Assembly: GCA_036675275.1 (NCBI GenBank) | Contig: JAKFFG010000027.1 | Coordinates: 4,113 to 68,112, forward strand | DNA from: Pseudomonas sp. | GTDB taxonomy: Bacteria; Pseudomonadota; Gammaproteobacteria; Burkholderiales; Burkholderiaceae_B | Direction of reading: 5' to 3' | Length of the DNA stretch: 64,000 nucleotides | Shown: positions 1 to 64,000 of the stretch, piece after piece | How positions within the stretch are numbered: the first letter of the stretch is position 1 | Layout of the letters: each line of letters opens with the position of its first letter | Made by a program: the position numbers and the translations under genes | The notes under the pieces: model-generated | Told to the model about the DNA's origin: nothing | The model's database searches: none | What the model saw: only the letters and a program-made list of their open reading frames with translations

Positions 1-843
1 CTGCTGCAAGGGCTGCGGCGCCATCGCGAAATCCGCGGGCGGCTTGCCCAGCAGTATGGCCAAAGCATGTTCGGCGATCGCGCGGTGACGGTCTACGCCC
101 AGAGATTGCGATCGTGCGGATTCCAGTTCAGAACGGGCGCGCGCAACATCAAGTTCGCTGATATCCCCTTCCGCATAGCGGCGCTCGATCAGGTCCAGCG
201 TTTTTTTGCGCAGTTCCACCGTGTTGCTGTACAAGGCCTTCTCCGCGTCCAGTCTGCGAACCAGGAAATAAGCCTGGGCAACATCCGCCTGCAGCGCCAG
301 CAATACCGAACGGAATAAAGCCTGGCTTTGCTGCGCGCCGGCAGTAGCCGCGTCCACCTGGGCGGCCACGTGTCCGAACAGATCGACCTCATATGAGACT
401 GCCGCCTGGGCGCGCCATAAAGTGGATGGCCCGTTGAAGGCATCCTCCGGAAGACTCTGCGATGCGTTCGAAGTCCGTTGCCGCGTAGGTCCAAATCCAC
501 CGTCGATACGGGGAAAGAGTCCTGCGCGGGCGTCTTTGGTCAAGGCGCGAGCTTGCGCCACTCGTGACGCGGCCGCTTTCAGATCCTGATTCGCAGTCAT
601 GGCTTGTTCTTCCAGATCATTAAGTTGCGGATCCTTGAAGACAGTCCACCAACGACCGCGCTCCATGCTGTCGGATGGCTGTGCCTGTTTCCACAGCTTC
701 GCCGCCTCGGGAGACATCGACGCTTCCTTGAATGCGTCGGGTACATCGGTCGCCGGGCGCTGGTATTCCGGGCCGACCGCACATCCAGCCAGCGCCAACA
801 CAGTGGCAGCCAGGCTGAGGCTAAATCGTAAAGGCTTGTTCAT
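1..843 (-). CDS. RND efflux outer-membrane factor lipoprotein (NodT/OprM family), C-terminal part cut off by window edge
   Basis: My own minus-strand translation from ATG at 843 gives MNKPLRFSLSLAATVLALAGCAVGPEYQRPATDVP... (lipobox LAGC followed by PEYQRP, typical of NodT OMFs). The frame stays open to position 1. It starts 15 nt downstream of the RND pump stop. It is absent from the ORF track because it runs off the edge. Confidence 0.85.
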   Translation of the reverse strand, partial: MNKPLRFSLSLAATVLALAGCAVGPEYQRPATDVPDAFKEASMSPEAAKLWKQAQPSDSMERGRWWTVFKDPQLNDLEEQAMTANQDLKAAASRVAQARALTKDARAGLFPRIDGGFGPTRQRTSNASQSLPEDAFNGPSTLWRAQAAVSYEVDLFGHVAAQVDAATAGAQQSQALFRSVLLALQADVAQAYFLVRRLDAEKALYSNTVELRKKTLDLIERRYAEGDISELDVARARSELESARSQSLGVDRHRAIAEHALAILLGKPPADFAMAPQPLQQ

Positions 844-858
844 GATTGGTATTCCGTA

Positions 859-3800
859 TTATTGGTGTCCAGCCGTCGATGTCAGGACCGGAGCCTCGTG
901 GTGAGCGGCGGAGCGCAGTTCACCTTTGCCGATCGAACGCAGGAGCACATAGAACACCGGCGTAAGAAAGAGGCCGAACAAGGTCACTCCCAACATGCCG
1001 AAGAACACAGCCACTCCCATCGCATGACGCATCTCCGCGCCCGCTCCTGAAGAGATCACAAGCGGGACTACCCCCATGATGAAAGCGATCGAGGTCATGA
1101 GGATGGGCCGCAGGCGCAGTCGGCTGGCTTCGATCGCGGCCTTCAACGGTGTCGCGCCCTGCAGTTCGAGCTCACGTGCAAATTCAACGATCAGGATGGC
1201 GTTCTTGCAAGCCAGTCCGACCAGAACCATCAGTCCGATCTGCGTGAAGATATTGTTGTCGCCCCCCGTCAGCCACACTCCCGTGAGCGCCGCAAGAATA
1301 CTCATGGGCACGATAAGAATGACCGCCAAAGGCAATGTCAGGCTTTCGTACAGAGCGGCCAATACCAGGAACACCAGCAGCACGCTGATGGGGAATATCC
1401 AGATACCGGCATTGCCAGCCAGGATTTGCTGATAGGTCAGGTCGGTCCATTCGAACTTGACCCCGCGCGGGAGCGTCTTATCCGCAATGCGTTCGGCCGC
1501 GGCCTGCGCCTGGTCCGACGAGTACCCCGGAGCCGGACCACTGTTGATGTCGGCCGCGGTATAGCCGTTATAGCGCACCACCATCTCGGGTCCGTAAGAA
1601 GGCGTCACCTTGACCAGCGAAGACAAAGGCACCATGTCGCCGTCGCGATTTCGGGTCTTCAACTGAAGTATGTCTTCGGGTTGCGAGCGGTATGGCGCGT
1701 CGGCTTGCGCCCTTACCTGGTATACCCGGCCAAATCGATTGAAGTCGTTCACATACAAGGAACCCAGGTAGATCTGCATGGTGTCGAAGACATCTGTCAC
1801 CGGCACGCCCAGTTGCTTTGCCTTCACCCTATCCAGGTCTACGTCGAGCTGCGGCACGTTGATCTGATAACTGGAAAATGCAGGGCCCAGTTCCGGCGTC
1901 TTGCGCGCCTCTGCCAGAAATGCCTGCACCGCCACGTCGAGCTGCGCATAACCGACAGCGGCCCGGTCTTCAATCTGCAGCTTGAACCCCCCTACTGTTC
2001 CCAAGCCCATGACCGGCGGTGGCGGAAAGACGGCTATGTAGGAATCATTGATGGAGAGGTACTTTTGATTGAGGGCGGCGGCGATACCATTGGCCGACAG
2101 GTCCGCATCATCGCGCTGGTCGAATGGCTTGAGCATCACAAACACAATCCCGGCACTAGAGCTGTTCGTAAAGCCATTGATGGACAATCCGGGAAAGGCA
2201 ATGGCGCTTTCAACGCCGGGCTGCTCCAATGCGATATCGGTCATGTCGCGAATCACTTGTTCGGTCCGGTCCAGGGACGCACCGTTGGGCAATTGGGCAA
2301 AGCTGATCAGATACTGTTTATCTTGCGCCGGGACGAAGCCGCCGGGAACAACATACGAAACGCCCACCGTCGCCGCCACCAATACCAGGTACACCGCCAT
2401 CGAAGACGCCTTGCGCGAAATGACGCCTGACACTCCCCTGGCATACTGATCCGACGATCGGGCAAAGAAACGATTGAACCGCGCAAAAAAACCGCCCAAT
2501 ACCCGGTTCATTGCGCGGGTCAGCCAGTCGGGCTTTTCAGTGTGGCCCTTCAATAACAATGCCGCCAGCGCCGGCGACAGCGTCAAGGAATTGAAAGCGG
2601 AAATCACAGTGGAAATCGCTATCGTCATGGCGAATTGCTTGAAGAACTGGCCGGTGAGCCCCGTCATGAACGCCAGCGGCACGAAGACGGCCACCAGCGT
2701 CAATGCGATGGCGATGATAGGTCCGCTGACTTCCCGCATGGCGCGATACGTGGCGTCTCGGGGGGACAAGCCTTCGGCGATATTGCGCTCGACGTTTTCC
2801 ACCACAACGATGGCATCGTCCACCACAATGCCGATCGCCAGCACCAATCCGAAAAGAGACAGCGCGTTGATGGTGTACCCAAAGGCCAGCATCAAGGCGA
2901 AGGTGCCAACGATGGAGACCGGTACGGCAAGCAAGGGAATGATCGAGGCCCGCCAGGTCTGCAAGAATATGATGACCACGAGCACGACCAAAGCGACGGC
3001 TTCCAGCAGTGTCACCACAACCGCCTTGATGCTGGAACGTACAAACTGAGTGGGATCATAGGCGATACGGCTCTCGACGGACGCCGGAAAATCCGCAGAC
3101 AGTTCGTCCATGACCGCGCGAACCTGGTCGGATACCGCGAGCGCGTTGGCGCCGGGCGCCTGCATGATGCCTATTCCCACCGCCGGCTCATTATCGAGCA
3201 GGGACCTCAAGCCATACTCCGAGGCGGCAAGCTCTATGCGCGCGACGTCGCCCAGCCGGGTCACACCCCCATCCCCGGAAGTCTTGAGCACGATATCGGC
3301 AAACTCGGCTTCGGTGTGCAGGCGACCTTGCGTATTGACCGAGAGTTGCAAGGGCACATCCGGCAGCCCAGGCGACGCACCGATCACTCCGGCGGCCACC
3401 TGTACGTTCTGCTCGCGTATGGCGGCGACCACATCCGTTGCCGTAAGCCCCCGTTGCGCCACCTTCTGGGGATTCAGCCACACACGCATGGAATAGTTTC
3501 CGCCACCCCACAGCTGCACCTCGCCTACTCCCTCAATGCGAGCCAATCTGTCCTTGACGTTGAGCACCGCATAGTTGCGCAGATAGGTCATGTCATAGCG
3601 ATCATCGGGAGAGACCAGATGCACCACCATGGTCAGCGTCGGCGAGCTCTTCACCGTCGTCACGCCCAATCGCTGCACGTCTTCGGGCAGCCGAGGCAAT
3701 GCCTGCGACACGCGGTTCTGCACCAACTGCTGTGCCTTGTCGGGATCCATGCCCAGATTGAAGTGAACGGTCACTGCCAGGTTGCCATCGCTGTTGGCCT

Positions 3801-4047
3801 GCGATTGCATATAAAGCATATCCTCGACGCCGTTGATGGACTCCTCCAGCGGAGCGGCGACGGTTTCTGCAATGACCTTGGGGTTTGCTCCCGGATACTG
3901 GGCGCGCACCACGACCGAAGGCGGCACAACTTCCGGATATTCGGAAATGGGGAGCTGGAACACAGCCAACGCTCCTGCGAGCAGGATCAGGACTGACAGC
4001 ACGCCGGCAAAGATGGGCCGGTCGATAAAGAACTTGGAAATGTTCAT
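859..4047 (-). CDS. Multidrug efflux RND permease (AcrB/MexB family, HAE1)
   Basis: 1062 aa ORF with N-terminus MNISKFFIDRPIFA. It has the AcrB-like 12-TM plus two large periplasmic loop layout, and sits between MFP and OMF genes. Confidence 0.95.
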   Translation of the reverse strand: MNISKFFIDRPIFAGVLSVLILLAGALAVFQLPISEYPEVVPPSVVVRAQYPGANPKVIAETVAAPLEESINGVEDMLYMQSQANSDGNLAVTVHFNLGMDPDKAQQLVQNRVSQALPRLPEDVQRLGVTTVKSSPTLTMVVHLVSPDDRYDMTYLRNYAVLNVKDRLARIEGVGEVQLWGGGNYSMRVWLNPQKVAQRGLTATDVVAAIREQNVQVAAGVIGASPGLPDVPLQLSVNTQGRLHTEAEFADIVLKTSGDGGVTRLGDVARIELAASEYGLRSLLDNEPAVGIGIMQAPGANALAVSDQVRAVMDELSADFPASVESRIAYDPTQFVRSSIKAVVVTLLEAVALVVLVVIIFLQTWRASIIPLLAVPVSIVGTFALMLAFGYTINALSLFGLVLAIGIVVDDAIVVVENVERNIAEGLSPRDATYRAMREVSGPIIAIALTLVAVFVPLAFMTGLTGQFFKQFAMTIAISTVISAFNSLTLSPALAALLLKGHTEKPDWLTRAMNRVLGGFFARFNRFFARSSDQYARGVSGVISRKASSMAVYLVLVAATVGVSYVVPGGFVPAQDKQYLISFAQLPNGASLDRTEQVIRDMTDIALEQPGVESAIAFPGLSINGFTNSSSAGIVFVMLKPFDQRDDADLSANGIAAALNQKYLSINDSYIAVFPPPPVMGLGTVGGFKLQIEDRAAVGYAQLDVAVQAFLAEARKTPELGPAFSSYQINVPQLDVDLDRVKAKQLGVPVTDVFDTMQIYLGSLYVNDFNRFGRVYQVRAQADAPYRSQPEDILQLKTRNRDGDMVPLSSLVKVTPSYGPEMVVRYNGYTAADINSGPAPGYSSDQAQAAAERIADKTLPRGVKFEWTDLTYQQILAGNAGIWIFPISVLLVFLVLAALYESLTLPLAVILIVPMSILAALTGVWLTGGDNNIFTQIGLMVLVGLACKNAILIVEFARELELQGATPLKAAIEASRLRLRPILMTSIAFIMGVVPLVISSGAGAEMRHAMGVAVFFGMLGVTLFGLFLTPVFYVLLRSIGKGELRSAAHHEAPVLTSTAGHQ

Positions 4048-4062
4048 GAGAGTTCTGTCGGT

Positions 4063-5295
4063 TCAGGAGTTATCAATAGATTCGGACGGATGTGCACCTG
4101 ATGCGGCGATTCTCGGAGGCTCGGTTGCCAATACCGGCCGAGGTGTGACCACATCGCCCGGCCGAATGCGTTGCAGGCCGCTGACAACGATGCGCTCTCC
4201 CGCTTTCAAGCCTGCTTCGACCACGCTCCAGCCCTTCCTGCTGGTTCCAAGATGAACCTCCCGATATTCAGTCTTGTTGCTCTCGCCCACAACCACGACG
4301 AAGCGCTTGTTCTGATCGGTGCCTATCGCCCTATCGTCGACCAGCACGGCCTCGTGCGGCGCGCCCCCGCCCAGCCGAATACGGGCGTAAAGACCCGGCA
4401 CCAAGGAACCATCAGGGTTATCGAAGACCGCGCGCACTCGTATGGTTCCCGATGATGTGTCCATCGTGTTGTCGACGGAGGCCAATGTTCCAGGACGAGG
4501 ATAGTTCTCCTCGTTGGCCAAACCCAGGTGTACGGGAACTGCGGCATCACCGGAGACGCGCGCCGGATTCACGAACTTCAGAAAGCTCTGCTCATCGACG
4601 TCGAACGAGGCATAAAGCCGGGACACCGAAACCAGGGTGGTCAAGGGCGTCGAGCCGGCGCCGGCCGCCACGACATTGCCCGGCGTCACTTCCGCGCGCG
4701 ACACCCGTCCTGAAATGGGAGCGACGATACGTGTGTGTTCGAGGTTCAATTGCGCCGATTCCAGCCTTGCCTTAGCCGCCTGCAGATCGGCAACGGCGCT
4801 GCGCGACGCATTGCGCTTCTCTTCATAGTCTCGCCGGGCAATGGCGTTGTTATCCAACAGCCGTTTCCCCCGGGCAAGATCCGACCCTGTATACGCGACC
4901 CGCGCTTGCGCTGAGACTACCTGGGCTTTGGCATGATCCACCGCCGCCCGGTACGGCCTGGGATCTATGGTGAACAGCACATCGCCCTTCTGAACCTGGC
5001 TTCCGTCCGTAAAATGAACCTGCGTCAACGTACCTGAGACCAAGGGACGGACAACGATCTCATCGACGGCCTCGAGCCGACCTGAAAAGTAATGCCAATC
5101 GGTAACGGTCTGACTATCGACCGTCGCAACGTCCACGGTAACCGCTGGCATAGCCGGAGCCGCCGTGGACTCCTGAGCCGATCCAGCATAAACGCGAAAA
5201 ACGGCGACACCCCCGATCAGAGCCGCGGCGGCAATGGCCAGCGCGGCGTATCGATTGCGTAGTAGAAACATGGTAGTCCTTGTGTTGCTGATCAT
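4063..5295 (-). CDS. RND efflux membrane fusion protein (AcrA/MexA, HlyD_D23 family)
   Basis: 410 aa with an N-terminal membrane anchor and coiled-coil/lipoyl/beta-barrel MFP-like sequence (e.g. VVRPLVSGTL, IVAPISGRVS). It lies immediately upstream of the RND permease. Confidence 0.9.
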   Translation of the reverse strand: MISNTRTTMFLLRNRYAALAIAAAALIGGVAVFRVYAGSAQESTAAPAMPAVTVDVATVDSQTVTDWHYFSGRLEAVDEIVVRPLVSGTLTQVHFTDGSQVQKGDVLFTIDPRPYRAAVDHAKAQVVSAQARVAYTGSDLARGKRLLDNNAIARRDYEEKRNASRSAVADLQAAKARLESAQLNLEHTRIVAPISGRVSRAEVTPGNVVAAGAGSTPLTTLVSVSRLYASFDVDEQSFLKFVNPARVSGDAAVPVHLGLANEENYPRPGTLASVDNTMDTSSGTIRVRAVFDNPDGSLVPGLYARIRLGGGAPHEAVLVDDRAIGTDQNKRFVVVVGESNKTEYREVHLGTSRKGWSVVEAGLKAGERIVVSGLQRIRPGDVVTPRPVLATEPPRIAASGAHPSESIDNS

Positions 5296-5505
5296 GCCGG
5301 AAGTTGAAAATGAGTCGTCGAATTCCTACATTTTTCAAGCCGGCATAGAAATTCTGGAAATGAGCGGGTATTATTTACTTTTCGCAGAGACAGATAAATA
5401 CGCGTTTTCTGCCTACACTATTCGTCAATTTCCAACAATGCAGCCCCGTGTTTGGGTCATGGACACTCACACTTGGCTGCGAACATCATTTCAAGGAAGA
5501 GCACG

Positions 5506-6522
5506 ATGGATCGCTTCCAGGCTATGCAGGTCTTCACACGGGTCGTGGACGCGAACAGCTTCACACTGGCCGCGGATATGCTCGGCCTGCCGCGGGCCAC
5601 CGTAACGACCACGATCCAGGGACTGGAACGCCTGCTGAAGGTGCGGTTGCTGAACCGCACCACCCGCCGGCTGAGCCTCACGCCCGATGGCGCGGCATAT
5701 TACGATCACTGTGTACGAATACTCGCCGACATAGAAGACGCGGAGGCGTCGTTTCACGACGTGACCCGAGGTCCGAAAGGCCGGCTGCGCATCGACACGC
5801 CGCCGTCCATCGGACGGCTGATACTGCTGCCCGCCTTATGCGAATTTCATGAGCGCTACCCCGACATTGAGCTGGCGATCGGAATGAGCGACAGGCCGGT
5901 CGACATGGTGCAGGAAGCCGTGGACTGCGTGATCAGGGTGGGCGAGCTGCAGGATTCAAGCATGGTCGCCAAACGGATAGGAACATTCGAAAGCATCACA
6001 TGCGCCGCGCCGTCATACCTGGAGCGCCACGGTGAACCGCAAACCATAGAAGAATTGAACGGCCACCGTGCCGTTCACTATTTTTCCGGGCGCAGCGGAA
6101 GAAATATGGACTGGAGCTTCACAGTGGATGGGCGAGTCACGGAAGTCGCCGTCCAGGGAGCCGTGTCGGTCAACGACGCGGAGGCTTATGTGACCTGCGG
6201 CTTGAAGGGATTTGGCATGATACAGCCGGCGCGATATATGGTTGCGGCCCACCTGGAATCGGGAGCGCTGCGGGAAATCCTGCCCGCATGGAAGCCTCAG
6301 CCCATGCCCATCTCGGTGGTCTACCTGCACAACCGTCATCTGTCGCCCAAGGTGCGGGTTTTCGTCGACTGGATAAGCGAACTGTTCCAACGCTGCCCCT
6401 TGCTGGGCGAGTGCGGGTTGGGCATGGCAAGCGCAGAAGAATGCCGGTTCGCAGGCCGGCATGCGTCCAATACCATACGGGAAATAATGGAACGCGAACA
6501 TGTGAAGGAAAGTATCTTCTGA
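5506..6522 (+). CDS. LysR-family transcriptional regulator, divergent from the efflux operon
   Basis: The ATG at 5506 is preceded by AAGGAAGAG. The N-terminus MDRFQAMQVFTRVVDANSFTLAADMLGLPRATVTTTIQGLE is a typical LysR wHTH, followed by a C-terminal substrate-binding domain. Confidence 0.9.
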   Translation: MDRFQAMQVFTRVVDANSFTLAADMLGLPRATVTTTIQGLERLLKVRLLNRTTRRLSLTPDGAAYYDHCVRILADIEDAEASFHDVTRGPKGRLRIDTPPSIGRLILLPALCEFHERYPDIELAIGMSDRPVDMVQEAVDCVIRVGELQDSSMVAKRIGTFESITCAAPSYLERHGEPQTIEELNGHRAVHYFSGRSGRNMDWSFTVDGRVTEVAVQGAVSVNDAEAYVTCGLKGFGMIQPARYMVAAHLESGALREILPAWKPQPMPISVVYLHNRHLSPKVRVFVDWISELFQRCPLLGECGLGMASAEECRFAGRHASNTIREIMEREHVKESIF

Positions 6523-6582
6523 CGGGCACAGCGATTGCTCCCATAGGCGAAAACAGCCCGCTGTGGCGCACTAGGAGCATTC

Positions 6583-7989
6583 ATGAACGTAGCGATCATC
6601 GGCACCGGCTATGTCGGCCTGGTTACCGGCGCATGCCTTGCCGAAGCAGGAAACAACGTCACTTGCATTGACAATAACGACGAGAAAATAGCCGGACTTC
6701 GCGCGGGCACCGTGCCGTTTCACGAACCCTTGCTCGACGCGGTCGTACTTCAGGCAAGCATGAAAGGAACGCTACAGTTCACAAGCAGATTGGCCGAAGG
6801 CACACTCCATGCCGAAATTATCTTCCTGGCGCTGGGGACTCCCGCCGGCATCGACGGTTATGCAAATACTGGGGCCTTGCTGCAATGCGCGCAGGATCTT
6901 GCAGCAGTCTTGCAGCACGATTGCCTTGTCGTCATCAAATCAACAGTCCCGCCTGGAACTTGTGAAGACATCCAGGCGCTTTTCGACACAACGCTCGTGC
7001 GCCGAACAGCGGACTTCCGGATCAAAGTCGCCTCCAATCCCGAATTTTTAGCCGAGGGTACCGCTGTAAGCGATTTCCGCAGGCCCGCGCGAATCGTGGT
7101 CGGCGCGTCGGACGAAGCTGACTCCGGGATACTCAGGCAACTCTATGCACCCTTCGATCCGGATGGCACCCGTCTGATTGAAATGGATCTTCGATCTGCG
7201 GAGTTCGCCAAGTATGCATGCAACGCGATGCTGGCGGCGCGAATTTCCATGATAAACGAACTGGCCAATATCGCAGGCCGTCTGGGCGCAGATATCGGAC
7301 CAGTATGCCAGGTGCTGAAGTCGGATCCGAGGATAGGGCCCCGTTATCTGGAACCTGGCGCCGGCTACGGTGGATCCTGCCTGCCGAAAGATTTGCATGC
7401 CCTCATTCGCATGGCCCGGGACAAGGGCGAACCCGCTCCCATGCTCACTAGTATTGATCAGGTGAATCGGCGCCAGGTAAAGCTCATCTTCAAAGCGATA
7501 GAGAAATACTTCTGGGGACGCTTCAAGGGCCGATGTGTTGCCATCTGGGGGCTCGCCTTCAAAGCGGGAACCGACGACATTCGGGAAGCGCCCAGTCTTG
7601 CGCTGATTCAAGGGCTTCTTGACGCCGGCGCCAAAGTGCGGGCCTACGATCCCATCGCCGAATCGGCCGTCGCGTCAACGTTCAAGCACCCCGACCTGGT
7701 CCTTGCAGCCAGCGCCGAACAAGCCTGCCTGGATGCCGACGTGCTCGTTGTGATGACGGAATGGGAAGAGTTCATCACGCCCGATTTCAAATGGCTGGCA
7801 TCCACGTTGCGCTCACCTGCCATTTTCGATGCGCGCAACCTTTACAACGATAAAGACTTGAAGTCTCTGGGTTTACGCCACTACCGGCCCGGACGGACAT
7901 TCCCCGCACAGACGACACCCAGGACTCTGTGGACACAAGCACCGCTGCGGAGGGACGATGCCGCGCCGGTCCGGCAACAGCATGGGTGA
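6583..7989 (+). CDS. ugd: UDP-glucose 6-dehydrogenase
   Basis: 468 aa with the Rossmann motif IIGTGYVGL and catalytic Cys context GGSCLPKD. It has the UDPG/GDP-mannose dehydrogenase family layout. Confidence 0.9.
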   Translation: MNVAIIGTGYVGLVTGACLAEAGNNVTCIDNNDEKIAGLRAGTVPFHEPLLDAVVLQASMKGTLQFTSRLAEGTLHAEIIFLALGTPAGIDGYANTGALLQCAQDLAAVLQHDCLVVIKSTVPPGTCEDIQALFDTTLVRRTADFRIKVASNPEFLAEGTAVSDFRRPARIVVGASDEADSGILRQLYAPFDPDGTRLIEMDLRSAEFAKYACNAMLAARISMINELANIAGRLGADIGPVCQVLKSDPRIGPRYLEPGAGYGGSCLPKDLHALIRMARDKGEPAPMLTSIDQVNRRQVKLIFKAIEKYFWGRFKGRCVAIWGLAFKAGTDDIREAPSLALIQGLLDAGAKVRAYDPIAESAVASTFKHPDLVLAASAEQACLDADVLVVMTEWEEFITPDFKWLASTLRSPAIFDARNLYNDKDLKSLGLRHYRPGRTFPAQTTPRTLWTQAPLRRDDAAPVRQQHG

Positions 7990-8071
7990 CAAAACCGCAG
8001 AATAGAAAGCATCGCCTGTTCGACAACGATATTGCAAAAGCCGGCGGGCCATATTGAAGGAGCCGGCGACA

Positions 8072-10822
8072 TCAGCGTACTGGCTTATCCGTAGACGCCC
8101 CGATGCGCGTCACTGCCAGGATAGTGGCCAGAAGTTCTCTCGGGTCCACCGGCTTGCCCACATGAACCTGGAATCCGGCCAGCAATGCGCGCAAGCGGTC
8201 TTCCCTTTCACTGTAGCCGGACAGCGCAATGGCGGGCAGGCGTTCCGCCAACGATAAACCGCGTTGCGCCTCGAGTTTGCGGATATCGGTAATTACCTGA
8301 TATCCGTCCGGTTCGCCCAGCGATATATCGCATACGAGTACATCCGGCCATTGGGGCCGCGCGCTTTCGTGCAATCGCGATAAGAGTGACCCTCCGGAGT
8401 CGAATACTTCCACTTGCGCGCCGTGGTCCTGAAGAACGGCGGCCAGCAATTCCCTGGCTTCTTGCTGGTCGTCCGCAACGAAAATGCGAACGCTTTGCAG
8501 GACGTGGTCCAGCTCTTGCGCAACCGGCGTCGCCGGCGCCAGCGATGCGACAGCCCGTAGCGGCAGCCGGATGGAGAATGTCATTCCGGAACCGTCGCTT
8601 GCAGGCCTCACGTCGAAGCTGCCGCCCATCTGCTCCAGCATCGCGGTCACCGCCAACGGATCCAGCAAATGCGACAATCTCACCGGCTGCGATTCGTCCA
8701 CAGCGGCCGGAGCAGTATCCGACGAAGTCAGGCGTCCGTCGGTCACTGAAATGAGCGCCGCCCCTTCCGAGCGTTCCAGCCGCAACTCAAGGCGTCCGCC
8801 GGACGGCGTGAAAGCGATCGCGTTATCCAGCACATCGCATACGAGTTGCTGCAATGCGCTGGGATCACCCGTGACACGCAGGGTGTCCGTGCTGATCAGC
8901 GGATACAGCACTATTCCCTGGGACTCGCTGGCCGGACGCATCGCATCCAGCACACCGGCCACCAGAGCCACGAGATTCACCGGTTGAGCGCTCAGCCGGG
9001 ATCCGGATTCATCCAGTTCGTTTTGCTGCCGTTGCAAATGCCACATCTGGGCATACAAGCCTTTGGCACGCAGCAGATCCGCGTGCGAACCACGCTCGAC
9101 AATGCAGCCGTGATCCATGACCAGTATCGTGTCGGCATTCACTATCGTGGACAGTCTATGGGCGATGATCAATGTGCTTCTGCCCTGCGCAAGACGGTCG
9201 AGTTCCTCCTGAATAGCACGCTCTGTGCGGGTATCCAGCGCCGACGTTGCCTCGTCGAAGATAAGCAGGGGCGGATTCTTCAGTACCGCGCGGGCAATGG
9301 CAATGCGCTGCCGTTCGCCCCCGGAGAGCTTCACCCCGCGTTCGCCCACCATGGTTTCATATTGGGCCGGCAAGCTCTGGATCAATTCGTGAATCCGGGC
9401 GGCCTTGGCCGCCTCAATAACATCGGCGGGCGTGGCGCCAACCCGGCCATAGGCGATGTTGTATGCAATCGTATTGTTGAACAGCAGAGAGTCCTGCGGC
9501 ACCACCCCTATCATGGACCGCAGGCTTTTCTGGCTGACCGAGCGTACGTCCTGGCCATCCACTTCGATACTCCCGCCATCAACGTCATAAAAATGCAGCA
9601 GCAGGCGAGCCAGCGTGGACTTGCCCGAACCGCTACCCCCCACCACTGCAACGGTCGCCCCCGGCTCGATGCGGAAATCCACCCCGTGCAGTATCTGGCG
9701 TCCCGGCTCGTAGGAGAAGTCGACCTTGGCAAACTCGACGGCGCCACCGCTGAAGCGCAATGCAGGCAGAACTTCCGCAGGATCGGATTCAGGCGGATAA
9801 CGCAAAAGCTCGGACATCCGTTCGGCGTTGATCAGCGCCTCGCGCGCCTGCCGAAAGCTGAGACCCAGTGTATTCAGCGGCAGGCAGACCTGTATTACAT
9901 AGGCGTTGACCAGTATAAGATCGCCGACCGCCATGTTTCCGCTGACCACTTCCTGGCCGGCCAACAACATTATCGCGGCAACGCCAAACGCAATGATCCC
10001 GCTTTGCCCCACGTGCAGAACCGACAGGGCTCGCTGGTTATCCACCCCTATGCCTATCCATTTCTTCATGATGTCGCGCAAGCGTTGCGACTCGACTTGG
10101 TCGCTGGCATAGAACTTCACCGTTTCATAATTGAGCAGACTATCGACCAGATGGCCATTGGCCGCGGAGTCCAGTTCATTCAGCTGCCGCTGGTACAGCG
10201 TACGCCTTTCAGTGAAGACGACGGTGAATATCGCATAGATGACAAAAGTGGCCAGCACGATGGCCGCGAATCCGAAGTGGTAAGCCATCATCATAATGAC
10301 CACGACGGAGACGATCTCGATCAGGGTGGGCAATACCGTAAACAGTGCAGTACCCAATAAGAAGCCGATGCCGGCTGTGCCCCTTTCCACATCGCGCGAT
10401 AGAACGCCTGTCTGCCGGCCGCCAAGGAACTTCACGCCCAGGCTATGCAGATGATCGAACATGCGCACGGTAAAGTCCGCAACTGCCGTTTGGGTAACGC
10501 GGGCAAAGACCAGGTCGCGCAGTTCCGTGAACAAGCCGGACGAGAAGCGCAGCAAGGCATAGCCTATCAGGAGAAAAACCGGCAACGTCAGTGTTGCGGA
10601 GCTTGAATCCAATGTATCTACGATGCGCTTGAGGGCGACCGGCACCAGGACCGCCAACAGCTTTGCCGCAATGAGCAAGACCAGGGCCGCAGCCGCGCGG
10701 CGCCTGAATCGCCATAAAACCTGGCCTACGGTCTTGAAAATTTCACGGCGCGCAAACACCGATGTCCCCGCATCACCGGTTCCGGAGCGAGTCGAATGCG
10801 GATCGCTGGCCGAGCCTTCCAT
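8072..10822 (-). CDS. ATM1/HMT1-type ABC exporter (TMD+NBD) fused to a HATPase_c-like domain and a CheY-like receiver domain
   Basis: Single uninterrupted ORF. Transporter motifs are Walker A GGSGSGKST, signature LSGGERQR, Walker B LLIFDEATSALD and IIAHRLS. It continues into an N-box-like LVCDVLDNAIAFTPSGG ...GMTFSIRLPL, then a receiver (VADDQQ, VLVCDISLGEPDG, ALSGY, HVGKP). The ATG at 10822 with GAGGA 5 nt upstream is preferred over the TTG at 10834. Confidence 0.85.
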   Translation of the reverse strand: MEGSASDPHSTRSGTGDAGTSVFARREIFKTVGQVLWRFRRRAAAALVLLIAAKLLAVLVPVALKRIVDTLDSSSATLTLPVFLLIGYALLRFSSGLFTELRDLVFARVTQTAVADFTVRMFDHLHSLGVKFLGGRQTGVLSRDVERGTAGIGFLLGTALFTVLPTLIEIVSVVVIMMMAYHFGFAAIVLATFVIYAIFTVVFTERRTLYQRQLNELDSAANGHLVDSLLNYETVKFYASDQVESQRLRDIMKKWIGIGVDNQRALSVLHVGQSGIIAFGVAAIMLLAGQEVVSGNMAVGDLILVNAYVIQVCLPLNTLGLSFRQAREALINAERMSELLRYPPESDPAEVLPALRFSGGAVEFAKVDFSYEPGRQILHGVDFRIEPGATVAVVGGSGSGKSTLARLLLHFYDVDGGSIEVDGQDVRSVSQKSLRSMIGVVPQDSLLFNNTIAYNIAYGRVGATPADVIEAAKAARIHELIQSLPAQYETMVGERGVKLSGGERQRIAIARAVLKNPPLLIFDEATSALDTRTERAIQEELDRLAQGRSTLIIAHRLSTIVNADTILVMDHGCIVERGSHADLLRAKGLYAQMWHLQRQQNELDESGSRLSAQPVNLVALVAGVLDAMRPASESQGIVLYPLISTDTLRVTGDPSALQQLVCDVLDNAIAFTPSGGRLELRLERSEGAALISVTDGRLTSSDTAPAAVDESQPVRLSHLLDPLAVTAMLEQMGGSFDVRPASDGSGMTFSIRLPLRAVASLAPATPVAQELDHVLQSVRIFVADDQQEARELLAAVLQDHGAQVEVFDSGGSLLSRLHESARPQWPDVLVCDISLGEPDGYQVITDIRKLEAQRGLSLAERLPAIALSGYSEREDRLRALLAGFQVHVGKPVDPRELLATILAVTRIGASTDKPVR

Positions 10823-10840
10823 AATAGTCCTCAAGCAATT

Positions 10841-11740
10841 TTATGGCGGAGTCATATCGGCGCCATTCTCTGATTCCTTTTCAGCCGAGACGCGCGAGCC
10901 GTATCGGCGCGCATACGCCCAGGTGAATTCAGCACCCAGGAGAAACACCTGGGCGGCGTAGTACACCCAGATCAATACCATTACCAAGGAGCCCGCCGCC
11001 GTGAGCGAGGAGATCGTGGAGCTCTTGCCGACGTAAAGCGCGATGAGAGCCTTGCCCACCTCAAACAGAACAGCAGTCACGAAGGCGCCCACCCATACAT
11101 CGCGCCAGTCTATCTTCGCCTGCGGCATGAACTTATAGATCATCGCGAACAGTACGGTGGCAATCCCCAGCGAAACGACAGCATTGATGACCTGTAGCAA
11201 AAGCTCCCATCCCGGGAACAAGCCGGTGGACCACTGGCCCAATGCCGCCAGGGCGGCGCTCAGGATCAAGGACACGAGCAACAGGAACGCCAGACCCAGA
11301 ACGAGGCCGAAGGAAAGCAGGCGGGCGCGCAACGTCGCCAATATGCCGGTCTTTGCCGTCGCCGGTACCCTCCATATACGATCCAGGGCACTTTGCAACT
11401 CTGCAAATACCGTGGTCGAACCGACAACCAATACGATTACGCTGAAGAGCGTAGCGGTAACGCCCTGCGCGGGTTTGTCGGCGCTCTTGATCAGATTCTG
11501 CACTCCCGATGCACTTTCGGTGCCGACCATGCCTCCAATCTGACGTATGATTTCTCCACGCACCGCCTCTTCGCCCCACACAAAGCCGGCGACAGCGATA
11601 ACGATGATCAGGAGGGGTGCGATGGAAAAAGTCGTGTAGAAAGCAATGGCTGCACCCATGCTGGAAGCGCGGTCATCCTGCCAGGCCGCCACCGACTCTT
11701 TGCCCAATTGAAAAAATTCCTTTACACGCATCCCGGGCAT
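10841..11740 (-). CDS. YihY/BrkB (virulence factor BrkB / former RNase BN) family inner-membrane protein
   Basis: 299 aa. The sequence WQDDRASSMGAAIAFYTTFSIAPLLI plus about 6 TM segments is characteristic of YihY. Its stop lies 18 nt before the ABC fusion start. Confidence 0.85.
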   Translation of the reverse strand: MPGMRVKEFFQLGKESVAAWQDDRASSMGAAIAFYTTFSIAPLLIIVIAVAGFVWGEEAVRGEIIRQIGGMVGTESASGVQNLIKSADKPAQGVTATLFSVIVLVVGSTTVFAELQSALDRIWRVPATAKTGILATLRARLLSFGLVLGLAFLLLVSLILSAALAALGQWSTGLFPGWELLLQVINAVVSLGIATVLFAMIYKFMPQAKIDWRDVWVGAFVTAVLFEVGKALIALYVGKSSTISSLTAAGSLVMVLIWVYYAAQVFLLGAEFTWAYARRYGSRVSAEKESENGADMTPP

Positions 11741-11755
11741 CCTTTCAACGCGCCA

Positions 11756-12265
11756 TCACGACTTATCCAGATCGGGCGCGTCCCGTTGTGCCAAAGCGCG
11801 CCCCTTGGCGACGGCCTTAAGGCAATGGGCAATGGTTGCGGCAAACGCTTCGTCATACCAGGGGTTGGCACCGCTGACGCCGACCACAATCCCCTCAATG
11901 GCCACGCCGCCCCAGATCCCGCAGTCGCCTGCCTGCAATAGATGAGGCAGCACATGGCGCACAGTATGCCCGTCACGGCCGGTGCGCCAGCATACCTTCG
12001 CCTTGTCACGCGCGAAGCGGGCATAGTCGGCGTCCCATTTGTCCTGATCGCCGATGGCATGTTCATAAAGAATTGCGTCGTCGAACTCGCTGACCGAAGG
12101 ATCCAGACCCGGATCCATGATGACGATGTAAAGAAAACCGCTCTCCCCGACAGTTGCGTTATGTACACCCTGCTCGAGCATCGGAAGAGCCAGATTGACG
12201 GCCTGCCTGGCCGCATCCTGATCTGCAAAGTAACTGCCCGAAGCCCGCTGTCGCCCTGAATTCAT
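11756..12265 (-). CDS. GlcG/HbpS-like (DUF336) putative heme/cofactor-binding protein
   Basis: The ATG at 12265 is preceded by GGGAGG. The C-terminal GGVAIEGIVVGVSGANPWYDEAFAATIA resembles the GlcG motif GG.P....G.IGAVGVSG. No signal peptide is seen. Its stop lies 15 nt before yihY. Confidence 0.55.
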   Translation of the reverse strand: MNSGRQRASGSYFADQDAARQAVNLALPMLEQGVHNATVGESGFLYIVIMDPGLDPSVSEFDDAILYEHAIGDQDKWDADYARFARDKAKVCWRTGRDGHTVRHVLPHLLQAGDCGIWGGVAIEGIVVGVSGANPWYDEAFAATIAHCLKAVAKGRALAQRDAPDLDKS

Positions 12266-12387
12266 CAATTTGCCTCCCATTCGCCTTACGGTTTGGCGCT
12301 GGAAGGAGCACAGCAAGCGGCATGCCGCCGACAATTTCGTCGACGGAAAGCTACCCAAATTCACCCTTATCGTGTTCAATATGCTCC

Positions 12388-13677
12388 ATGTCTTATCACA
12401 CAGCTCCCTCGGATCAACAAGATAACGCCGAATCGCCTTATGCCTGGGCGCGTCTGATCGTGTCGCTCCTGCTTATGACCATAGGCGGATCCGGCATGTA
12501 TTCCGTTACTGTCGTGCTGCCTCAAATACAGGCCGAATTCGGCGTGAGCCGCGCCGACGCCTCGCTGCCGTATACGCTGACGATGGTGGGATTTGGCCTG
12601 GGCGGCATCTTGATGGGACGGCTATCGGACCGGTTCGGGGTCATTATTCCAATAGTCGTCGGCACCCTGGGACTGAGCCTGGGCTTTATCGTGGCCGGTC
12701 TTTCGTCCAGCCTCTGGCAATTCGTGCTGGTACAAGGCCTGTTCATCGGGCTGCTGGGCACGGCGGCAACCTTTGCTCCTTTGGTTGCCGATACCTCGCA
12801 GTGGTTTACCAAACGCCGGGGAATCGCCATAGCCATATGCATGAGCGGCAACTATCTGGCGGGCGCTGTCTGGCCTCCCATAATGCAGTACTTCATCGAT
12901 ACGTCGGGATGGCGCTATACCTATGTCGGTATTGGGGTGTTTTGCCTGCTGTCCATGCTGCCGCTGGCCCTGGTGTATCGCAAGCGGGCCCCTTCCACCA
13001 GCGTCGTGATCAATACAAGCTCGAACAAGAATGCCCGATTCGCGATGGAAGCGGCTGCCTCTGATCCGAACCGGCCTCTCGGATTCAGCCCGACTGCCCT
13101 GCAAGGGCTGTTGTGCATTGCTGGGGTGGCCTGCTGTGTTGCCATGGCAATGCCGCAAGTGCATATCGTGGCCTATTGCGGCGACCTGGGCTTTGGCGCT
13201 GCACGCGGGGCCGAGATGCTGGCCCTGATGCTGGGTCTGGGCATCGTCAGCCGCCTTGCTTCGGGATGGCTGTCCGATCACATCGGCGGATTGCGCACCC
13301 TGCTGGTCGGCTCCCTTCTGCAAGGTGTTGCGCTCGTGATGTTCCTGAACAATAACGGGCTGGTTTCACTCTACATTATCTCGGCGCTTTTCGGCTTGTT
13401 TCAGGGCGGCATCGTGCCGTCGTACGCCCTGATCGTGCGCGAATATTTCACGCCCAAAGAAGCAGGCGCGCGCGTAGGCACTGTGCTCATGGCGACGCTG
13501 TTTGGAATGGCACTGGGCGGCTGGATGTCAGGTGCAATTTATGATCTCACCGGCTCTTATCAAGCAGCTTTCGTCAACGGCATAGTGTGGAATCTGGTGA
13601 ATCTGAGCATCGTCGGTTTCCTGCTATACCGGGCAAAGCGCGGCCTGGGAGCCGCCGGCACCCCGATTCGAGCTTAG
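12388..13677 (+). CDS. MFS transporter (oxalate/formate antiporter-like)
   Basis: 12-TM MFS-like sequence including GGILMGRLSDRFG (the loop 2-3 motif). The start is uncertain: 12388 ATG or the ORF-track ATG at 12322. Confidence 0.8.
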   Translation: MSYHTAPSDQQDNAESPYAWARLIVSLLLMTIGGSGMYSVTVVLPQIQAEFGVSRADASLPYTLTMVGFGLGGILMGRLSDRFGVIIPIVVGTLGLSLGFIVAGLSSSLWQFVLVQGLFIGLLGTAATFAPLVADTSQWFTKRRGIAIAICMSGNYLAGAVWPPIMQYFIDTSGWRYTYVGIGVFCLLSMLPLALVYRKRAPSTSVVINTSSNKNARFAMEAAASDPNRPLGFSPTALQGLLCIAGVACCVAMAMPQVHIVAYCGDLGFGAARGAEMLALMLGLGIVSRLASGWLSDHIGGLRTLLVGSLLQGVALVMFLNNNGLVSLYIISALFGLFQGGIVPSYALIVREYFTPKEAGARVGTVLMATLFGMALGGWMSGAIYDLTGSYQAAFVNGIVWNLVNLSIVGFLLYRAKRGLGAAGTPIRA

Positions 13678-13721
13678 GCCGCGTCAAGAATTAGAGCTTA
13701 GGCCGCGTCAAGAATACGCTT

Positions 13722-14630
13722 TCAGCTCTCAAAAGATAGGGCCATGAAATCCACAAAAGCGCGCACGCGCGCGGAATGCTGGCGGCCTTGCAGGTAGGTT
13801 GCGTAGATATCGGCGTCGGGCGTTTGATAATCGACAAGCACTTGCACCAATCGTCCACTGGTCAAGTAGCGGGAAATATCCCATTCAGCCCGCATCAATA
13901 TTCCATGACCGTCCAGCGCCCAATTGACGGCGGCTTCTCCGTCGTTGGTCCTGAGCGTCCCATGCACCCGCACGGTCTCGGTGTTGCGCGACGTCCCGGC
14001 TCCCGTCGTCAACCGCCAGACTCCGTATGCCTCATCGCCCTGCTCTATGCGTATGCAATTGTGCCTGGAAAGATCGGCAGGAATGCGCGGCGCACCGTGC
14101 TGCGCCAAGTAAGCGGGTGAAGCGCACAACAGGCGGCGGTTTGCCGTCAGGCGCCGGGCAATGATACGCGCCTCGGGCGGCTCTCCGAAGCGCACGCCCA
14201 CATCGAAGGCGTCATCACTGAACGCCGGAGGATCGACCGACAGCTGAAGCTGTACTTCGACTTCGGGATACGCGTGCATGAAGCGCGAAATGAGCGGCGC
14301 CACGTAGCTGCGGCCGAAGCCCGGCGTCGCATTGACGCGCAACAGCCCCCGGGGCGCAATCCGGGATCCAGCCAGCGATTGCTCCATGTCGTCTATCTCG
14401 GCCAGTATGCGCCGCGCATGGAGAAGGTACAGCTCGCCCTCCGGAGTGAGGTGCATGCGGCGGGTGGTTCGTGTAACAAGGGTGACGCCCAACCGCGCTT
14501 CCATCTGTGCCAGGCGCTTACTGACCGCGGGCGTGGAGATTCCGAGTTTGCGCGCCGCCGCACTCAAGGCCCCGCATGAAGCCAGCATCGAGAAAAAAGC
14601 CAGCTCGGACGGATGGGCATTTGAATTCAT
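13722..14630 (-). CDS. LysR-family transcriptional regulator
   Basis: 302 aa with wHTH FFSMLASCGALSAAARKLGISTPAVSKRLAQME. It is divergent from the dmlA-like gene. Confidence 0.9.
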   Translation of the reverse strand: MNSNAHPSELAFFSMLASCGALSAAARKLGISTPAVSKRLAQMEARLGVTLVTRTTRRMHLTPEGELYLLHARRILAEIDDMEQSLAGSRIAPRGLLRVNATPGFGRSYVAPLISRFMHAYPEVEVQLQLSVDPPAFSDDAFDVGVRFGEPPEARIIARRLTANRRLLCASPAYLAQHGAPRIPADLSRHNCIRIEQGDEAYGVWRLTTGAGTSRNTETVRVHGTLRTNDGEAAVNWALDGHGILMRAEWDISRYLTSGRLVQVLVDYQTPDADIYATYLQGRQHSARVRAFVDFMALSFES

Positions 14631-14649
14631 GATTTCTTTCCAGCCATTG

Positions 14650-14664
14650 TTAACTCCAGGTTAA
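14650..14664. promoter_or_regulatory. Candidate LysR box (T-N11-A core inside the perfect dyad TTAAC-N5-GTTAA)
   Basis: TTAACTCCAGGTTAA lies in the 122-nt divergent intergenic region between the LysR gene and the dmlA-like gene. Confidence 0.4.
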
Positions 14665-14752
14665 TGGTGGTTTCACCAAGCGCCGCATATTTTGCCGTGG
14701 ATTGCTCCTATAGTGTTCAACATAGAAAAGCACCCGAAGGAGAACCACCCGC

Positions 14753-15829
14753 ATGAAGACATATCGTATCGCCACAATTCCAGGCGACGGCATAGGAAAG
14801 GAAGTCATTCCGGCCGGCCAACAGCTGCTTGAAACGCTGGCCAATACTGGCACATCCTTTTCTTTCGAATTCGAAAATTTCGATTGGGGCGGTGACTACT
14901 ACCGCCAACATGGCGTGATGATGCCGGACGACGGCCTGGACGCCTTGCGCAACAAGGATGCCATCTTATTTGGTTCTGCCGGCGACCCGCATATTCCCGA
15001 CCACATCACGCTTTGGGGACTGCGCCTGAAAATATGTCAGGGATTCGATCAATACGCCAATGTCAGGCCCACGCGCATTCTGCCCGGGATAGACGCGCCT
15101 TTGAAGCGCTGCGCGACCGGTGACCTTGATTGGGTCATCGTGCGCGAGAACTCTGAAGGAGAGTATTCGGGTGTGGGCGGTCGGGTCCACCAGGGCCAGC
15201 CTATCGAAGCCGCCACTGATGTATCCATCATGACGCGGGCCGGCGTAGAGCGGATCATGCGTTTCGCCTTCAAGCTCGCGCAGTCGCGCCCACGCAAGCT
15301 TCTTACCGTCATCACCAAATCAAACGCCCAGCGCCATGCCATGGTTATGTGGGACGAAATTGCCCGGCAAGTGTCGGCTGAATTTCCGGATGTCACCTGG
15401 GACAAAGAACTGGTCGATGCCGCAACAGCGCGCATGGTGAACCGTCCGGCAACGCTGGACACAATAGTAGCCACCAATCTGCACGCAGACATTCTGAGCG
15501 ACCTGGCTGCAGCACTGGCGGGCAGCCTGGGCATCGCGCCCACAGGGAACATCGATCCCGAACGCCGTTACCCGTCCATGTTCGAACCCATCCATGGTTC
15601 GGCGTTCGACATCATGGGCAAGGGCCTGGCCAACCCGGTAGGCACTTTCTGGTCCGTTGTCATGCTTCTGGAGCACCTGGGCGAAACCAGCGCAGCGCGG
15701 CGCACCATGAGCGCCATCGAACGCATTACATCAGACTCCAGCCTGCATACCGGAGATCTAGGGGGAACGGCCGGCACCGCCGACGTTACACGAGCCATGT
15801 GTCAACAGATCGCTAGCGGGGCGAATTAA
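14753..15829 (+). CDS. dmlA: Tartrate dehydrogenase/decarboxylase / D-malate dehydrogenase (isocitrate/isopropylmalate dehydrogenase family)
   Basis: 358 aa. MKTYRIATIPGDGIGKEV..., YANVRPTR, VRENSEGEYSG and NLHADILSDLAAALAGSLGIAP are close to the E. coli DmlA/TtuC pattern as I recall it. Confidence 0.85.
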   Translation: MKTYRIATIPGDGIGKEVIPAGQQLLETLANTGTSFSFEFENFDWGGDYYRQHGVMMPDDGLDALRNKDAILFGSAGDPHIPDHITLWGLRLKICQGFDQYANVRPTRILPGIDAPLKRCATGDLDWVIVRENSEGEYSGVGGRVHQGQPIEAATDVSIMTRAGVERIMRFAFKLAQSRPRKLLTVITKSNAQRHAMVMWDEIARQVSAEFPDVTWDKELVDAATARMVNRPATLDTIVATNLHADILSDLAAALAGSLGIAPTGNIDPERRYPSMFEPIHGSAFDIMGKGLANPVGTFWSVVMLLEHLGETSAARRTMSAIERITSDSSLHTGDLGGTAGTADVTRAMCQQIASGAN

Positions 15830-15858
15830 AGAAGCATTCACACAAAGGAGACAAAGCC

Positions 15859-16866
15859 ATGAGAAGCAGACGATTTACAACTGCGGGCAAGCACGCCATC
15901 AAGTACACAATGATGGCTGCAACAGTGCTGGCGACAGCAATTCTAGGCCCCGGCGCATCGGCCCAAGGCTGGCCGACCAAGCCAATAAGCCTGATCGTCC
16001 CGTTTGCCGCGGGCGGCACCACCGATGTTCTTGCCCGCGCTTTGGGCGACAAGCTGTCGATTTCGTTGGGGCAACCGGTAATCGTGGAGAACAAGCCCGG
16101 CGCGGGTGCGACGCTAGGCGCCGATATCGTCGCACGCGCCAAGCCGGACGGCTACACCTTGCTGATGGGTGCCGTTCATCACACCATAGCCACCAGCGTT
16201 TATAAGAAGCTTCCTTACGACTTTCAAAAAAGCTTCGAGCCAGTCACCACGGTGGCCCTGGTACCCAATGTGCTGGTGATCAATGCCGCAAACACCAATG
16301 CCAGTACACCTGAGGAGCTCATTGCACTGGCCAAAAAAGCCGCCCCGAGCATGGCATTCGGCTCAAACGGGTATGGAACCCTGCAGCATCTCATCGGCGC
16401 TCAATTCGCCTCGCAAAACGGGATAGAGCTGCTGCACGTGCCTTATAAAGGCAGCGGCCCATTGACGACCGACCTGCTCGGCGGCCAGGTCGCCATGTCT
16501 TTCGATACGGTTACTCCCGTACTACCCCATGTACAAAGCGGCAAGCTGCGGGCACTGGGCGTTACCACAGCCAAGCGATCCTCGGCCCTGCCGGACACCC
16601 CTACCCTGAACGAGGCCGGCCTGAAGGACTTTGATCTGGGGACCTGGTTCGGTGTACTGGCGCCCGCCGGCACGCCGGTGAATGTTCTCGACAAGCTGAA
16701 TAAAGAGATGGTCAAGGTGATCCATTCGCCTGACTTCCGTGACCGCATGAGCAAGATAGGAGCCGAAGTAATAGGCAATACGCGCGACGAAATGGCCAAG
16801 CAGATAGATGACGACACCAAGCGCTTTGCCACCATCATCAAAAAAGCCAATATCACCGTCAACTGA
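15859..16866 (+). CDS. Bug-family (TctC-like) tripartite tricarboxylate transporter periplasmic solute receptor
   Basis: 335 aa with a signal peptide, then WPTKPISLIVPFAAGGTTDVLAR and VENKPGAGAT, which are hallmarks of Bordetella uptake gene family proteins. Confidence 0.9.
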   Translation: MRSRRFTTAGKHAIKYTMMAATVLATAILGPGASAQGWPTKPISLIVPFAAGGTTDVLARALGDKLSISLGQPVIVENKPGAGATLGADIVARAKPDGYTLLMGAVHHTIATSVYKKLPYDFQKSFEPVTTVALVPNVLVINAANTNASTPEELIALAKKAAPSMAFGSNGYGTLQHLIGAQFASQNGIELLHVPYKGSGPLTTDLLGGQVAMSFDTVTPVLPHVQSGKLRALGVTTAKRSSALPDTPTLNEAGLKDFDLGTWFGVLAPAGTPVNVLDKLNKEMVKVIHSPDFRDRMSKIGAEVIGNTRDEMAKQIDDDTKRFATIIKKANITVN

Positions 16867-16891
16867 CAGAGCGGCAGCCGGATGCCGGGCC

Positions 16892-16924
16892 AAGGCCTTG
16901 CAAGCAGACAGCTTGTAAGGCCTT
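16892..16924. terminator. Stem-loop (13-bp arms, one mismatch) between the Bug gene and the pseudo-tRNA; possible bidirectional terminator
   Basis: AAGGCCTTGCAAG-cagacag-CTTGTAAGGCCTT followed by TGATTTATT. It is the homolog of the hairpin 3' of the intact tRNA-Pro. Confidence 0.5.
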
Positions 16925-16932
16925 TGATTTAT

Positions 16933-17009
16933 TGGTCGGAACGGAGGGATTCGAACCTTCGCTCCCTTGCACCCCATGCAAGTGCGCTACCACGCTGCGC
17001 TAAGGCGCG
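16933..17009 (-). pseudogene. Degenerate tRNA-Pro(GGG)-like copy (pseudo-tRNA)
   Basis: The reverse complement matches the tRNA at 25037-25113 through the D arm, anticodon arm (loop AUGGGGU) and 3' end CGTTCCGACCA. However, the 5' acceptor strand is CGCGCCT, giving 3 mismatches against the 3' strand. The T stem also carries an A:C mismatch (GAAGG/CCCTC). Confidence 0.7.
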
Positions 17010-17261
17010 AAAACCCACGACTGAGAATCCGGGCCGGTCGTTGAGTCGACCACCCACAGACCCACCGCTTCAGCGACACGATACGGAAGTCAATGACCCG
17101 CTCGCCAGAACCACTGCATGCATATACAGCTAATTCAGTTTTTCCTTCGTCGCTTTTGCTAAAACTTAAAAAAAAACTTAACAGAAGGCTGTAACATACT
17201 AATATCTTGAAGGTTTTTCTGATACTATCGCTTCAATTAACAACACACTGAAGCGCCAGCC

Positions 17262-18350
17262 ATGCTCCCTATCCGGAATCCACTGACACGTCATGTTCCC
17301 ATGTTGGCATCCCTGCCCGTGGCCTTACTGCTGATGGCGAGCACGCCGGCCGCCGCCCAAGTAGCCACCATCAGCCAGGGCCACAAGCCGCAACAAGCCG
17401 CGTACAGCGCCACAACATCCATGGCGGCAGATGGCGCTTCCATCAAGACACGCATTGCACCCCGGCGCAACTTGCGGCCAGTGGCCTACCAGGCCGTAGA
17501 AGGTTCTGCATCTAAAATACGAGTCGGCTTGCGCAGTGCCGCCGACGGCATGATTTCAATTCCCGACACTCAACAGCAAATTGAATCCCTGGGCAGCAAT
17601 GCCGTGCTTCGTTCGGAAGTCGCCTTTGCACAAGATCTTGAAAGCTCTACTGTCTTGTATGACAAGAATGCCGATGAAGTCCGCCCCATTGCGTCGATTT
17701 CCAAGTTGATGACAGCATTGGTCATTGCAGAATCCGGATTGCCCATGAAAGAGATGATGCAGATCAGCGATGCCGACGTAGACCGGATGCGATATTCCCG
17801 CTCGCGGTTGCCCGTGGGCACGGAGCTTAGCCGAGCCGATATGCTCCACCTTGCTCTTATGTCGTCGGAGAATCGCGCTGCCCACGCACTCGGGCGCTAT
17901 TATCCAGGCGGCATGCCTGCATTCGTGCGCGCCATGAATGACAAGGCCCGCGCGCTGGGCATGCGCAAAACCCGCTTTGTCGAACCCACTGGCTTGTCCA
18001 GCGAAAACGTGTCGACGCCGCGCGATCTGGTCAAGCTTCTGAAAGCCACCAGCACGCAGCCTCTGATCAAGCGCTATACCACCGACGACAAGTACAAGAT
18101 TGAAGTCGCTCGAGGCCGGCAACTGGTCTACAACAATACCAACCGCTTGATCGGAAAATCCGATTGGGACATCAAGATATCCAAGACCGGCTTCATTAAC
18201 GAAGCCGGTGAATGTCTTGTCATGCTTGCCCGTATCGACAATCGGGACGTCGCCATCGTCCTGCTCAATTCTTCGGGACGCTCCCGTGTGGGCGATGCAG
18301 TCCGCCTGCGCTCTGTCGTGGAAAAAGCAAGCAATGTGGCGATGCTCTAG
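17262..18350 (+). CDS. pbpG: D-alanyl-D-alanine endopeptidase (PBP7/PbpG, peptidase S11)
   Basis: 362 aa with a signal peptide. Active-site motifs are SISK (SxxK), SEN (SxN) and KTG. Confidence 0.85.
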   Translation: MLPIRNPLTRHVPMLASLPVALLLMASTPAAAQVATISQGHKPQQAAYSATTSMAADGASIKTRIAPRRNLRPVAYQAVEGSASKIRVGLRSAADGMISIPDTQQQIESLGSNAVLRSEVAFAQDLESSTVLYDKNADEVRPIASISKLMTALVIAESGLPMKEMMQISDADVDRMRYSRSRLPVGTELSRADMLHLALMSSENRAAHALGRYYPGGMPAFVRAMNDKARALGMRKTRFVEPTGLSSENVSTPRDLVKLLKATSTQPLIKRYTTDDKYKIEVARGRQLVYNNTNRLIGKSDWDIKISKTGFINEAGECLVMLARIDNRDVAIVLLNSSGRSRVGDAVRLRSVVEKASNVAML

Positions 18351-18377
18351 CATCGGCCCAAACACCGATCAGTTTCC

Positions 18378-19181
18378 ATGTGCCTAGCCTACCTGGCCAT
18401 TGCGGCTCATCCCGATTGGCCGCTGTTCATCGCCGCCAACCGCGACGAGTTCCACGAACGCCCATGCCTTCCGGCCGCTCCCTGGCCCGATCACCCAGAT
18501 GTCATTGCCGGCATAGACTGCAGAGCCCACGGAACCTGGCTGGGTATTACGAAGCAAGGTAAATTCGCCCTCCTGACCAATTATCGCGATCCTTCGTCCG
18601 TCGTGGCTGGCGCCCCATCTCGCGGCGACTTGGCGAGCCGATATCTCATCGGCGAGGAATTGCCCCAAGCCTATGCGCGCCGCGTGCATGAGAAGTCAGC
18701 GTCCTACAACGGATTCAATCTAATCGTGGGCACACTTTCCGCAACCAGCTATGTGGGAAATCGTAGCGGGCAAGCTGCGCCCCACGATCTGGCTCCGGGA
18801 CGCTACATTATTTCGAATCATCTGCTTGATACCCCATGGCCCAAGGCCGAACGCCTGAGGCTGGCTCTGGATCAGTATCCGCTCGATCGCCTGGAGCACT
18901 CGCTGGCACCGGTATTCGACCTGCTGAGAGACAGCACGCAGGCCGATGACCTCAATCTGCCGCAGACCGGCCTGACCCTGGCCCGGGAACGCCTGCTAAG
19001 CAGTCCCTTTATCGTCAGCCCCGACTACGGGACACGATGCTCCACAATCATTGCGGTGCACGCCAGCGGCCGTGCCATACTCAGCGAAGTCAGCTATGCC
19101 CCTTCCGGCGCGCCCACTGAGCGACACGACTGGCCTTTTCACATCGACGACTCGTTTCTGCCCTGCGCGCGGGCACGTTAG
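18378..19181 (+). CDS. NRDE-family protein (DUF833, TANGO2-like)
   Basis: The N-terminus MCLAYLAIAAHPDWPLFIAANRDEFHERP contains Cys2 and the NRDE motif. Confidence 0.8.
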   Translation: MCLAYLAIAAHPDWPLFIAANRDEFHERPCLPAAPWPDHPDVIAGIDCRAHGTWLGITKQGKFALLTNYRDPSSVVAGAPSRGDLASRYLIGEELPQAYARRVHEKSASYNGFNLIVGTLSATSYVGNRSGQAAPHDLAPGRYIISNHLLDTPWPKAERLRLALDQYPLDRLEHSLAPVFDLLRDSTQADDLNLPQTGLTLARERLLSSPFIVSPDYGTRCSTIIAVHASGRAILSEVSYAPSGAPTERHDWPFHIDDSFLPCARAR

Positions 19182-19212
19182 AATAAAGCGTCAACTTCCC
19201 GGGGATAGAACC

Positions 19213-19683
19213 ATGTCCATTATTCGCTTACCCCTCAACTTCTCGATAGCCAGCTTGAGGAACGCCATGGCCGCAACGGCGTTCGTGTGCGCGGGCATGG
19301 GCAGTCCGGCATACGCCCAACTTCCACCGACACAGAATCAGGGCGGCATCAGCTATGTAACAGGCGGTTTTGGACAGGACGAATCGACCGCATTCAAGCA
19401 GGCCATGCCGCAGTTTTCCGTGGCCATGACGTTTTCCAGCCAGAGCGACGGCACGGCGGCTTACGCGGCCGATGTACAGGTGGTCATACGCGACGAACAC
19501 GATGTCAATGTATTGAACGTGGCCTCGGAAGGGCCCTTCTTGCTGGTCAAGCTGCCGCCAGGCAAGTATCAGGTTTTTGCCACCTATGCCAACCAGACTC
19601 AAAAGCGTGAAATCAACGTAGGGGTAGACAACAGCACACCCCTTACCTTCGCCTGGGAACGGCCCGCATCCGGTCCTGATTAG
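19213..19683 (+). CDS. Secreted carboxypeptidase-regulatory-like domain protein
   Basis: The ATG at 19213 gives MSIIRLPLNF...SPAYAQ, a signal peptide. A beta-sandwich-like C-terminus follows (VVIRDEHD..., LPPGKYQVFATY). The longer ORF-track start overlaps the NRDE gene. Confidence 0.6.
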   Translation: MSIIRLPLNFSIASLRNAMAATAFVCAGMGSPAYAQLPPTQNQGGISYVTGGFGQDESTAFKQAMPQFSVAMTFSSQSDGTAAYAADVQVVIRDEHDVNVLNVASEGPFLLVKLPPGKYQVFATYANQTQKREINVGVDNSTPLTFAWERPASGPD

Positions 19684-19699
19684 GACCTGTCAACAGGCC

Positions 19700-20461
19700 T
19701 TAATGCAGCGTCCTGCCTGGACGGTCGGGCAGCTGGCACTGTTCCTCGGATTCTTGCGCCTGTTGCTGCAACAGTGCCAGCGCGGCTTGCCAATTGCGCA
19801 AGGGTACGCAGGTTTGCAGGCGCACGATTGCTTGCTGGATAAGCGCCTCATGCAGCTCGTGCCCGATATCTGACGCCACGTCCAGCGTTGCATCGCCCTG
19901 CAGCTCCTCCAGCCGGGCCAGCGTTGACGCGACATCGTGGGCAAGAACTTGCGTATCGTCGGCTCCGTGAAAGAAGTGCAGAAGCGTGGCAGGCGGCGCT
20001 GCGTCCGGTTGCCTCGCATAGAGCCCCGAAAACGCTAGAACCCGTCCCGCCAGATCGGGTTGAGCCAAGGAGGCTTCCAGCGCCATGCACGCTCCTTGTG
20101 AATATCCCGCCAAAGCGGTCTCTTCACCGGAGAGTCCATACTGCGCCTGCAAGCTCTTTACCAGTTCGATAAGTTCAGGCAACCCCTGCTTCACCCGGCC
20201 GGCATAGCTTTGCTCATGCTCGCTGCCGGGCTCTATCCACGAGTAAAGCATGGGTGACGATTCGCCCGGGCCTGAGCTATGCGCATAAGCAAAGGGCAAA
20301 ACCACGACGGCTGATGGAAACGCGAGCTTGATCGCCTGCGCCAGCGGAAACAATTGATCGGGCTTGGCGGATTCGCCATGCAACAGAACGAAGAGCAAAC
20401 GAGCTTCACCCTGTTTGGGTACGAAGATATAGGGCTGAGGGTGATCTGGTTTCATGGCCAT
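19700..20461 (-). CDS. Alpha/beta hydrolase, phospholipase/carboxylesterase (YpfH-like) family
   Basis: LLFVLLHGESAKPDQL, the nucleophile elbow GYSQGA, and a C-terminal H in GHELH. The start is taken at an internal Met (20461); the ORF-track start is 20503. Confidence 0.75.
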   Translation of the reverse strand: MAMKPDHPQPYIFVPKQGEARLLFVLLHGESAKPDQLFPLAQAIKLAFPSAVVVLPFAYAHSSGPGESSPMLYSWIEPGSEHEQSYAGRVKQGLPELIELVKSLQAQYGLSGEETALAGYSQGACMALEASLAQPDLAGRVLAFSGLYARQPDAAPPATLLHFFHGADDTQVLAHDVASTLARLEELQGDATLDVASDIGHELHEALIQQAIVRLQTCVPLRNWQAALALLQQQAQESEEQCQLPDRPGRTLH

Positions 20462-20610
20462 GGCAATATTGATTTTCAGGCAGTACCGTCGGAAGCGTTT
20501 CAAAAATTGTACGCCAGATAGGCTTCATGCATGCAGTCGGCGAATCGTTCCGGTTTGCGCCATCGCCCCGTCCATACTGCTAAAATAAATTCTTTGCCCG
20601 GGATTTCACC

Positions 20611-21069
20611 ATGAGCAACACGCTCAAGCCACAACTGGCCGACGCCGTCAAAAACGCCATGCGCGCCAAAGATGCGCCTCGTCTGGGCACCTTGCGTTTC
20701 CTGCAAGCCGCCGTCAAGCAAAAGGAAGTCGACGAGCGCCGCGAACTGGACGACGCCGAGGTCATAGCCATCATAGAGAAACAGGTCAAGCAACGCCGCG
20801 AATCCATCTCCGCCTTTGAACAGGCCGGACGCACAGAAACGGCCGAACAAGAAAAGGCCGAGCTCGCGGTGCTGCAAGAATTCCTGCCACAGGCGGCCAG
20901 CGCTGAAGAAGTCGATGCCACTATCGCTTCGGCCATCGCCGAAGTCAAAGACCAGGGCATTACCGGCGGTCCCGCAATGGGAAAAGTCATGGCCATCGTG
21001 AAGGCCGAACTTGCCGGGCGCGCCGACATGACTGCTGTTTCGGCACAGGTCAAGGCGCACCTGATGTAA
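20611..21069 (+). CDS. yqeY: GatB/YqeY domain-containing protein
   Basis: 152 aa. LKPQLADAVKNAMRAKD...RFLQAAVKQKEVDERRELDDAEVIAIIEKQVKQRRESI is the typical YqeY sequence. Confidence 0.85.
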   Translation: MSNTLKPQLADAVKNAMRAKDAPRLGTLRFLQAAVKQKEVDERRELDDAEVIAIIEKQVKQRRESISAFEQAGRTETAEQEKAELAVLQEFLPQAASAEEVDATIASAIAEVKDQGITGGPAMGKVMAIVKAELAGRADMTAVSAQVKAHLM

Positions 21070-21088
21070 GGCGCTACCGCCTCACATC

Positions 21089-21490
21089 CTACTTATACGC
21101 GACACAGACCGAGGTATCCATTCGTATCGACTGCCGCATTGCCTCGAGGGCGTTTTCGTCCCACGGGCTGTGGCCCCATACAGTATGCTTCACCTCGGTG
21201 GTTTTGCCATCTATTGCCCTGATTTCAGTGCGCGCTACCTCTATGTCGCCCAATTGACTGCGTACGGTTACCTCGCCCGTCTGCACTGTTGGGTTGACCT
21301 TTGCATACACGTCGTATTGTTTCTTGGCGGTCAGACATTCGGCCGCCTGGTTTTGCGCCCTCAGGTATACCGTTTGATAACTGCGGGGAACAGAATAAGA
21401 AATGCTGGGCGAGCTTCCGTTGGGCTGTATGCCCAAAGCACAGCCCGAAAGCAATGCGGCGGCACCAATACTGATCACTAAAGTTTTCAC
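21089..21490 (-). CDS. Hypothetical lipoprotein
   Basis: The GTG at 21490 is preceded by AGGAGG. The N-terminus VKTLVISIGAAALLSGCALG carries a lipobox. I recognised no family. Confidence 0.55.
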   Translation of the reverse strand: MKTLVISIGAAALLSGCALGIQPNGSSPSISYSVPRSYQTVYLRAQNQAAECLTAKKQYDVYAKVNPTVQTGEVTVRSQLGDIEVARTEIRAIDGKTTEVKHTVWGHSPWDENALEAMRQSIRMDTSVCVAYK

Positions 21491-21617
21491 TTTGCCTCCT
21501 GCCTTTGCCCTGGATATGGCATCACGCCCGGCCAGCCACATACTGCGCTGAGCCGCTGTCACAAAGGTAGCACGACGCCAGGCATCAGTGGGATCTTTAT
21601 TGATATTGCAAAGACGA

Positions 21618-22715
21618 TTATATGCACGTCTCGTTCAAGGCCATGCTTTCAGCACTGAAGGCAGGGTAATCAATATACCCCTTGGGGCCATCGGTATAGA
21701 AGGTGCTGGAATCCCAGGCGTTGAGCTCGACGCCGGCCTTCAAGCGGGCGACCAGATCGGGATTGGCGATAAACGCCTTGCCAAATGCCACCGCATCGGC
21801 CTGTCCTTGGTCGATTGCTCGTTGCGCCATCGACAGATCGTATTGTTCGTTGACAATTACCGGCCCGCCAAAACAGCGTTTTATCTCAAGAGACAGGTTG
21901 CCGTCACTCAAAGACTCCCGCGTAAAGATAAAAGCGAGATCCCGCCGCCCGAGTTCGCGTGCAACATAAGTGAACAGTGCTTGCGGATCTGAATCTGAGA
22001 CGGAATGCGAGCCGCCGCGTGGCGACAAGTGCACGCCCACACGGCCTGCCCCCCATATTCCTGTGCATTCGTCGACGATCTCAAGAAGAAGGCGTGCCCT
22101 GTTCTCGAGGGATCCGCCATACCGGTCGTTTCTTTTATTGGTGCCATCCTGCAGAAACTGATCGATCAGATAGCCGTTCGCCGCATGGACTTCAACACCA
22201 TCGAAATCGGCTTCGCGCGCATTGCGCGCCGCCTCGGCAAAGTCGGTGACGATGCCGGGGATCTCTTCGGTATGCAGAGCGCGCGGTACGACATAATTGC
22301 GTTTAGGACGTAACAGGCTGACGTGGCCTTCGCACGCAATGGCGCTGGGAGCCACCGGTATTTCGCCATTTAAAAATTCGGGGTCGGAGACCCGGCCCAC
22401 ATGCCACAATTGCAGGAAAATCTTCCCGCCTTTGGCATGCACCGCCTGGGTGATTTTCTTCCAGCCTTCGACCTGCGCACTGCACCAGATGCCTGGCGTG
22501 TTGGGAAAACCGACTCCCTGCGGGGACACAGAAGTTGCCTCTGACAGAATAAGGCCGGCTGAAGCACGCTGACAATAATAGGTACGCATCAAGTCGTTTG
22601 GTATCCGTCCTTTGGCAGCGCGCGTACGTGTCAATGGCGCCATTACAACCCGATTACTCAATACAACTGCACCCAACTGTATGGGGTCAAACAAACTTGC
22701 CATTTTTTGTACCAC
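21618..22715 (-). CDS. NADH:flavin oxidoreductase / alkene reductase (Old Yellow Enzyme, NemA-like)
   Basis: 365 aa. LSNRVVMAPLTRTRA, QLWHVGR, VEVHAANGYLIDQFL and RYGGSLENR are OYE signatures. Confidence 0.9.
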   Translation of the reverse strand: MVQKMASLFDPIQLGAVVLSNRVVMAPLTRTRAAKGRIPNDLMRTYYCQRASAGLILSEATSVSPQGVGFPNTPGIWCSAQVEGWKKITQAVHAKGGKIFLQLWHVGRVSDPEFLNGEIPVAPSAIACEGHVSLLRPKRNYVVPRALHTEEIPGIVTDFAEAARNAREADFDGVEVHAANGYLIDQFLQDGTNKRNDRYGGSLENRARLLLEIVDECTGIWGAGRVGVHLSPRGGSHSVSDSDPQALFTYVARELGRRDLAFIFTRESLSDGNLSLEIKRCFGGPVIVNEQYDLSMAQRAIDQGQADAVAFGKAFIANPDLVARLKAGVELNAWDSSTFYTDGPKGYIDYPAFSAESMALNETCI

Positions 22716-22877
22716 TACTTAAATCGAGGTTAACTCTATTCCTTCAGTTTGCACCAAAAATGTGAAATCTGAAGGCATGTACGTAACTTCATCAGGGTTT
22801 TTACCAGATTCTGCGTTAAGCTACCATCCCAGGCGGACCGGCATGCCGGCATCCGGGCTTTCAGAGAGGAATACCAA

Positions 22878-23531
22878 ATGGGACAATTTGCCGTCATTGG
22901 CCTGGGGCGATTTGGCTCGGCCGCATCATTGGAGCTCATGAAAATGGGGCATTCAGTATTAGGCGTGGATGCCGATGCGAAGCTCATCGACAAGTACGCC
23001 GATGACCTGACCCATGCGGTGATAGCAGATGTGACCGATCCCGGAGCCCTGGAGGAACTCGGGCTGGACAACTACGACGTCGTACTGGTCGCCATCGGTG
23101 AAGACATACAGGCCAGCCTTCTGTGCGTGGTTCACCTGAAATCCCTGGGAATACAAACCCTATGGGTGAAGGCCTCATCACACGCCCAACACCTTATTCT
23201 AAACAAATTAGGGGTAACACGTATTGTGCACCCCGAAGAAGAGATGGGCATACGGGTAGCCCAGGCGCTGAGCTACCCTATGGTGAACGACTATATCTCC
23301 ATCGGCAACGGAGAATTCGTCGTCGAGATCGACATCAGCGAACACCTGGAAGGCGTACCGCTCAGCCAGGTTCTGGATGGCGAGCCGGAATCAATACATG
23401 TGTTGCTCATCAAACGCAAAACCCAGATTACCGTCCATCCCGCGCGCGACTTCACTCTCCAGGCCAAAGACATATTGGTCATGCTTGGTCAATTGAGTAC
23501 GCTCAAGAACATAGCGCCAAAGCTGGTCTAA
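22878..23531 (+). CDS. ktrA: Trk/Ktr-type K+ uptake system, NAD-binding peripheral subunit (TrkA family, KtrA-sized)
   Basis: 217 aa with Rossmann motif VIGLGRFGS, then RCK_N plus RCK_C domains. Confidence 0.85.
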   Translation: MGQFAVIGLGRFGSAASLELMKMGHSVLGVDADAKLIDKYADDLTHAVIADVTDPGALEELGLDNYDVVLVAIGEDIQASLLCVVHLKSLGIQTLWVKASSHAQHLILNKLGVTRIVHPEEEMGIRVAQALSYPMVNDYISIGNGEFVVEIDISEHLEGVPLSQVLDGEPESIHVLLIKRKTQITVHPARDFTLQAKDILVMLGQLSTLKNIAPKLV

Positions 23532-23535
23532 AGCC

Positions 23536-24903
23536 ATGCGCAACTGGGATCCGCTGTATAGCCTGACCTCTTACCGGCGCGTCAAACGCACCGGCTTGTT
23601 GCGCGCCAGTCCGCCTTTCGTGCTGGCCGCCGGATTTCTATGCCTGATACTTCTGGGAACATTACTGCTTTCGTTGCCCGCGGCCAGCCAGCATCCCATC
23701 AGCCTGTTCGAAGCCTTCTTCATGGCGACTTCGGCGGTGACCGTTACCGGATTGACAGTGATCGACCCGGCCACCATGCTCAGCCAATTTGGACAGATCG
23801 TACTGATTACTCTGGTGCAATTGGGCGGACTCGGTTTCGTTACTTTCGCCGTGATCGCCGCGATAACGCTGGGCAACAAGATGAGCCTGCAGCATCAGGC
23901 CCTGGCGCTTGAGGCCTTCAACCAGACCAGTGTCTCGAAAATAAGACGCACGGCCTTTCTGGTCTTCAAGACGTCGATCGCCATCGAAGCGGTCGCCGCC
24001 GTTATTCTAACGCTCTGGTGGTGGCGCGACCTTCCTTTCTTCACTGCCTTATATCGCGCTGTGTTTCACGCCATTGCGGCCTTCAACAATTCCGGGTTCT
24101 CTCTATTCCCATCTAGTCTTGCACTATTCGTCGATGATGCGGTTACCGTCCTTATGATCTCATCGTTGATCATACTGGGCGGTATCGGCTTTCCGGTGCT
24201 TGGCGATATCGCCAACAAAAGACGCTGGTTGACGCTGTTGCCCTATACCAAAGTAATAATACTTGGCACGCTGATCCTGAATCTTGTCGGCTTCGTGTCT
24301 ATCTGGCTCCTGGAAGCGGGCAATCCAGCCACCTTGGGCGCTTTATCGGCTCCAGGACAGGCCCTGGCCGCATGGATGCAAAGCGTAACCGCGCGCACAG
24401 CCGGCTTCACGACTATCGACATCACCCAGCTGCGCGACACGTCCACTTTGCTCATTATCATGTTGATGTTCATCGGCGGCGGTTCCCTGAGCACGGCGAG
24501 CGGTATCAAGATAGGCACCTTCATTGTGCTTCTCGCCGCCGTATATTCCTATATCTTCCACAAGAAAGAAGTCGTTTTGCTCAAGAGATCCATTTCGCCG
24601 GACACCGTGCAGAAGTCGCTTGCGCTGGTGCTGGTTACCAGCGCGATGGCTTTCGGCGGTGTCCTGCTGATGACGATCTTTGAAGATGCCCCTTTTATCA
24701 ATATTCTTTTCGAAGTCGTATCCGCCTTGAGCACCACCGGCCTGAGTCGCGACCTCACACACCATTTGTCGCAGCCCAGTCAAGCGTTGCTGATTGTTTT
24801 GATGTTCGTGGGAAGGCTTGGGCCGTTGACCCTGGTCTATAGCCTGGCTACCCGCAAGCGCAGCAAGATCCGATATCCGGAAACCGAGTTCCAGGTCGGG
24901 TAG
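23536..24903 (+). CDS. ktrB: Trk/Ktr-type K+ transporter membrane subunit (TrkH family, KtrB-sized)
   Basis: 455 aa, polytopic, with repeated pore-loop glycine motifs (TVTGL, NNSGF, RTAGF, LSTTGL). It starts 4 nt after ktrA. Confidence 0.85.
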   Translation: MRNWDPLYSLTSYRRVKRTGLLRASPPFVLAAGFLCLILLGTLLLSLPAASQHPISLFEAFFMATSAVTVTGLTVIDPATMLSQFGQIVLITLVQLGGLGFVTFAVIAAITLGNKMSLQHQALALEAFNQTSVSKIRRTAFLVFKTSIAIEAVAAVILTLWWWRDLPFFTALYRAVFHAIAAFNNSGFSLFPSSLALFVDDAVTVLMISSLIILGGIGFPVLGDIANKRRWLTLLPYTKVIILGTLILNLVGFVSIWLLEAGNPATLGALSAPGQALAAWMQSVTARTAGFTTIDITQLRDTSTLLIIMLMFIGGGSLSTASGIKIGTFIVLLAAVYSYIFHKKEVVLLKRSISPDTVQKSLALVLVTSAMAFGGVLLMTIFEDAPFINILFEVVSALSTTGLSRDLTHHLSQPSQALLIVLMFVGRLGPLTLVYSLATRKRSKIRYPETEFQVG

Positions 24904-25012
24904 CCGGCAGTCCGGCACAGGCGTTTCAGCTGATAGGCTCAGCACCGCAAGTCATACGAAATTTGTGCTAGAATTCTGTTCTCGCTGATTGGCTCTACCG
25001 GTCAGCGAACAG

Positions 25013-25113
<101 letters not shown>

Positions 25114-25121
25114 ATAAAATC

Positions 25122-25154
25122 AAGGCCTTACAAGTTACTTGCTTGTAAGGCCTT
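25122..25154 (+). terminator. tRNA-Pro terminator hairpin
   Basis: AAGGCCTTACAAG-ttacttg-CTTGTAAGGCCTT (13-bp perfect stem) followed by the T-rich GTCTATTTCTGCTT. A second small hairpin CCGGA-tctgc-TCCGG-TTTTTT lies about 30 nt further on. Confidence 0.7.
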
Positions 25155-25285
25155 GTCTATTTCTGCTTCAGAAATATTTTTACTCCGGATCTGCTCCGGT
25201 TTTTTCTGTCAACATGCATACCGTCGCGGATGGCTTCGTCCCGTTCCCAACCTATAAGGCATCAACTGTTGATGGTCTTATAGCC

Positions 25286-26140
25286 CTAGCCAAGCTCAAA
25301 AGTGGTTACGCCGAATATTCGTTCGATGGCGATATCCGGCAAATGGCGGTTGTACATGCGCGCCGTGCCAAAAACCTCTTGCATGCCAAAGTCGGCGGCA
25401 AGACGCATGGCTGCTACGTTGGGCTCAGGCACATCAAGGTAAACCAACCTGCCATCCTTGACTTCATTACCCAATGCCAGCAACAAAGATGCAGCAATAG
25501 TGTCATTATCAGCAAACAACGGCCCGACCTTCCAGCCATCGCGGCAAGGGCGAATAACACCATAACCGCGCAGCGCGTGGCCGTCCCACCAAGCCAGGGC
25601 CGCCGAGCCGGGCTGTTTGAGCCAGGCGTCAAGAAACGCCTGACGCCCCGCTGGAAAGGCAAGGCGGTCGTACTGTGCAATACGGCTCGCGGCAACGCGT
25701 CCCACGCCAACAATATAAGGCGCGGAAGCCGCCAGGCCTGGTTCGCACCTGGTCCAGGCGTAGCGTATATTGCTATAAGCTAGGCTAAAACCCGACTTGC
25801 GGTAGTTCAGCTGCTGCTCCTGCACGCCGTCCAGGCCGACATTGCGCGCGCCAAACCGTTGTATGGCGCTATTCCATAACTGCAGGCCGTAGCCATGACC
25901 TCGATATGGCTCAGCCACGATGTAAAAGCCGAGGAAACCGAAGTCGCGGCCATAGCGCACCGCAGAGATGCAACCTATGGGCGCATCATCCAGCAGGCCG
26001 ATCAAGAAACCACCCTGGTCGGCCGCAAAGAAAGCCGCTGCATCGTTCAAGCCCGGATTCCAGCCTTCAGCGGCCGCGAGCTCCACGGCAAATGCCATCT
26101 CTTCCTGGCGCATTGCCCGGATGCGATATTTTCCTGCCAT
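25286..26140 (-). CDS. GNAT-family N-acetyltransferase with C-terminal YitH-like domain
   Basis: 284 aa with the acetyl-CoA binding segment YIVAEPYRGHGYGLQLW. It is divergent from pgaA. Confidence 0.8.
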   Translation of the reverse strand: MAGKYRIRAMRQEEMAFAVELAAAEGWNPGLNDAAAFFAADQGGFLIGLLDDAPIGCISAVRYGRDFGFLGFYIVAEPYRGHGYGLQLWNSAIQRFGARNVGLDGVQEQQLNYRKSGFSLAYSNIRYAWTRCEPGLAASAPYIVGVGRVAASRIAQYDRLAFPAGRQAFLDAWLKQPGSAALAWWDGHALRGYGVIRPCRDGWKVGPLFADNDTIAASLLLALGNEVKDGRLVYLDVPEPNVAAMRLAADFGMQEVFGTARMYNRHLPDIAIERIFGVTTFELG

Positions 26141-26464
26141 AGCTACCCCCGTGTTATGCGTCAGCCAGCCGGGACGTCACCAATATAGCTGGCCTCTGCA
26201 ACAAACAGACTAGTCCGTTTGTCGCACGCATGACGTAAGCCGAATATCGCATTCTAAGCCTAGACGTTCCTCTCTATCATTCGTCTAAGCGTGTCTGTAT
26301 CCAGACATGAAAAATCCTGACAAGCCCGGACTCCCCACCACATTAGCGTGCAGGTGGCGAGACGCGCGTTGCCTCCATTATCAGAGAAAATCCCAGGGGA
26401 AGGAACACCATGTGCCCATCCGCAAGACGAATGATGTTGTCCGTTCACGGCTGAATGGACGATC

Positions 26465-28918
26465 ATGAAGATAGCCTTTACTTGCCTTTTTTCACTGATT
26501 CTGTCCACGACAGCCAGCGTCGCCGAAGCGAGAGTATCGCGTGCCGACTACGACGCATTAATACACGGCGCGCGCGACGGTGATTTCGAACCGGCGCTGG
26601 TCATGCTGCGAGCACACAGCATTGAACACCCCAGAGACTTGCGCGCGGCCTATGATCGCATCCTCATCGCTGGTTGGGCTGCCAATACAGCAGAGGTGAT
26701 CGCTGCCTACGAAGGGCTCGATCCATCTCCCAACCGCCCCCCCTCCAATGTTCTGAAGACAGTTGCCCAGGCCTATCGCGACAGCCAGCGCTGGGACGAT
26801 GCCCTGGCGCTATACCGCCAGGGCAGGCTGCTGTATCCGCGGCAAACATCGTTCGTCGTCGGGGAGATCATGGTGTTGACGGATGCCGGCGACACAGACG
26901 CCGCGGTAGCTCTGGGCCAGGAACAGGTTGAGCGACGTCCGGGCGATGCCGACCTTCGGCTGGCGCTCGGCTATGCGTATAGGGGAACGAATTCTCCATA
27001 CGCGGCCTTGCAGGAAGCGGACCGCGCCCTCGCCATTGCACCGGGCAAGAACTATGTCAGCCGCGAGTACATCAAGAGCCTGGAGCGGGCCGGCCTGCCC
27101 TTGGCGGCCTTGAATTCGGCTCGCCAGCATCCCGGACTGCTCAGCGACAAAGAGATGCGCAATCTGCAGGCGGATTATGTGGCGGAACTCGCCCGCTTGG
27201 CCGAAATGCCAACCAGGCAAGAAACGGAAAGATTCGCTATCGCCGATCGCGCTTTGGCCGAATACGACCGCCTGATCCCGGCATGGGAAGTCCTGGGGCC
27301 GGAAGCAAGCGAAGAACTATTACGCATCCGGATGGACAGGTTGCAGGTATTGCAGACACGCATGCGCATGCAGGATGTTGTAGACGACTATGAGGCCCTG
27401 AAAGCACAAGGCGTGGAGATGCCGCGATACGTAATGAACGATGTTGCGAACGCCTATCTCTATCTGCGCGAACCCGAAGTCGCGGCCCATTTATACAGAC
27501 AGGTACTGAATGACAGCGCCAGCAAGCTCGACAGCCCGGGCGAGCATCTCAGCGATCAAATCAGACTGTTCTATGCCCTGGTTGAAAGCGAGCAATTCGA
27601 CGAGGCAGCGCAAGTCATCGATGCCGCAAGAAAATCCCAACCCAAGTGGCGCCGCATAAAAGGCGTGCCGCAGCCGGTTCCAAACGACCTGCATGTGTAT
27701 GCCGAGGAAACCGCGGCATTAGGCCTGTTTTACGCGGATGACACGCCTGCGGCGCAACAGCGCTTTGAAGAACTCGTGGCCCTGGCTCCAAATAACGTGG
27801 GACTTCGTGCAGGGCTGGCCCGCGTGTATCGCGGCCGCAGCCTTCCGCGGGCTGCCGAGAATCAGCTCAAGATGGCCGAGCCATTGGAACCGCGGGGAGC
27901 TGAGACCCAGTCGGGACAAGGCTTGACGGCGATCGATTTACAGGAATGGCGGCAGGCCAATTCACTGGCCCTAGACCTGGCGGCCCGCTTTCCGGAGGCA
28001 AAACCAACCGATACCCTGGCACGCCGCTGGACTCTACACAAGAAAGCTGAACTCAGGGTTTCGGGCAACCGCGGCATTGCATCCGACAGTCCGGTCATCG
28101 GTAGCGGCGACTTCAATGTAGAAACCGTGCTCTATTCGGCTCCGCTGGATTTCAATTGGCGAGTATTTGGCGGCGGCGGTTATGCCACCGGCGACTTCGA
28201 AGAAGGAACGGGCTATTACCGCTGGCTGCGTACCGGTGTCGAATGGCGGGCTCGCGACGTCACTGCCGAACTCGAAGTATCCAGCCATAACTATGGCTAC
28301 GGCACCAAGCCCGGGGCCCGAGCAAGCGGCGCATACGATTTCAATGATCATTGGCAGGTCGGCGGATTCGCCGCCCTGCGATCGCGTGAAACCCCCTTAC
28401 GCGCACTGCGCAGCGATATCTCTTCGAACAGCTTGGGCGCTTACGTACGCTGGCGCGCCAACGAACGTCGCGAATGGACGTTTACCCTGTCGCCCTCCCG
28501 CTTCAGTGACGGAAATAACCGGCTGATTGGAGTCCTCTCCGGGACTGAGCGGCTATACACCACCCCCACGCTGAAGACCGATCTGCAAATGAATATCGCA
28601 GCGTCGCACAATTCCATTGAAGACGTGCCTTATTTCAATCCCCGTTCTGACCTGGAAGTGCTTCCCGCGCTCAATCTGACTCATATCCTATATCGCCGTT
28701 ACGAGACGATATGGGAGCAGAGCTTTCTGCTGGGCGCGGGCCTGTATGCGCAAAAAGGCTATAGCCCGGGGGCAATCGGCGCGCTGGGTTATGGCATGCG
28801 CTACCAGGCCAGCGACGCCTTCGATGTGGGAGCGACAGTGACCGGCGTGAGCCGACCCTATGACGGCGTACGCGAACGTGAGCTGCGCATCATGTTTGAA
28901 ATGAATCTGCGTTTTTAG
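26465..28918 (+). CDS. pgaA: Poly-beta-1,6-N-acetyl-D-glucosamine (PNAG) export porin PgaA (TPR N-domain + C-terminal beta-barrel)
   Basis: 817 aa with a signal peptide, TPR-like repeats, and a barrel ending in the aromatic residue ...FEMNLRF. It is the first gene of a pgaABCD-ordered operon. Confidence 0.85.
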   Translation: MKIAFTCLFSLILSTTASVAEARVSRADYDALIHGARDGDFEPALVMLRAHSIEHPRDLRAAYDRILIAGWAANTAEVIAAYEGLDPSPNRPPSNVLKTVAQAYRDSQRWDDALALYRQGRLLYPRQTSFVVGEIMVLTDAGDTDAAVALGQEQVERRPGDADLRLALGYAYRGTNSPYAALQEADRALAIAPGKNYVSREYIKSLERAGLPLAALNSARQHPGLLSDKEMRNLQADYVAELARLAEMPTRQETERFAIADRALAEYDRLIPAWEVLGPEASEELLRIRMDRLQVLQTRMRMQDVVDDYEALKAQGVEMPRYVMNDVANAYLYLREPEVAAHLYRQVLNDSASKLDSPGEHLSDQIRLFYALVESEQFDEAAQVIDAARKSQPKWRRIKGVPQPVPNDLHVYAEETAALGLFYADDTPAAQQRFEELVALAPNNVGLRAGLARVYRGRSLPRAAENQLKMAEPLEPRGAETQSGQGLTAIDLQEWRQANSLALDLAARFPEAKPTDTLARRWTLHKKAELRVSGNRGIASDSPVIGSGDFNVETVLYSAPLDFNWRVFGGGGYATGDFEEGTGYYRWLRTGVEWRARDVTAELEVSSHNYGYGTKPGARASGAYDFNDHWQVGGFAALRSRETPLRALRSDISSNSLGAYVRWRANERREWTFTLSPSRFSDGNNRLIGVLSGTERLYTTPTLKTDLQMNIAASHNSIEDVPYFNPRSDLEVLPALNLTHILYRRYETIWEQSFLLGAGLYAQKGYSPGAIGALGYGMRYQASDAFDVGATVTGVSRPYDGVRERELRIMFEMNLRF

Positions 28919-28927
28919 AGAGCCAAC

Positions 28928-30961
28928 ATGTTTGTCAACCTTTCCAGCATACGTTCAATGGCCAGTCTCTTTTGTTCTCTTTTACTGCTGAGCGCATGCG
29001 CCAAGAACATCCCGGTGTTCGTTCCGCCGGAACAGCGTCCCAGCCATAACTTCAATGAACCCTGGCCCAAGAACAAGTATCTGGCGCTTGGCTACCATGA
29101 CGTGGAAGACAATGACCCCGACCAGGCTTTCGTAAGCGTAAAAACCGAGAGGCTGGAAGAGCAGTTTTCATGGCTACGCGAGAACGGCTATCAGCCGATC
29201 ACGGTAGACCAGATTCTGACTGCCAACCAAGGCGGCGAGCCGCTGCCCACAAAGGCTGTACTCCTTACTTTCGACGACGGATACCGCAGCTTCTATACCC
29301 GCGTGTTTCCGCTGCTGAAAGCTTATAACTGGCCCGCCGTTCTGGCGCCGGTGGGCAAATGGGTGGACACACCCGACGGCCAGGAGGTGGATTTCGGTGG
29401 GCGAATGACAGAACGCGAGCGCTTTCTTACCTGGGACCAGATCAGTGAAGTGGCGCGCTCCGGACTGGTCGAAATCGGCGCGCATACCGACGATTTGCAC
29501 TATGGGATACCGGGGAATCCACAGGGAAACCTGCTCCCCGCCGCCGCGGTTCGCGCGTATGACGCCACTACGGGACAGTACGAAACGGATGCCGAGTTCA
29601 AGACACGCATCAGCACGGACGTGAAGCGGATCACGGACAAGATTGTGCGCGCGACCGGCAAGAAACCCCGTGTGTGGGTCTGGCCCTACGGCGCTGCGAA
29701 TGGCGAAACCCTGAAGATTGTGCAGGACCACGGCTACTCCCTGATCCTGACACTGGACTCGGGGCTGGGCTCGGTGGACGACCTGACCGACACGCCGCGG
29801 GTGTTGGTGTCCAACGACCCGCAACTGCGAAATTTTGCAAACGTCAGCATGGTCATGGAAAACAACGAAGTCATGCGGGTCGCTCATGTCGACCTGGACT
29901 ATGTGTACGACTCCGATCCAGAACAAATGGATCGCAATCTGGGCGATCTGGTGCAGCGCATTGCCGACATGAAGATCACGACTGTTTTCCTGCAGGCATA
30001 CGCCGATCCAACCGGCGACGGCCTGGTGAAGTCGCTCTATTTCCCTAATCGCCATTTACCGGTGCGCGCCGATCTGTTCAATCGTGCCGCCTGGCAACTG
30101 AAAACTCGCGCATTCGTCAATGTCTATGCATGGATGCCGGTACTGAGCTATGACCTGCCGTCTTCGATTTCCCGCGTGACCAGCTGGGATCCGGAAACGG
30201 GCGAGACAGCAGTCGATAAGGATTACTATCGGCGCCTTTCGCCATTCGACCCGGCGGCCCGTCAGAAGATCATCGAAATCTACGAAGACCTGGCCAAACA
30301 CTCGCTATTCAGCGGTGTTCTTTTCCACGACGATGCTGTGCTGTCCGACTTCGAGGATGCCGGTCCGCATGCATTGGCCGCTTACCAAGCTGCCGGACTA
30401 CCCGGCAATATCGAGGCGTTGCGCGCCGATCCGGATACTTTCCAGCGCTGGACGCGCTACAAAAGCCAGTATCTGGTCGACTTCACCAAGGAGCTGACCG
30501 AACACGTGCGCGCCATACGAGGCCCGCAGATCAAGACGGCACGCAATATCTTCGCCGAACCGATACTTCATCCCGAAAGCGAGGCCTGGTTTGCGCAGAA
30601 CCTGGATGACTTCCTGGCTGCCTATGACTGGACCGCGCCCATGGCCATGCCATGGATGGAGAACGTCCCCGCCGAGGAGGCAGACGCATGGCTGGATAAG
30701 CTGGTCACCACCGTGGGTACACGCCCCGGCGCCCTCAACAAAACGGTATTTGAAATACAGGGACGTGACTGGCGACCGTCCGAAGGACAGGAAGACTCTG
30801 GCCATGTCGATTCCGCGTTGATGGCCCGATGGTTGAAACGTTTGCAATTGAGTGGCGCTCGCAGCTTCGGCTATTACCCCGATGACTTCACGAAAAATCA
30901 GCCCCGGTTGGATGTCATCCGGCCGGCAATCTCAAACGCGTGGTATCCCTTCCATGATTGA
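28928..30961 (+). CDS. pgaB: PNAG N-deacetylase lipoprotein PgaB
   Basis: 677 aa with lipobox LLLSACA. The polysaccharide deacetylase (CE4) N-domain contains LTFDDGY, followed by a GH13-like C-domain. Confidence 0.9.
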   Translation: MFVNLSSIRSMASLFCSLLLLSACAKNIPVFVPPEQRPSHNFNEPWPKNKYLALGYHDVEDNDPDQAFVSVKTERLEEQFSWLRENGYQPITVDQILTANQGGEPLPTKAVLLTFDDGYRSFYTRVFPLLKAYNWPAVLAPVGKWVDTPDGQEVDFGGRMTERERFLTWDQISEVARSGLVEIGAHTDDLHYGIPGNPQGNLLPAAAVRAYDATTGQYETDAEFKTRISTDVKRITDKIVRATGKKPRVWVWPYGAANGETLKIVQDHGYSLILTLDSGLGSVDDLTDTPRVLVSNDPQLRNFANVSMVMENNEVMRVAHVDLDYVYDSDPEQMDRNLGDLVQRIADMKITTVFLQAYADPTGDGLVKSLYFPNRHLPVRADLFNRAAWQLKTRAFVNVYAWMPVLSYDLPSSISRVTSWDPETGETAVDKDYYRRLSPFDPAARQKIIEIYEDLAKHSLFSGVLFHDDAVLSDFEDAGPHALAAYQAAGLPGNIEALRADPDTFQRWTRYKSQYLVDFTKELTEHVRAIRGPQIKTARNIFAEPILHPESEAWFAQNLDDFLAAYDWTAPMAMPWMENVPAEEADAWLDKLVTTVGTRPGALNKTVFEIQGRDWRPSEGQEDSGHVDSALMARWLKRLQLSGARSFGYYPDDFTKNQPRLDVIRPAISNAWYPFHD

Positions 30962-32282
30962 TCGACTCATCGCTCTCCTGGTGTTGTGCATCGCGCTTGG
31001 CGCGCCGTTCGGACTGACTCTTGTACTGACAAGCAGCGTCCTGCTCAACTTTGTCTTTTTCTATCCCCTGTTCATGTCGGGAATCTGGATTGCCGGCGGG
31101 CTTTACTTCTGGTTTCATTGGGAGCGCCACTGGAAGTGGCGACCGTACCGCTCGCCCGATCTTGCAGGCCAACCGCTTATAACCGTCATTGTTCCTTGCT
31201 ATAACGAGGAACATCATGGCGAGGAAACCATACGGGCGGCGCTAAATCAGGACTATGCGAACATCGAGGTCATCGCGGTGAACGACGGCTCATCCGACGG
31301 AACCGCTGCGCTGTTCGACAGGCTGGCGTCCGAAAACCCCAGGCTCCGGGTCATACACCTGGCACAGAACCAGGGCAAGGCCATGGCATTGCGCATGGGA
31401 GCAATGGCGGCGCGCAGTGAATACCTGGTCTGCATCGACGGCGACGCCCACCTTGATCCAGACGCCCTGCGGTATTTGGTCGCGCCCATGATCCAGAACT
31501 CGAATGTGGCGGCCGTAACGGGCAACCCCCGCATACGCACACGATCCACGCTGATTGGGCGCATACAGGTTGGCGAGTTTTCTTCCATTATCGGTCTTAT
31601 CAAACGTACTCAACGTGTTTATGGCCAATTGTTCTCGGTTTCGGGGGTAGTTGCGGCGTTCCGGCGCCAGGCGCTGGACCAGGTGGACTACTGGAGCCTG
31701 GACATGATCACCGAAGACATCGATATCACATGGAAACTTCAACGCGAGAACTGGACTGTCCTTTATGAACCGCGGGCACTGTGCTGGATTCTCATGCCCG
31801 AAACCCTGCAGGGTTTGTGGAAGCAACGAGTACGCTGGGCGCAGGGAGGCGCAGAAGTATTTCTGAAAAACCTGCTAAGTATCTGGAACTGGAAATACCG
31901 CAGGCTATGGCCTTTGATGGCCGAATATTGCCTGTCTATCGCCTGGGCATTCGCAATGGGCCTTTCGATTGTTCTGTGGATATTGGGCCACATTGTGGCT
32001 TTGCCCGTCAACGTACAAGTATCGACCCTTCTGCCACCTGCCTTTACCGGCATGGTGCTCGCCCTGGTCTGCCTTCTGCAATTCGTGGTGAGCATCCTGA
32101 TAGACCGACGTTACGAACCCCGCCTCCCACGTTCGCTGTATTGGATCATCTGGTATCCGTTCGCTTACTGGATCATCAACTTTTTCACCACCCTCTTCAG
32201 TTTCCCTAAAGTCATGCTGCGCATTCGGCGCCAGCGCGCCCGCTGGTCCAGCCCCGATCGCGGCATAAAGGAGTTGTCATGA
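30954..32282 (+). CDS. pgaC: PNAG synthase PgaC (family 2 glycosyltransferase)
   Basis: The ATG at 30954 overlaps the pgaB stop (ATGATTGA). GT2 motifs are VIVPCYNEE, NDGSSDGT, CIDGDA and the Q-x-x-RW motif QRVRWAQGG. Confidence 0.9.
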   Translation: MIDRLIALLVLCIALGAPFGLTLVLTSSVLLNFVFFYPLFMSGIWIAGGLYFWFHWERHWKWRPYRSPDLAGQPLITVIVPCYNEEHHGEETIRAALNQDYANIEVIAVNDGSSDGTAALFDRLASENPRLRVIHLAQNQGKAMALRMGAMAARSEYLVCIDGDAHLDPDALRYLVAPMIQNSNVAAVTGNPRIRTRSTLIGRIQVGEFSSIIGLIKRTQRVYGQLFSVSGVVAAFRRQALDQVDYWSLDMITEDIDITWKLQRENWTVLYEPRALCWILMPETLQGLWKQRVRWAQGGAEVFLKNLLSIWNWKYRRLWPLMAEYCLSIAWAFAMGLSIVLWILGHIVALPVNVQVSTLLPPAFTGMVLALVCLLQFVVSILIDRRYEPRLPRSLYWIIWYPFAYWIINFFTTLFSFPKVMLRIRRQRARWSSPDRGIKELS

Positions 32283-32755
32283 TTATCACTACGCAACGCT
32301 CAAGCATTTTCCTGGCTATTGACGCAACGCTGACAGCCATGGGATGGATCGGCTTCTTCTATCTGTTTACCCGAGGCGTAACGAGTATGGTGGATGTCGC
32401 GGCCCACGGTAGCCCGCGGATTTCAGCGCTGGACCTTTATCTACCTACCGTAACGACTTTGGCCGCCTATCTGTTGGTGGGAGCCGTGAACGCCCTTGTG
32501 CTTGTGCTTTGGGCTCGTTATCACAATCTCTTCTTCAGCGAGCTGTATCGGCCCAAGGCCTTGCCCCGTATCGACGAGGGCATGGTCGCGGAGCACTTCC
32601 AGCTTACCTTCAACCAATTGAGAGAGATTCAGAGCAGCCGGGTAACCGTGATCTATCACGCCACTGATGGCGCAATAGCACACCTGGAAACCGATCAGCT
32701 GCAAGTGCAGTCCGCCCACAGCGCTACCACCCTGGAACGGGTGAAAGTCGCCTGA
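32279..32755 (+). CDS. pgaD: PNAG biosynthesis protein PgaD
   Basis: 158 aa with two N-terminal TM helices. It has an ATGA overlap with pgaC and sits in the fourth operon position. Confidence 0.75.
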   Translation: MIITTQRSSIFLAIDATLTAMGWIGFFYLFTRGVTSMVDVAAHGSPRISALDLYLPTVTTLAAYLLVGAVNALVLVLWARYHNLFFSELYRPKALPRIDEGMVAEHFQLTFNQLREIQSSRVTVIYHATDGAIAHLETDQLQVQSAHSATTLERVKVA

Positions 32756-33045
32756 CGCAGATATAGCGTGGATCGAGGCCAACGGCCTAGGCCGTTTGGC
32801 TACGGCCACTGAAGTCAGGCTATGACAAAAAGCTGAACACGGCGTAGGCCATCTACCGCATGTTTCGATCAGCTTAGGACCCTAAGATAGATCCATGCAA
32901 TTCGTTTCTTTACGTTAAGAAGATACGACATAAGGTTACAGACAAGTAGTCCAAGGGGAAGAGGTTCGGGCCGGCAAAAGGCACCTAACCCAGCCATTCA
33001 GCTTCACCGCAACAAAAACGCAAATCGCGGCAGGGAGAGGATTAG

Positions 33046-33564
33046 ATGCGCTTGTTCACCGTACTTGCCCCACTGGCCATCGTCTTGAACGGCGCCTGCT
33101 TTGCGGCAGCGATCCCGGTCACAAAGGACGCCGAGCAGGCTCGACCCGTGGTGGCAAGAGACGCTTTACCCGGCCCAAAGGCAAACAGCCCCGACGTCCC
33201 GAACGGCTCTCATCAGCCACGTAGCACGGTGTTCGACGACCCGCTTAGCGGCATCGTTGTAAACCGCACTGTCACGGTACTGGGCAATGACTTCTATCAA
33301 TACTTCAGCTCCCGTTGGCGTCAAAAGGACATCAGCACCAAGTACACGATATCCATTCATGAGCGCCCGTCAGCGCGATTCGGTAGCGAGATATGGGTGC
33401 AGTTCCGGCAAAAGCGGATGTTTCACGCCTTTTTACCGCCGGCACGGGCCGCGACCAAGAAGATAAGTTGGTCAGCCGTCGAAATGGTCTACCAGAACAT
33501 CAATGACAGTGAGATTGAACGGATCATGGTGAAAAGCCCTGATCTAGGACCCGAGGAGATGTAA
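33046..33564 (+). CDS. csgE: Curli production assembly/transport component CsgE
   Basis: GNDFYQYFSSRWRQKD...ISIHERPSARFGSEIWV parallels E. coli CsgE GHDFYRAFSDKW...LTINERPSARWGSWITI. A signal peptide is present. Confidence 0.85.
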   Translation: MRLFTVLAPLAIVLNGACFAAAIPVTKDAEQARPVVARDALPGPKANSPDVPNGSHQPRSTVFDDPLSGIVVNRTVTVLGNDFYQYFSSRWRQKDISTKYTISIHERPSARFGSEIWVQFRQKRMFHAFLPPARAATKKISWSAVEMVYQNINDSEIERIMVKSPDLGPEEM

Positions 33565-34029
33565 ATGAAAGGAGATAACGTGGCAATAAGAACAGAACAC
33601 CGCATACGCACCGGGCTGTTGATCGTGTCACTGGCGTTGGCAGGCCAGGCCGCGGCAACAGAGCTGGTGTATTACCCCCTTAACCCGTCATTCGGAGGCA
33701 GCGCCCTCAACGGAACCGTCCTGTTGAATTCGGCACTCGCCACGAACAAACACACCGACCCTACCGCAGACGCTTATGGCATCGAAGAAAAGACGCCTGC
33801 ACAGCTGCTCAACGAGACCATCGAACGCACGGTGATCAATCGCATGGCCACTGCGGCCAGCGGCCAGATCATGGATAACAACGGCAACTTTGTACCGGGC
33901 ACGCTCGAAACGAGCAATTTCACCATTACGGTAACCGTGTCGCCGACCAATCCCAACAACCTGACAATCACGACGCTGGACAAGCTTACAGGCGCTACTA
34001 CAGTCTTTAATGTGAGCAACCAAGGATGA
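33565..34029 (+). CDS. csgF: Curli production assembly/transport component CsgF
   Basis: YYPLNPSFGGSALNGTVLLNSA parallels E. coli CsgF [22 protein letters not shown]. A signal peptide is present. Confidence 0.85.
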   Translation: MKGDNVAIRTEHRIRTGLLIVSLALAGQAAATELVYYPLNPSFGGSALNGTVLLNSALATNKHTDPTADAYGIEEKTPAQLLNETIERTVINRMATAASGQIMDNNGNFVPGTLETSNFTITVTVSPTNPNNLTITTLDKLTGATTVFNVSNQG

Positions 34030-34967
34030 ATACTATAAAAAGAAATAGCGCCGCTTATCAGCGGCTGGCCCTGGCTGGGATGACTACGATTTTATGTGGC
34101 GCACTTGGTGCATGCGCCGTGCCAAGTACGCCGGTTCAGGTGACAACTGCGGCACAGTTGACGCCTCCCACACCGACTTCACATGATTTGCGTAATCTGC
34201 CGCCGCCCAAGGGCAAGGTCGTTGTGGCTGTCTATGGGTTTCGCGATCAGACCGGGCAATACAAGCCATCTCCGGACAGTTCGTTTTCGACCTCAGTGAC
34301 TCAAGGGGCCGCGTCAATGCTGGTCAAGGCCCTGAAAGAATCCGGCTGGTTCACCCCTGTCGAACGCGAAAGCCTTCAGGAACTTCTCACGGAACGCCGT
34401 ATTGTCCGGGCTCTGGATGGATCGCAGGCCAAGGACGCACCCGAAATCCACATTCCCGCGCTGGTTCCGGCGTCCATCCTGATAGACGGCGGAATCATTT
34501 CCTACGAAAGCAATGTCAGGTCGGGCGGGCTGGGCGCCAAGTTCCTGGGTGTAGGTTTATCCACTCAATACCGGATGGACCAGGTAACCATAGGGTTGCG
34601 CAGTGTGGACATACGCACAGGGCAGGTTTTGCAGACCGTCTCCACGACCAAAACGATCTTTTCGTATGAAGTACGTCCCAGCGTCTACAAGTTCGTGAAT
34701 TTCAAGGATCTTCTGGAAATTGAAGGCGGCGTTACCAACAACGAGCCGGCCCAATTGTGTGTCAAGGAAGCCATTGAGGCAGCTGTCGTTCACCTTACTG
34801 TTCAGGGGCTGAAAGACAGGAACTGGGTGCTTAAGAACGAGAGCGACTGGAACTTGCCGGTTATCCAGGACTATCTGCGTGAAGCCACAAATTACGCGTC
34901 GGTCCCGATTGATCTGCCCGGGGAAGTAGACAAGACAACCGTATCCCTGGCTGAAAAAGACGAGTGA
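34026..34967 (+). CDS. csgG: Curli secretion channel lipoprotein CsgG
   Basis: 313 aa with lipobox LGAC. VVAVYGFRDQTGQYKP...VTQGAASMLVKALKESGWF is the typical CsgG sequence. Confidence 0.9.
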   Translation: MNTIKRNSAAYQRLALAGMTTILCGALGACAVPSTPVQVTTAAQLTPPTPTSHDLRNLPPPKGKVVVAVYGFRDQTGQYKPSPDSSFSTSVTQGAASMLVKALKESGWFTPVERESLQELLTERRIVRALDGSQAKDAPEIHIPALVPASILIDGGIISYESNVRSGGLGAKFLGVGLSTQYRMDQVTIGLRSVDIRTGQVLQTVSTTKTIFSYEVRPSVYKFVNFKDLLEIEGGVTNNEPAQLCVKEAIEAAVVHLTVQGLKDRNWVLKNESDWNLPVIQDYLREATNYASVPIDLPGEVDKTTVSLAEKDE

Positions 34968-35059
34968 AAACAAAGCACCCGTAGCGTCGTACTGCAGTCC
35001 GGTATCAAAGACCGCCGGACTGGCTTGCAATATTTGGTCTTTATTCTGAGGAGAAATAT

Positions 35060-35764
35060 ATGAGCATCAAATTGTCTGCACTTGCCCTTGGCATTACCCT
35101 GGCTTACGGCGCCACTGCAGCCATGGCAGCCGATGAAGCCAGCATCTATCAACAAGGCTGGTTCAATGACGCATCCGTTGAACAATTCAGCAACAACAAC
35201 GCCGTCGCAACGATTTCCCAAGGTGGCTTCGGCAATGAAGGCGTTGTCAAGCAAGAGCAAATCGATAATTCCCTGGCAACTATCACCCAGAATGGCAGTG
35301 CCGGATCCGCAACCATCAACCAGGGCGGTCAACTGGGAGAAGGACAGTGGGTACGCGTCGGTGGGCATTGGGGCTATGGCGGCGGCTGGCAGTATGTACC
35401 GGGACAGTGGACCAACGGCGTGAACCAGACGGCACATATCACACAGGCCGATGGTTACGGTAACGACGCTTGGATCACCCAGACCGGTACCAATGTCGAT
35501 GCCCACATTTATCAGGACGGAGTGCTGAACACGGCCGGAATCTTGCAACACGGCACGGGCGGCGCCCACAACGAGGCAAACATTTCTCAACGTGGGAAAT
35601 ATAACGACGGCTACATCACCCAGAACGGCAGCAATCTGGTAGCCACGATAAACCAGCATGGCATTGGGAACGAGGCCACCCTGATGCAAACTGGTTCGGA
35701 CAAGACCGCAACGATTACGCAAACGAGAGGCTACCAGAACGTGGCCTATATCAATCAGCGTTAA
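35060..35764 (+). CDS. Curlin-repeat amyloid subunit (CsgA/CsgB family), ~8 imperfect repeats
   Basis: Signal peptide ...ATAAMA, then repeats of the S/T-x5-Q-x-G-x-G-N-x-A-x3-Q type. Examples are NAVATISQGGFGNEGVVKQ, NSLATITQNGSAGSATINQ, NQTAHITQADGYGNDAWITQ and NLVATINQHGIGNEATLMQ. Confidence 0.85.
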   Translation: MSIKLSALALGITLAYGATAAMAADEASIYQQGWFNDASVEQFSNNNAVATISQGGFGNEGVVKQEQIDNSLATITQNGSAGSATINQGGQLGEGQWVRVGGHWGYGGGWQYVPGQWTNGVNQTAHITQADGYGNDAWITQTGTNVDAHIYQDGVLNTAGILQHGTGGAHNEANISQRGKYNDGYITQNGSNLVATINQHGIGNEATLMQTGSDKTATITQTRGYQNVAYINQR

Positions 35765-35901
35765 CACCAGCTCCAACCCGCAGTAAAGAGGTCAACCACA
35801 GGCGGGCGTTTCGCCTGCTTGTGGACACAAGACTTATAAGTCGTCCCGCCTTACGGGATTTGTTGTGAATTTGACATAGATCAAAACATGGGAGAAGTGA
35901 A

Positions 35902-36210
35902 ATGGTAGGGGATAGCGACATACAGGTTTGGCTGGAAACAGTTGCCAGATCGCAGCCCGCCGTTGTAGTGCCATACGTGCGCAGCAACGCGGATACCACG
36001 TTGCGCTACAAAATGCGGACTGTGAAGCAAAGCGACAGCGGAAAATCAGTGATAGGGCAAGGGGGTGTAGTGACGGTGCTGGCGGATGTGCCCGCAGCGT
36101 TGTCTCGTATGTCATTGAGCCGTTCGCCGAATGATGAATGCGAAATTGACGTGGTGCTTTCCGAAGCCGGAGTGGCTGACCGAAGCTACCATTTCAAGTG
36201 TCCCGATTGA
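35902..36210 (+). CDS. CsgC/CsgH-like curli amyloid-inhibitor chaperone homolog (apparently leaderless)
   Basis: LRYKMRTVKQSDSGKSVIGQGGVVTVLADVPAALSRMSLSRSPNDECEIDVVLSEAG aligns by eye with E. coli CsgC CRVQILSLREGSSGQSQTKQEKTLSLPANQPIALTKLSLNISPDDRVKIVVTVSDG. GGGAGAAG sits upstream of the ATG. An in-frame TGA at 35872-35874 blocks any N-terminal extension. Confidence 0.55.
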   Translation: MVGDSDIQVWLETVARSQPAVVVPYVRSNADTTLRYKMRTVKQSDSGKSVIGQGGVVTVLADVPAALSRMSLSRSPNDECEIDVVLSEAGVADRSYHFKCPD

Positions 36211-36409
36211 TTAAAGGCATCCAAGGATTTTGTCTATTTAAAGTAATGATTTACATCGCTTTTCGACGCAGCGGTTGCTTGCCTCATAAGCGCTGTACCA
36301 ATACCATAGAAAGCAACAATCCAGTTGGATATTCGTTTCGCTATCCGCGAAACTGGAAATCTCGATCGACGCTCACAACACGGCGACGAGGAACCTAGGA
36401 AGAAGAAGA

Positions 36410-37228
36410 ATGCCGACTATTATTGTCATCGAGCCCCACCCCCTGCTCCGGCTCGGTATCTTGCAGCTTATATCAGATGTCGTTCCCGGTGTGAAGCTGG
36501 AGGGCGCCGACCATGCCTCCCCCCCGAGCGAAGGCAGCTCATCCGATCGATGCGACCTCCTCTTGCTGTCGATATCTTCGCAGGAAGATATACACGACTT
36601 GGTGACAGCCGCGGACCACTCATACTCGCCAAAAGCAGTGTTGCTGCTGGCCGAAAGCAGCGATATGCCGACATCGGCAAAAGGTCTGCCAGCTTCCGTA
36701 GCCGGCTATGTGCCCAAGAACGTGCCGCCCGAGGTATTGCAAGCGTCGATACGCCTGGTTCTGGCAGGCGGCACATGCTTTCCTTTGCGGCCCAATGTAA
36801 GCAAGCCGCCACAGGTATTGACGCCGCTATACGAGTCAGTCAAGTGGCCTCCGGCTCCCGAGACAAAAAGCAAGCTGCAGCCGGACGCCAATTCCGAATG
36901 TCAGATGCTGGGCCTTACTCCCCGCCAATACGAAGTGCTGGTATTGCTTGCCCGGGGATATCCCATGAAGACGGTGGGCCGCTATTTGAATATTTCTGTC
37001 GCCACAGCAAAGGCCCATACCGAAACGCTGTACCAGCGCCTCGATGTGCATAACCGTAACGCTGCAGTCTATGCCGCAGTGTCGCGGGGTGCTACGCTGG
37101 GCTGGGCGTCGATCAGCGGGAACCAGGAGTCTGGCTCGGCACCCATAAAGCCTGAACTCGAAGCCCAGAACACCGTGGACTTCCGCCACGGTGTACAAGC
37201 CCGACAGCGTGCCGGAATTCGTCCTTGA
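36410..37228 (+). CDS. LuxR/FixJ-family regulator with atypical (pseudo-)receiver domain, CsgD-like
   Basis: C-terminal LuxR HTH LTPRQYEVLVLLARGYPMKTVGRYLNISVATAKAHTETLYQRL. The N-terminal receiver-like fold has EP instead of the acidic pair. It also has Ser at the phospho-acceptor position (DLLLLSISS). Confidence 0.75.
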   Translation: MPTIIVIEPHPLLRLGILQLISDVVPGVKLEGADHASPPSEGSSSDRCDLLLLSISSQEDIHDLVTAADHSYSPKAVLLLAESSDMPTSAKGLPASVAGYVPKNVPPEVLQASIRLVLAGGTCFPLRPNVSKPPQVLTPLYESVKWPPAPETKSKLQPDANSECQMLGLTPRQYEVLVLLARGYPMKTVGRYLNISVATAKAHTETLYQRLDVHNRNAAVYAAVSRGATLGWASISGNQESGSAPIKPELEAQNTVDFRHGVQARQRAGIRP

Positions 37229-37236
37229 AATGATAC

Positions 37237-37261
37237 CGGCCTGCACGTGCTGGCAGGCCGG
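37237..37261. terminator. GC-rich hairpin between the convergent csgD-like and osmC genes (possible bidirectional terminator)
   Basis: CGGCCTGC-acgtgctg-GCAGGCCG flanked by an A7 run on the plus strand (T7 on the minus strand). Confidence 0.45.
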
Positions 37262-37285
37262 GACAAAAAAACCGAAACAGATGGA

Positions 37286-37711
37286 TCAGGCCTCGAGCGT
37301 GGCGTCCATCGTGATCTTGGCATTAAGCACCTTGGAGACCGGGCAACCCGCTTTCGCCTGGTTTGCGATTTCGTCGAACTTGCCTTCATCGGCGCCCGGT
37401 ATGCGCGCGACAACCGTAAGATGGCTTGCCGTGATGGCAAAGCCGTCGCCAACCTTTTCCAGGGTCACCGCTGCACTTGTCTTTATGCTTTCCGCCGTCA
37501 GACCCGCTTCACCCAGCATCAGAGACAGCGCCATTGAAAAGCAGCCGGCATGCGCCGCAGCGATAAGCTCTTCTGGATTTGTTCCGGGGCCGTCTTCGAA
37601 CCGCGCCTTGAAGCCGTAGGGCGCATTACTCAACACCCCGGTTTCGGTCGAAATCGTGCCGCCACCTTCCTTGATACTTCCCTTCCAGACTGCCGATGCA
37701 TTTTTGATCAT
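37286..37711 (-). CDS. osmC: OsmC-family peroxiredoxin
   Basis: 141 aa with two conserved Cys contexts (AAAHAGCFSMAL and KAGCPVSK). Confidence 0.9.
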   Translation of the reverse strand: MIKNASAVWKGSIKEGGGTISTETGVLSNAPYGFKARFEDGPGTNPEELIAAAHAGCFSMALSLMLGEAGLTAESIKTSAAVTLEKVGDGFAITASHLTVVARIPGADEGKFDEIANQAKAGCPVSKVLNAKITMDATLEA

Positions 37712-37740
37712 GACTGCTCCTTATGTGGACGGATGTAGCG

Positions 37741-38295
37741 TTACAACAAACCCATTTGCAAGCGCGCCGGCTCGCTGATCATTTCGCGGCTCCATGGTGG
37801 ATCCCAGACCAGGTCGACAGTGACCTCGTCAACGCCGTGTATGGACAACAATTTGCTGCGGGCCTCGTCGGCAATCATTGTGCCCATACCGCAACCGGGC
37901 GCCGTAAGCGTCATCTGCGCCTCGATGCGAAACTTGTCTTCACCCAAGGGCAAAACCTTGCAGCCGTACACCAACCCAAGGTTGACGATGTCTATCGGAA
38001 TTTCCGGATCGTAGCAAGTGGCAAGCAGGCTCCAGGCCGCGTCTTCGACCGACTGGGCCGTGACCGGACCCTCGGGCACGTGCGACTGCGCCTCGATGGG
38101 CTCGAAGCCCAGCGCATCGCCGTCTATGCCTTCAATCCGGTACAAATTGCCTTCGACGACCACCGTATAACTGCCGCCCAGCTGCTGTGTGATGGTGGCC
38201 GAACAACCTTCTTCAATGGTGACGGGCGAGCCGTAAGGCACCGTCACAGCCGGGCAGTCCCGATTTACGATTACTTCTTGGCGTGCATAACTCAT
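37741..38295 (-). CDS. sufT: Putative Fe-S cluster assembly protein SufT (DUF59/MIP18 family)
   Basis: The ATG at 38295 gives a 184 aa protein with the DUF59 core CYDPEIPIDIVNLGLVY and TLTAPGCGMG. It is the last gene of the suf operon. The longer ORF-track start overlaps sufU. Confidence 0.8.
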   Translation of the reverse strand: MSYARQEVIVNRDCPAVTVPYGSPVTIEEGCSATITQQLGGSYTVVVEGNLYRIEGIDGDALGFEPIEAQSHVPEGPVTAQSVEDAAWSLLATCYDPEIPIDIVNLGLVYGCKVLPLGEDKFRIEAQMTLTAPGCGMGTMIADEARSKLLSIHGVDEVTVDLVWDPPWSREMISEPARLQMGLL

Positions 38296-38306
38296 GGATA
38301 ACCTCT

Positions 38307-38762
38307 TTATTCGGTACGGGCTACGTCCCTGGCCTGCGTAATCGCGTTGTGCAATGTATGCCAGGCCAAGGTGGCGCATTTCACCCGGGCGGGAAACTCG
38401 CGAACGCCGGAAAGCACTTCCAGCTTGCCGAAATCGCGGCCTTCCGGATGTGATTCGGTAAGCATGGCGTGCATATCGCGAAACAGGGACTCGACCTCGC
38501 CCACAGGTTTGCCCTTGACCGCTTCCGTCATGAGGGACGCCGATGCCGTGGAAATGGCGCAACCGTGCCCGACGAAGCTCGCTTCATGCACTACCCCATC
38601 TTTGACCTGGGCATAAATGGTGAGCTGATCTCCGCACAAAGGGTTGTGCCCCACCGCGGTGTGGCTTGCGTCGTCCATTGCGTGGAAGTTGCGTGGATGG
38701 CGGTTGTGATCGAAGATCACTTCTTGGTAGAGCTCGCGTAAATCGCCGTACTGTTCAGTCAT
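38307..38762 (-). CDS. sufU: SUF-system sulfur-transfer/scaffold protein SufU (NifU/IscU N-terminal-like)
   Basis: 151 aa with three Cys ligand contexts (NPLCGD, GHGCAIS, KCATL). Its ATG overlaps the end of sufS by 8 nt. Confidence 0.8.
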   Translation of the reverse strand: MTEQYGDLRELYQEVIFDHNRHPRNFHAMDDASHTAVGHNPLCGDQLTIYAQVKDGVVHEASFVGHGCAISTASASLMTEAVKGKPVGEVESLFRDMHAMLTESHPEGRDFGKLEVLSGVREFPARVKCATLAWHTLHNAITQARDVARTE

Positions 38763-40017
38763 CCTGAGGTCCTGTTCCAAACAATCTTTGTGCTTTGCGC
38801 AAGCCGGCCACAAGCGCGTCGACGTCGTCTTGCGTGTTGTACAGGGCGAACGATGCCCGCGCGGTGCCCGGAATGCCGAAACGCGTCATCAAAGGCATTG
38901 CGCAATGGTGTCCGGCTCGTATGGCGACGCCTTCCATATCCAGGATAGTGCCCAGATCGTGCGGATGTATGCCGTCGACCACAAATGACAGTATGCCGGC
39001 CTTGTGCGGGGAGGTGCCTATCAGGCGGATGCCGGGCAACGCAGAGAGCTCAGCTGTGGCCGCGTCCAGCAGGGATTGCTCGTGGGCGGCAATGATGTCC
39101 AATCCGATTTCCTGCATGTAGCAGATGGCGGCGTCCATGCCAACGACGCCGGCTATATTCGGCGTGCCGGCCTCGAAACGCTGAGGCACGTCAGCATACG
39201 TGCTGCGCTCGAAACTTACCGTATGTATCATGTCGCCGCCACCCTGCCAGGGAGGCATGTTGGCAAGGATATCGTAACGTACATACAAGGCGCCGATGCC
39301 GGTAGGACCATAGAGCTTATGCCCGGAAAAGGCATAGAAATCGCAATCCAGCGCCTGGACATCTACCGGTTGATGAGCGACGGCCTGTGCGCCGTCGACC
39401 AATACCTTTGCGCCGGCTTCGTGGGCCATTCTTACCATTTCGGCGACAGGATTGACGGTACCCAGCGCGTTGGAAACATGGACTACGCCCACCAGCCGGG
39501 TTCGCGGCCCAAGCAGTGCGCGGTACTCGTTGATATCGAGCTCGCCCGAGTCTGTTACCGGAACCACGCGCAGGACAGCGCCCGTGCGCTCGCACAACAA
39601 CTGCCACGGCACGATATTGGAGTGATGCTCCATGCCGGTGATGAGGATTTCATCGCCCTGCTTCAGTTCCGACTGAGCCCAGCTCCAGCACACCAGATTG
39701 ATGGCTTCAGTCGTACCGCGTGTAAAGACAATTTCTTCGGAACGCGCTGCATTGAGCAACTGCCGCACGCGCTCACGCCCTTGTTCGTAGAGATCGGTGG
39801 CATGTTGCGACAGCCAGTGCACGCCGCGATGGATATTGGCGTTGGACTGCTCATAAAACCGGCTCTCGGCCTGAATGACGGCCTGCGGCTTCTGCGTAGT
39901 GGCCCCATTGTCGAGGTACACGAGGCGACGGCCTTGAACCTGGCGCGACAGAATGGGAAAGTCGCCGGCGCGGCTCAATACGGGTGCGTGACTTGCAACT
40001 GACGATGGCGCATTCAT
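38755..40017 (-). CDS. sufS: Cysteine desulfurase SufS (class V aminotransferase, group II)
   Basis: 420 aa with PLP-Lys context FSGHKLYGPTG and catalytic Cys loop RAGHHCAMP. Confidence 0.9.
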   Translation of the reverse strand: MNAPSSVASHAPVLSRAGDFPILSRQVQGRRLVYLDNGATTQKPQAVIQAESRFYEQSNANIHRGVHWLSQHATDLYEQGRERVRQLLNAARSEEIVFTRGTTEAINLVCWSWAQSELKQGDEILITGMEHHSNIVPWQLLCERTGAVLRVVPVTDSGELDINEYRALLGPRTRLVGVVHVSNALGTVNPVAEMVRMAHEAGAKVLVDGAQAVAHQPVDVQALDCDFYAFSGHKLYGPTGIGALYVRYDILANMPPWQGGGDMIHTVSFERSTYADVPQRFEAGTPNIAGVVGMDAAICYMQEIGLDIIAAHEQSLLDAATAELSALPGIRLIGTSPHKAGILSFVVDGIHPHDLGTILDMEGVAIRAGHHCAMPLMTRFGIPGTARASFALYNTQDDVDALVAGLRKAQRLFGTGPQDD

Positions 40018-41321
40018 GCAAGAACCCCCAGGCTGGCGCCTCCCGGCAATAACGAACGAATGGCATGCACGACCCGCTGGCGTATGGGTTCCAGTTCGAT
40101 ACGCTCAACAGCCTGGGCCGCAAAAGCATAAGTCAATATATTGCGTGCGTGGACTTCGTCCAGGCCACGCGATTGCAGATAAAACATGCTGTTTTCGTCA
40201 ATCTGACCCACCGTGGCACCATGCGCGCACTTGACGTCGTCGGCATATATTTCAAGCTCGGGCCGGGCGTCGGACTTTGCCAGCCGCGACAATAAAAGGC
40301 TGTCAGAGCGCTGAACGGCGTCGGTGCCGTCCGCACCCGGCGAGACAAGAATACGCCCTCCGAACACACCCCGCGCCTTGTCGGCGAGTATGCCGCGGTA
40401 ATACTCGCGGCTGACGCCATGCGGCTGTGCATGACCGATAAGCGTATGGTGGTCGACATGACGACGTCCGTCGACGTAATACAAGCCGTTCAACAAGGTC
40501 TCGCAACGCTGTCCACCGAATGTCGCGACGATGTCGTGGCGTGCCAGGCGCGCCCCGAACGACATGGAGTGCGAGTTGAACACGGAGCCCTTGCCCTGCT
40601 CAACGTTGAGCGCGCCCAGGTGAAAAGCCTCTTCATTTTCCTGCTGCAGCTTGACATGCGTGATGCGGGCGTCCGCGGCAAGATTCGCACGGGTCACCGT
40701 ATTGGTAAGAGTCGTGCTGCTGCCCTGGCCCACGTAATGTTCGACGATGGTTGCCTGCGCATTCGACTCGGCGGTGATGAGATTGCGCGGGAAACTGGCT
40801 GCCTGTTCGCTGGCGGCGATAAACAGCAGATGTACCGGGTTCTCGAGCACGACGCCTCGAGCCAGATGTATGAAGGCGCCGTCGGATGCCAAAGCCACGT
40901 TCAGCGCAGCCGCGCTGGACCCCTGGCTTTCAGTACCGAAGGCATCCTGGACCTGATCCGGTGAAGATACAAGGGCTTGCGACAGGCTGCGCACGTCGGC
41001 GCCAGCCGGCAGCGACCCCAGGTCCGACAATTCGGCAACATACCGGCCATCTACAAAAACGAGCCAATGGCCGGCCTCGGCGCCGCGCACTTGCTTGACC
41101 AAGTCAGCGGCAGACACCTCGGTTGCCGGCGCGAATGACTGCTGCTCGAGCGTAGCCAGCGACGTATGGCGCCAACTTTCTTGTTTGGTGGTCGGCCAGC
41201 CTTCCTCGGCAAACCGCTGCATGGCATTTTTTCGCATGGCGGCGAGCCAAGGCACATTGGCCCCTGTCAAACCCTGCTCGCGAACCGCAAATTCGGCCAC
41301 CCAGGTTTGTGCAGTGCTCAT
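40014..41321 (-). CDS. sufD: Fe-S cluster assembly protein SufD
   Basis: About 435 aa. The C-terminal beta-helix region with ELEIYADDVKCAHGATVGQID is typical of SufB/D. The start is taken at MSTAQTW, adjacent to the sufC stop. Confidence 0.85.
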   Translation of the reverse strand: MSTAQTWVAEFAVREQGLTGANVPWLAAMRKNAMQRFAEEGWPTTKQESWRHTSLATLEQQSFAPATEVSAADLVKQVRGAEAGHWLVFVDGRYVAELSDLGSLPAGADVRSLSQALVSSPDQVQDAFGTESQGSSAAALNVALASDGAFIHLARGVVLENPVHLLFIAASEQAASFPRNLITAESNAQATIVEHYVGQGSSTTLTNTVTRANLAADARITHVKLQQENEEAFHLGALNVEQGKGSVFNSHSMSFGARLARHDIVATFGGQRCETLLNGLYYVDGRRHVDHHTLIGHAQPHGVSREYYRGILADKARGVFGGRILVSPGADGTDAVQRSDSLLLSRLAKSDARPELEIYADDVKCAHGATVGQIDENSMFYLQSRGLDEVHARNILTYAFAAQAVERIELEPIRQRVVHAIRSLLPGGASLGVLA

Positions 41322-42088
41322 GCCGCAGCTCCTTTTCCAGTGGCGGGCAAGTCGCTGATCCACCCATAGCCGCGCTCTTCGAGTTCGAGGGCCAATTCGC
41401 GTCCACCGGACCGGACGATCTTGCCGCCGGCCAACACATGTACAAAATCGGGCACGATATAGTCGAGCAGACGCTGATAGTGGGTGATGACGATAAGGGC
41501 GCGATCAGGTGAACGCAAGCGGTTGACACCGTCGGCCACGACCTTCAATGCGTCGATATCGAGTCCTGAATCGGTTTCGTCGAGAATGGCGAGCTTGGGC
41601 TCCAGCAGCGTCATCTGCAGGATCTCGTTGCGCTTTTTCTCGCCACCCGAAAAGCCCTCGTTCACCGAGCGATACAGGAACTCTTCCTTCATGCCCACGG
41701 TCTTCATCTCGCTTTTTACACGCTTGAGGAAGTCCATGGCGTCGAGTTCGGGCAGGCCTTGATGGCGGCGTACCGCGTTGACCGCAGCCTTGAGGAAATA
41801 GGCATTCGACACACCCGGGATTTCAATGGGATACTGGAAAGCCATGAAAAGGCCCGAACGCGCACGCTCTTCGATAGGCATATCCAGCAGGTTCTGGCCC
41901 ATCCAGTCGACGGAACCGCTTTCGACCGTATAGCTTTCACGCCCGGCCAACACTTGCGACAAGGTACTTTTTCCGGAACCGTTGGGTCCCATGATGGCAT
42001 GCACTTCGCCCGCGTTGACCGTTAAATTCAGGCCGCGCAGTATCGATTTGTTCTCGACCGAGGCGTGCAGATCTTTGATATTCAGCAT
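41318..42088 (-). CDS. sufC: Fe-S cluster assembly ATPase SufC
   Basis: 256 aa: MLNIKDLHASV..., Walker A GPNGSGKST, FSGGEKKRNEI, Walker B LAILDETDSGLD. Confidence 0.95.
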   Translation of the reverse strand: MLNIKDLHASVENKSILRGLNLTVNAGEVHAIMGPNGSGKSTLSQVLAGRESYTVESGSVDWMGQNLLDMPIEERARSGLFMAFQYPIEIPGVSNAYFLKAAVNAVRRHQGLPELDAMDFLKRVKSEMKTVGMKEEFLYRSVNEGFSGGEKKRNEILQMTLLEPKLAILDETDSGLDIDALKVVADGVNRLRSPDRALIVITHYQRLLDYIVPDFVHVLAGGKIVRSGGRELALELEERGYGWISDLPATGKGAAA

Positions 42089-42100
42089 TACAACTTCTCC

Positions 42101-43546
42101 TTAACCTACGCTGCCTTCCAGACTTACGCCGAGCAGATTCTGCGCCTCGACTGCAAATTCCATGGGCAATTCCTTGAAAACTTCCTTGCAGAAACCATTG
42201 ACGATCATGGAGACTGCGTCTTCGGCCGACAGGCCGCGCTGCATGGCATAAAACAATTGGTCTTCCCCGATGCGCGAGGCGGTGGCTTCGTGCTCCACAC
42301 TGGCCGAGGGGTTTTGAACCTCGATGGTGGGAAAGGTGTGCGCCGCGCAGCGCTTGCCGATAAGCAACGAATCGCACTGCGTATAGTTGCGTGCGTTTTC
42401 GGCCTTGGGCGTCATGCGAACCAGGCCGCGGAAAGTGTTGCTGCCGAAGCCGGCCGAAATACCCTTGGAGATAATGGTGCTGCGTGTGTTGCGGCCCATA
42501 TGTATCATTTTCGAGCCTGTATCGGCTTGCTGGCGGTGGTTGCTGAGCGCCACGGAATAGAATTCGCCGGTGGAATCATCGCCGCGCAGAATCACGCTGG
42601 GGTATTTCCAGGTAATGGCGGAACCGGTTTCCACCTGGGTCCAGGAAATGCGCGAACGCGCCCCGCGACAGTCGCCGCGTTTGGTGACGAAGTTATAAAT
42701 GCCGCCCTTGCCGTCTTTATCGCCGGGATACCAGTTCTGTACGGTGGAATACTTGATTTTGGCGTCGTCCAGCGCTACCAGTTCCACCACCGCGGCGTGC
42801 AACTGGTTTTCGTCGCGCATGGGCGCCGTACAGCCCTCAAGGTAGCTGACCGATGCGCCTTCGTCGGCAATGATGAGCGTGCGCTCGAACTGGCCGGTAT
42901 TCTGGGCATTGATGCGGAAATAGGTCGACAACTCCATGGGACATCGCACACCCTTGGGTATGTACACGAACGATCCGTCCGAGAATACGGCGGAATTCAG
43001 GGCGGCGTAATAGTTGTCGTTTGTGGGCACTACCGTGCCCAAATACTTGCGCACCAGTTCGGGGTGGTCTTTGACCGCCTCCGAGAACGAACAGAAGATC
43101 ACGCCGACTTCGGCCAACTGCTTGCGAAACGTCGTGGCGACCGACACTGAATCGAATACGGCATCGACGGCTACGCCGGCAAGCCGGGCGCGCTCGTGCA
43201 GCGGAACACCCAGCTTTTCGTAGGTACGCAAGAGCTCAGGGTCGACCTCGTCCAGGCTTTTGGGGCCGTCTTTTTTCTTGGGCGCGGAATAATAGCTGAT
43301 GTCCTGGAAATCGATGCGCGGAAAACTGACCTGCGCCCATTCGGGAAGCGTCATGGTGAGCCAGTGACGGTAGGCCGCAAGACGCCATTCCAGCATGAAT
43401 TCGGGCTCGCCTTTCTTTGCCGATAACAAACGTATCGTGTCTTCGGACAAGCCTTTTGGTATGGTGTCCGACTCTATCGACGTCACGAAACCGGCCGAAT
43501 ATTCGCGGTCCAGAAATGTGTCGATGCTGTCGTTTACGGTATTCAT
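42101..43546 (-). CDS. sufB: Fe-S cluster assembly scaffold SufB
   Basis: About 481 aa. [17 protein letters not shown] and ...[22 protein letters not shown] are strongly SufB-like. The start at 43546 forms an ATGA overlap with the rrf2 stop; an alternative ATG lies at 43561. Confidence 0.95.
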
Positions 43547-44040
43547 TCGGGAAAACTCCATGTCGTGGCCTGCGCGGCCCGGGTTCTTACTTTTGATTCG
43601 GGCAAACGCCGGGATACCAGCGGAAATTCAATAGGTGTGGGGCTAAGCATATCGGCAACGCTGACGTCTTCGAGTGTGTGGCGGATAATGGAATTGATGC
43701 GCTGCCAATTGGTGCGTATATGGCAACCGGCCTCGACACTGCAAGCCCCGGGCATGGAGGTGCATTCGGTGAGGCCGAAAGGCTGATCTTCCAAAGCGTC
43801 TATAATGTGCGCAATGCTGATGGTGCCGGCAGGCCGGCCCAGCATGTATCCGCCGCGCGCACCCCGGCTGCTTTTGACCAGTTCGTGCTGGCCCAGCAGC
43901 TTTAGCACTTTACTGACAGTAGGCTGGCCAAGCCCTAGCGTAGCAGCCAGATCGGCGGCGCTGAACACGCGATCGGGTGCGCCCGCCATATGGGTAAGCA
44001 CCAAGGTGCCATAGTCAATAATCTTGCTGATACGCAGCAT
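43543..44040 (-). CDS. Rrf2-family (IscR/SufR-like) SUF system Fe-S assembly regulator
   Basis: [19 protein letters not shown]... is an Rrf2 wHTH. The Cys cluster C-x6-C-x5-C ([19 protein letters not shown]) suggests Fe-S cluster ligation. The ATG at 44040 has GGAGAG upstream. Confidence 0.85.
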
Positions 44041-44072
44041 CTGCGTACTCTCCAATAGTTTCTTGCGAATCA

Positions 44073-44107
44073 GACAATATAGTACCGTTTCGGTACTATA
44101 TTGTCAA
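44073..44107 (-). promoter_or_regulatory. Near-consensus sigma70 promoter overlapped by a perfect 15-3-15 palindrome (candidate Rrf2 operator) upstream of rrf2-suf
   Basis: The minus strand reads TTGACA-aatatagtaccgaaacgg-TACTAT (17-nt spacer). The palindrome GACAATATAGTACCG-TTT-CGGTACTATATTGTC at 44073-44105 spans from -35 to -10. The -35 overlaps the stop codon of the upstream ABC gene. Confidence 0.6.
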
Positions 44108-45921
44108 ACTGCGGAATCTTGCTCTGCCTGGCTTGGCCGGTCCGGATCCTGGCCACTTTGCTGCAAGTTCCACATCTGGGCATACCGACCGGCCTGGGCA
44201 ATCAAATCCCGGTGGGAACCGCGCTCAAGAACCCTTCCGTGATCCAGAACAATGATTTCGTCCGCCTCCACGATCGTGGAAAGGCGATGAGCGATGATCA
44301 GCGTGGTGCGGTCCTTGGCCACCTGGCGCAGCTCGTCCTGAATCACCCTTTCGGTGCGTGTGTCGAGCGCGCTGGTCGCCTCGTCCAGTATCAGGATGGG
44401 CGGATTCTTCAGGACCGTGCGCGCGATGGCAACGCGCTGCTTTTCACCACCCGACAATTTCAGGCCCCGTTCACCGACTTGAGTCTGATAGGCGTCCGGC
44501 AGGTTCATGACAAAGTCGTGAATGCTCGCGGCCTTGGCTGCCTGGACAATTTCCTGCTCTGACGCGTCCGGATTTCCATACGCGATGTTGTACAGGATGC
44601 TGTCGTTGAACAGGACGGTATCTTGCGGAACGATTCCGATATGCCGCCGCAGGCTGGCCTGGGTCAGGTCTCGAATGTCGACGCCATTAATCGTGATCGA
44701 GCCGGAATTGACATCGTAGAAACGGAACAGCAATCTGGACAGGGTCGATTTCCCGGCACCGGAAGATCCCACTACGGCCAATGTCTTGCCCGCGGGTATC
44801 GAGAAGCTCACATCAAACAGAATCTGGCGGTTTGATTCATAGCCGAATTCCACATTATTGAAGCGGATTGCCGCCTGCGATGTACACAATTCCGTGGCAG
44901 CCGGACGGTCGGCCACTTCCTGGCCCTGCTCCATCAGGCCGAACATGCGCTCCATATCAGCCAGCGCATGCTTTATCTCGCGATATACAAAGCCCAGGAA
45001 ATTGAGCGGCGCATACAACTGCGTGAGATAGGCCGAAACCAGTACGACATCGCCTACCGACATAGTCTTGCTCACCACTCCCTGCGCCGATAGCCAAAGC
45101 AGCAAGGTAACGCCGGTCGTAATGATGACGCCCTGCCCCATGTTCAGGAAGTTGAGCGACACCTGGTTCTTGACGGCCGAATCCACCCATTTCCCCAGAT
45201 TGCTGTCGTAGCGATCCAGCTCGTAACCCTCGTTGCCGAAGTATTTCACCGTCTCGTAATTGATCAGGGCATCGATGGCTTTGCTGTTGGCCTTGCTGTC
45301 CAGGTCGTTCATGCTGCGGCGATAGACCATCCGCTTCTCGGTCACCACCAGGGTAAACGCAATATACGCGGCGATCGTGCCTAGGGTCACGACAGCAAAG
45401 CGCCAATCGTAGCGCCACAGCAAAATGGCAGTCACCATGCCGATTTCCAGCAGGGTCGGCAAGATATTGAACACCATGAAATTGAGCAGAAAACCTATGC
45501 CCTTGGTGCCGCGTTCGATATCCCTGCTCAAGCCTCCCGTCTGCCGCTGCATATGAAAGCGCAGCGACAAGGCAAACAGATGTTTGAACAATTGGGCCGC
45601 AATACGGCGTATGGACCCTTGCGTGACACGCGCAAACAGCGCATCGCGCAGCTCTCCGAAGACGCTGGACGCCAGGCGCGCAAAGCCATACCCCAGCAAC
45701 GCGGCCACCGGAAGCACGAGCAAAGTGCCCGGCAAGCTGAGTTTGTCGACGATGTCTTTCAAGAACAGAGGCAGGATTACGCTGGCGACCTTGGCAGCCA
45801 CCAGACAGGCCAAGGCCGCAGCCACGCGCCGCTTGAACTGCCATACATAAGGCAGCAGCGACCTTATCGTCTTTATATCGTCCCGCCCCCCGGGCGCAGA
45901 TCCACGGTGACTCATTTTCAT
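44104..45921 (-). CDS. ATM1/HMT1-type ABC exporter (fused TMD-NBD half transporter)
   Basis: About 605 aa with Walker A GSSGAGKST, LSGGEKQRVAIAR, ILILDEATSALD and IIAHRLS. It is a paralog of residues ~36-600 of the fusion at 8072-10822. Its start ATG at 45921 forms an ATGA overlap with the upstream acyltransferase stop. Confidence 0.9.
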   Translation of the reverse strand: MKMSHRGSAPGGRDDIKTIRSLLPYVWQFKRRVAAALACLVAAKVASVILPLFLKDIVDKLSLPGTLLVLPVAALLGYGFARLASSVFGELRDALFARVTQGSIRRIAAQLFKHLFALSLRFHMQRQTGGLSRDIERGTKGIGFLLNFMVFNILPTLLEIGMVTAILLWRYDWRFAVVTLGTIAAYIAFTLVVTEKRMVYRRSMNDLDSKANSKAIDALINYETVKYFGNEGYELDRYDSNLGKWVDSAVKNQVSLNFLNMGQGVIITTGVTLLLWLSAQGVVSKTMSVGDVVLVSAYLTQLYAPLNFLGFVYREIKHALADMERMFGLMEQGQEVADRPAATELCTSQAAIRFNNVEFGYESNRQILFDVSFSIPAGKTLAVVGSSGAGKSTLSRLLFRFYDVNSGSITINGVDIRDLTQASLRRHIGIVPQDTVLFNDSILYNIAYGNPDASEQEIVQAAKAASIHDFVMNLPDAYQTQVGERGLKLSGGEKQRVAIARTVLKNPPILILDEATSALDTRTERVIQDELRQVAKDRTTLIIAHRLSTIVEADEIIVLDHGRVLERGSHRDLIAQAGRYAQMWNLQQSGQDPDRPSQAEQDSAV

Positions 45922-47900
45922 GCGGCGGGTTCCTCCAGGAACTTGATGATCTGCTCCATCCACTTCTGCGACACTTCGCGCGAACCGTCGATTGAAAGAT
46001 GCGACGTATCGGAATACCTGACGTTCTGACCGCCCATGGCCGAACAAACGCCATTCGCGCACAGGGCATCATAGGGATCCAGGAAAAGCACACGTGGATT
46101 TGCGCTGAACGCGCTGGCCAGTTGTTGGTTCAACTCATATCCCAGCCCCTGTACTGGCGGCAGTTCCAAAGACCGCAGACAAATCATGGGCACATAATCG
46201 GGACGCTCGAGACAGGCACTGGCACTGCCGACCGCGCGTATGCCGGGCTGATTGCCTATCACAATGAGCTTGCGCCGCGGATTGTCGGCAACGAGATCCT
46301 GGACATTCGCAACAAGGAAGCGGCCATAGTCGGCGGAACTGGAGAATTCCAGTCGGGTGCCGTCGGGGCGCGCCAGGAGCCGCCGGTACCCCGTCCAGCT
46401 CATGGCATAGACCAAGGGAAGATCATTACCCTTCAACAAGGCCTGCAGTCGCCCGGTGGTATCAAGGCAATCCTGGCGCGGCCGGCCGGCAAGCAGCCGC
46501 GTAACATCGCGGCCCAGTATGCAGCCGTGCCGGAACACGCCCTGCATGCTGACTCCTTTCTTTGCCAGCCAATAGTCGAAACCGGCAGCGTACTGCAAGG
46601 CAAAACTGTCGCCTGCGAAAATGGCCAATGGCTTGCCGGTCGCCGCATCCCCCAGCACCGCATCAAGCGCGTAGCCTTCGCCGCCGAAAAGACCGGCCTG
46701 CATGACCATTCGGTCGGCTACCCGGTCTCTATACTGGTCGTTGACCCTGAACGGCAAACCATGTTGGTAATAAACGTAAGCGCTTGGCGCGAGCACCAGG
46801 GCAACAAGCGCCGCACAGGACACAGCCTTGACGCCGCTCCAGCTTGCAAGATCGACTTTCCGGTACCGGCGCTCCACCCAGCGATACATGGGATAGGCCA
46901 CCACAAATGGCACAGCGAACAATAACGCCTTGTCCCAGAATTGCAGAGGACGATAGACATGATATTTGTAGAAAACGATGATCGGCCAATGCACCAGATA
47001 CAGCGAATATGAGACCAGGCCAATAAACACGGCAACACGGTTACGCAACAGAACGCCTAGATAGCGCGCACGTCCCGCATAGATGCACAGTGCCGCGCCA
47101 ACCACGGGGACCAAGGCGTTCACCCCCGGAAACACGGTATTGCTGTCAAACGCCAGTACGCTATAGACCAGTAACAGCAGACCGGTGGCCAAAAGGCCCT
47201 CCTGCACTCTGTTTGCCGGCATGATACGGCGCTCCAGCCAGGGCAGCAAACCGCCCGCGGCAAACTCGAACATCCGGAACGGCATAAGGAAATAGTTTGC
47301 GGACGGATCGAGCACCGTAAACCATTGGGATGCCGCAAGGGAAACGACGCCCGCCAACAGTATGCCCCAGGGCAGCCGTGCTGGCCGCCATCGCCAAACC
47401 CCATAAATAATTAATGGCCAAATCAGATAAAACTGCTGTTCGACCCCCAACGACCATGTATGGAGCAGCGGATTCAATTCCGACGACGTATCGAAATAGC
47501 CCGCCACCTGCCAGAAAACCACATTGGACGCCGAGAAGAAGCTGGCAACGGTGGAGGCAGCCAGCGTCCGATACTGGGTCGGATCGAAAAACACAAAACC
47601 CGCAACCATGACCAGCAGCAAGGTCGCGATAAGCGCCGGATACAAGCGTACCACCCGCCTGGCCATGAACGGCAGCAGGCGGAAGGTTCCACGCTCGCAA
47701 TCCGAATGGATGATCTGCGTAATGAGATAGCCGGAGATCACGAAGAAAACGTCCACCCCGACAAAGCCTCCCGCAAATGGGGCGAAACCGGCATGGAAAA
47801 GCAGCACGCTTATGACAGCGAAAGAACGAAGGCCGTCGACTTCGGGACGATAGGACTTGGACATTGCCGTCGCCACGGCAGAGGGAGGACTACCAGACAT
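45918..47900 (-). CDS. Acyltransferase-3 (OafA/YrhL-like) membrane O-acyltransferase with C-terminal SGNH domain
   Basis: 660 aa. YRPEVDGLRSFAVISVLLFHAG is the AT3 N-terminal motif, followed by about 10 TM segments and a C-terminal GDS motif (IFAGDSFA). Confidence 0.85.
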   Translation of the reverse strand: MSGSPPSAVATAMSKSYRPEVDGLRSFAVISVLLFHAGFAPFAGGFVGVDVFFVISGYLITQIIHSDCERGTFRLLPFMARRVVRLYPALIATLLLVMVAGFVFFDPTQYRTLAASTVASFFSASNVVFWQVAGYFDTSSELNPLLHTWSLGVEQQFYLIWPLIIYGVWRWRPARLPWGILLAGVVSLAASQWFTVLDPSANYFLMPFRMFEFAAGGLLPWLERRIMPANRVQEGLLATGLLLLVYSVLAFDSNTVFPGVNALVPVVGAALCIYAGRARYLGVLLRNRVAVFIGLVSYSLYLVHWPIIVFYKYHVYRPLQFWDKALLFAVPFVVAYPMYRWVERRYRKVDLASWSGVKAVSCAALVALVLAPSAYVYYQHGLPFRVNDQYRDRVADRMVMQAGLFGGEGYALDAVLGDAATGKPLAIFAGDSFALQYAAGFDYWLAKKGVSMQGVFRHGCILGRDVTRLLAGRPRQDCLDTTGRLQALLKGNDLPLVYAMSWTGYRRLLARPDGTRLEFSSSADYGRFLVANVQDLVADNPRRKLIVIGNQPGIRAVGSASACLERPDYVPMICLRSLELPPVQGLGYELNQQLASAFSANPRVLFLDPYDALCANGVCSAMGGQNVRYSDTSHLSIDGSREVSQKWMEQIIKFLEEPAA

Positions 47901-48162
47901 GAATGCGTTATGTTCTTACAGGAGGAGGTGGCGAAGTGTAGCAAGCACGGCGCCGGTGCTCCAGAATGGCCGCCCTTTCTACCCGCTATCCGAAAGTTTT
48001 TGTTGGACGTCCGCGTCCTGCAAGATTAAAATAGCGGGCCGTTACCAAAGCACACATGCAGTGCCTTAAGTTTACATACAGGCAAGCGCACAGCGGCGCA
48101 GGCCGCATCGGAGCACAAAACCACGGTCCCGAGCAGATCCCAAATCGCCAAGGAGATATCTC

Positions 48163-50265
48163 TTGCTCGTCAGCAGTTACAACGATTTGCTCGTACTGGG
48201 TTCATTGGTGGTCGCCATTCTGGCATGCTATACAGCACTGGACATGGCTGGCCGGATCTCTGCCGCGCAGGGCCCCGCGGCCTACTGGTGGCTCGCCGGT
48301 GGCGCCTTCGCCATGGGAACCGGCATCTGGTCCATGCATTTCATTGGAATGCTGGCCTTCGATCTGCCCATTCAGCTGGGCTACGACCCAACCATCACCC
48401 TGCTGTCGCTGCTCATTGCCCTGCCCTCATCCGCGCTCGTTCTCTGGATAGTCAGCCAAAAGACATTGCCGCTCAAACGCCTGGTTCTGGGTGCGACGGT
48501 CATCGGCCTGGGTATTTCGGGCATGCATTACACAGGTATGGCGGCCATGCGCATGAACCCGGCCATAAAATACATTCCCTCGCTGCTCGTTCTGTCCATT
48601 CTTATCGCCATCATTGCTTCCGGAGCAGCGCTGTGGATTGTCCACCACCTGCGCCAGCACTCGCACAGAACCCGGCTTTTGCGGATCGGCGCCGCCATCG
48701 TCATGGGCGGCGCCATCGTCAGCATGCACTACACCGGCATGGCCGCCGCCGAGTTTCCCATTGGAAGCATCTGCGGCGCCGCTCGCGAAGGCTTCAGCAC
48801 GGGATGGCTTTCACTCATCATCCTCGTCATTACGCTTTCTGTGCTGGCCATTGCACTGATTACCTCGGTACTCGACCTGCGCATGGAGGCACGCACCTCG
48901 ACGCTCGCCTCATCGCTGAGCAAGGCCAACGATGAACTGACCTACCTGGCCCTGCACGACAATCTCACCAAGCTTCCCAATCGGGTGTTGCTGGACGACC
49001 GGCTTAACCAGGCCATCCAGAGCGCTGCTCGGGAAAAAAGCTGCTTCGCGCTGATGTTCATAGACCTGGATGGCTTCAAGGCAGTCAACGACGCCTACGG
49101 CCATCACGTCGGCGACCTGCTGCTGTTTGACGTCGCCCGGCGCCTTGAAGAAAACACCCGCGTGCCCGACACAATCGCGCGCATGGGAGGCGATGAATTC
49201 GTGCTGCTGGCCAAAGTAGGCGAACCCGCCGACGCCGCCACCGCCGCCGACAAGCTGTTATCAGCTATTCGCGAGCCGTTCCGGATCGCCGGCCACGAGT
49301 TGCGTGTATCGGGCAGCATCGGAATCGCCATCTATCCGGGCGATGGCGATCGCGCCGAGCCGCTGCTCACCAACGCCGACGCCGCCATGTATCACTCGAA
49401 GAATCTGGGACGCAATGTATATTCTTTCTTTGAAGCATCAATGAATGCCAATGTTCATGAACAACAATTACTGGTGCAGGATCTTCGATCGGCCATCGAG
49501 AAGCAAGAGCTCGTTTTGCATTACCAGCCCAAACTCGACTCTTTCAGCGGACGGGTAAGCGGCGTCGAAGCCCTGGTGCGCTGGGCGCACCCCACGCGCG
49601 GGCTCATTGCGCCCGATCAGTTCATTCCACTGGCAGAAAAAACCGGGCTTATTGTACCGATCGGTAAATGGGTGCTCGACACAGCTTGCGAGCAAGTGAA
49701 AAAATGGCATGAGGCCGGCCACCCCGAATGGACTATCGCTGTCAATATCTCCGCCCTGCAATTTACCAACGCCAGTCTTATCCCCAGCGTTTGCGAAACG
49801 CTCAGCCGCCACGCCCTCGAACCAAACTGCCTTACGCTTGAAATCACCGAAACGACTGCCATGCGCGACGTCGAGGCCAGCCTTGCCATCTTGCTGCAAC
49901 TGCACGAAATGGGCGTGCGTATTTCCATTGACGACTTCGGCAGCGGTTATTCCAGTCTGCTCTATCTGAAGCGGCTACCCGCCAGCGAACTGAAGATCGA
50001 TCGAGGATTCATCCGCGACCTTGCCGGCGACACGGAAGATGCAGCCATTGTCTCGGCCATCGTGGCATTGGGCCATACGCTGAATATGAGTGTAGTCGCC
50101 GAAGGCGTGGAAACGATCGCGCAGCAGGAGTTTCTGGCTCGCCTTGGCTGCGACTCAATGCAAGGGTATTTGCTCGGTCGCCCCATGCCGGCGGATCTGA
50201 TCAACGCCATGATGCAAAAAATAAAGGCGCTGGCCGAACCTGCGGGCATTCCGGCTTGCGTGTAA
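48163..50265 (+). CDS. MHYT-domain membrane sensor fused to GGDEF and EAL domains (c-di-GMP turnover)
   Basis: TTG start with AAGGAG 8 nt upstream. Three MHYT-type motifs are present (WSMHFIGM, SGMHYTGM, VSMHYTGM). GGDEF is intact (RMGGDEFV) and EAL is intact (VEALVRW, DDFGSGYSSL). Confidence 0.9.
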   Translation: MLVSSYNDLLVLGSLVVAILACYTALDMAGRISAAQGPAAYWWLAGGAFAMGTGIWSMHFIGMLAFDLPIQLGYDPTITLLSLLIALPSSALVLWIVSQKTLPLKRLVLGATVIGLGISGMHYTGMAAMRMNPAIKYIPSLLVLSILIAIIASGAALWIVHHLRQHSHRTRLLRIGAAIVMGGAIVSMHYTGMAAAEFPIGSICGAAREGFSTGWLSLIILVITLSVLAIALITSVLDLRMEARTSTLASSLSKANDELTYLALHDNLTKLPNRVLLDDRLNQAIQSAAREKSCFALMFIDLDGFKAVNDAYGHHVGDLLLFDVARRLEENTRVPDTIARMGGDEFVLLAKVGEPADAATAADKLLSAIREPFRIAGHELRVSGSIGIAIYPGDGDRAEPLLTNADAAMYHSKNLGRNVYSFFEASMNANVHEQQLLVQDLRSAIEKQELVLHYQPKLDSFSGRVSGVEALVRWAHPTRGLIAPDQFIPLAEKTGLIVPIGKWVLDTACEQVKKWHEAGHPEWTIAVNISALQFTNASLIPSVCETLSRHALEPNCLTLEITETTAMRDVEASLAILLQLHEMGVRISIDDFGSGYSSLLYLKRLPASELKIDRGFIRDLAGDTEDAAIVSAIVALGHTLNMSVVAEGVETIAQQEFLARLGCDSMQGYLLGRPMPADLINAMMQKIKALAEPAGIPACV

Positions 50266-50272
50266 GGCGCCC

Positions 50273-51166
50273 TTATTGAAGCTGCCTGCGTTGCTCCAGG
50301 AGCAGATCGTAGAAGGCTTGCGCGGCGCTTGAAAGCGTTTTTTCCTTGCGCCGTATCAGAAACAGCGAACGTTTCACCGCATCCCTGGATGACAGGGGCA
50401 CAATACTGATTTCGGGATGCTGAAAATGGAAAAGCGTCATGGCGGGCACCAGGCTCACACCCAATCCCGCCACGACCAGACCCGTGACCGTCGCCAGATG
50501 ATCCACCTCCAGCAGCGATTCAAAGCTTGCGGAAATGGCGTTACCAGCCAGGCTTTGCCTGATGCTGCTGCCTTTACCCAGCTGTATGATGGAACGGCTC
50601 TTGAGTTCAGCCAGATCAATGGATGCTCTGCCCGCCCAGGCGTCGTCGCGCCGACACACCACGTAAAAATAATCTTCGCACAAGGGCTGCGCCATGAGTC
50701 CGGTCATATCCTGCCCCTTGGCCGCTACGGCAATATCGGCGGAGCCTCGCCTGACCAAGTCCAGGCAAGGCTCGAGCAGTGCATCGTGAAGCTGCAGGTG
50801 AATGCCGGGAAACTGAGTGTGGAATCGGGCGTAGATAGCGGGAAGCCAGCCCGCCGCCAATGACGGCAGCGCCGCGACCGAAACCCGTCCGCGGCGTTTG
50901 GCCACATGGTCTTTCAGGTCGCCCATGACGGATTCCATATCGTTCAACAATCGCAAGGCCGACATATTGAACAAGCTCCCTTCAGGCGTCAGTTCAACGC
51001 GGCGCGTTGTCCTGTCGAACAAGCGCACACCCATCGATTCCTCGAGCGATTTGATCAGGGCGCTAAACGCAGGCTGCGTCTGGTGACAGCGTTCTGCGGC
51101 CTTAGTGAAATGCCGCTCCTGGGCCAGGGCGACAAATGCACGCAACTGCCGCGATGAAAGATTCAT
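50273..51166 (-). CDS. LysR-family transcriptional regulator
   Basis: 297 aa; MNLSSRQLRAFVALAQERHFTKAAERCHQTQPAFSALIKSLE is a LysR wHTH. It is divergent from the AtuA-like gene. Confidence 0.9.
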   Translation of the reverse strand: MNLSSRQLRAFVALAQERHFTKAAERCHQTQPAFSALIKSLEESMGVRLFDRTTRRVELTPEGSLFNMSALRLLNDMESVMGDLKDHVAKRRGRVSVAALPSLAAGWLPAIYARFHTQFPGIHLQLHDALLEPCLDLVRRGSADIAVAAKGQDMTGLMAQPLCEDYFYVVCRRDDAWAGRASIDLAELKSRSIIQLGKGSSIRQSLAGNAISASFESLLEVDHLATVTGLVVAGLGVSLVPAMTLFHFQHPEISIVPLSSRDAVKRSLFLIRRKEKTLSSAAQAFYDLLLEQRRQLQ

Positions 51167-51260
51167 GGGAATATTCGATCAGTAGATAAGATATTTCTAT
51201 TTTACTTATAAATACCGCAGCCCTATAGTGGACTTTCACATTTCACACACGGGCGGACGC

Positions 51261-52607
51261 ATGGGACCGGACACACTGAATATAGGTTGCGCAACCGGTT
51301 TTTCCGGCGACCGCACCGACGGGGTCCTGCCGGTCGTGAACACGCTTATCCAGAGCGGCGGCCAGGCGCTCATTTTCGAGACGCTGGCTGAACGCACGCT
51401 TGCATTGTCCCAGCTCGCAAAAAACCGCGATCCCGAACTCGGCTACGAGCCCTTGCTCGTAGATTTGCTCGGTCCCGCTTTAGGCCTTTGCTTGCAGCAT
51501 GAAATCAAGATCGTCAGTAATTTCGGCGCTGCAAATCCTCCTGCCGCCGGCCGCCGTATTAAAGCTCTCGCGCAGGAACAGGGTTTGCGAGCGCCGCGTG
51601 TCGCCGTCCTGGCAGGCGATCAATTGAACGACAGGGCTCAGCTGGATTTCCTGCGCGAGCGCTTGGGTCCGGATTTTGATCAACTGGCCATCGTGAGCAT
51701 CAATGCCTATCAGGGTGCGGCTGAAATTGCCGAAGCCCTGCTTGCAGGCGCGGACGTGGTGGTGGCCGGACGCGTCGCCGATCCGTCCCTGGCGGTTGGC
51801 CCGGCACTCGCGCACTTCGGCTGGCGGCACGACGACTGGCACCGGCTGGGCTGCGCCACCATGGCGGGCCATCTGCTCGAGTGCGGTACTCAGGTTACCG
51901 GCGGCTATTTCGCGATACCCGGCATCAAGGACGTTCCGGGCATGGAAAATCTTGGTTTCCCCATCGCCAGTATCGAAGCTTCCGGCGACTTTTCGATCAG
52001 CAAGGCAGCTCTCACAGGCGGTGTGGTAAACGAACAAACCGTCAAAGAACAATTGCTTTACGAAGTGCACGACCCGGCGGCCTACCTCACGCCCGACGTC
52101 ACGGCCGACATCAGCAACGTGACTGTCGCCCCAACGGCCACGGATGTGGTACGTGTCGAACAGGTCACCGGACATGCAAGGCCCGACACGCTCAAAGTCA
52201 ATATCTGTTATCACGGCGGCTGGCTGGCCGAGGCGGAAATCTCCTATGCGGGCCTGCAGGCGGAAGCGCGCGCCAGGCTTGCCGCGGAAACGGTGCAAAA
52301 ACGCCTGGGCGCGCAAATGAAGCTGCGCGTGGATCTGATCGGAACCAGCAGTATCTTTGGCGACGACGACGGCGAATATTTGCGTATGCATACGCCCGGA
52401 AGCTCCAGGGACGTGCGATTGCGCATAGCCGGCGCACATCCCCAAAAGGAGATCGCGGAAAAGGTACTACGGGAAGTCACTGCGCTTTATACCTGCGGAC
52501 CGGCCGGTGGCGGCGGCGTGCGCACATCATTGCGGCCGCGATTGAACAGCTTGTCCAGCTTTGTGCCACGCGACGTGGCTCCCGCAAGCTGGCATTTCGT
52601 CGAGTAA
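51261..52607 (+). CDS. Acyclic terpene utilization AtuA-family protein (DUF1446)
   Basis: The start at MGPDTLNIGCATGFSGDR matches the DUF1446 N-terminal motif as I recall it. About 448 aa. Confidence 0.7.
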   Translation: MGPDTLNIGCATGFSGDRTDGVLPVVNTLIQSGGQALIFETLAERTLALSQLAKNRDPELGYEPLLVDLLGPALGLCLQHEIKIVSNFGAANPPAAGRRIKALAQEQGLRAPRVAVLAGDQLNDRAQLDFLRERLGPDFDQLAIVSINAYQGAAEIAEALLAGADVVVAGRVADPSLAVGPALAHFGWRHDDWHRLGCATMAGHLLECGTQVTGGYFAIPGIKDVPGMENLGFPIASIEASGDFSISKAALTGGVVNEQTVKEQLLYEVHDPAAYLTPDVTADISNVTVAPTATDVVRVEQVTGHARPDTLKVNICYHGGWLAEAEISYAGLQAEARARLAAETVQKRLGAQMKLRVDLIGTSSIFGDDDGEYLRMHTPGSSRDVRLRIAGAHPQKEIAEKVLREVTALYTCGPAGGGGVRTSLRPRLNSLSSFVPRDVAPASWHFVE

Positions 52608-52614
52608 GGCAACC

Positions 52615-52986
52615 ATGACTGACCTATCCGCTTGCACTACTGTCCCTCTATACCGTCTGGCGCACAGCCGCACGGGCGACAAAGGAAACATTTCCAATAT
52701 CAGCGTCATCGCATGGTCGCCAGACTACGTCGCAATACTGGAAGAGCAGCTCACCGAGGTGGCGGTGCTGGAGTGGTTTGCGTTCCGCCGCCCGGCTTCG
52801 GTCAAGCGTTATCTAGTCAGGTCCATCGCCGCCATGAACTTCGTGCTGGAGGGCGTGCTCGATGGCGGGGTCAACGATGCACTGAACCTCGATACACACG
52901 GTAAAGCGCTATCTTTCTATTTGCTTGATTTCCCCATTCGTGTAAGCCGAGAGCTTGCCAATACCCTGCCTGACATCCAAGGCTAA
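52615..52986 (+). CDS. DUF4387-like small partner protein of AtuA/DUF1446 modules
   Basis: 123 aa; PLYRLAHSRTGDKGNISNISVIAW resembles the DUF4387 signature. It starts 8 nt after the DUF1446 gene. Confidence 0.55.
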   Translation: MTDLSACTTVPLYRLAHSRTGDKGNISNISVIAWSPDYVAILEEQLTEVAVLEWFAFRRPASVKRYLVRSIAAMNFVLEGVLDGGVNDALNLDTHGKALSFYLLDFPIRVSRELANTLPDIQG

Positions 52987-53013
52987 AACAAATCAAATCT
53001 CAGGAGACTCACT

Positions 53014-53988
53014 ATGTTTCACGCAAAAATAAAGAAAACCGTCCTGGCAACAGCCATGAGCCTGTGCTTGCCCTGGGTCGCACAAGCCCAGGACACCTTT
53101 CCCAGCCGCCCCATCACCTTCGTGGTTCCATTCGGTGCCGGTAGCGCCACCGATCAATTGGCACGAGCCATCGGTCAAGGCGTGACCGAACAAAGCGGTC
53201 AGACAGTCGTTATCGAAAACAAGCCGGGCGCGAGCGCCATGATAGGAGCCAGCGACGTTGCCCGTGCAACGCCGGATGGCTACCGCGTGCTGATTACCAC
53301 CAACACCTCGCAATCTGCCAATCCGCATCTCTACAAAAAGCTCAGCTACGACCCCGTGAAGGATTTCGCGCCGGTCACGCTGCTGGGAACCGGTGGACAA
53401 ATCATGGTCGTCAACCCCTCGTCCCCCGCGAAGACGGTCGGCGACTTTATAAAGATCGCCAAACAAAGTCCCGGCAAGCTCACTTTCGGCAGCGGCAGCT
53501 CCAGCAGCCGCGTGGCCGGCGAGCTGTTCCAGCAAATGGCCGACGTACAGCTACTGCACGTACCCTATAAGAGCAACCCACTGGTGATCACCGATTTGTT
53601 GGGCGGACAGATCGACATGATGATGGCGGACATGGCCACCGGCCTGCCGCAGGTCAAGGCGGAGAAGCTGCGCGCATTGGGCGTGACAACGGTGGAACCA
53701 TCTCCGTTGGCGCCGACCGTGCCCACCATTGCTTCCGCAGGAGTTCCCGGCTATGAGATGGGATACTGGTTCGCCGCGTATGTGCCTGCCAAGACACCGG
53801 ACGCGGTCGTGGCCCGGCTGAACGATTTGCTTATCGGGGCAACCACACGCGCCGCCGCAACACAGTTCTATTCCTCGACCGGCACCAAACCGGCGACTTC
53901 AACGCCCGCCGGACTGGCGGACTTCCAGAAGAAAGAAACCGAGAAGTGGGGAACGATCATCAAGAAGGCCGGTATAGAACCGGCCTGA
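53014..53988 (+). CDS. Bug-family (TctC-like) periplasmic solute receptor
   Basis: 324 aa with a signal peptide, then FPSRPITFVVPFGAGSATDQLAR and IENKPGASAM. Confidence 0.9.
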   Translation: MFHAKIKKTVLATAMSLCLPWVAQAQDTFPSRPITFVVPFGAGSATDQLARAIGQGVTEQSGQTVVIENKPGASAMIGASDVARATPDGYRVLITTNTSQSANPHLYKKLSYDPVKDFAPVTLLGTGGQIMVVNPSSPAKTVGDFIKIAKQSPGKLTFGSGSSSSRVAGELFQQMADVQLLHVPYKSNPLVITDLLGGQIDMMMADMATGLPQVKAEKLRALGVTTVEPSPLAPTVPTIASAGVPGYEMGYWFAAYVPAKTPDAVVARLNDLLIGATTRAAATQFYSSTGTKPATSTPAGLADFQKKETEKWGTIIKKAGIEPA

Positions 53989-54085
53989 TCCGACACTTAT
54001 TTTTACCGGCGTTCTCCCCGCCCGCCGCCCGTATCGGATGAAACTCCTAATACAATAACGTTGCCCAGCAAAAAACGGAGACTGT

Positions 54086-54613
54086 ATGGCTGTTTCACCC
54101 TTCGATTACGAAGCGGCGCTTCTTGCATGCGCGCAAGGCGATCAAGATGCACTTCAAGATTTATACCAGCACGAGTCGCCCCGCATGCTGGCCTTGTGCC
54201 TCAAAATGCTCGCCCAACGCACTATCGCTGAAGACCTGATGCGCGACACCTTTGTATCGATCTGGAAACACGCGGGCAGCTACGATCCCCAACTGGGCGC
54301 GGCCCGCGCCTGGATATACAGCATCATGCGATACAGGGCGCTACACCGGCTACGGCAATCGCGCCCCGCCCAGTCACTGGACATGGGCTGGACAGACAAC
54401 CTCCCTGCGGCAGGCAGCACCCATAAACCGCCCTCCAATATCGTCCAAGCCATTGCCGCCCTTGACGAAGGGCAGCGGCGTCCCCTATTGATGGCCTTCT
54501 ATAATGGCTATACGTATGAACAAATTGCCGCGCGCCTCCAGGCGCCGGCTGTGCAGATCAAGGCATGTGTCCAGGCAGGCTTGAACCGCATCCGGGAGCA
54601 GCAGCCAGTATGA
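54086..54613 (+). CDS. ECF-type RNA polymerase sigma factor
   Basis: 175 aa with region 2 (DLMRDTFVSIWKHAGSYDP...ARAWIYSIMRYRA) and region 4 HTH (GYTYEQIAARLQAPAVQIKACV). Confidence 0.85.
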   Translation: MAVSPFDYEAALLACAQGDQDALQDLYQHESPRMLALCLKMLAQRTIAEDLMRDTFVSIWKHAGSYDPQLGAARAWIYSIMRYRALHRLRQSRPAQSLDMGWTDNLPAAGSTHKPPSNIVQAIAALDEGQRRPLLMAFYNGYTYEQIAARLQAPAVQIKACVQAGLNRIREQQPV

Positions 54614-55689
54614 GCAGCACACGAATTTTTGACCGCGAACTCCTGATTGCAGAATACACCCTGGGCCTCCTGAACTCGCACGAATCCTCACAAGCGCAAC
54701 AACTTCTGGGCGAAGACGCTCAAGCCGCGGCAGTTGCCTTGAAATGGGAAAACAATTTCCTGGATCTGGTCGATCTGTTGCCACCGGTCAACCCGGGTCC
54801 CCAGTCACTGCAGCGGCTGCAAGCCACCTTGGGGCATGCCCCCAAGCCTGCCGCAAAACCTATTTCCACGTTTTCCGCCGCTGAAACCGCGGCCCCGGCA
54901 GCCGCCGGCAGCCAAGCACCACGGCATGCCGCGGCACAAGCAGTGGGCAGCCTCAAGAACACAGAGCAAGAAACATTCACAGTGGCCGCTGCGCTGCGCA
55001 CCAGGGAAAAGTCGGCAGAACAACGGCGCGACGAAACGCTTGTCCCGGCGCCCGTAGCGGCAAACTCCAATACCGCAGCCACCACCAAATCCAGTACCAC
55101 CCCCACCATCAAACCCAATGCGAAGTCCGCGATAAAGACCGCGCCGGCAAAAAAAACAGGCCCCGAATCCGGACATGAAACAAAAAAGGGCAATATATGG
55201 ATCTGGCGCATAGCCAGCGCCGTGTTTGCCTCGATCGCCATCGTGCTTGGCCTGATGCCAAGCGAGCCAGCGGCACCGCCTATCACCGTGGTCGAAATCG
55301 CACCGACCATGGCAGCGATCATGCAAGCCCCCGGGCAAAGCTCGACCCCCGGATGGGTCGTCACCGTTGATCCACAAGGCAATGTCCTGATGAATCCGCT
55401 AGTACGCAGCGACATCCCGGCCGACGCATCGGTGCAACTCTGGACCTACAACAAAACCATGACGCAGCCGCGCTCGCTGGGGCTGATCGATGTAAACCAG
55501 CCGGTGACCGTACCAGCCACGCTCATGGGCCAGATAGGCCCGGATCAGATATTTGAAATGACGCAGGAGGCGGCTGGCGGCTCTCCGACCGCGAGCCCTA
55601 GCGGACCAATTTTGTTCATAGGCCGCATCGTTACCTTTGGCAGGACGGCCGTCAATCCGCCCGTCGACGCGCTGGCGCCAGACCAATAA
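54610..55689 (+). CDS. Membrane anti-sigma factor (RskA/anti-sigma-K-like)
   Basis: ATGA overlap with the sigma gene. It has an N-terminal anti-sigma helix region, a long Ala/Pro/Thr-rich linker, a single TM (IWIWRIASAVFASIAIVLGLM) and a C-terminal periplasmic domain. Confidence 0.75.
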   Translation: MSSTRIFDRELLIAEYTLGLLNSHESSQAQQLLGEDAQAAAVALKWENNFLDLVDLLPPVNPGPQSLQRLQATLGHAPKPAAKPISTFSAAETAAPAAAGSQAPRHAAAQAVGSLKNTEQETFTVAAALRTREKSAEQRRDETLVPAPVAANSNTAATTKSSTTPTIKPNAKSAIKTAPAKKTGPESGHETKKGNIWIWRIASAVFASIAIVLGLMPSEPAAPPITVVEIAPTMAAIMQAPGQSSTPGWVVTVDPQGNVLMNPLVRSDIPADASVQLWTYNKTMTQPRSLGLIDVNQPVTVPATLMGQIGPDQIFEMTQEAAGGSPTASPSGPILFIGRIVTFGRTAVNPPVDALAPDQ

Positions 55690-55720
55690 TGACGTCAGCC
55701 GTCCAGGAGCGTGGGCGCTC

Positions 55721-57106
55721 CTAGCAAACTACCACGTTCACAGCCAGGCCGCCGCGCGACGTCTCTTTGTATTTGCTGCGCATGTCCGCGCCGGTCTGGC
55801 GCATGGTTTCAATCACCGCATCCAGCGAAACGTGGTGTTTGCCATCGCCTTGCAAGGCAAGCCGTGATGCATTGATCGCCTTGACGGCGCCCATGGCGTT
55901 GCGCTCGATACAGGGAATCTGCACCAGCCCGCCTATGGGGTCGCAAGTAAGGCCCAGGTTATGTTCCATGCCGATTTCGGCGGCATTCTCGACTTGCTGC
56001 GGAGTGCCGCCCAGGACAGCCGTCAGTCCCGCGGCGGCCATTGAGCAAGCCACTCCGACTTCGCCCTGGCAACCGACCTCTGCGCCTGAAATGGAAGCAT
56101 TGGTCTTGTAGAGAAAACCGATGGCAGCCGCCGTAAGCAGAAAATCCACCACGCCGTCCGGGGTCGCCGCCGGCGTAAAGACTTGGTAATAGCGCAACAC
56201 GGACGGGAGCAGGCCAGCCGCGCCGTTCGTCGGCGCAGTAACAACACGTCCACTCGCCGCGTTCTCTTCGTTCACAGCCATGGCAAACAGATTCACCCAG
56301 TCCATCGCCGCCATGATGTCCTGCTTGCTGGAATCACGTTGCAGTTCGCGGTACAAAGCAGGCGCACGCCGGCGTACCCGCAGGCCGCCCGGAAGCAGTT
56401 CGTTGGCCTGGTCGTTGCCGATGCCGCATCCGCGTTCGATACAGGCATTCATGACCTCGGCGATATGCAGCACGCCCTGCCGGACCTTTTCTTCCGGAAG
56501 CATCGTGACCTCGTTGGCCATCATGATCTGTGCCATGGACTTTCCCGTTTCCTGACAGAGGTCGAGCAACTGCCTTCCGGTCGAGAAAGGATAAGGTATG
56601 GGGTCGTGCTGGGGGACGGTTTCGTCGGTATCGATGACATCCAGCGCACGAATGAAACCTCCGCCTATGGAGACATAACGCTCGGCAAGAATGGTTTGCC
56701 CCTGGTCGTCGAACGCGGTGAAGCGCATGCCATTGGGGTGTTCCGCCATAGGCCGTATGCGATAGCTGAAGGCTTTGTCGGGATCGAAACGGATGGTCCG
56801 GGCTCCCCATAGCCGCAGTTCCCGCGTGCTCTTTATTTGCTCGATGAGGCGGGCGATATTTGACGGGACGACGGTATCTGGCGATTCGCCGGACAGGCCC
56901 AGCATGATGCCCATATCGGTACCATGCCCGCGTCCTGTCTCGGCAAGCGACCCGTACAGGTCGACCGCCAGGGATGTGACCTGATCCAGCACCTGGCGTT
57001 CGTGAAGATTGCGAGCAAAATTGCGTGCCGCCCGCATCGGCCCTACGGTGTGCGAGCTGGACGGCCCGATGCCAACCTTGAAAATATCGAACACCGAAAG
57101 CGTCAT
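55721..57106 (-). CDS. sdaA: L-serine ammonia-lyase (Fe-S dependent L-serine dehydratase, single-chain)
   Basis: 461 aa; [24 protein letters not shown] is the hallmark N-terminus. Confidence 0.95.
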
Positions 57107-57126
57107 GGCGGCAGCATCCCAGGATA

Positions 57127-57531
57127 TTAGTTATTGCCGACGCTGGCCGTTCCTTCAAGCGCGCTGGACAACATTTCTTTGACTGCAATCAGGTCGTTGC
57201 GCAAGCCCTGCAGCTCGGCTCCGGAAAGACGCACCGCGGCATCCTGGTCGTGGGGAACTTCGTGGGCGTCGCCCAGGCGATTACGCGCACCGCTGATGGT
57301 GAAACCTTGCTCGTAAAGCAAATCGCGTATGCGGCGAATGAGCAATACCTCGTGGTGCTGGTAATACCGGCGGTTGCCGCGCCGCTTGACCGGTTTGAGC
57401 TGGGTGAACTCCTGTTCCCAATAGCGCAACACGTGCGGCTTTACACAACACAGGTCGCTGACCTCGCCTATCGTGAAATACCGTTTGGCGGGAATCGGGG
57501 GCAAGGTGACAGGTTTTTCGCTAGAGCTCAT
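57127..57531 (-). CDS. MerR-family transcriptional regulator (conserved downstream of ihfA in betaproteobacteria)
   Basis: 134 aa; KRYFTIGEVSDLCCVKPHVLRYWEQEF is a MerR HTH. Confidence 0.85.
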   Translation of the reverse strand: MSSSEKPVTLPPIPAKRYFTIGEVSDLCCVKPHVLRYWEQEFTQLKPVKRRGNRRYYQHHEVLLIRRIRDLLYEQGFTISGARNRLGDAHEVPHDQDAAVRLSGAELQGLRNDLIAVKEMLSSALEGTASVGNN

Positions 57532-57616
57532 GGGCAGATTGTAGGCCGATTAATTGACAATACCAATTCGAAGAAGGGAATCCAACAATAGCAGCGCATG
57601 CGCTGTTCGTGCTGAA

Positions 57617-57940
57617 CTAGGTGTTTTCCGGGGCGGCGAACTTGCCGCTGCCTTCAACGGCGCCCTTCAACTTCTGGCTGGCGTGAAAAGTAACTACTCT
57701 GCGCGCGGCAATGGGGATGACTTCGCCGGTTTTGGGATTGCGTCCCGGACGTGGCGGTTTGTCGCGTACCTGGAAATTGCCGAAGCCGGACAATTTGACT
57801 TCGACGCCACGAGCAAGGGAATCGCGGATCTCTTCGAAGAATGTATCCACGATATCTTTGGCCTCGCGCTTGTTCAGTCCGACGCGGTCAAACAATAGCT
57901 CGGCAAGCTCGGCTTTGGTCAGGGTGTGGTCGATGGTCAT
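57617..57940 (-). CDS. ihfA: Integration host factor subunit alpha
   Basis: 107 aa: [32 protein letters not shown] ... [22 protein letters not shown]. Confidence 0.95.
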
Positions 57941-57955
57941 GACTTCGTTACTCCT

Positions 57956-60364
57956 TTAAGCGCGCTGACGCACGCCATGCTCGCTGACTAGCGCCTGCAA
58001 CAGGCTGCTGATGCACCGTTCGACCGTGCCATCGTCCAGCGTGGCGTCATGGCCCTGCAGCCAGAAACGAAATGCCATGCTTTTTTCCCCGGTGGGCGCC
58101 GATTTGTCGCGCCATACATCGAACAGCTTGATATCTTTAACTATTTCAAGGATAGCATTGGACGCTATGGTTTGGGTAAGCGTGTTCAACAAATCCTGAT
58201 ACGATGCGTCGGCCCTCGCCCATACGGCCAGATCGCGTACTACAACCGGCTGGCGGGACAGTTCGGTGGGCGCCGGCATGACATTGACCGAAATGGCCGC
58301 AACGTCGATTTCGAAGACGACTGGAGCATGCGCCAGGTCGCTTTGCTGCGCCCAGCGCGGATGGATCTCGCCTATCCAGCCCACTGCCGCGCCAGCCAGT
58401 TCCAGCCTGGCCGAACGGCCGGGGTGCAATGCAGGATAGCTGGCCGGCACACACACCAGTGCGCCGGCCTGGGCTCCCAACAGGGTTTCAAGGTCTTTCT
58501 TGATATCGTAGAAATCAACCTGGCGTGTGGGCGATCCCCATTGCTCGTCCAGGGCGGGTCCCCATGCTGCGCCGGACAGATATTGCGGCTGACGCACCCC
58601 GGCGACAGTCAGGTCGCCGTCGGTCTCGTCGGGGTCGCGCAGGAATACCCGCCCCAATTCGAAAACACGCACACGGCTCTGCTTGCGGTTGGCATTGTGC
58701 ACAATATTGGCCAGCAGGCCGCCGATCAGACTCGAGCGCATGACGGCCAACTGGCTGGCTATAGGATTAAGCAAGCGGATGGGGCTGTCGTTGCCGGCAT
58801 AATCGCGTTCCCATGCCTCTTCCACGAAGGCGAAATTAATGACCTCCTGGTAGTCGAGACACGCCATGCGCTCGCGCAGGGCGTGCGGTCCGCGAATCGC
58901 CTCGGGAACGGCAAGCATTTTTGCCTGGGCCACGGGAGGCACGTCGGGCATGCGTTCGAAGCCGTAAATGCGCGCGACCTCTTCGATGAGGTCTTCTTCG
59001 ATGAACAGATCGAACCGGTACGATGGCGGCTTCACGACGAAGACACCGCCTTGTACCTGGAAGGACAAGCCCAGGCGCGTGAAAATCTGCTCGACTTCCT
59101 CCTGCGGCACCGGCACGCCCAAAACGCGATGACAACGCTCCAGGCGCATTTTCACCGGTTCGCGTGCCGGCAACTTGATCACCTGGTCATCGAGCGGTCC
59201 GACTTCGCCGCCGCAGATGTCCACGAGCAGGCGGGTCATGAATTCCAGATGTTCGGTCACCGACTCAAAATCCACACCTCGTTCAAAGCGATGGCTTGCT
59301 TCGGAGCTGAACTTGTAGCGCCGTGCACGGCCCATGATGGCCTCGGGCCACCAGAACGCCCCTTCAAGGTAGATATCCGTGGTATCGAGCGTTACGGCAG
59401 TCGCTTCGCCGCCCATGATGCCGGCAAGGCTTTCCACAACACTGCCCGCCGCGATGATGCCCACGCTTTCGTCGAGTTCGACAGTCTGGCCGTTCAGCAA
59501 TTCAAGTGTTTCGCCCTGCTTGCCCCATCGTACCGACAAGCCGCCCTGTATGCGTTTCAAATCGAACACATGCGTAGGGCGCCCCAGTTCAAGCATGACG
59601 TAGTTGGAAATGTCGACGAGTGCTGAAACAGACCGCTGGCCTGCTCGTTCCAGGCGGGTCTTCATCCATGACGGCGTCTGCGCCCTGGCGTTCACACCAC
59701 GTATTACTCGCCCCGCAAAGCGCCCGCAAAGATCAGGGGCCTCGACGGTGACAGGAAGACGGTCATTCAGTGTGACGGCAACCGGCTCGAAGGAAGGCAA
59801 AGTAAGCGCTGCGCCTGTAAGGGCCGACACCTCGCGCGCAACACCGAGAATAGACAGGCAATCCGCACGATTCGGCGTAAGCTTGAGCGTGAAAAGCGCA
59901 TCGTCCAGATCAAGTGCTTCGCGCAGTGATAGCCCGACAGGCGCATCGGCGTCCAATTCGAGCAAACCGGCATGATCCTGAGACAGCCCGAGTTCGCGAG
60001 CCGAGCACAACATCCCGGCCGACACTATGCCGCGCATTTTGGCCGTACCGATTTCCATGCCGCCCGGCAACTGAGCACCGACTCGGGCCAGGGGCACCTT
60101 CATGCCAGCCGCCGCGTTGGGTGCCCCGCACACAATCTGCAGGAGCGTGCCCGTGCCGTCGTCCACCTGGCAAACTTTCAGCTTGTCGGCATTAGGATGC
60201 GGCACCGCGTCGACAATATGCGCCACGACAATGCCGCTGAACGGCGGTGCTGCCGTTGTCGTTTCCTCTACCTCGAGGCCCGCCATGGTCAATTGGTGCG
60301 ACAAGGCATCCGTATCGAGGTCGGGATTGACGAAAGCACGCAGCCAGGATTCAGGGAATTGCAT
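57956..60364 (-). CDS. pheT: Phenylalanine--tRNA ligase beta subunit
   Basis: 802 aa; MQFPESWLRAFVNP is the typical PheT start. It has tRNA-binding, B3/4, B5 and FDX-ACB domain order. Confidence 0.95.
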   Translation of the reverse strand: MQFPESWLRAFVNPDLDTDALSHQLTMAGLEVEETTTAAPPFSGIVVAHIVDAVPHPNADKLKVCQVDDGTGTLLQIVCGAPNAAAGMKVPLARVGAQLPGGMEIGTAKMRGIVSAGMLCSARELGLSQDHAGLLELDADAPVGLSLREALDLDDALFTLKLTPNRADCLSILGVAREVSALTGAALTLPSFEPVAVTLNDRLPVTVEAPDLCGRFAGRVIRGVNARAQTPSWMKTRLERAGQRSVSALVDISNYVMLELGRPTHVFDLKRIQGGLSVRWGKQGETLELLNGQTVELDESVGIIAAGSVVESLAGIMGGEATAVTLDTTDIYLEGAFWWPEAIMGRARRYKFSSEASHRFERGVDFESVTEHLEFMTRLLVDICGGEVGPLDDQVIKLPAREPVKMRLERCHRVLGVPVPQEEVEQIFTRLGLSFQVQGGVFVVKPPSYRFDLFIEEDLIEEVARIYGFERMPDVPPVAQAKMLAVPEAIRGPHALRERMACLDYQEVINFAFVEEAWERDYAGNDSPIRLLNPIASQLAVMRSSLIGGLLANIVHNANRKQSRVRVFELGRVFLRDPDETDGDLTVAGVRQPQYLSGAAWGPALDEQWGSPTRQVDFYDIKKDLETLLGAQAGALVCVPASYPALHPGRSARLELAGAAVGWIGEIHPRWAQQSDLAHAPVVFEIDVAAISVNVMPAPTELSRQPVVVRDLAVWARADASYQDLLNTLTQTIASNAILEIVKDIKLFDVWRDKSAPTGEKSMAFRFWLQGHDATLDDGTVERCISSLLQALVSEHGVRQRA

Positions 60365-60485
60365 AGGATACTCGTTGGATTCGTTTAACTACTGCAAGGA
60401 CTTGATCGCAGGAATTGAAGAGAGCGTTTACTACAATTGTAGTTAGCGGCCACTACAACTTCAGCGTAAAAAAATACGTGTTCGG

Positions 60486-61508
60486 CTAGCGGTTGAACTG
60501 GCGCAAAAAGCGCAGGTCGCCCTCAAAGAACTGGCGCAAGTCATTGACCCCATAACGCAGCATCGTAAGACGCTCGAGTCCCGACCCAAAGGCGAAGCCA
60601 ATATAGCGTTCGGGATCAAGCCCGAAGTTGCGGATCACCTCGGGATGCACCTGGCCTGAGCCGGAAATTTCAAGCCACTTGCCTTGATTCGGGCCTGAAC
60701 CAAACATCATGTCGATTTCGGCGGAGGGCTCTGTAAACGGGAAGAACGACGGACGAAAACGCACCGACAACTCGTCGGTCTCGAAGAACGCCCGCAGAAA
60801 ATCGGTATAGACGCCCTTCAGGTCGGCGAAGGAGATGTCTTCGGCGATCCACAGGCCTTCTACCTGATGGAACATCGGGGAATGCGTGGCGTCGCTGTCG
60901 ACCCGATAGGTGCGCCCGGGCGCAATGACTTTGATGGGCGGCTTGTTCATGCGGGCGTAGCGCACCTGCATAGGACTGGTGTGCGTTCGCAACAGCAAAG
61001 GCAAGCCTTGCGAGTCCTGCATATCGACGTAAAACGTATCCTGCATGGAACGTGCAGGATGATTTTCGGGATTGTTCAACGCAGTGAAGTTGGTCCAGTC
61101 GTTTTCGATCTCGGGGCCGTCGGCCACGTCAAAACCGATGGAGCGGAAAATGGCTTCCACGCGCTGCCATGTCTGGATGACTGGATGTATGCCGCCGAAT
61201 CCCCTGCCCCGGCCCGGCAGACTGACATCTATCGTCTCCGATGCCAGCCGCTTGTCGAGCTCGGCCTGGGCCATTTCGGCGCGGCGAGCATTAAGCAAGC
61301 CTTCAATGTGCTGCTTCAGTTGATTGATGCGCGCGCCCTCGGCCTTTTTCTGCTGGGGATCAAGCAGGGCCAGTCCCTTCAGCATCGTGGTAAGGGCGCC
61401 CTGCTTACCCAGGAACCTGGCTTTGGCGTTTTCCAGGGCAGCCGCATCGGCGGCCTGGGCAAACTGTTCTTCAGCCTGAACAATCAGGTCATCAACCGGA
61501 GTAATCAT
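60486..61508 (-). CDS. pheS: Phenylalanine--tRNA ligase alpha subunit
   Basis: The ATG at 61508 gives 340 aa. [11 protein letters not shown] and class II motif 3 [17 protein letters not shown] are present. The ORF-track N-terminal extension overlaps rplT. Confidence 0.95.
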
Positions 61509-61528
61509 ATTGTCGCTTTTCCAAATAC

Positions 61529-61554
61529 AAACGGAGCCCAATTGAGCCCCGTTT
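61529..61554 (-). terminator. Stem-loop between rplT and pheS (partial terminator/attenuator-like)
   Basis: The minus strand reads AAACGGGGCTC-aattg-GGCTCCGTTT followed by GTATTTGG. There is no room for a leader peptide in the 70-nt gap. Confidence 0.4.
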
Positions 61555-61578
61555 GCAGCAATACAGAATCGAAATCGA

Positions 61579-61938
61579 TTAGGCAGCCAAGGCAGCTTGT
61601 GCTTGAGCAACCACGGCCGCAAAGCCGGCTTTATCGTGCACGGCCATGTCGGCCAGTACCTTGCGGTCCAGCTCGATCGAGGCTTTCTTCGTGCCGGCGA
61701 TGAACACGCTGTACGAAACGCCGAGTTCACGGCAGGCGGCATTGATACGCGTGATCCAGAGTGCGCGGAATGTGCGTTTCTTGTTGCGACGATCGCGATA
61801 GGCATATTGCCCAGCTTTCATTACCGCCTGTTTGGCGATACGGAATACATTACCGCGGCGACCGCGATAACCTTTAGCTGCTTTAATAACTTTTTTGTGA
61901 CGAGCACGGGCAGTTACGCCGCGTTTTACGCGTGGCAT
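61579..61938 (-). CDS. rplT: 50S ribosomal protein L20
   Basis: 119 aa: [17 protein letters not shown]... Confidence 0.97.
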
Positions 61939-61957
61939 GGTATGAGATCTCCGTTAA

Positions 61958-62155
61958 TCAAGCGAAAGGCAACATTGCCTTGACCGAGGCGACATCCGAC
62001 TTGTGCACCGCGGTTGAGCCGCGCAGTTGGCGCTTGCTCTTGGTTGTTTTCTTGGTGAGGATGTGGCGCTTGAACGCCTGGCCCCGCTTGATCGACCCGC
62101 TACCACGAACCTTAAAGCGCTTGGCAGCGCCTTTCTTGGTTTTCATCTTAGGCAT
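61958..62155 (-). CDS. rpmI: 50S ribosomal protein L35
   Basis: The ATG at 62155 gives 65 aa: [24 protein letters not shown]... Confidence 0.95.
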
Positions 62156-62275
62156 GATGTAACTCTGTTGTTTATGAAAGTAGGTGATTGCCAAACTACA
62201 TGACAATGCTTGCATGACCCAGCTATCACTTATTAGGATGTTCCGGTTTTTCCAAAACATCTGGAAAAGCCCTTG

Positions 62276-62305
62276 ATTATACGACGCTTGTTGCGCCGCT
62301 GTCTA
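62276..62305 (-). promoter_or_regulatory. Candidate sigma70 promoter for rpmI-rplT
   Basis: The minus strand reads TAGACA (62305-62300), an 18-nt spacer, then a perfect TATAAT (62281-62276). It lies about 120 nt upstream of the rpmI ATG, immediately after the comM stop. Confidence 0.5.
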
Positions 62306-62315
62306 TTCCACCTGG

Positions 62316-63830
62316 CTAAGAGCCCCAAGGCTGTCGATACTGTATGGCTTCCGCAACATGCGCGGAGCCGATGAGGTCTTCTTCGGCAAGATCGGCCAGA
62401 GTGCGGGAGACACGAAGGATGCGATGCACGACTCGCGCCGACCAGCTCCAGCGCGCCATGCCCTGCTGCAGCAGGGATTTGGCAGCGGCATCCAGCACGC
62501 AATACTGTTCGATTTCGCTAACCTGCAAGGCCGCATTGACGCGTTCCTGGCGACTTGCCTGCCGCTGCCGGCAACGCGCAACCCTTATGCGCACGGATTC
62601 GGAGTCTTCACCACGCGGAGCATTGATCCAGTCCGCGTCCGCGGCGGGTAACGCTATTTGGAGATCCACCCGGTCAAGCAGCGGCCCGGACAGCTTGCTG
62701 CGATACTTCTGGATATGATCCGGGCTGCAGCTGCATTGTACTTTCTTGTGGCCCAGCCAGCCGCAAGGGCATGGATTCATGGCCGCCACCAATTGGAATG
62801 CCGCCGGATAAGTGAGTGTTCCGGAAGACCGGGCGATGGATACCGAGCCGGTTTCCATGGGCTCGCGCAGCGACTCCAGCGCGCGGCGATCAAATTCGGG
62901 CAGCTCGTCCAGGAAGAGCACGCCGCGATGCGCGAGGCTGATTTCGCCGGGACGAGGACGTACACCGCCGCCTACCAGGGCCGGGGCGGAAGCCGAGTGA
63001 TGAGGAGCCCGGAACGGAGGCAGATCGCTGAACCCCAAGTCCCGCCCGCAAATACTGGCTATTGCGGCGACTTCCAATGCATGATGGTGAGGCAGACGCG
63101 GAAGCAAGCCCGGGAGCCGGTGCGCCAGCATGCTTTTACCCGTTCCCGGCGGCCCTGCCATCAGCAGGCTATGGCCACCCGCCGCCGCCACTTCAAGCGC
63201 CCGGCGGGCCAGTGTCTGGCCGCGGACTTCGGACAGGCACCGCACGGGTGCCTTGGACGGTGCCGTCTGCACAGGCTGGGCGGAGGGCAAAGACGCCCTT
63301 CCTGCGAAATGCTCGACCACTTCGCACAGGGTCGCAGCGCTCAGCACGCCCAGCCCGGGCACCCTGGCTGCAACCCGGGCACAATCGGGCGGCATCACCA
63401 GTTTGGCATCGGGCTCGCAACGCGCGACTGCCAGGGCAATTGCAAGCGGCGCACCGACCGAAACAATGGCGCCGGTCAGGGAAAGTTCTCCGGCGAACAC
63501 ATAGTGCCGCAAGTCCGGCAAACCGGCGCCGTCGTCAGGCTGCACCTGCCCAGACGCCAACAATACCCCCAGCGCGATCGGCAAATCGAAGCGGCCCGAT
63601 TCTTTGGGCAGATCGGCCGGCGCCAAGTTCGCCGTAATCCGGCCTGCAGGGAAGTCAAAGCCGCTGCTGATGATCGCCGACCGGACACGTTCGCGGCTTT
63701 CCCGAACACCGGTGTCGGGCAGACCCACCACGTGGAAAGCCGGCAATCCGGGTCCCACATGCACTTCGACCCGCACAGGAAAGCCATCCAGGCCGCATAA
63801 CGCCCGGCTGGCCAGGATGGCCAACGACAT
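62316..63830 (-). CDS. comM: YifB/ComM-family Mg-chelatase-like AAA+ ATPase
   Basis: 504 aa with a Lon-protease-like N-domain, Walker A GPPGTGKSM and Walker B LFLDELPEF. Confidence 0.9.
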   Translation of the reverse strand: MSLAILASRALCGLDGFPVRVEVHVGPGLPAFHVVGLPDTGVRESRERVRSAIISSGFDFPAGRITANLAPADLPKESGRFDLPIALGVLLASGQVQPDDGAGLPDLRHYVFAGELSLTGAIVSVGAPLAIALAVARCEPDAKLVMPPDCARVAARVPGLGVLSAATLCEVVEHFAGRASLPSAQPVQTAPSKAPVRCLSEVRGQTLARRALEVAAAGGHSLLMAGPPGTGKSMLAHRLPGLLPRLPHHHALEVAAIASICGRDLGFSDLPPFRAPHHSASAPALVGGGVRPRPGEISLAHRGVLFLDELPEFDRRALESLREPMETGSVSIARSSGTLTYPAAFQLVAAMNPCPCGWLGHKKVQCSCSPDHIQKYRSKLSGPLLDRVDLQIALPAADADWINAPRGEDSESVRIRVARCRQRQASRQERVNAALQVSEIEQYCVLDAAAKSLLQQGMARWSWSARVVHRILRVSRTLADLAEEDLIGSAHVAEAIQYRQPWGS

Positions 63831-64000
63831 TTCACCTCCACCTCTTTAATAGAGGAACGATGCACGAAAGCGAAGTATGCAGCGTTGGCCGACGCTGAAA
63901 TCGCCCGGAGCGGCTAATTATCCATGCGAAAACTACGGCAGATTATGATGCGGGCTCCTGCTCCGGCAGCGATACGCGGCAACCGTTCTCCTGCAATCTG

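What the first reader, a model, noticed from the sequence alone, without database searches (positions are those of the whole stretch)
8072..10822. ATM1/HMT1-type ABC exporter fused in one ORF to a histidine-kinase-like ATPase domain and a receiver domain
There is one uninterrupted ORF of about 916 codons. Residues ~36-600 form a complete half-transporter: a six-TM region, Walker A GGSGSGKST, signature LSGGERQR, Walker B LLIFDEATSALD and IIAHRLS. This part is clearly paralogous to the stand-alone exporter at 44104-45921, which ends shortly after the equivalent ...YAQMWNLQQ. Here the frame instead continues into a GHKL/HATPase_c-like module (nt ~8555-8992; LVCDVLDNAIAFTPSGG ... GMTFSIRLPL). It then continues into a CheY-like receiver (nt ~8120-8491). 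I do not know of a characterised ABC exporter carrying its own two-component signalling module. It could be a phosphorylation-gated exporter or a transport-coupled sensor (transceptor).
Basis: partly seen in the sequence, partly recalled or inferred. Interest (0 to 1): 0.85.

Follow-up and report, generated by a model that had tools for sequence, protein, structure and literature searches.

The report
ABC exporter with receiver-domain tail
One real gene encodes an Atm1-like ABC export pump fused to a dead histidine-kinase ATPase domain and an intact phospho-receiver domain; the fusion is conserved in many betaproteobacteria and unstudied, and it suggests that a two-component signal switches a transporter directly.

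Summary
Window 8072-10822 (- strand) is one uninterrupted 916-codon gene. Pfam finds ABC_membrane, ABC_tran, HATPase_c and Response_reg, all above their curated cut-offs.

The fusion is not an assembly artefact. The same in-frame fusion occurs in 72 of the 80 best species-level loci (Alcaligenaceae, Ralstonia, Usitatibacter, Rhodocyclales). Every database name I saw is generic, and I found no paper on it.

The interpretation needs three corrections:
- There is no HisKA/DHp domain and no phospho-accepting histidine.
- The kinase-like domain keeps its fold but has lost the N, G1, F and G2 ATP-binding motifs. It is a pseudokinase remnant of a hybrid histidine kinase, not a self-contained two-component module.
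- The receiver is intact: Asp832, Lys890 and Ser/Thr868 are present in 73/73 sequences. It must be phosphorylated in trans.

The pump is a diverged Atm1 paralogue. It keeps 6 of the 8 conserved glutathione-pocket residues, and the two changes are fixed across the family. In most genera it sits inside a conserved glycoconjugate-biosynthesis locus, beside a small uncharacterised protein. Herbaspirillum has an unfused orthologue in the same locus.

Best reading (inferred, not shown): receiver phosphorylation gates export of that locus's product.

The parts
8072..10822 (-). Whole gene: 916 codons plus stop. It encodes ABC exporter, pseudo-CA domain and receiver in one frame.
   Evidence: ORF list. 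Start context. Pfam. The exact protein is on three other assemblies.
10828..10832 (-). GAGGA ribosome-binding site, 5 nt upstream of ATG 10822. The alternative TTG start at 10834 overlaps it.
   Evidence: Sequence read directly. Inference only.
9887..10687 (-). Transmembrane domain, six TM helices, aa ~46-312. TM6 motif is PLNTLGLSFR (aa 315-324).
   Evidence: Pfam ABC_membrane at 118.6 bits. AF2 helices. Pocket mapping.
9059..9745 (-). Nucleotide-binding domain, aa ~360-588. It has intact Walker A, Q-loop, signature, Walker B and H-loop.
   Evidence: Pfam ABC_tran at 116.1 bits. Motif positions. AF2 pLDDT about 90-97.
8987..9058 (-). C-terminal NBD helix (aa 589-606, ...YAQMWxLQRQQ...) plus a short disordered linker (607-612). 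This is the junction to the signalling tail.
   Evidence: AF2 secondary structure and pLDDT. Alignments to the unfused paralogue and orthologue end here. Column conservation.
8555..8986 (-). Degenerate histidine-kinase CA (HATPase_c-like) domain, aa 613-756. The fold is kept. G1 is reduced, the F and G2 motifs are lost, and the N-box Asn is variable across the family. The 'lid' (about 695-721) is disordered.
   Evidence: Pfam HATPase_c at 33.2 bits. Alignment to canonical hybrid HKs. Column counts. AF2. Foldseek hits to ShkA, CusS, DivL and RetS.
8489..8554 (-). Poorly conserved, disordered linker between the CA-like domain and the receiver (aa 757-778).
   Evidence: Mean conservation 0.38. 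pLDDT below 50 at 757-769.
8111..8488 (-). CheY-like receiver domain, aa 779-904. Its phospho-acceptor site is complete: D784, D785, D832, S868, K890.
   Evidence: Pfam Response_reg at 64.6 bits. D832, K890 and S/T868 are present in 73/73 species-level sequences. AF2 pLDDT about 90.
8327..8329 (-).
   Evidence: Invariant in 102/102 and 73/73 sequences. It aligns with the phospho-Asp of PhoB.
8010..8028 (-). Terminator-like hairpin downstream of the stop codon, between this gene and the convergent UDP-glucose dehydrogenase gene.
   Evidence: Consensus scan only. Weak evidence.
10841..11740 (-). Upstream YihY/BrkB-family membrane protein gene. Its stop lies 18 nt before ATG 10822, so it is probably in the same operon. 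This neighbour is specific to the Pollutimonas/Pusillimonas subclade.
   Evidence: Pfam Virul_fac_BrkB at 165.6 bits. Gene order. Found in 6 of 54 loci.
11756..12265 (-). Small (169 aa) uncharacterised protein. It is the most widely conserved neighbour of the fused gene.
   Evidence: 51% identical to the Bordetella neighbour. Found in 45 of 54 full-flank loci, always on the same strand and, outside this subclade, directly adjacent. No family hit apart from a faint HbpS-like match.
6583..7989 (+). Convergent UDP-glucose 6-dehydrogenase gene. It looks like a remnant of the sugar-metabolism locus that surrounds the fused gene in other genera.
   Evidence: Pfam families. Same arrangement in Candidimonas and Pollutimonas sp. 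M17. Found in 15 of 54 loci.

Best explanation
The gene encodes a homodimeric ABCB-type half-transporter from an Atm1-derived subfamily. In an ancestor within Burkholderiales/Rhodocyclales, its C-terminal NBD helix became fused to the CA-REC end of a hybrid histidine kinase.

The CA domain has since decayed into a nucleotide-blind scaffold (a pseudokinase). The receiver has kept a fully competent phospho-acceptor pocket.

Most likely the transporter is the output of a two-component pathway:
- A trans-acting histidine kinase, Hpt protein or small phosphodonor phosphorylates Asp832.
- The resulting change in the two tails hanging under the NBD dimer either releases or imposes a restraint on NBD closure. 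The change could be receiver dimerisation, or docking and undocking of the pseudo-CA/REC unit.
- ATP-driven export is thereby switched on or off post-translationally.

The cargo is probably the product, or an intermediate, of the glycosyltransferase/carbamoyltransferase locus in which the gene is embedded in most genera. That locus also carries stress-type genes. Classical Atm1 metal-glutathione cargo is less likely.

Shown: the architecture, the dead CA, the intact REC, the conservation, the synteny, and the unfused orthologue.
Inferred: that the receiver is phosphorylated, the direction of control, and the cargo.
For: Architecture and reality of the fusion:
- One ORF with four Pfam domains above their cut-offs.
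- The same in-frame fusion in 72 of the 80 best species-level loci across at least 16 genera.
- More than 120 clusters at 90% identity are full-length fusions.

Origin of the tail:
- Its nearest non-ABC relatives are REC-HisKA-CA-REC hybrid kinases, at 33-40% identity.
- The best structural match is the full-length hybrid kinase ShkA.

Dead kinase:
- No HisKA and no conserved His.
- The N-box Asn is kept in 22 of 73 sequences. G1 is truncated. F and G2 are absent.
- The lid is disordered, and in Ralstonia it tolerates a 45-aa insertion.
- Even so, several CA residues are invariant or nearly so: D626, R629, R649, D653-P654, A668, R677, D721. This indicates selection for a structural role.

Live receiver:
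- D832, K890 and S/T868 are present in 73/73 sequences. D784/D785 are present in 70-71 of 73.

The exporter came first and the tail was added:
- Herbaspirillum has the same glycan locus and the same small protein, but an unfused 598-aa ABC protein. It is 60% identical to the fused ABC part and shares the subfamily signature Q211/H270.
- The closest unfused representative, P0248, also sits next to GT1, GT9 and radical-SAM genes.

Link to cargo:
- In 54 loci with full 10-kb flanks, genes for SDR, a GmhB-like HAD phosphatase, two GT9s, a NodU-like carbamoyltransferase, GT4, GT2 and GT1 are present in 39-47 loci (gene identities).

Intact ATPase motifs show that the pump itself is functional.

The tail is attached to the C-terminal helix. 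In Atm1 proteins this helix is reported to contact the partner NBD (PMC6424863, citing Srinivasan 2014).
Against: - There is no experimental evidence of phosphorylation or of any effect on transport.
- No cognate kinase or Hpt gene is conserved nearby. Other hybrid kinases lie within 10 kb in only 4 of 54 loci, and none is in the 64-kb window.
- AF2 gives no confident placement of the tail relative to the NBD (pTM 0.61 for the full length and 0.53 for the tail). A dimer could not be modelled.
- In the window's own subclade (Pollutimonas/Pusillimonas) the glycan locus is not adjacent. The cargo inference is therefore indirect for this particular gene.
- Receivers derived from hybrid kinases normally pass phosphate on to an Hpt protein, so a relay or sink role is also plausible.
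Confidence: 0.5

Rival explanations
1. Transport-coupled sensor or phosphate sink. The receiver belongs to a phosphorelay, as in its hybrid-kinase ancestor. The conformational cycle or substrate load of the pump controls whether the receiver can accept phosphate from, or donate it to, an Hpt or kinase. The pump would then report flux to gene regulation, as in BceAB-type flux sensing or transceptors.
For: The tail descends from hybrid kinases, whose C-terminal receivers are relay intermediates. The receiver is fully competent. Transporter-kinase fusions used for sensing exist, for example the SLC5-STAC kinases CbrA/CrbS (abstracts of PMC9100948 and PMC5715377).
Against: No Hpt gene or response-regulator gene is conserved next to the fused gene. 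The ABC part has a functional-looking unfused orthologue in the same biosynthetic locus, so export is the ancestral job. The kinase half needed to originate a signal has been lost.
Confidence: 0.2
2. Phosphorylation-independent regulatory or scaffolding tail. The pseudo-CA/REC unit acts through protein-protein contacts, for example with the conserved small neighbour protein or with glycosyltransferases of the locus. Alternatively it binds a small ligand. The Asp pocket would be conserved for Mg2+ or structural reasons.
For: Pseudokinase CA domains that act by binding partners are known: RetS and DivL appear among the structural matches. The small protein is adjacent and co-directional in 45 of 54 loci. 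Invariant residues persist in a catalytically dead CA.
Against: All five receiver active-site positions (two acidic residues, phospho-Asp, Ser/Thr, Lys) are kept in essentially every one of 73 species. This is the usual signature of receivers that are really phosphorylated. Pseudo-receivers generally lose some of these positions.
Confidence: 0.2
3. The fusion is an assembly or annotation artefact, or a decaying vestigial tail with no function.
For: A few database entries have frameshifted, Arg-rich nonsense tails (P0246 and P0254). In 2 of the 74 loci with an ABC exporter directly upstream, the ABC and tail matches were not joined in one uninterrupted frame.
Against: The same uninterrupted frame is found in 72 species and in three independent assemblies of the same protein. 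The receiver and many CA residues are under clear purifying selection.
Confidence: 0.02

Closest known systems
Atm1 / ABCB7 / AtAtm3 / NaAtm1 (glutathione-derivative and heavy-metal ABC exporters)
   Same: These are the best solved-structure matches: 485 bits to AtAtm3 (7n58) and 479 bits to NaAtm1 (4mrn), over aa 17-611. The half-transporter layout is the same. The fused protein is 51% identical to the window's own Atm1 paralogue. Six of the eight conserved pocket residues and most of the TM6 motif are retained.
   Different: R328 is replaced by Gln and N387 by His (AtAtm3 numbering), and both changes are fixed across the fused family. Scores to ABCB1 and ABCB4 are just as high. The genomic context is glycan biosynthesis, not metal or Fe-S genes. 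No Atm1 protein has a C-terminal CA-REC extension; every PDB match ends at about residue 610.
Hybrid histidine kinases (for example ShkA, 6QRJ) and pseudokinases RetS and DivL
   Same: The tail is homologous (33-40% identity) to the CA-REC end of REC-HisKA-CA-REC kinases. Foldseek's top hit is ShkA (E 8.5e-16), followed by kinase catalytic cores that include RetS and DivL.
   Different: There is no DHp/HisKA domain and no phospho-His. The ATP-binding motifs are lost. The CA domain is attached to an ABC nucleotide-binding domain instead of a four-helix bundle.
Phosphorylation-regulated ABC exporters: CFTR (R domain, PKA) and M. tuberculosis Rv1747 (FHA domains, Ser/Thr kinases)
   Same: The concept matches: an ABC exporter carrying a built-in module that reads a phosphorylation signal and is thought to gate NBD function. 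This comparison rests on my own knowledge and was not tested here.
   Different: The chemistry differs (His-Asp phosphorelay receiver versus Ser/Thr phosphorylation), the regulatory domains are unrelated, and the position differs (C-terminal to the NBD).
Transporter-two-component couplings: SLC5-STAC kinases CbrA/CrbS, and BceAB-BceS flux sensing
   Same: A transporter is physically joined to, or complexed with, two-component parts (abstracts of PMC9100948 and PMC5715377).
   Different: In those systems the transporter part feeds a complete, active kinase. Here the kinase is dead and only the receiver survives, so information most plausibly flows towards the transporter.
C-terminal regulatory domains of ABC importer ATPases (MalK, MetN, ModC)
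   Same: Extra domains follow the NBD and control NBD closure. This is from my own knowledge and serves as a mechanistic analogy only.
   Different: Those are importers with ligand-binding regulatory domains of unrelated folds, and no phosphorylation is involved.

Membership tests
ABC exporter, ABCB-type half-transporter | A six-helix ABC_membrane domain followed by an ABC_tran NBD with Walker A, signature, Walker B and H-loop | tested here: met
   Pfam 118.6 and 116.1 bits. Motifs at aa 395, 499, 519 and 552. PDB matches over aa 17-611.
Atm1/ABCB7/HMT1 subfamily | Closest sequence similarity is to structurally characterised Atm1 proteins rather than to other ABCB proteins | tested here: inconclusive
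   The top hit is AtAtm3 (485 bits) and NaAtm1 scores 479. ABCB4 (482) and ABCB1 (473) score the same. The window's stand-alone paralogue scores 609 and 556 to the same Atm1 proteins.
Atm1/ABCB7/HMT1 subfamily | The conserved glutathione-pocket residues T317, R324, R328, N387, Q390, L433, G437, R441 (AtAtm3 numbering; PMC9000953) and the TM6 motif PLNFLGSVYR | tested here: not met
   Six of eight are kept: T200, R207, Q273, L316, G320, R324. R328 is Gln211 in 101/102 sequences and N387 is His270 in 97/102. TM6 reads PLNTLGLSFR. The paralogue at 44104-46062 keeps 8 of 8.
MsbA (lipid A flippase) | Score above the NCBIfam equivalog cut-off | tested here: not met
   TIGR02203 scores 393 bits against a cut-off of 602. 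No ABC family in the top 25 listed reaches its cut-off.
Histidine kinase (HisKA + HATPase_c) | A DHp/HisKA dimerisation domain with a phospho-accepting His (H-box) | tested here: not met
   No HisKA hit. In the alignment with canonical relatives, the SHELRTPLN H-box region is absent. Only about 15 residues separate the NBD helix from the CA start. No conserved His is found in the junction columns.
Histidine kinase (HisKA + HATPase_c) | GHKL/Bergerat fold of the CA domain | tested here: met
   Pfam HATPase_c at 33.2 bits against a cut-off of 26.4. The AF2 alpha/beta sandwich has pLDDT 81-96. Foldseek hits kinase catalytic cores at E 1e-10 to 1e-16. Pfam detects the domain in only about 28 of 120 family clusters.
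Histidine kinase (HisKA + HATPase_c) | ATP-binding motifs N, G1 (DxGxG), F and G2 (GxGLGL) | tested here: not met
   The N-box Asn is kept in 46/102 and 22/73 sequences, with His the commonest replacement. G1 is 'DGR' with a one-residue deletion. F and G2 are missing. The lid is disordered and variable in length. Actual nucleotide binding is not testable here.
Response-regulator receiver (CheY-like) | (beta/alpha)5 fold with the acidic pair, phospho-acceptor Asp, Ser/Thr and Lys | tested here: met
   Pfam 64.6 bits. D784/D785, D832, S868 and K890 are present, and D832, K890 and S/T868 are kept in 73/73 sequences. AF2 pLDDT is about 90-98. PhoB and KdpE receiver structures match at E about 1e-12 to 1e-8.
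Response-regulator receiver (CheY-like) | Actual phosphorylation of the Asp, and a cognate donor | not testable with these tools
   No kinase or Hpt gene lies in the window. None is conserved in the neighbourhoods.

The most novel reading that the evidence does not exclude
This is the first example of a His-Asp phosphorelay acting directly on a membrane pump. Phosphorylation of a built-in receiver, transmitted through a fossil kinase domain used as a lever, opens or closes the NBD dimer of an ABC exporter. Export of a stress-induced, carbamoylated heptose-type glycoconjugate is thereby switched within seconds and without transcription. The system is present in the Bordetella, Achromobacter and Ralstonia genera. 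The conserved small HbpS/GAF-like neighbour may act as a ligand-sensing partner.
Probability: 0.3. Interest if true: 0.85.

Novelty: new variant of a known kind. Interest (0 to 1): 0.62.

Why it matters
Two-component receivers are known to control DNA binding, enzymes, c-di-GMP turnover and motors. I found no description of one built into a transporter.

If Asp phosphorylation gates this pump, it would be a bacterial counterpart of CFTR-style phospho-gating that uses different chemistry. It would also be a compact model for how a domain attached to the C-terminal NBD helix controls the ABC cycle.

The family occurs in species of Bordetella (including B. bronchiseptica), Achromobacter (including A. 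xylosoxidans) and Ralstonia. It is tied to an uncharacterised, widely conserved glycoconjugate locus with envelope- and osmotic-stress genes, so it also flags an unstudied surface or stress pathway.

The finding is directly testable with D832 mutants, tail deletions and ATPase assays with BeF3-.

Tried and rejected
- **Artefact at the junction.** Rejected. The frame is identical in three assemblies and in 72 species.
- **Complete hybrid kinase fused to the pump.** Rejected. There is no HisKA domain or His, and the ATP motifs are lost.
- **Cognate kinase, Hpt or response regulator in the window.** tblastn with hybrid-kinase and Hpt queries found only the fusion itself. Across related loci, extra hybrid kinases occur in 4 of 54. 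These are a lead, not a conserved partner.
- **Glycan locus in the window.** tblastn with 21 gene products from the Bordetella locus (the glycan cluster and its neighbours) found only the small protein. The Pollutimonas subclade lacks the adjacent cluster.
- **Naming the glycan locus.** No NCBIfam equivalog threshold was reached. The GT4 is MshA-like at 283 bits against a cut-off of 462. The HAD phosphatase is GmhB-like. The GT9s are heptosyltransferase-like. The carbamoyltransferase is NodU-like. I considered a link to mycothiol/bacillithiol-type chemistry (MshA-like GT4 plus a PIG-L deacetylase) but have no evidence for it.
- **Identifying the small neighbour protein.** Pfam, NCBIfam, a PDB profile search and a 5.8-billion-protein search gave only 'hypothetical protein', plus a sub-threshold HbpS-like hit.
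- **Literature.** Four searches for an ABC exporter with a receiver or kinase domain, or for the Bordetella locus, found nothing relevant. The Azospirillum two-component survey mentions ABC transporters only as neighbours.
- **Structure.** The AF2 monomer gave good domains but no confident inter-domain geometry. A dimer could not be modelled with the tools available.
- **Technical note.** The first homology search, using the tail alone, returned only proteins under 600 aa. Full-length relatives appeared only when the whole protein was used as the query.


Full report
**1. Observation**

Window 8072-10834 on the minus strand is a single open reading frame of 920 codons from a TTG. An ATG at 10822 is preceded by GAGGA with a 5-nt spacer. 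It gives the 916-residue protein that gene callers report on three independent public assemblies. I use this 916-aa numbering throughout.

Pfam places four domains above their curated cut-offs:
- ABC_membrane, 118.6 bits.
- ABC_tran, 116.1 bits.
- HATPase_c, 33.2 bits against 26.4.
- Response_reg, 64.6 bits against 30.2.

The ABC part is 51% identical to the stand-alone exporter at 44104-46062. The description and the coordinates are therefore correct.

**2. The fusion is real and conserved**

A search with the whole protein returned more than 120 clusters (at 90% identity) of about 900-residue proteins. All had ABC_membrane, ABC_tran and Response_reg, at 55-97% identity. They come from Pollutimonas, Parapusillimonas, Candidimonas, Bordetella (including B. 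bronchiseptica and B. petrii), Achromobacter (including A. xylosoxidans), Pigmentiphaga, Orrella and Azoarcus.

I then scanned one genome per GTDB species with a profile of the tail alone. This found 237 relatives. Of the best 80:
- 74 have an ABC exporter directly upstream.
- 72 of those are in one uninterrupted frame.
- The other six are ordinary hybrid kinases from Solimonas, Acidobacteria and a cyanobacterium.

The scan added Pusillimonas, Castellaniella, Usitatibacter, Methylibium, Rhizobacter, Ralstonia (in one case on a megaplasmid), Aromatoleum and Uliginosibacterium. The window itself is closest to a MAG labelled Orrella sp. LC057 (98% in the ABC part, 95% in the tail) and to Pollutimonas subterranea.

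In sequence space the family is compact. Among 1.84 billion representatives at 50% identity, only P0243, P0244 and P0245 (plus one fragment, P0247) match across all four domains. Two further entries, P0246 and P0254, have frameshifted nonsense tails.

Every name attached to these proteins is generic, such as 'ATP-binding cassette domain-containing protein'. Four full-text literature searches found no description of the architecture.

**3. Anatomy of the tail**

The tail's nearest non-ABC relatives are hybrid kinases with the layout REC-HisKA-CA-REC, at 33-40% identity. Aligned to them, the fused protein differs as follows:
- It lacks the whole DHp/HisKA region, including the SHELRTPLN H-box.
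- The conserved NBD C-terminal helix (…YAQMWxLQRQQ…) is followed by about 15 variable residues and then by QPVNLV, which is the first strand of the CA domain.
- No His is conserved in the junction.

Within the CA domain, the ATP-binding motifs have decayed:
- The N-box Asn, which binds Mg-ATP in real kinases, is Asn in only 46/102 cluster-level and 22/73 species-level sequences. His is the main alternative.
- G1 is reduced to 'D-G-R' with a one-residue deletion.
- The F box and the G2 box (GLGLGL) are gone.

AlphaFold2 models were built from family alignments. The full-length model has mean pLDDT 82 and the tail-only model 88. Both keep the alpha/beta sandwich at pLDDT 81-96 but leave the 'lid' (about 695-721) disordered. 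In Ralstonia this segment carries a 45-residue insertion.

Foldseek matches the tail best to full-length ShkA. The next hits are kinase catalytic cores, including the pseudokinases RetS and DivL.

Several positions in this dead domain are nevertheless invariant or nearly so: D626, R629, R649, D653-P654, A668, R677 and D721. The domain is therefore maintained for something other than catalysis.

The receiver, in contrast, is canonical:
- D832, K890 and S/T868 are present in 73/73 species-level sequences.
- D784 and D785 are present in 70-71 of 73.
- pLDDT is about 90-98.

The module is thus a kinase-dead CA plus a live receiver. It cannot phosphorylate itself.

**4. The pump**

The best solved-structure matches are AtAtm3 (485 bits), NaAtm1 (479) and ABCB7 (476). 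ABCB4 and ABCB1 score about the same. No PDB entry extends beyond about residue 610.

The stand-alone paralogue in the window scores much higher to the Atm1 proteins, at 609 and 556 bits.

Fan and Rees list eight conserved pocket residues and the TM6 motif PLNFLGSVYR (PMC9000953). I mapped these through the HMMER alignment. The fused family keeps T200, R207, Q273, L316, G320 and R324. It has Gln211 in place of R328 (101/102 sequences) and His270 in place of N387 (97/102). Its TM6 motif reads PLNTLGLSFR. The paralogue keeps all eight.

The fused pump is therefore an Atm1-derived subfamily with a consistently altered pocket. It does not reach any NCBIfam equivalog cut-off; MsbA, for example, scores 393 against a cut-off of 602.

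**5. Context**

In Bordetella, Achromobacter, Azoarcus, Candidimonas, Pigmentiphaga and Parapusillimonas the gene lies next to two groups of genes.

The first is a conserved sugar-biosynthesis cluster:
- an MshA-like GT4
- an SDR
- a GmhB-like HAD phosphatase
- two heptosyltransferase-like GT9s
- a NodU-like carbamoyltransferase
- GT2 and GT1
- often a PIG-L deacetylase, UDP-glucose dehydrogenase and an epimerase

The second is a set of stress-type genes: BON, PRC barrel, MscS, DUF883, DUF421, DUF892 and hemerythrin. None of the biosynthetic proteins reaches an equivalog threshold.

I quantified this over the 54 fused loci with full 10-kb flanks. The eight core genes are present in 39-47 loci.

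A small protein of 150-190 residues is present in 45 of 54 loci. It is always on the same strand and lies immediately upstream or downstream of the fused gene. It has no Pfam, NCBIfam or PDB match beyond a sub-threshold HbpS-like signal.

The window belongs to the one subclade (Pollutimonas/Pusillimonas) that lacks the adjacent cluster. Only three related genes remain near the fused gene here:
- the small protein, at 11756-12265
- a YihY/BrkB gene, at 10841-11740, whose stop is 18 nt before the start of the fused gene
- the convergent UDP-glucose dehydrogenase, at 6583-7989

Herbaspirillum sp. ST 5-3 has the same locus and the same small protein, but with an unfused 598-residue ABC exporter. 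That exporter is 60% identical to the fused ABC part and shares the Gln211/His270 signature. The closest unfused representative, P0248 (58% identical), also sits beside GT1, GT9 and radical-SAM genes. The exporter was therefore an original member of the locus, and the CA-REC tail was added later in one lineage.

**6. Mechanism**

The following points are shown:
- a functional-looking pump
- a dead kinase domain under structural selection
- a live receiver
- attachment of the tail at the C-terminal NBD helix
- ancestry of the tail from hybrid kinases
- embedding in a glycan locus
- an unfused orthologue in that locus

From these I infer that the receiver is phosphorylated in trans and that this controls NBD dimerisation, and hence export of a product of the locus. 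The attachment point fits this reading. In Atm1 proteins the C-terminal helices are reported to reach the partner NBD (PMC6424863, citing Srinivasan 2014).

I give this reading about 0.5. The rivals are:
- a flux-sensing or phosphate-sink role in a relay (0.2)
- a phosphorylation-independent scaffold or ligand-binding role, possibly involving the small neighbour protein (0.2)
- an artefact or vestige (0.02)

No partner kinase can be named. None is in the window. Hybrid kinases lie within 10 kb in only 4 of 54 related loci.

**7. Novelty and score**

Each part belongs to a well-known family, and the proteins are already in the databases. However, I found no description of an ABC exporter with a built-in two-component receiver. 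The dead-kinase linker, the consistent pocket change and the conserved glycan/stress locus give it a specific and testable biology in medically and agriculturally relevant genera.

I class it as a new variant of a known kind, with interest 0.62. The 'own two-component module' claim fails, because the protein is not a kinase. And the mechanism is inferred rather than shown.

Noticed in passing
window 11756-12265 (-); e.g. L004:8050-8502, L006:9391-9870, L093:10001-10498: A family of small (150-190 aa) proteins, all annotated 'hypothetical', with about 978 clusters. It has invariant motifs (W-D-x-D-Y, G-x-x-V-x-x-S-G). It is co-directional with the ABC-CA-REC gene in all 53 of the 74 fused loci that have it (45 of the 54 loci with full flanks). 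It lies immediately next to that gene except in the Pollutimonas subclade, which includes the window. It is also present beside the unfused exporter in Herbaspirillum. The only similarity found is a sub-threshold HbpS-like/GlcG (PF03928) signal, at E 0.03-0.14 in 4 of 16 members.
   Followed up: partly
L004:12898-22564; L006:12815-22068; L009:14549-22766; L010:13457-22108; L012:13378-22716; L007:1-9777: An uncharacterised gene cluster that is conserved across Burkholderiales and Rhodocyclales. It encodes an MshA-like GT4, an SDR, a GmhB-like HAD phosphatase, two GT9s, a NodU-like carbamoyltransferase, GT2 and GT1. PIG-L deacetylase, UDP-glucose dehydrogenase and an epimerase are sometimes present. 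Stress-type genes flank it (BON, PRC barrel, MscS, DUF883, DUF421, DUF892, hemerythrin). No protein in the cluster reaches an NCBIfam equivalog cut-off, so the product is unknown.
   Followed up: partly
L093:4826-6622 (Herbaspirillum sp. ST 5-3); L094:10001-11857: Unfused orthologues of the exporter (598 and 618 aa; 60% and 58% identical) lie in the same kind of glycan locus. Here the locus also has a radical-SAM/SPASM gene. This shows the CA-REC tail was a later addition.
   Followed up: yes
window 44104-46062 (-) and 45918-47900 (-): The stand-alone exporter is a bona fide Atm1 orthologue: 8 of 8 glutathione-pocket residues, and 609 bits to AtAtm3. Its likely ATG at 45921 overlaps the stop of an upstream AT3-SGNH acyltransferase gene, which suggests translational coupling.
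   Followed up: partly
L069, L073, L075-L079 (Ralstonia spp.; L073 is plasmid p25C): Ralstonia members carry an insertion of about 45 residues in the former ATP-lid region of the CA-like domain, after residue 708. They also have a longer CA-REC linker. In at least one strain the gene is on a 2-Mb megaplasmid.
   Followed up: partly
L048:1613-6238(-), L050:40-4164(+), L066:12462-15176(+), L082:3037-5997(+): In four of the related loci a large hybrid histidine kinase lies within 10 kb of the fused gene. These are CheB/CheR-PAS-HisKA-CA-REC or TM-PAS-HisKA-CA-REC proteins, of the same subfamily as the tail's nearest relatives. They are possible phosphodonor candidates, but they are not conserved across the family.
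   Followed up: partly
L004:1750-5928 (Bordetella bronchiseptica): An RpoN (sigma-54) gene and two sigma-54 activators, one with a receiver domain, lie a few kb upstream of the fused gene in B. bronchiseptica.
   Followed up: no
P0246, P0254 (public protein collection): Two database representatives of the family have Arg-rich nonsense C-termini, typical of frameshifted high-GC reading frames. The first scores 752 bits to the query. Such entries could mislead architecture counts.
   Followed up: yes
window 859-6522: A LysR regulator gene (5452-6522, +) is transcribed divergently from the membrane-fusion protein and pump genes of an RND efflux system (4063-5295 and 859-4047, both -). These follow the UDP-glucose dehydrogenase gene. 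Pollutimonas sp. M17 has the same gene order, plus an outer-membrane factor gene, in the position where other genera have the glycan cluster.
   Followed up: no

Follow-up and report, generated by a model that had tools for sequence, protein, structure and literature searches.

An ABC exporter fused to a degenerate histidine kinase catalytic domain and a canonical receiver

Introduction

Bacterial ABC exporters are usually seen as being controlled by transcription or by their substrates. Regulation of an ABC exporter through the phosphorylation of an appended module is exemplified by the R domain of CFTR and the FHA domains of Rv1747, and a catalytically dead remnant retained on an ABC exporter for a non-catalytic role is exemplified by the C39-like domain (CLD) of HlyB. 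Among kinase-like proteins, the subfamily-2 plant ethylene receptors ETR2 and EIN4 comprise a degenerate histidine kinase domain followed by a canonical receiver, the same succession as in the protein described here, and DivL possesses a DHp in which the His is replaced by Tyr. Loss of ATP binding has been reported for RetS, the catalytic (CA) domain of which is similarly degenerate, and for GacS after mutation of just two glycines of the G2 box (PMC8498467). Furthermore, the C-terminal helices of Atm1 contact each other in the dimer, govern the separation of the NBDs, and rearrange during the transport cycle (PMC8694623). This report is focused on a fusion of an ABC exporter with a degenerate CA domain (referred to as CA*) and a receiver (REC), encoded in a 64-kb window, i.e., the whole stretch of DNA that was analyzed. 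The architecture is apparently without prior description; none was found in a full-text literature search, where absence is no proof of novelty.

Architecture and Distribution of the Fusion

The fusion gene occupies positions 8072–10834 of the minus strand, on which all features below are located unless stated otherwise, and encodes 920 amino acids, as indicated by the list of open reading frames, the Pfam architecture, and 120 full-length homologs of ~900 aa each. The start codon is TTG at 10834, and an ATG is located four codons downstream. The protein is currently labeled in databases only as "ATP-binding cassette domain-containing protein". It is composed of an Atm1/ABCB-type half-transporter (TMD and NBD), the NBD C-terminal helix, a CA (Bergerat) fold, a disordered linker, and REC, in this order, and Pfam places ABC_membrane at aa 50–316, ABC_tran at 382–531, HATPase_c at 656–760, and Response_reg at 784–905. 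The span 8120–8992, to which the original prediction referred, corresponds to aa 615–905 and covers exactly the CA-like domain and the receiver.

The TMD (aa 45–340; 9815–10702) has the type IV ABC exporter fold, as indicated by PF00664 (118.6 bits), long TM helices in the AlphaFold (AF2) model, and full-length matches; the exporter core is matched end to end by NaAtm1 (4mrn, E 2.4e-142) and also by AtAtm3, ABCB7, and ABCB6. The NBD (aa 365–592; 9059–9742; PF00005, 116 bits) is supported by invariant columns and by alignment to Ste6, ABCB1, and MsbA. Its motifs are intact, including Walker A (GGSGSGKST), the signature LSGGE, Walker B/D-loop, the H-loop H559, and a generic GxH584xxLL. By motif, the NBD is catalytically complete: G399–T407, LSGGE at 503–507, D527/E528, and H559 show no variation across 93 sequences. 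It is also the most conserved region of the protein, with a mean pairwise identity of 0.69. The substrate is not assignable by homology because every NCBIfam equivalog score is below its cut-off: the best, MsbA_lipidA, reaches 393 bits against a cut-off of 602, and the Atm1-like and all other models are likewise sub-cut-off.

The fusion is found in ~45 species representatives from several families, mainly Burkholderiales, and its hosts include Bordetella, Achromobacter, Cupriavidus, and Ralstonia. No tail-less or truncated ortholog is present among the 120 closest homologs. In Acidobacteriota, the ABC fusion is represented by one protein (P0128) from a MAG; the Pyrinomonadaceae matches of the genome scan, which had been taken into account as candidate acidobacterial fusions, were rejected as intact hybrid kinases. 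An exhaustive search of representatives identified PAS-HisKA-HATPase_c-REC hybrids as the nearest intact relatives of the tail, and a word-indexed search with the 163-aa CA segment returned five fragments. The ABC fusions are monophyletic in a neighbor-joining tree, which rests mainly on aa 617–699 because hmmalign --trim cut away the greater part of the C-terminal CA core in the fusions; rooted at its midpoint, the tree separates the fusions from the kinases as a whole, and the donor kinase clade is thus not shown by it.

The NBD–CA Joint and the Missing DHp

Homology to standard ABCB exporters extends to aa ~612 and thereby includes the NBD C-terminal helix (aa 593–611, LYAQMWHLQRQQNELDESG; 9002–9058). 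In the AlphaFold model, no other helix lies on the way from the NBD to the CA-like domain; this one comprises 19 residues and runs straight into a β-strand at 617–620. At the junction SRLSA (aa 612–616; 8987–9001), ABC homology stops and kinase-CA homology starts. The joint prolongs the NBD C-terminal helix, the counterpart of the Atm1 C-terminal helices, and its length is fixed, with residues 601 and 620 being 19 residues apart in 118 of 121 sequences.

The original prediction stated that no DHp/HisKA segment or H-box lies between the NBD and the N-box, and the alignments support this. Pfam detected no HisKA in the 920-aa protein. A DHp+CA profile constructed from the 104 nearest intact kinases, in which the H-box is at position 26, aligned with the query solely over positions 85–249 (aa 613–769), and no real alignment beginning before position 66 was obtained for any of 133 family sequences (133/133). 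Because ABC homology reaches ~612 and kinase-CA homology begins at 613, there is no space for a DHp or an H-box. Furthermore, no conserved His is present at aa 585–670 in the family alignment. A cryptic H-box was considered and rejected: H559 is the ABC H-loop, H584 belongs to a generic ABCB motif, and H599 of the query is variable across the family (A30/N24/S17 and others). Hence, the DHp hairpin with its phospho-accepting His, which marks a histidine kinase transmitter, is absent from the fusion. Foldseek alignments to DHp–CA cores exceed the CA domain alone by 25–45 columns, and these longer alignments are consistent with a modeled C-terminal helix that would occupy the place of DHp α2.

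The Degenerate CA Domain

The CA* domain (aa 617–760; 8555–8986) was identified by HATPase_c, AF2, Foldseek, and phmmer. Its HATPase_c score is 33.2 bits (cut-off 26.4), whereas those of intact relatives are 108–112 bits. The AF2 model is a confident Bergerat α/β sandwich, with a core pLDDT of >90 outside the lid, although the pTM of the fusion models is 0.59–0.66 and their interdomain geometry is unreliable. Foldseek matches include ShkA, CusS, DivL, YycG, RetS, and HK853, with E values of 1e-10 to 1e-15 to histidine kinase CA domains, and the phmmer matches of the tail include RetS and DivL.

The fold is retained and the nucleotide-binding boxes are not. In the N-box helix remnant (aa 658–675, PSALQQLVCDVLDNAIAF; 8810–8863), as positioned by the family and profile alignments, D667 stands in place of the first Asn and A674 in place of the phosphate-contacting Lys; the Mg-ligand Asn is retained in the query as N671 and varies in the family (N55/H51/S9, with some Arg). 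In the G1 remnant VTDGRLT (aa 697–703; 8726–8746), the profile "sDtGkGi" aligns with "TD-GRLT", and both glycines of DxGxG, which are 100% conserved in intact kinases, are gone; the G1 regular expression is absent from all ABC fusions. The adenine-binding Asp is retained in the query as D699, and the family has D109/H10, His being characteristic of the Azoarcus clade. The retention of N671 and D699 in the query, both of which are lost in some other family members, is a nuance beyond the original prediction. The former ATP lid (aa 700–723; 8666–8737) lacks an F-box and secondary structure, is the sole disordered part of the Bergerat-fold model (pLDDT 52–60), and is hypervariable, ranging from 14 to 55 aa across the family with a pairwise identity of 0.09, whereas the corresponding segment of intact kinases has 0.65. 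Judged from these sequences, the lid evolves like a linker. The Azoarcus fusions lack both the G1 Asp and the Mg-ligand Asn, and their lid is down to 14–15 residues. At the G2 position (aa 724–733; 8636–8665), LDPLAVTAML is found instead of GxGLGLaiv; the profile "GGlGlGLaiv" aligns with "HLLDPLA-V", and neither an F-box nor the GxGxG of G2 is recognizable. The "LDP" at this position is conserved in the family (D725 in 115/121, P726 in 107/121). Residues that are 99–100% conserved in the intact sister kinases and lost family-wide comprise the first Asn, the Lys, and the Phe of the N-box and both G1 glycines.

The original prediction had read VTDGRLTSS at the expected G1 and LDPLAVTAML, without the lid glycines, at the expected G2, and had regarded the kinase-like module as catalytically dead. 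The profile alignment reproduces both readings and contains no intact G1 or G2 box at positions that might have been misaligned, and by motif the module is dead throughout the family. From the motif losses and by analogy with the GacS mutant and RetS, ATP binding and autophosphorylation by CA* are predicted to be absent, although weak nucleotide binding would be possible in this ortholog owing to N671 and D699.

The Linker and the Receiver

CA* is connected to REC by a flexible linker (aa 761–781; 8492–8554; pLDDT <50 for 762–771), which spans 25–47 aa in the family when measured from R760 to D788 and has a pairwise identity of 0.19. The receiver (aa 782–908; 8111–8491; PF00072, 64.6 bits) adopts the (βα)5 fold, with its strands and helices at 783–908 and a pLDDT of >90, and CA and REC of ShkA align over 305 columns. 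It contains the acidic pair D788/D789, the phospho-acceptor D836 (codon 8327–8329), S872, H891 at the switch position, and K894-P895. As the original prediction had it, the receiver is fully canonical: D836 (121/121), D788 (117), D789 (115), S/T872 (120), and K894 (116) are 95–100% conserved in the 121 homologs. These residues suggest that phosphate can still be accepted by the receiver, which is held by a flexible tether.

Gene Neighborhood

A gene for a BrkB/YihY-family membrane protein (10841–11740; PF03631, 165.6 bits) adjoins the fusion gene and ends 6 nt upstream of its start codon, which makes co-transcription likely; the two genes are adjacent in Pollutimonas sp. M17 as well. The convergent neighbor encodes UDP-glucose 6-dehydrogenase (6583–7989, plus strand; cluster 11) and is found beside the fusion in 5 other loci. 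In relatives, the fusion often adjoins a GT9/GT4/GT2/carbamoyltransferase cluster and stress genes. This glycosyltransferase cluster is absent from the 64-kb window, where UDP-glucose dehydrogenase alone is adjacent, and any inference on cargo is therefore borrowed from the orthologs. A recurrent 175-aa neighbor has no Pfam match at E ≤ 1. A profile scan of ORFs of ≥80 aa detected no other kinase or receiver in the window, and such profiles may miss divergent kinases and Hpt proteins. Across the family, a kinase gene is located within 10 kb in just 6 of 41 fusion loci, and hybrid kinases of the same subfamily (PAS-HisKA-HATPase_c-REC) adjoin the fusion in 4 loci. A conserved adjacent partner kinase or Hpt was rejected on these counts.

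Proposed Mechanism and Alternatives

The reading that we prefer, with about even confidence, is that a phosphorelay has this exporter as its output, the receiver being phosphorylated in trans and the dead CA domain serving as a structural adaptor. A homodimeric Atm1/MsbA-like ABC exporter would have acquired CA and REC from the end of a PAS-type hybrid histidine kinase, and the phospho-His helix hairpin would have been left behind because the capture fell at the DHp/CA boundary. The CA domain would then have lost ATP binding and kinase activity and persisted as a folded adaptor, rigidly joined to the NBD C-terminal helix. Since there is no His donor in cis, the phosphoryl group of D836 would have to be supplied in trans, from a separate kinase, an Hpt protein, or acetyl phosphate. 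Phosphorylation of D836 may alter the way in which the C-terminal helices and NBDs of the two subunits come together, probably through dimerization of the receivers or release of a receiver contact, and the changed approach of the NBDs may turn export up or down. In such an arrangement, a two-component pathway would have the exporter itself as its direct output. Its likely cargo would be a glycoconjugate related to stress, lipid-linked or carbamoylated, and synthesized by the accompanying glycosyltransferase cluster. Phosphorylation in trans, its coupling to transport, and the cargo are what we infer from the architecture, the lost motifs, the conserved receiver, and the gene context. Receiver phosphorylation in trans, a docking or spacer role of the CA fold, and replacement of DHp by the NBD dimer, as put forward in the original prediction, would be consistent with the data. 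More tentatively, the family may be a new class of response regulators with an ABC exporter as the "output domain", in which a stress kinase or Hpt phosphorylates D836, gates the NBD cycle via the vestigial CA and the C-terminal helix, and makes the pump export or flip a carbamoylated, heptose-type glycoconjugate under stress.

Signals may also run in the reverse direction, in which case the transporter would do the sensing and the receiver would serve as a phosphate sink or a node of the relay, with the transport cycle exposing or hiding D836 via the C-terminal helix and CA*; we consider this unlikely. A stress phosphorelay would then lose or regain phosphoryl groups according to substrate flux, a scheme comparable to siphoning by RetS or Bce-type flux-sensing. 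The receiver descends from hybrid kinase receivers, which as a rule pass phosphate to and from Hpt or DHp domains rather than drive outputs, and the RetS receiver indeed siphons phosphate from GacS (PMC8498467); moreover, the long flexible tether allows the receiver to reach external partners, and surroundings of stress genes suit a regulatory node. However, the 41 loci share no Hpt, response regulator, or kinase close to the fusion, and the strong conservation of NBD and TMD with all ABC motifs intact indicates a working pump, although a sensing role would be compatible with this.

The lost DHp could instead be supplied by a partner, with CA* serving as a platform on which a separate kinase docks through its DHp, so that a split transmitter is rebuilt in trans, the receiver lies beside a foreign phospho-His, and CA is kept for partner recognition. 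Docking of this kind was suggested in the original prediction and is in our view rather improbable. A precedent is the contact between the β-sheet of a dead CA domain and the DHp of another kinase in PA1611–RetS, as mentioned by citation in PMC8498467, and hybrid kinases of the same subfamily are adjacent in the 4 loci above. The pairwise identity of the CA core (0.38/0.28) is above the linker level (0.19), yet it is the lowest of the folded domains, and the partner kinase is not conserved in the neighborhood. Furthermore, no family-specific gained invariant residue in the CA core passed the filter in comparison with intact kinases, and a passive adaptor therefore fits better than a new binding site.

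It is very improbable that CA* binds a nucleotide or small ligand in a remodeled pocket and senses the energy or metabolite state, in the manner of ADP-binding GHKL domains without His phosphorylation. The Bergerat fold is intact and the query retains N671, D699, and a GG737–738 pair, but over half of the family has His, Ser, or Arg at the N671 position, the Azoarcus clade has His in place of D699, the Lys, F-box, G1 glycines, and G2 are all missing, and the lid is unconstrained. Owing to these residue losses and the unconstrained lid, ligand binding cannot be the conserved function of CA*. That the tail is a functionless relic heading for loss, as the decayed catalytic motifs and weakest conservation among folded domains might suggest, is scarcely credible and already contradicted by conservation at the sequence level, namely the retention of a monophyletic fusion in ~45 species representatives of several families, the 95–100% conservation of five catalytic residues of the receiver, the fixed joint length, and the lack of tail-less orthologs among the 120 closest homologs.

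If the preferred reading, an exporter as phosphorelay output, is true, the fusion would represent direct and fast post-translational two-component control of a bacterial ABC exporter through a built-in phospho-receiver, and a kinase catalytic domain would have been reused as a mechanical adaptor after losing its substrate helix and ATP site. It would offer a natural system for studying the action of an appended module on NBD dimerization via the C-terminal helix and, for kinase evolution, a clean case of a CA domain outliving its DHp partner and ATP binding, with intact sister kinases for comparison. Since the fusion is found in Bordetella, Achromobacter, Cupriavidus, and Ralstonia near envelope-glycan and stress genes, it may also bear on envelope remodeling in opportunistic pathogens.

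Comparison with Known Systems

The two parts of the fusion are each related to known proteins. The core of TMD and NBD is matched end to end, C-terminal helix included, by Atm1, NaAtm1, ABCB7, ABCB6, and MsbA (393 bits for the MsbA model), which have no kinase-like or receiver domain and terminate shortly past the C-terminal helix. The tail is closest to the PAS-HisKA-HATPase_c-REC hybrids (e.g., P0132, P0135, and P0137; Pyrinomonadaceae loci L043–L064), whose CA and REC are 33–42% identical to it and which are its probable donor lineage by sequence relationship. In these hybrid kinases, in contrast to the fusion, the DHp and its H-box are present, the N, G1, F, and G2 boxes are intact and set at fixed distances, there is no ABC module, and HATPase_c scores 108–112 bits, compared with 33 in the fusion.

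Among proteins with a degenerate CA domain, RetS of Pseudomonas aeruginosa (PDB 6dk7/6dk8/7n0e) is a top sequence and fold match of the tail and resembles it in the degenerate G1 and G2; RetS has lost ATP binding and carries functional receiver(s) engaged in phosphate traffic (PMC8498467). It differs in having a DHp with a conserved His, in its DHp–DHp contact with GacS, and in being a sensor rather than a transporter. DivL of Caulobacter (PDB 4q20), likewise a sequence and fold match, is a pseudo-histidine kinase that scaffolds or senses a phosphorylated receiver, and it has neither a fused receiver nor a transporter. The ethylene receptors ETR2 and EIN4 are eukaryotic, keep a DHp-like dimerization region, and contain a membrane ethylene-binding domain in place of an ABC pump. 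Finally, CFTR, Rv1747, and HlyB differ from the fusion in that Ser/Thr phosphorylation or a peptidase remnant is involved, and their appended modules belong to other domain families and are located at other positions.

Domain Organization of the Fusion Protein

The fusion is encoded on the minus strand by an ORF of 920 aa (8072–10834 in the ORF list), within which the interval of the original prediction (8120–8992) corresponds to residues 615–905. A Pfam scan detected four domains in the fusion, i.e., ABC_membrane (residues 50–316), ABC_tran (residues 382–531), a weak HATPase_c (residues 656–760; 33.2 bits, above the 26.4 cut-off), and Response_reg (residues 784–905; 64.6 bits), and no match to HisKA. 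The ABC exporter part is intact. Its core matches Atm1-type half-transporters from end to end (NaAtm1 4mrn, E 2.4e-142; AtAtm3, ABCB7, and ABCB6), and MsbA models score under their equivalog cut-offs. A second ABCB-type exporter ORF of ordinary length (44107–46068, minus strand) shares approximately 43% identity with one fusion orthologue (L031) across the ABC core and is apparently a tail-less paralogue within the same genome region.

The receiver is canonical, and D788/D789, D836, S872, and K894 are all found in the fusion. Among 121 homologues, D788 is conserved in 117, D789 in 115, D836 in all 121, S/T872 in 120, and K894 in 116, and AlphaFold2 predicts a confident (βα)5 fold.

Absence of the DHp Hairpin

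The original prediction that no DHp or H-box lies between the nucleotide-binding domain (NBD) and the CA-like region is borne out by three independent lines, namely ABC homology, a DHp+CA profile, and AlphaFold2 modeling. Ordinary ABCB exporters (Ste6, ABCB1, NaAtm1, and MsbA) are alignable with the fusion through the C-terminal helix, to approximately residue 612. The DHp+CA profile, which was built from 104 of the nearest intact kinases and has its H-box at position 26, aligns with the fusion exclusively over profile positions 85–249 (residues 613–769), and none of the 133 family sequences and fragments yields a real alignment starting before profile position 66. Because the ABC match ends at approximately residue 612 and the CA profile starts at residue 613, the two homologies abut with zero unassigned residues. 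In the AlphaFold2 models (pLDDT 85 for the whole protein and 88.6 for the tail), a single helix (residues 593–611) is followed directly by a β-strand (residues 617–620), and no helical hairpin is present in either model. A cryptic H-box in the linker is not seen either: the family alignment contains no conserved His at residues 585–670, where H599 of the query is variable, and the nearby H559 and H584 are the ABC H-loop and part of the generic ABCB "GxHxxLL" motif, respectively.

Degenerate ATP Site of the CA Domain

Profile alignment places the broken G1 and G2 boxes exactly where they had been read by eye: the profile "sDtGkGi" lies opposite "TD-GRLT" of the fusion at G1, and "GGlGlGLaiv" opposite "HLLDPLA-V" at G2. 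In a column-by-column comparison with intact sister kinases, the fusions have lost the first N-box Asn (100% in intact kinases), the N-box Lys and Phe (99% each), and both G1 glycines (100%). The ATP lid is the most conserved segment in intact kinases (0.65 mean pairwise identity) and the least conserved in the fusions (0.09), where its length ranges from 14 to 55 residues and where it is the sole part of the CA domain left unmodelled. This contrast is the decisive one in the case for a dead CA domain. In GacS, altering two G2 glycines alone abolishes ATP binding, and RetS, with similarly degenerate boxes, has lost ATP binding (PMC8498467). Owing to the lost boxes and these two precedents, loss of kinase activity is strongly implied.

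The Azoarcus clade (L003, Azoarcus indigens P0120; P0109) has G1 Asp replaced by His and N-box Asn by Arg, with the receiver still canonical; this version represents a natural "minimal" CA remnant useful for experiments. In the Ralstonia orthologues (L029 and L067; 1007–1056 aa), the tail alignment breaks beyond the CA core, as would be expected if the lid or linker had gained a large insertion.

Distribution and Origin

The architecture is common to 120 full-length homologues of approximately 900 aa each, the majority of which carry no HATPase_c flag. A scan of species-representative genomes located fusions in approximately 45 species, belonging to Alcaligenaceae, Sphaerotilaceae/Comamonadaceae, Burkholderiaceae, Rhodocyclales, and Solimonas. 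The fusion is further present in one Acidobacteriota MAG. In an exhaustive search, the nearest non-fusion relatives (35–42% identity) were ordinary PAS-HisKA-HATPase_c-REC hybrid kinases, which have every box at fixed spacing and HATPase_c scores of 108–112 bits. The fusions are monophyletic in an NJ tree (33/33). The simplest history is that a CA-REC segment, severed where DHp meets CA, was captured once and that its ATP site was lost afterwards. In species-representative genomes, the closest intact relatives are hybrid kinases of Pyrinomonadaceae (Acidobacteriota; loci L043, L049, L050, L051, L053, L057, L059–L061, L064, L073, and L080), not of Betaproteobacteria, which hints that the segment or the donor kinase lineage may have crossed phyla.

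Gene Neighborhood and Possible Cargo

In the window, a BrkB/YihY gene stops 6 nt ahead of the fusion start codon, the convergent neighbor is a UDP-glucose dehydrogenase, and the 64 kb yielded no further kinase or receiver ORF. Directly upstream of the BrkB gene, a protein of approximately 175–200 aa (11756–12379, minus strand) has zero Pfam matches, turns up beside the fusion at 10 further loci (cluster 5), and carries a C-terminal "GGVAIEGIVVGVSG" motif that, by eye only, resembles GlcG/HbpS-type proteins. The intervals 859–5295 (minus strand) and 5452–6522 (plus strand) encode a 1062-aa RND pump and a membrane-fusion protein, along with a divergent LysR regulator. Synteny of these genes with Pollutimonas sp. 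M17 (91% and 73% identity) puts the window within or close to the genus Pollutimonas/Pusillimonas.

Across 41 fusion loci, the recurrent neighbors are carbamoyltransferase (18 loci), GT9 (17), HAD-like phosphatase (13), GT1-type glycosyltransferase (Glycos_transf_1; 13), GT4 (12), NAD-epimerase (10), GT2 (9), and SDR (8), together with the stress-type BON, PRC-barrel, DUF892, DUF421, catalase, and trehalase. A near-identical cluster of GT4, SDR, HAD-like phosphatase, GT9, carbamoyltransferase, GT2, and GT9, plus BON and PRC-barrel genes, adjoins the fusion in Bordetella bronchiseptica (L001, 10898–18706) and Azoarcus indigens (L003, 43–7777); parts of it are found again in many other genera (18/41 fusion loci), and its make-up recalls an LPS-core-type glycan pathway that has an MsbA-like flippase to itself. 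The cargo may be a glycoconjugate made by this associated glycosyltransferase cluster, an assignment borrowed from orthologues because the window does not contain the cluster.

A kinase gene lies within 10 kb of the fusion in only 6 of the 41 loci, and in four of these six the kinase is a PAS-hybrid from the sister subfamily. Methyloversatilis (L030) and Cupriavidus plantarum (L032) both have such a PAS-hybrid kinase adjacent to the fusion. The one in C. plantarum, encoded 1.2 kb upstream of the fusion (2797–6909), is a CheB-CheR-PAS-HisKA-HATPase_c-REC protein of 1370 aa, an unusual methylesterase/methyltransferase-kinase fusion and candidate phosphodonor.

Proposed Mechanism and Alternatives

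The tail contains a folded CA remnant devoid of DHp and ATP-binding motifs and, on a flexible tether of 25–47 residues, a receiver whose active site is complete. Because the fusion has no His in cis, its receiver would be phosphorylated in trans. The CA remnant would act as a continuation of the NBD C-terminal helix. In Atm1, the C-terminal helix touches its twin, restricts how far the NBDs separate, and is rearranged when they close (PMC8694623). Given this behavior and the extension of the helix by the CA remnant, phosphorylation-dependent dimerization or undocking of the receiver would be in a good position to bias the NBD cycle. We consider the chances that the phosphorylated receiver acts in this manner, via the CA remnant and the C-terminal helix, to be roughly even.

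That the flow is reversed, so that the transporter senses flux and the receiver is a phosphate sink, is doubtful. That the CA remnant serves to dock a foreign DHp appears rather unlikely. Residual ligand binding is improbable: the Mg-ligand Asn is kept in the query (N671) but is N55/H51/S9 among the 121 homologues, the counts at the adenine-binding Asp (D699) are D109/H10, and the Azoarcus clade has lost both residues and has a lid of only 14–15 residues. That the tail is a functionless relic is scarcely credible. Sequence conservation and modeling indicate that the CA remnant is not decaying: its core has a pairwise identity of 0.38/0.28 vs. 0.19 for the CA-REC linker, it is modelled with pLDDT >90, and it matches ShkA, CusS, DivL, YycG, RetS, and HK853 in Foldseek (E 1e-10 to 1e-15). 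Its joint to the NBD helix is of fixed length, measuring 19 residues in all but three of 121 sequences (118/121).

Comparison With Known Systems

Literature searches found no published description of an ABC exporter that carries a receiver together with a dead CA domain lacking its DHp, and database names for the homologues are generic only. With phosphorylation of the receiver proposed to bias the NBD cycle, the fusion is of interest chiefly because direct control of a pump by a two-component pathway could be tested in it. Examined for class membership, the protein falls among both receivers and ABC exporters; unlike histidine kinases, the tail lacks the defining DHp, N-box, G1, and G2, and its mode of action would resemble that of RetS-type pseudo-kinases at their CA-REC end. 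The fusion is a variation on known kinds, namely pseudo-histidine kinases, receiver-controlled effectors, and ABC exporters with appended regulatory domains.

Follow-up and report, generated by a model that had tools for sequence, protein, structure and literature searches.

ABC transporters whose activity is coupled to phosphorylation signalling are exemplified by the BceAB-BceRS systems and by CFTR with its R domain. Systems of the Bce type employ a kinase that is a separate partner, while CFTR is controlled by Ser/Thr phosphorylation. The exporter considered here is similar in concept, but differs from both in carrying a bacterial receiver domain as a covalent fusion. The protein encoded by the first gene of the same locus invites comparison with the DUF336 group (HbpS, EfgA, the C-terminal domain of PduO, GlcG and NahX), whose members are small, stand-alone and encoded beside a presumed partner; HbpS of Streptomyces, for instance, belongs with the two-component system SenS-SenR. 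The transporter core approaches Atm1, AtmA, NaAtm1 and ABCB7, and its genomic environment brings to mind flippases of the MsbA/PglK type.

The locus lies in a stretch of 64 kb, analysed over its full length and called the window below. It comprises a small gene for a protein with DUF336-like fold, yihY, and a gene in which an ABC exporter is fused to a kinase-like (CA-like) and a receiver (REC) domain (Table 1). The best reading of the data, to which we give slightly less than an even chance, is a receiver-gated exporter module belonging to a sigma-54 stress and glycoconjugate programme.

Table 1. Features of the locus. Pfam residue numbers of the fusion (ABC_membrane to Response_reg) are counted on the 920-aa open reading frame that begins with TTG.
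Feature	Position	Strand	Basis or remark
Second sigma-54-type element, GGCACAGCGATTGCT	6525-6539	+	58 nt upstream of the UDP-glucose 6-dehydrogenase gene
UDP-glucose 6-dehydrogenase	6583-7989	+	Convergent neighbour; all three UDPG_MGDP_dh domains
Fusion gene (ABC::CA-like::REC, 916 aa)	8072-10822	-	ATG with GAGGA ahead
Receiver (REC) domain (Response_reg 784-905)	8120-8485	-	PF00072, 64.6 bits
HATPase_c-like (CA-like) domain (residues 656-760)	8555-8869	-	33.2 bits, cutoff 26.4; no DHp ahead
ABC nucleotide-binding domain, NBD (PF00005, ABC_tran 382-531)	9242-9691	-	Pfam
ABC exporter transmembrane domain, TMD (PF00664, ABC_membrane 50-316)	9887-10687	-	Pfam; near gap-free alignment to NaAtm1
yihY (YihY/BrkB-family inner-membrane protein)	10841-11740	-	PF03631, TIGR00765
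Small gene (DUF336-like fold, 169 aa)	11756-12265	-	ATG with GGGAGG ahead
Sigma-54-type -24/-12 element, GGCATGCCGCTTGCT	12312-12326	-	61 nt upstream of the small gene ATG

The operon and its candidate sigma-54 promoter

The layout of the three genes shows them to form one putative operon, driven most likely by the candidate sigma-54 promoter ahead of the small gene. The coordinates given earlier in a sequence-only reading, with gaps of 15 nt (11741-11755, for the annotated start) and 18 nt (10823-10840), were reproduced. The first gap is probably 24 nt, because every homolog alignment of YihY begins at residue 4 and the second ATG (11731), which is probably the true start, has a better-spaced ribosome-binding site than the first one. 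An alternative start of the fusion gene, TTG at 10834, is located upstream of its ATG. Each of the three genes is preceded by its own ribosome-binding site, and scanning of both short gaps revealed neither promoter-like nor terminator-like sites. Co-transcription from the divergent region 12266-12387, previously considered likely, gained support from the conserved -24/-12 candidate found there.

The strict pattern GGCAYN5TTGCT has two exact matches in the 64 kb against 0.49 expected, both intergenic, correctly oriented and situated 58-61 nt before a start codon. Matches to the general sigma-54 consensus with two mismatches occur in the window at chance frequency, so it is the stricter pattern, together with its conservation, that carries the case for sigma-54. 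Ahead of the small gene the element is retained at a distance of 42-117 nt in 14 loci of several genera, in diverged flanking sequence. Thus, it is a predicted promoter of the GG-N10-GC type (TGGCAC-N5-TTGCW), suitably distant from the gene and conserved at orthologous positions. The element upstream of the UDP-glucose 6-dehydrogenase gene also has equivalents in other loci (L017, L018, L038, L039 and L131). In most loci of Alcaligenaceae this gene, whose orientation varies, lies no more than 2.5 kb from the ABC fusion, and it probably belongs to the same predicted regulon as the operon. The conserved motif is common to the operon, the adjoining dehydrogenase gene and a distant glycan cluster; it was also registered ahead of the BON-GT4 operon, an rpoN paralog, the PIG-L operon, and the MscS, KGG and hemerythrin genes. 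The cluster encodes the rpoN paralog together with two sigma-54 enhancer-binding proteins.

Gene neighbourhood of the small gene and the exporter

Linkage was estimated in 80 loci, counting ABC orthologs that share the strand of the small gene and lie no more than 8 kb from it. The two genes occur together in 64 of them, and only two loci with full flanks have no ABC gene. That L057 and L069 have the cluster and the small gene but no ABC gene counts against the favoured reading. In at least four gene orders and across four families the pair stays together or nearly so, and some of the ABC orthologs beside the small gene have no CA-REC tail. The product of yihY passes both curated cutoffs (PF03631 BrkB, 165.6 bits against 33.7, E 2e-48; TIGR00765, 85 against 73.15), as its assignment to YihY/BrkB membrane proteins from sequence alone had implied, while the gene itself stands between the other two in just 7 loci out of 80, all of the Pollutimonas/Orrella/Pusillimonas clade. 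Across Burkholderiales the trio is not a conserved neighbourhood: the three genes are syntenic only in this clade, which speaks in part against the sequence-only reading. Gene content thus shows the predicted functional unit to be a conserved two-gene module, made of the DUF336-like-fold protein and the ABC::CA-like::REC exporter, and yihY to be a clade-specific passenger, apparently a lineage-specific insertion into it. The small protein/exporter pair is uncharacterised.

One could assume that the three products act separately as co-transcribed members of a general stress regulon, with their order being an accident of rearrangement. The scarcity of yihY at this position agrees with that, and so do the unrelated hemerythrin, topoisomerase IB and DUF421 genes inserted in the same operon of sister genomes, as well as the mosaic of BON, PRC, MscS, KGG, HSP20 and Ku genes composing the stress island. 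However, persistence of the small gene and the ABC gene adjacent or close to each other through these rearrangements would scarcely be expected unless their linkage were under selection, an objection from which yihY is exempt. Independent action is therefore unlikely for the operon as a whole and probably the right description of yihY.

In most Burkholderiales the surroundings of the module show it embedded in a putative glycoconjugate-synthesis cluster among stress genes, as observed in Achromobacter, Bordetella, Pigmentiphaga, the B. cepacia complex and Oxalobacteraceae. The cluster has approximately 10-14 genes (PIG-L, GT2, GT4, SDR, GmhB-like HAD, two GT9 of the heptosyltransferase family, carbamoyltransferase, GT1 and epimerase), and gene calling in these clusters yielded no Wzx, Wzy, initiating phosphoglycosyltransferase or exporter besides the fusion. 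As the sole exporter in a set with GT9, GT4, GT2 and carbamoyltransferase genes the fusion is like MsbA/PglK-type flippases of lipid-linked glycans, and the glycan genes around it resemble the msbA-adjacent LPS core cluster of Pseudomonas; unlike these flippases, it is an Atm1 paralog by sequence. The MsbA model TIGR02203 is its best NCBIfam match, but with 393 bits against an equivalog cutoff of 602 the assignment as MsbA equivalog was rejected. In the lineage of the window the cluster is 1.5 Mb away from the module and both have the same promoter type; in Pollutimonas sp. M17 the module is found at 2.0 Mb, the cluster at 3.55 Mb. The link between them in this lineage is suggested by synteny in other genera together with the shared motif. 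According to the favoured reading, the ABC dimer would carry across the inner membrane either the product of the cluster or an intermediate, lipid-linked or soluble. The GT9 enzymes could, on the other hand, have a substrate needing no export, which counts against this step.

The small protein and the exporter core

Assignment of the first gene to DUF336, made in the sequence-only reading, held for the fold and did not hold for the sequence. With PF03928 (HbpS-like/DUF336/GlcG) the small protein scores 12.6 bits (E 0.14) at a gathering cutoff of 25, only one of 69 diverse members of its family reaches E 0.005, and profile searches of PDB sequences found no DUF336 chains. In the AF2 model (pLDDT 91), however, the DUF336/GlcG-like alpha/beta arrangement is confirmed at fold level: PDB matches ranked 1-14 by Foldseek are all DUF336 structures (NahX, ORFY, EfgA, DESPIG_02683 and PduOC) with probability 0.99-1.0 and TM 0.46-0.64, while the probability of the next match is 0.13. 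Thus the protein has the fold of HbpS, EfgA, PduOC, GlcG and NahX and is likewise small, stand-alone and encoded beside a presumed partner, but its sub-threshold Pfam score, separate family and own conserved residues set it apart. This family is large and has no Pfam model (832 clusters at 50% identity). Orthologs across Burkholderiales are 50-62% identical, and the residues that are both conserved and subfamily-specific are GESGF, W77, D80, Y81, K88, W93, H100, W118 and W136-D138-E139. Distant members of the family showed no link to ABC or glycosyltransferase genes, which counts against the favoured reading. No signal peptide was found in the small protein, its N-terminus being hydrophilic and variable; it is predicted to be cytoplasmic and, in contrast to HbpS with SenS-SenR, has no functional histidine kinase adjoining.

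The composition of the fusion proposed earlier (ABC, histidine kinase-like and receiver parts) was confirmed by Pfam as TMD and NBD followed by HATPase_c and REC. The same architecture is common to more than 100 homolog clusters, which rules out an assembly artefact. Judged by sequence, the exporter is an Atm1 paralog, an Atm1-derived half-transporter with the type IV exporter fold and layout of Atm1, AtmA, NaAtm1 and ABCB7. Its ABC core is 51% identical to the canonical Atm1/AtmA paralog encoded in the same window, and its best solved relatives are Atm3, NaAtm1, ABCB7 and ABCB6, with equally high scores for ABCB1/ABCB4; the canonical paralog, unlike the fusion, scores better to Atm proteins than to ABCB1/ABCB4. 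Walker A, signature, Walker B and H-loop of the fusion are all intact and its TMD is strongly conserved. The residues named for the glutathione pocket of NaAtm1 are R206, R210, N269 and R323 (PMC6424863). In the fusion R207, Q211, H270 and R324 stand for the R, R, N and R of Atm1, so that R207, R324 and also Q273 of the pocket are kept, while a glutathione-binding Arg and Asn are replaced. Q211 is present in 121 and H270 in 117 of 122 homologs, the unfused ortholog of Noviherbaspirillum has the same two changes, and the canonical paralog of the window keeps R, R, N, R. Consequently, of the earlier claim of a glutathione-linked ATM1-type exporter the kinship with Atm1 stands, and the glutathione part is put in doubt by family-wide replacement of two residues out of four. 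Other differences from Atm1 are the extra C-terminal CA-like and REC tail of ~310 residues and a genomic context of glycan synthesis instead of Fe-S/metal homeostasis.

These data bear on the idea that the small protein binds heme, cobalamin or a redox-active ligand and passes a signal on to the kinase-like and receiver domains, with the Atm1-type pump exporting glutathione-linked metal, sulfur or tetrapyrrole species. The fold family does include heme binders (PduOC with heme, 5cx7; DESPIG_02683; by extension HbpS), the ABC core is Atm1-derived, the neighbourhood is rich in stress genes, and hemerythrin genes recur at the locus in sister genomes and in the Oxalobacteraceae cluster. However, PF03928 is matched neither by the small protein nor by 68 of the 69 family members, and HbpS acts outside the cell, whereas a signal peptide is missing from the small protein. 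Across the family other residues occupy the positions of R210 and N269, both of which the true Atm1 paralog of the window preserves, the small gene persists beside ABC orthologs devoid of the CA-REC tail, and the conserved neighbours of the module are glycosyltransferase and stress genes, with none for heme, iron or metals among them. Since the fusion also lacks DHp/HisKA and the phospho-acceptor His and its kinase-like part has degenerate ATP-binding motifs, the analogy with HbpS-SenS breaks down, and the redox, heme or metal sensing-and-export unit suggested from sequence alone is not sustained. We regard a sensor of this kind as quite improbable, less likely than a receiver-gated glycoconjugate exporter.

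The CA-like and receiver tail

No Pfam match to HisKA was obtained for the fusion, its model contains no DHp hairpin (one 11-residue helix is followed directly by the CA fold), and the stretch linking the NBD to the CA-like domain offers no His as phospho-acceptor (none in residues 596-650). The protein thus falls outside hybrid histidine kinases, and no phosphoryl group should be generated in cis. The N-box Asn is kept in the window (N667) but shared by just 55 of the 122 homologs, LDP stands in place of the G2 box across the family, and about three quarters of the homologs have no Pfam match to HATPase_c. The kinase-like domain therefore appears degenerate, although in the window, where the N-box Asn is kept and the Pfam threshold is passed, it may have residual ATP binding. 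By contrast, the phospho-acceptor site of REC appears intact: of 122 homologs D784 is conserved in 118, D785 in 116, D832 in all, S/T868 (Ser in the window) in 121 and K890 in 117. The top structural match to the whole tail is ShkA, with the same order of CA and REC. DivL and RetS are among the best matches to the modelled CA part, and for REC the best one is GacS D1 (TM 0.88). From these hybrid kinases and pseudo-kinases the tail differs by having no sensor domain, DHp, phospho-acceptor His or G2 box, by a non-conserved N-box Asn and by its joining to a transporter instead of a sensor.

The fused REC might also serve signalling as such, competing with or relaying to a REC-containing sigma-54 activator as a phosphate sink or flux sensor, so that transporter load feeds back on transcription. 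The cluster contains a REC-type sigma-54 activator with no adjoining kinase, and in Burkholderia a PAS-HisKA-HATPase-REC hybrid kinase adjoins the fusion. Alcaligenaceae and the B. cepacia complex have both the fused tail and the sigma-54 motif, Oxalobacteraceae neither; REC resembles receivers of hybrid kinases, GacS D1 for instance, and DivL and RetS, to which the CA-like domain is similar, signal via protein contacts. All this is correlation, however, the module has neither an Hpt domain nor a cognate kinase as a conserved companion, and the intact ATPase motifs and conserved TMD favour real transport over pure signalling. A purely signalling device is accordingly a doubtful explanation, on a par with the heme/metal sensor.

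In the receiver-gated exporter that we favour, REC would receive a phosphoryl group at D832, from a separate kinase or a small phosphodonor, and would then gate or tune the ATPase or transport activity, while the degenerate CA-like domain, with no kinase role, would provide a linker or a surface for docking. The substrate pocket would be remodelled away from glutathione binding. The small protein may bind a ligand or an intermediate and work with the transporter core, most probably independently of the CA-REC tail, because its gene persists where the tail is absent.

Operon layout and conservation of the gene pair

The three minus-strand genes form an operon, and the 15-nt and 18-nt gaps that separate their ORFs were recovered where the sequence-only reading had placed them. 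Neither promoter-like nor terminator-like sites were registered inside the two gaps. Since all alignments with YihY homologs begin at residue 4, the true start of the second gene is probably the ATG at 11731, which would extend the first gap to 24 nt. The assignment of this gene to YihY/BrkB, proposed from the sequence alone, was confirmed by scores above the thresholds of both Pfam and NCBIfam. An intrinsic terminator 3' of the fusion gene was considered and rejected, as the hairpin is weak (z-score −0.67). Proteins encoded in the window share 95–98% of amino acids with those of a metagenome-assembled contig (L001) and 86–90% with those of Pollutimonas subterranea, which assigns the window to an Alcaligenaceae member of the Pollutimonas/"Orrella" group.

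Features of the window discussed in the text
Feature	Position	Strand	Remark
RND adaptor	4063-5295	-	flank
Second LysR	5452-6522	+	flank
Sigma-54-type element	6525-6539	+	58 nt before UGDH gene
UDP-glucose 6-dehydrogenase (UGDH)	6583-7989	+	
Fusion gene	10822-8072	-	ATG preceded by GAGGA
yihY	11740-10841	-	ORF as first placed
Small gene	12265-11756	-	ATG preceded by GGGAGG
Sigma-54-type element	12312-12326	-	61 nt before small gene
MFS transporter	12322-13677	+	flank
LysR	13722-14630	-	flank
Iso_dh-family dehydrogenase	14753-15829	+	flank
TctC/Bug receptor	15859-16866	+	flank
Canonical Atm1/AtmA-type ABC exporter	44104-46062	-	best scores to Atm proteins

To follow the operon in other genomes, 80 loci were fetched with the small protein, product of the first gene, as an anchor. 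In 64 of them the small gene has an ABC ortholog encoded by the same strand no more than 8 kb away; the others comprise 12 truncated contigs, two partial matches and only two loci having full flanks yet no ABC gene. The order small-yihY-ABC is confined to the Pollutimonas clade (6 loci and one truncated), while the small gene directly precedes ABC in 8 loci (Pusillimonas caeni, Candidimonas, Eoetvoesiella, Parapusillimonas), and ABC precedes the small gene in 19 (Pigmentiphaga, Burkholderia cepacia complex, a Rhodocyclales MAG). In 31 loci of Oxalobacteraceae, an ABC gene devoid of the C-terminal CA-REC tail is followed by GT2, in some cases radical SAM, GT1 and the small gene. Thus, according to these counts, it is the pair of small and ABC genes that is conserved, and the trio is not. 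The two loci with full flanks, L057 (Verticiella sediminum) and L069 (Burkholderia sp. 22313), are exceptions to the pairing: they carry the small gene with the glycan cluster described below, and an ABC ortholog is missing from the 8 kb to each side. An 882-aa ORF 5' of the Noviherbaspirillum ABC gene was dismissed as spurious, the genes called in that region being on the opposite strand.

The exporter fusion and the small protein

Pfam domains of the fusion follow in the order ABC exporter transmembrane domain, nucleotide-binding domain (NBD), HATPase_c and Response_reg, in agreement with the architecture first proposed, and the same order was found in more than 100 homolog clusters from Pollutimonas, Bordetella, Achromobacter, Pigmentiphaga, Burkholderia and Azoarcus. 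The nearest solved structures are Atm3, NaAtm1, ABCB7 and ABCB6, with ABCB1 and ABCB4 scoring equally. The window also encodes a canonical exporter, which gives 607 bits to Arabidopsis Atm3, clearly above P-glycoproteins. Its 51% identity to the fusion core identifies the latter as a diverged Atm1 paralog, and the canonical gene probably represents both the genuine AtmA ortholog in this genome and the paralog that gave rise to the core by divergence. Residues R206, R210, N269 and R323 have been named as the glutathione pocket of NaAtm1 (PMC6424863). Transferred through a HMMER alignment, all four are kept in the canonical paralog; the corresponding positions of the fusion family are occupied by R, Q, H and R, with Q in 121 and H in 117 of 122 homologs. 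Both changes are also present in the unfused ortholog from Noviherbaspirillum.

The tail (residues 596–916) gave a good structural model (pLDDT 88), matching CA domains of histidine kinases and a receiver, with ShkA as the best overall match and DivL, RetS and GacS D1 also registered. The tail contains no DHp hairpin, and histidine is absent from the stretch joining the NBD to the CA fold; of 122 homologs only 55 retain the N-box Asn in the CA-like domain, and LDP stands in place of the G2 box. This leaves the tail unable to phosphorylate itself in cis. Receiver residues D784, D785, D832, S/T868 and K890 are conserved across homologs, and judging by them the fused receiver looks phosphorylatable.

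For the small protein, which had been labelled DUF336, only the fold withstood analysis. Its score against the DUF336 model is 12.6 bits with a cutoff of 25, PDB searches with profiles of close (A1) and distant (A3) homologs returned neither a DUF336 chain nor any other meaningful match, and among 69 diverse family members scanned with Pfam a single one touched PF03928 (E 0.005), giving no link to DUF336 at the sequence level. The AlphaFold model (pLDDT 91), on the contrary, retrieved DUF336 structures at all Foldseek ranks from 1 to 14 with probabilities of 0.99–1.0. The protein has no signal peptide. It belongs to a large, new family that comprises, at 50% identity, about 830 clusters and lacks any Pfam model. 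Metagenomic neighbours of its distant members showed no recurrent ABC or glycosyltransferase gene, so the linkage is specific to the Burkholderiales subfamily.

Sigma-54-type elements and the glycan cluster

GGCAYN5TTGCT is matched exactly at two sites of the window, with 0.49 matches expected. A loose sigma-54 consensus allowing two mismatches was found no more often than by chance, and for this reason the strict pattern and its conservation were used instead. In 14 loci belonging to several genera the element has persisted at 42–117 nt upstream of the small gene, although the flanking sequences have diverged. In other loci it precedes the BON-GT4 operon, an rpoN paralog, the PIG-L operon and genes of MscS, KGG, hemerythrin and UGDH; for UGDH, other Alcaligenaceae retain both the element and the closeness of the gene to the ABC fusion. 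Loci of Oxalobacteraceae have no such element, and the fused tail is missing there too. That sigma-54 controls the cell exterior is a well-established notion (PMC3162934).

Pfam-labelled gene calls and a tblastn survey placed the pair within a conserved cluster: PIG-L, GT2, [small, ABC], BON, GT4, SDR, GmhB-like HAD, GT9, carbamoyltransferase, GT2, GT9, GT1 and epimerase, flanked by BON, PRC, MscS, DUF421, KGG, HSP20, hemerythrin and Ku genes. It accompanies the pair in Achromobacter xylosoxidans and Bordetella bronchiseptica (58% and 50% identity of the small ortholog, respectively). The 64-kb window contains none of the cluster glycosyltransferase genes. Pollutimonas sp. M17, whose chromosome is complete (CP107548), has the module at about 2.0 Mb in the order DUF4142, small, yihY, hemerythrin, topoisomerase IB, ABC fusion, DUF421, UGDH, an arrangement that otherwise shares its synteny with the window, and the glycan cluster at about 3.54–3.56 Mb. 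In M17 and B. bronchiseptica the cluster is flanked by an rpoN-like gene and two sigma-54 activators, one with a receiver and one without; no cognate histidine kinase adjoins either cluster. GT5 glycogen-synthase-like and GlgE-like genes are also present at the M17 flank.

This glycan context, together with the insufficient DUF336 score, the absence of a kinase core and the altered glutathione pocket, weakens the sequence-only reading of the operon as a heme/metal sensing-and-export unit. Other identities were tried and set aside. The low-oxygen-activated (lxa) locus of B. cenocepacia, considered as an identity for the island, has a different gene list. The PIG-L/GT/radical-SAM genes were also read as hopanoid (hpnI/J/K) or mycothiol/bacillithiol-like, which failed on the excess of glycosyltransferases and the wrong type of radical SAM.

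Proposed role and variation among related genomes

What the analysis establishes is the operon structure, the domain content, conservation of the pair, the cluster context and the promoter motif together with its conservation. The best reading of these data is that the operon is sigma-54-dependent and that its conserved core is the exporter module of a stress-associated glycoconjugate pathway. In this module, as we infer it, the receiver, charged by a presumed phosphodonor, would modulate transport of the putative substrate by the pump, the degenerate kinase domain may serve as an adaptor, and the small protein with its putative ligand would work together with the transporter core. A broader proposal, offered with considerable doubt, is that two-component phosphorylation gates the ABC exporter directly via the fused receiver, with the pseudo-kinase as adaptor and, as partner, a novel protein that binds a ligand and has a DUF336-like fold; together they would carry out export for an envelope glycoconjugate programme, so far undescribed and under sigma-54 control, that is common to Burkholderiales, including B. 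bronchiseptica, A. xylosoxidans and the B. cepacia complex. If the receiver truly controls the pump, it would link two-component signalling to ABC transport directly, for which we found no published description. The candidate sigma-54 regulon, joining the exporter, UDP-glucuronate supply, a heptose/carbamoyl glycan pathway and dormancy-type stress proteins, is testable. Our literature search yielded general Atm1 and sigma-54 papers only, and none on an ABC-receiver fusion, the small family, the GT9/carbamoyltransferase cluster or DUF336 with ABC. In the opportunistic pathogens having both module and cluster (Achromobacter, Bordetella, B. cepacia complex) annotation is generic: "ATP-binding cassette domain-containing protein" or "hypothetical protein".

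Synteny with Pollutimonas sp. M17 extends to the six flanking genes listed in the table; in other genera they are not linked to the module. Sister genomes carry additional genes that the window lacks: DUF421/YetF between the ABC fusion and UGDH (L001, L002, L005 and L131, compared with window positions 7990-8071), and hemerythrin with topoisomerase IB, having their own sigma-54 element, between yihY and the ABC fusion (L005, L006 and L131). In B. cepacia complex loci L060-L070, a PAS-HisKA-HATPase-REC hybrid kinase gene and a BON-domain gene lie directly upstream of the ABC fusion (about 1.6–3.6 kb, minus strand). The BON gene is preceded by sigma-54-type elements (GGCACGCGAYTTGCA). As for the phosphodonor of the fused receiver, the hybrid kinase is a candidate.
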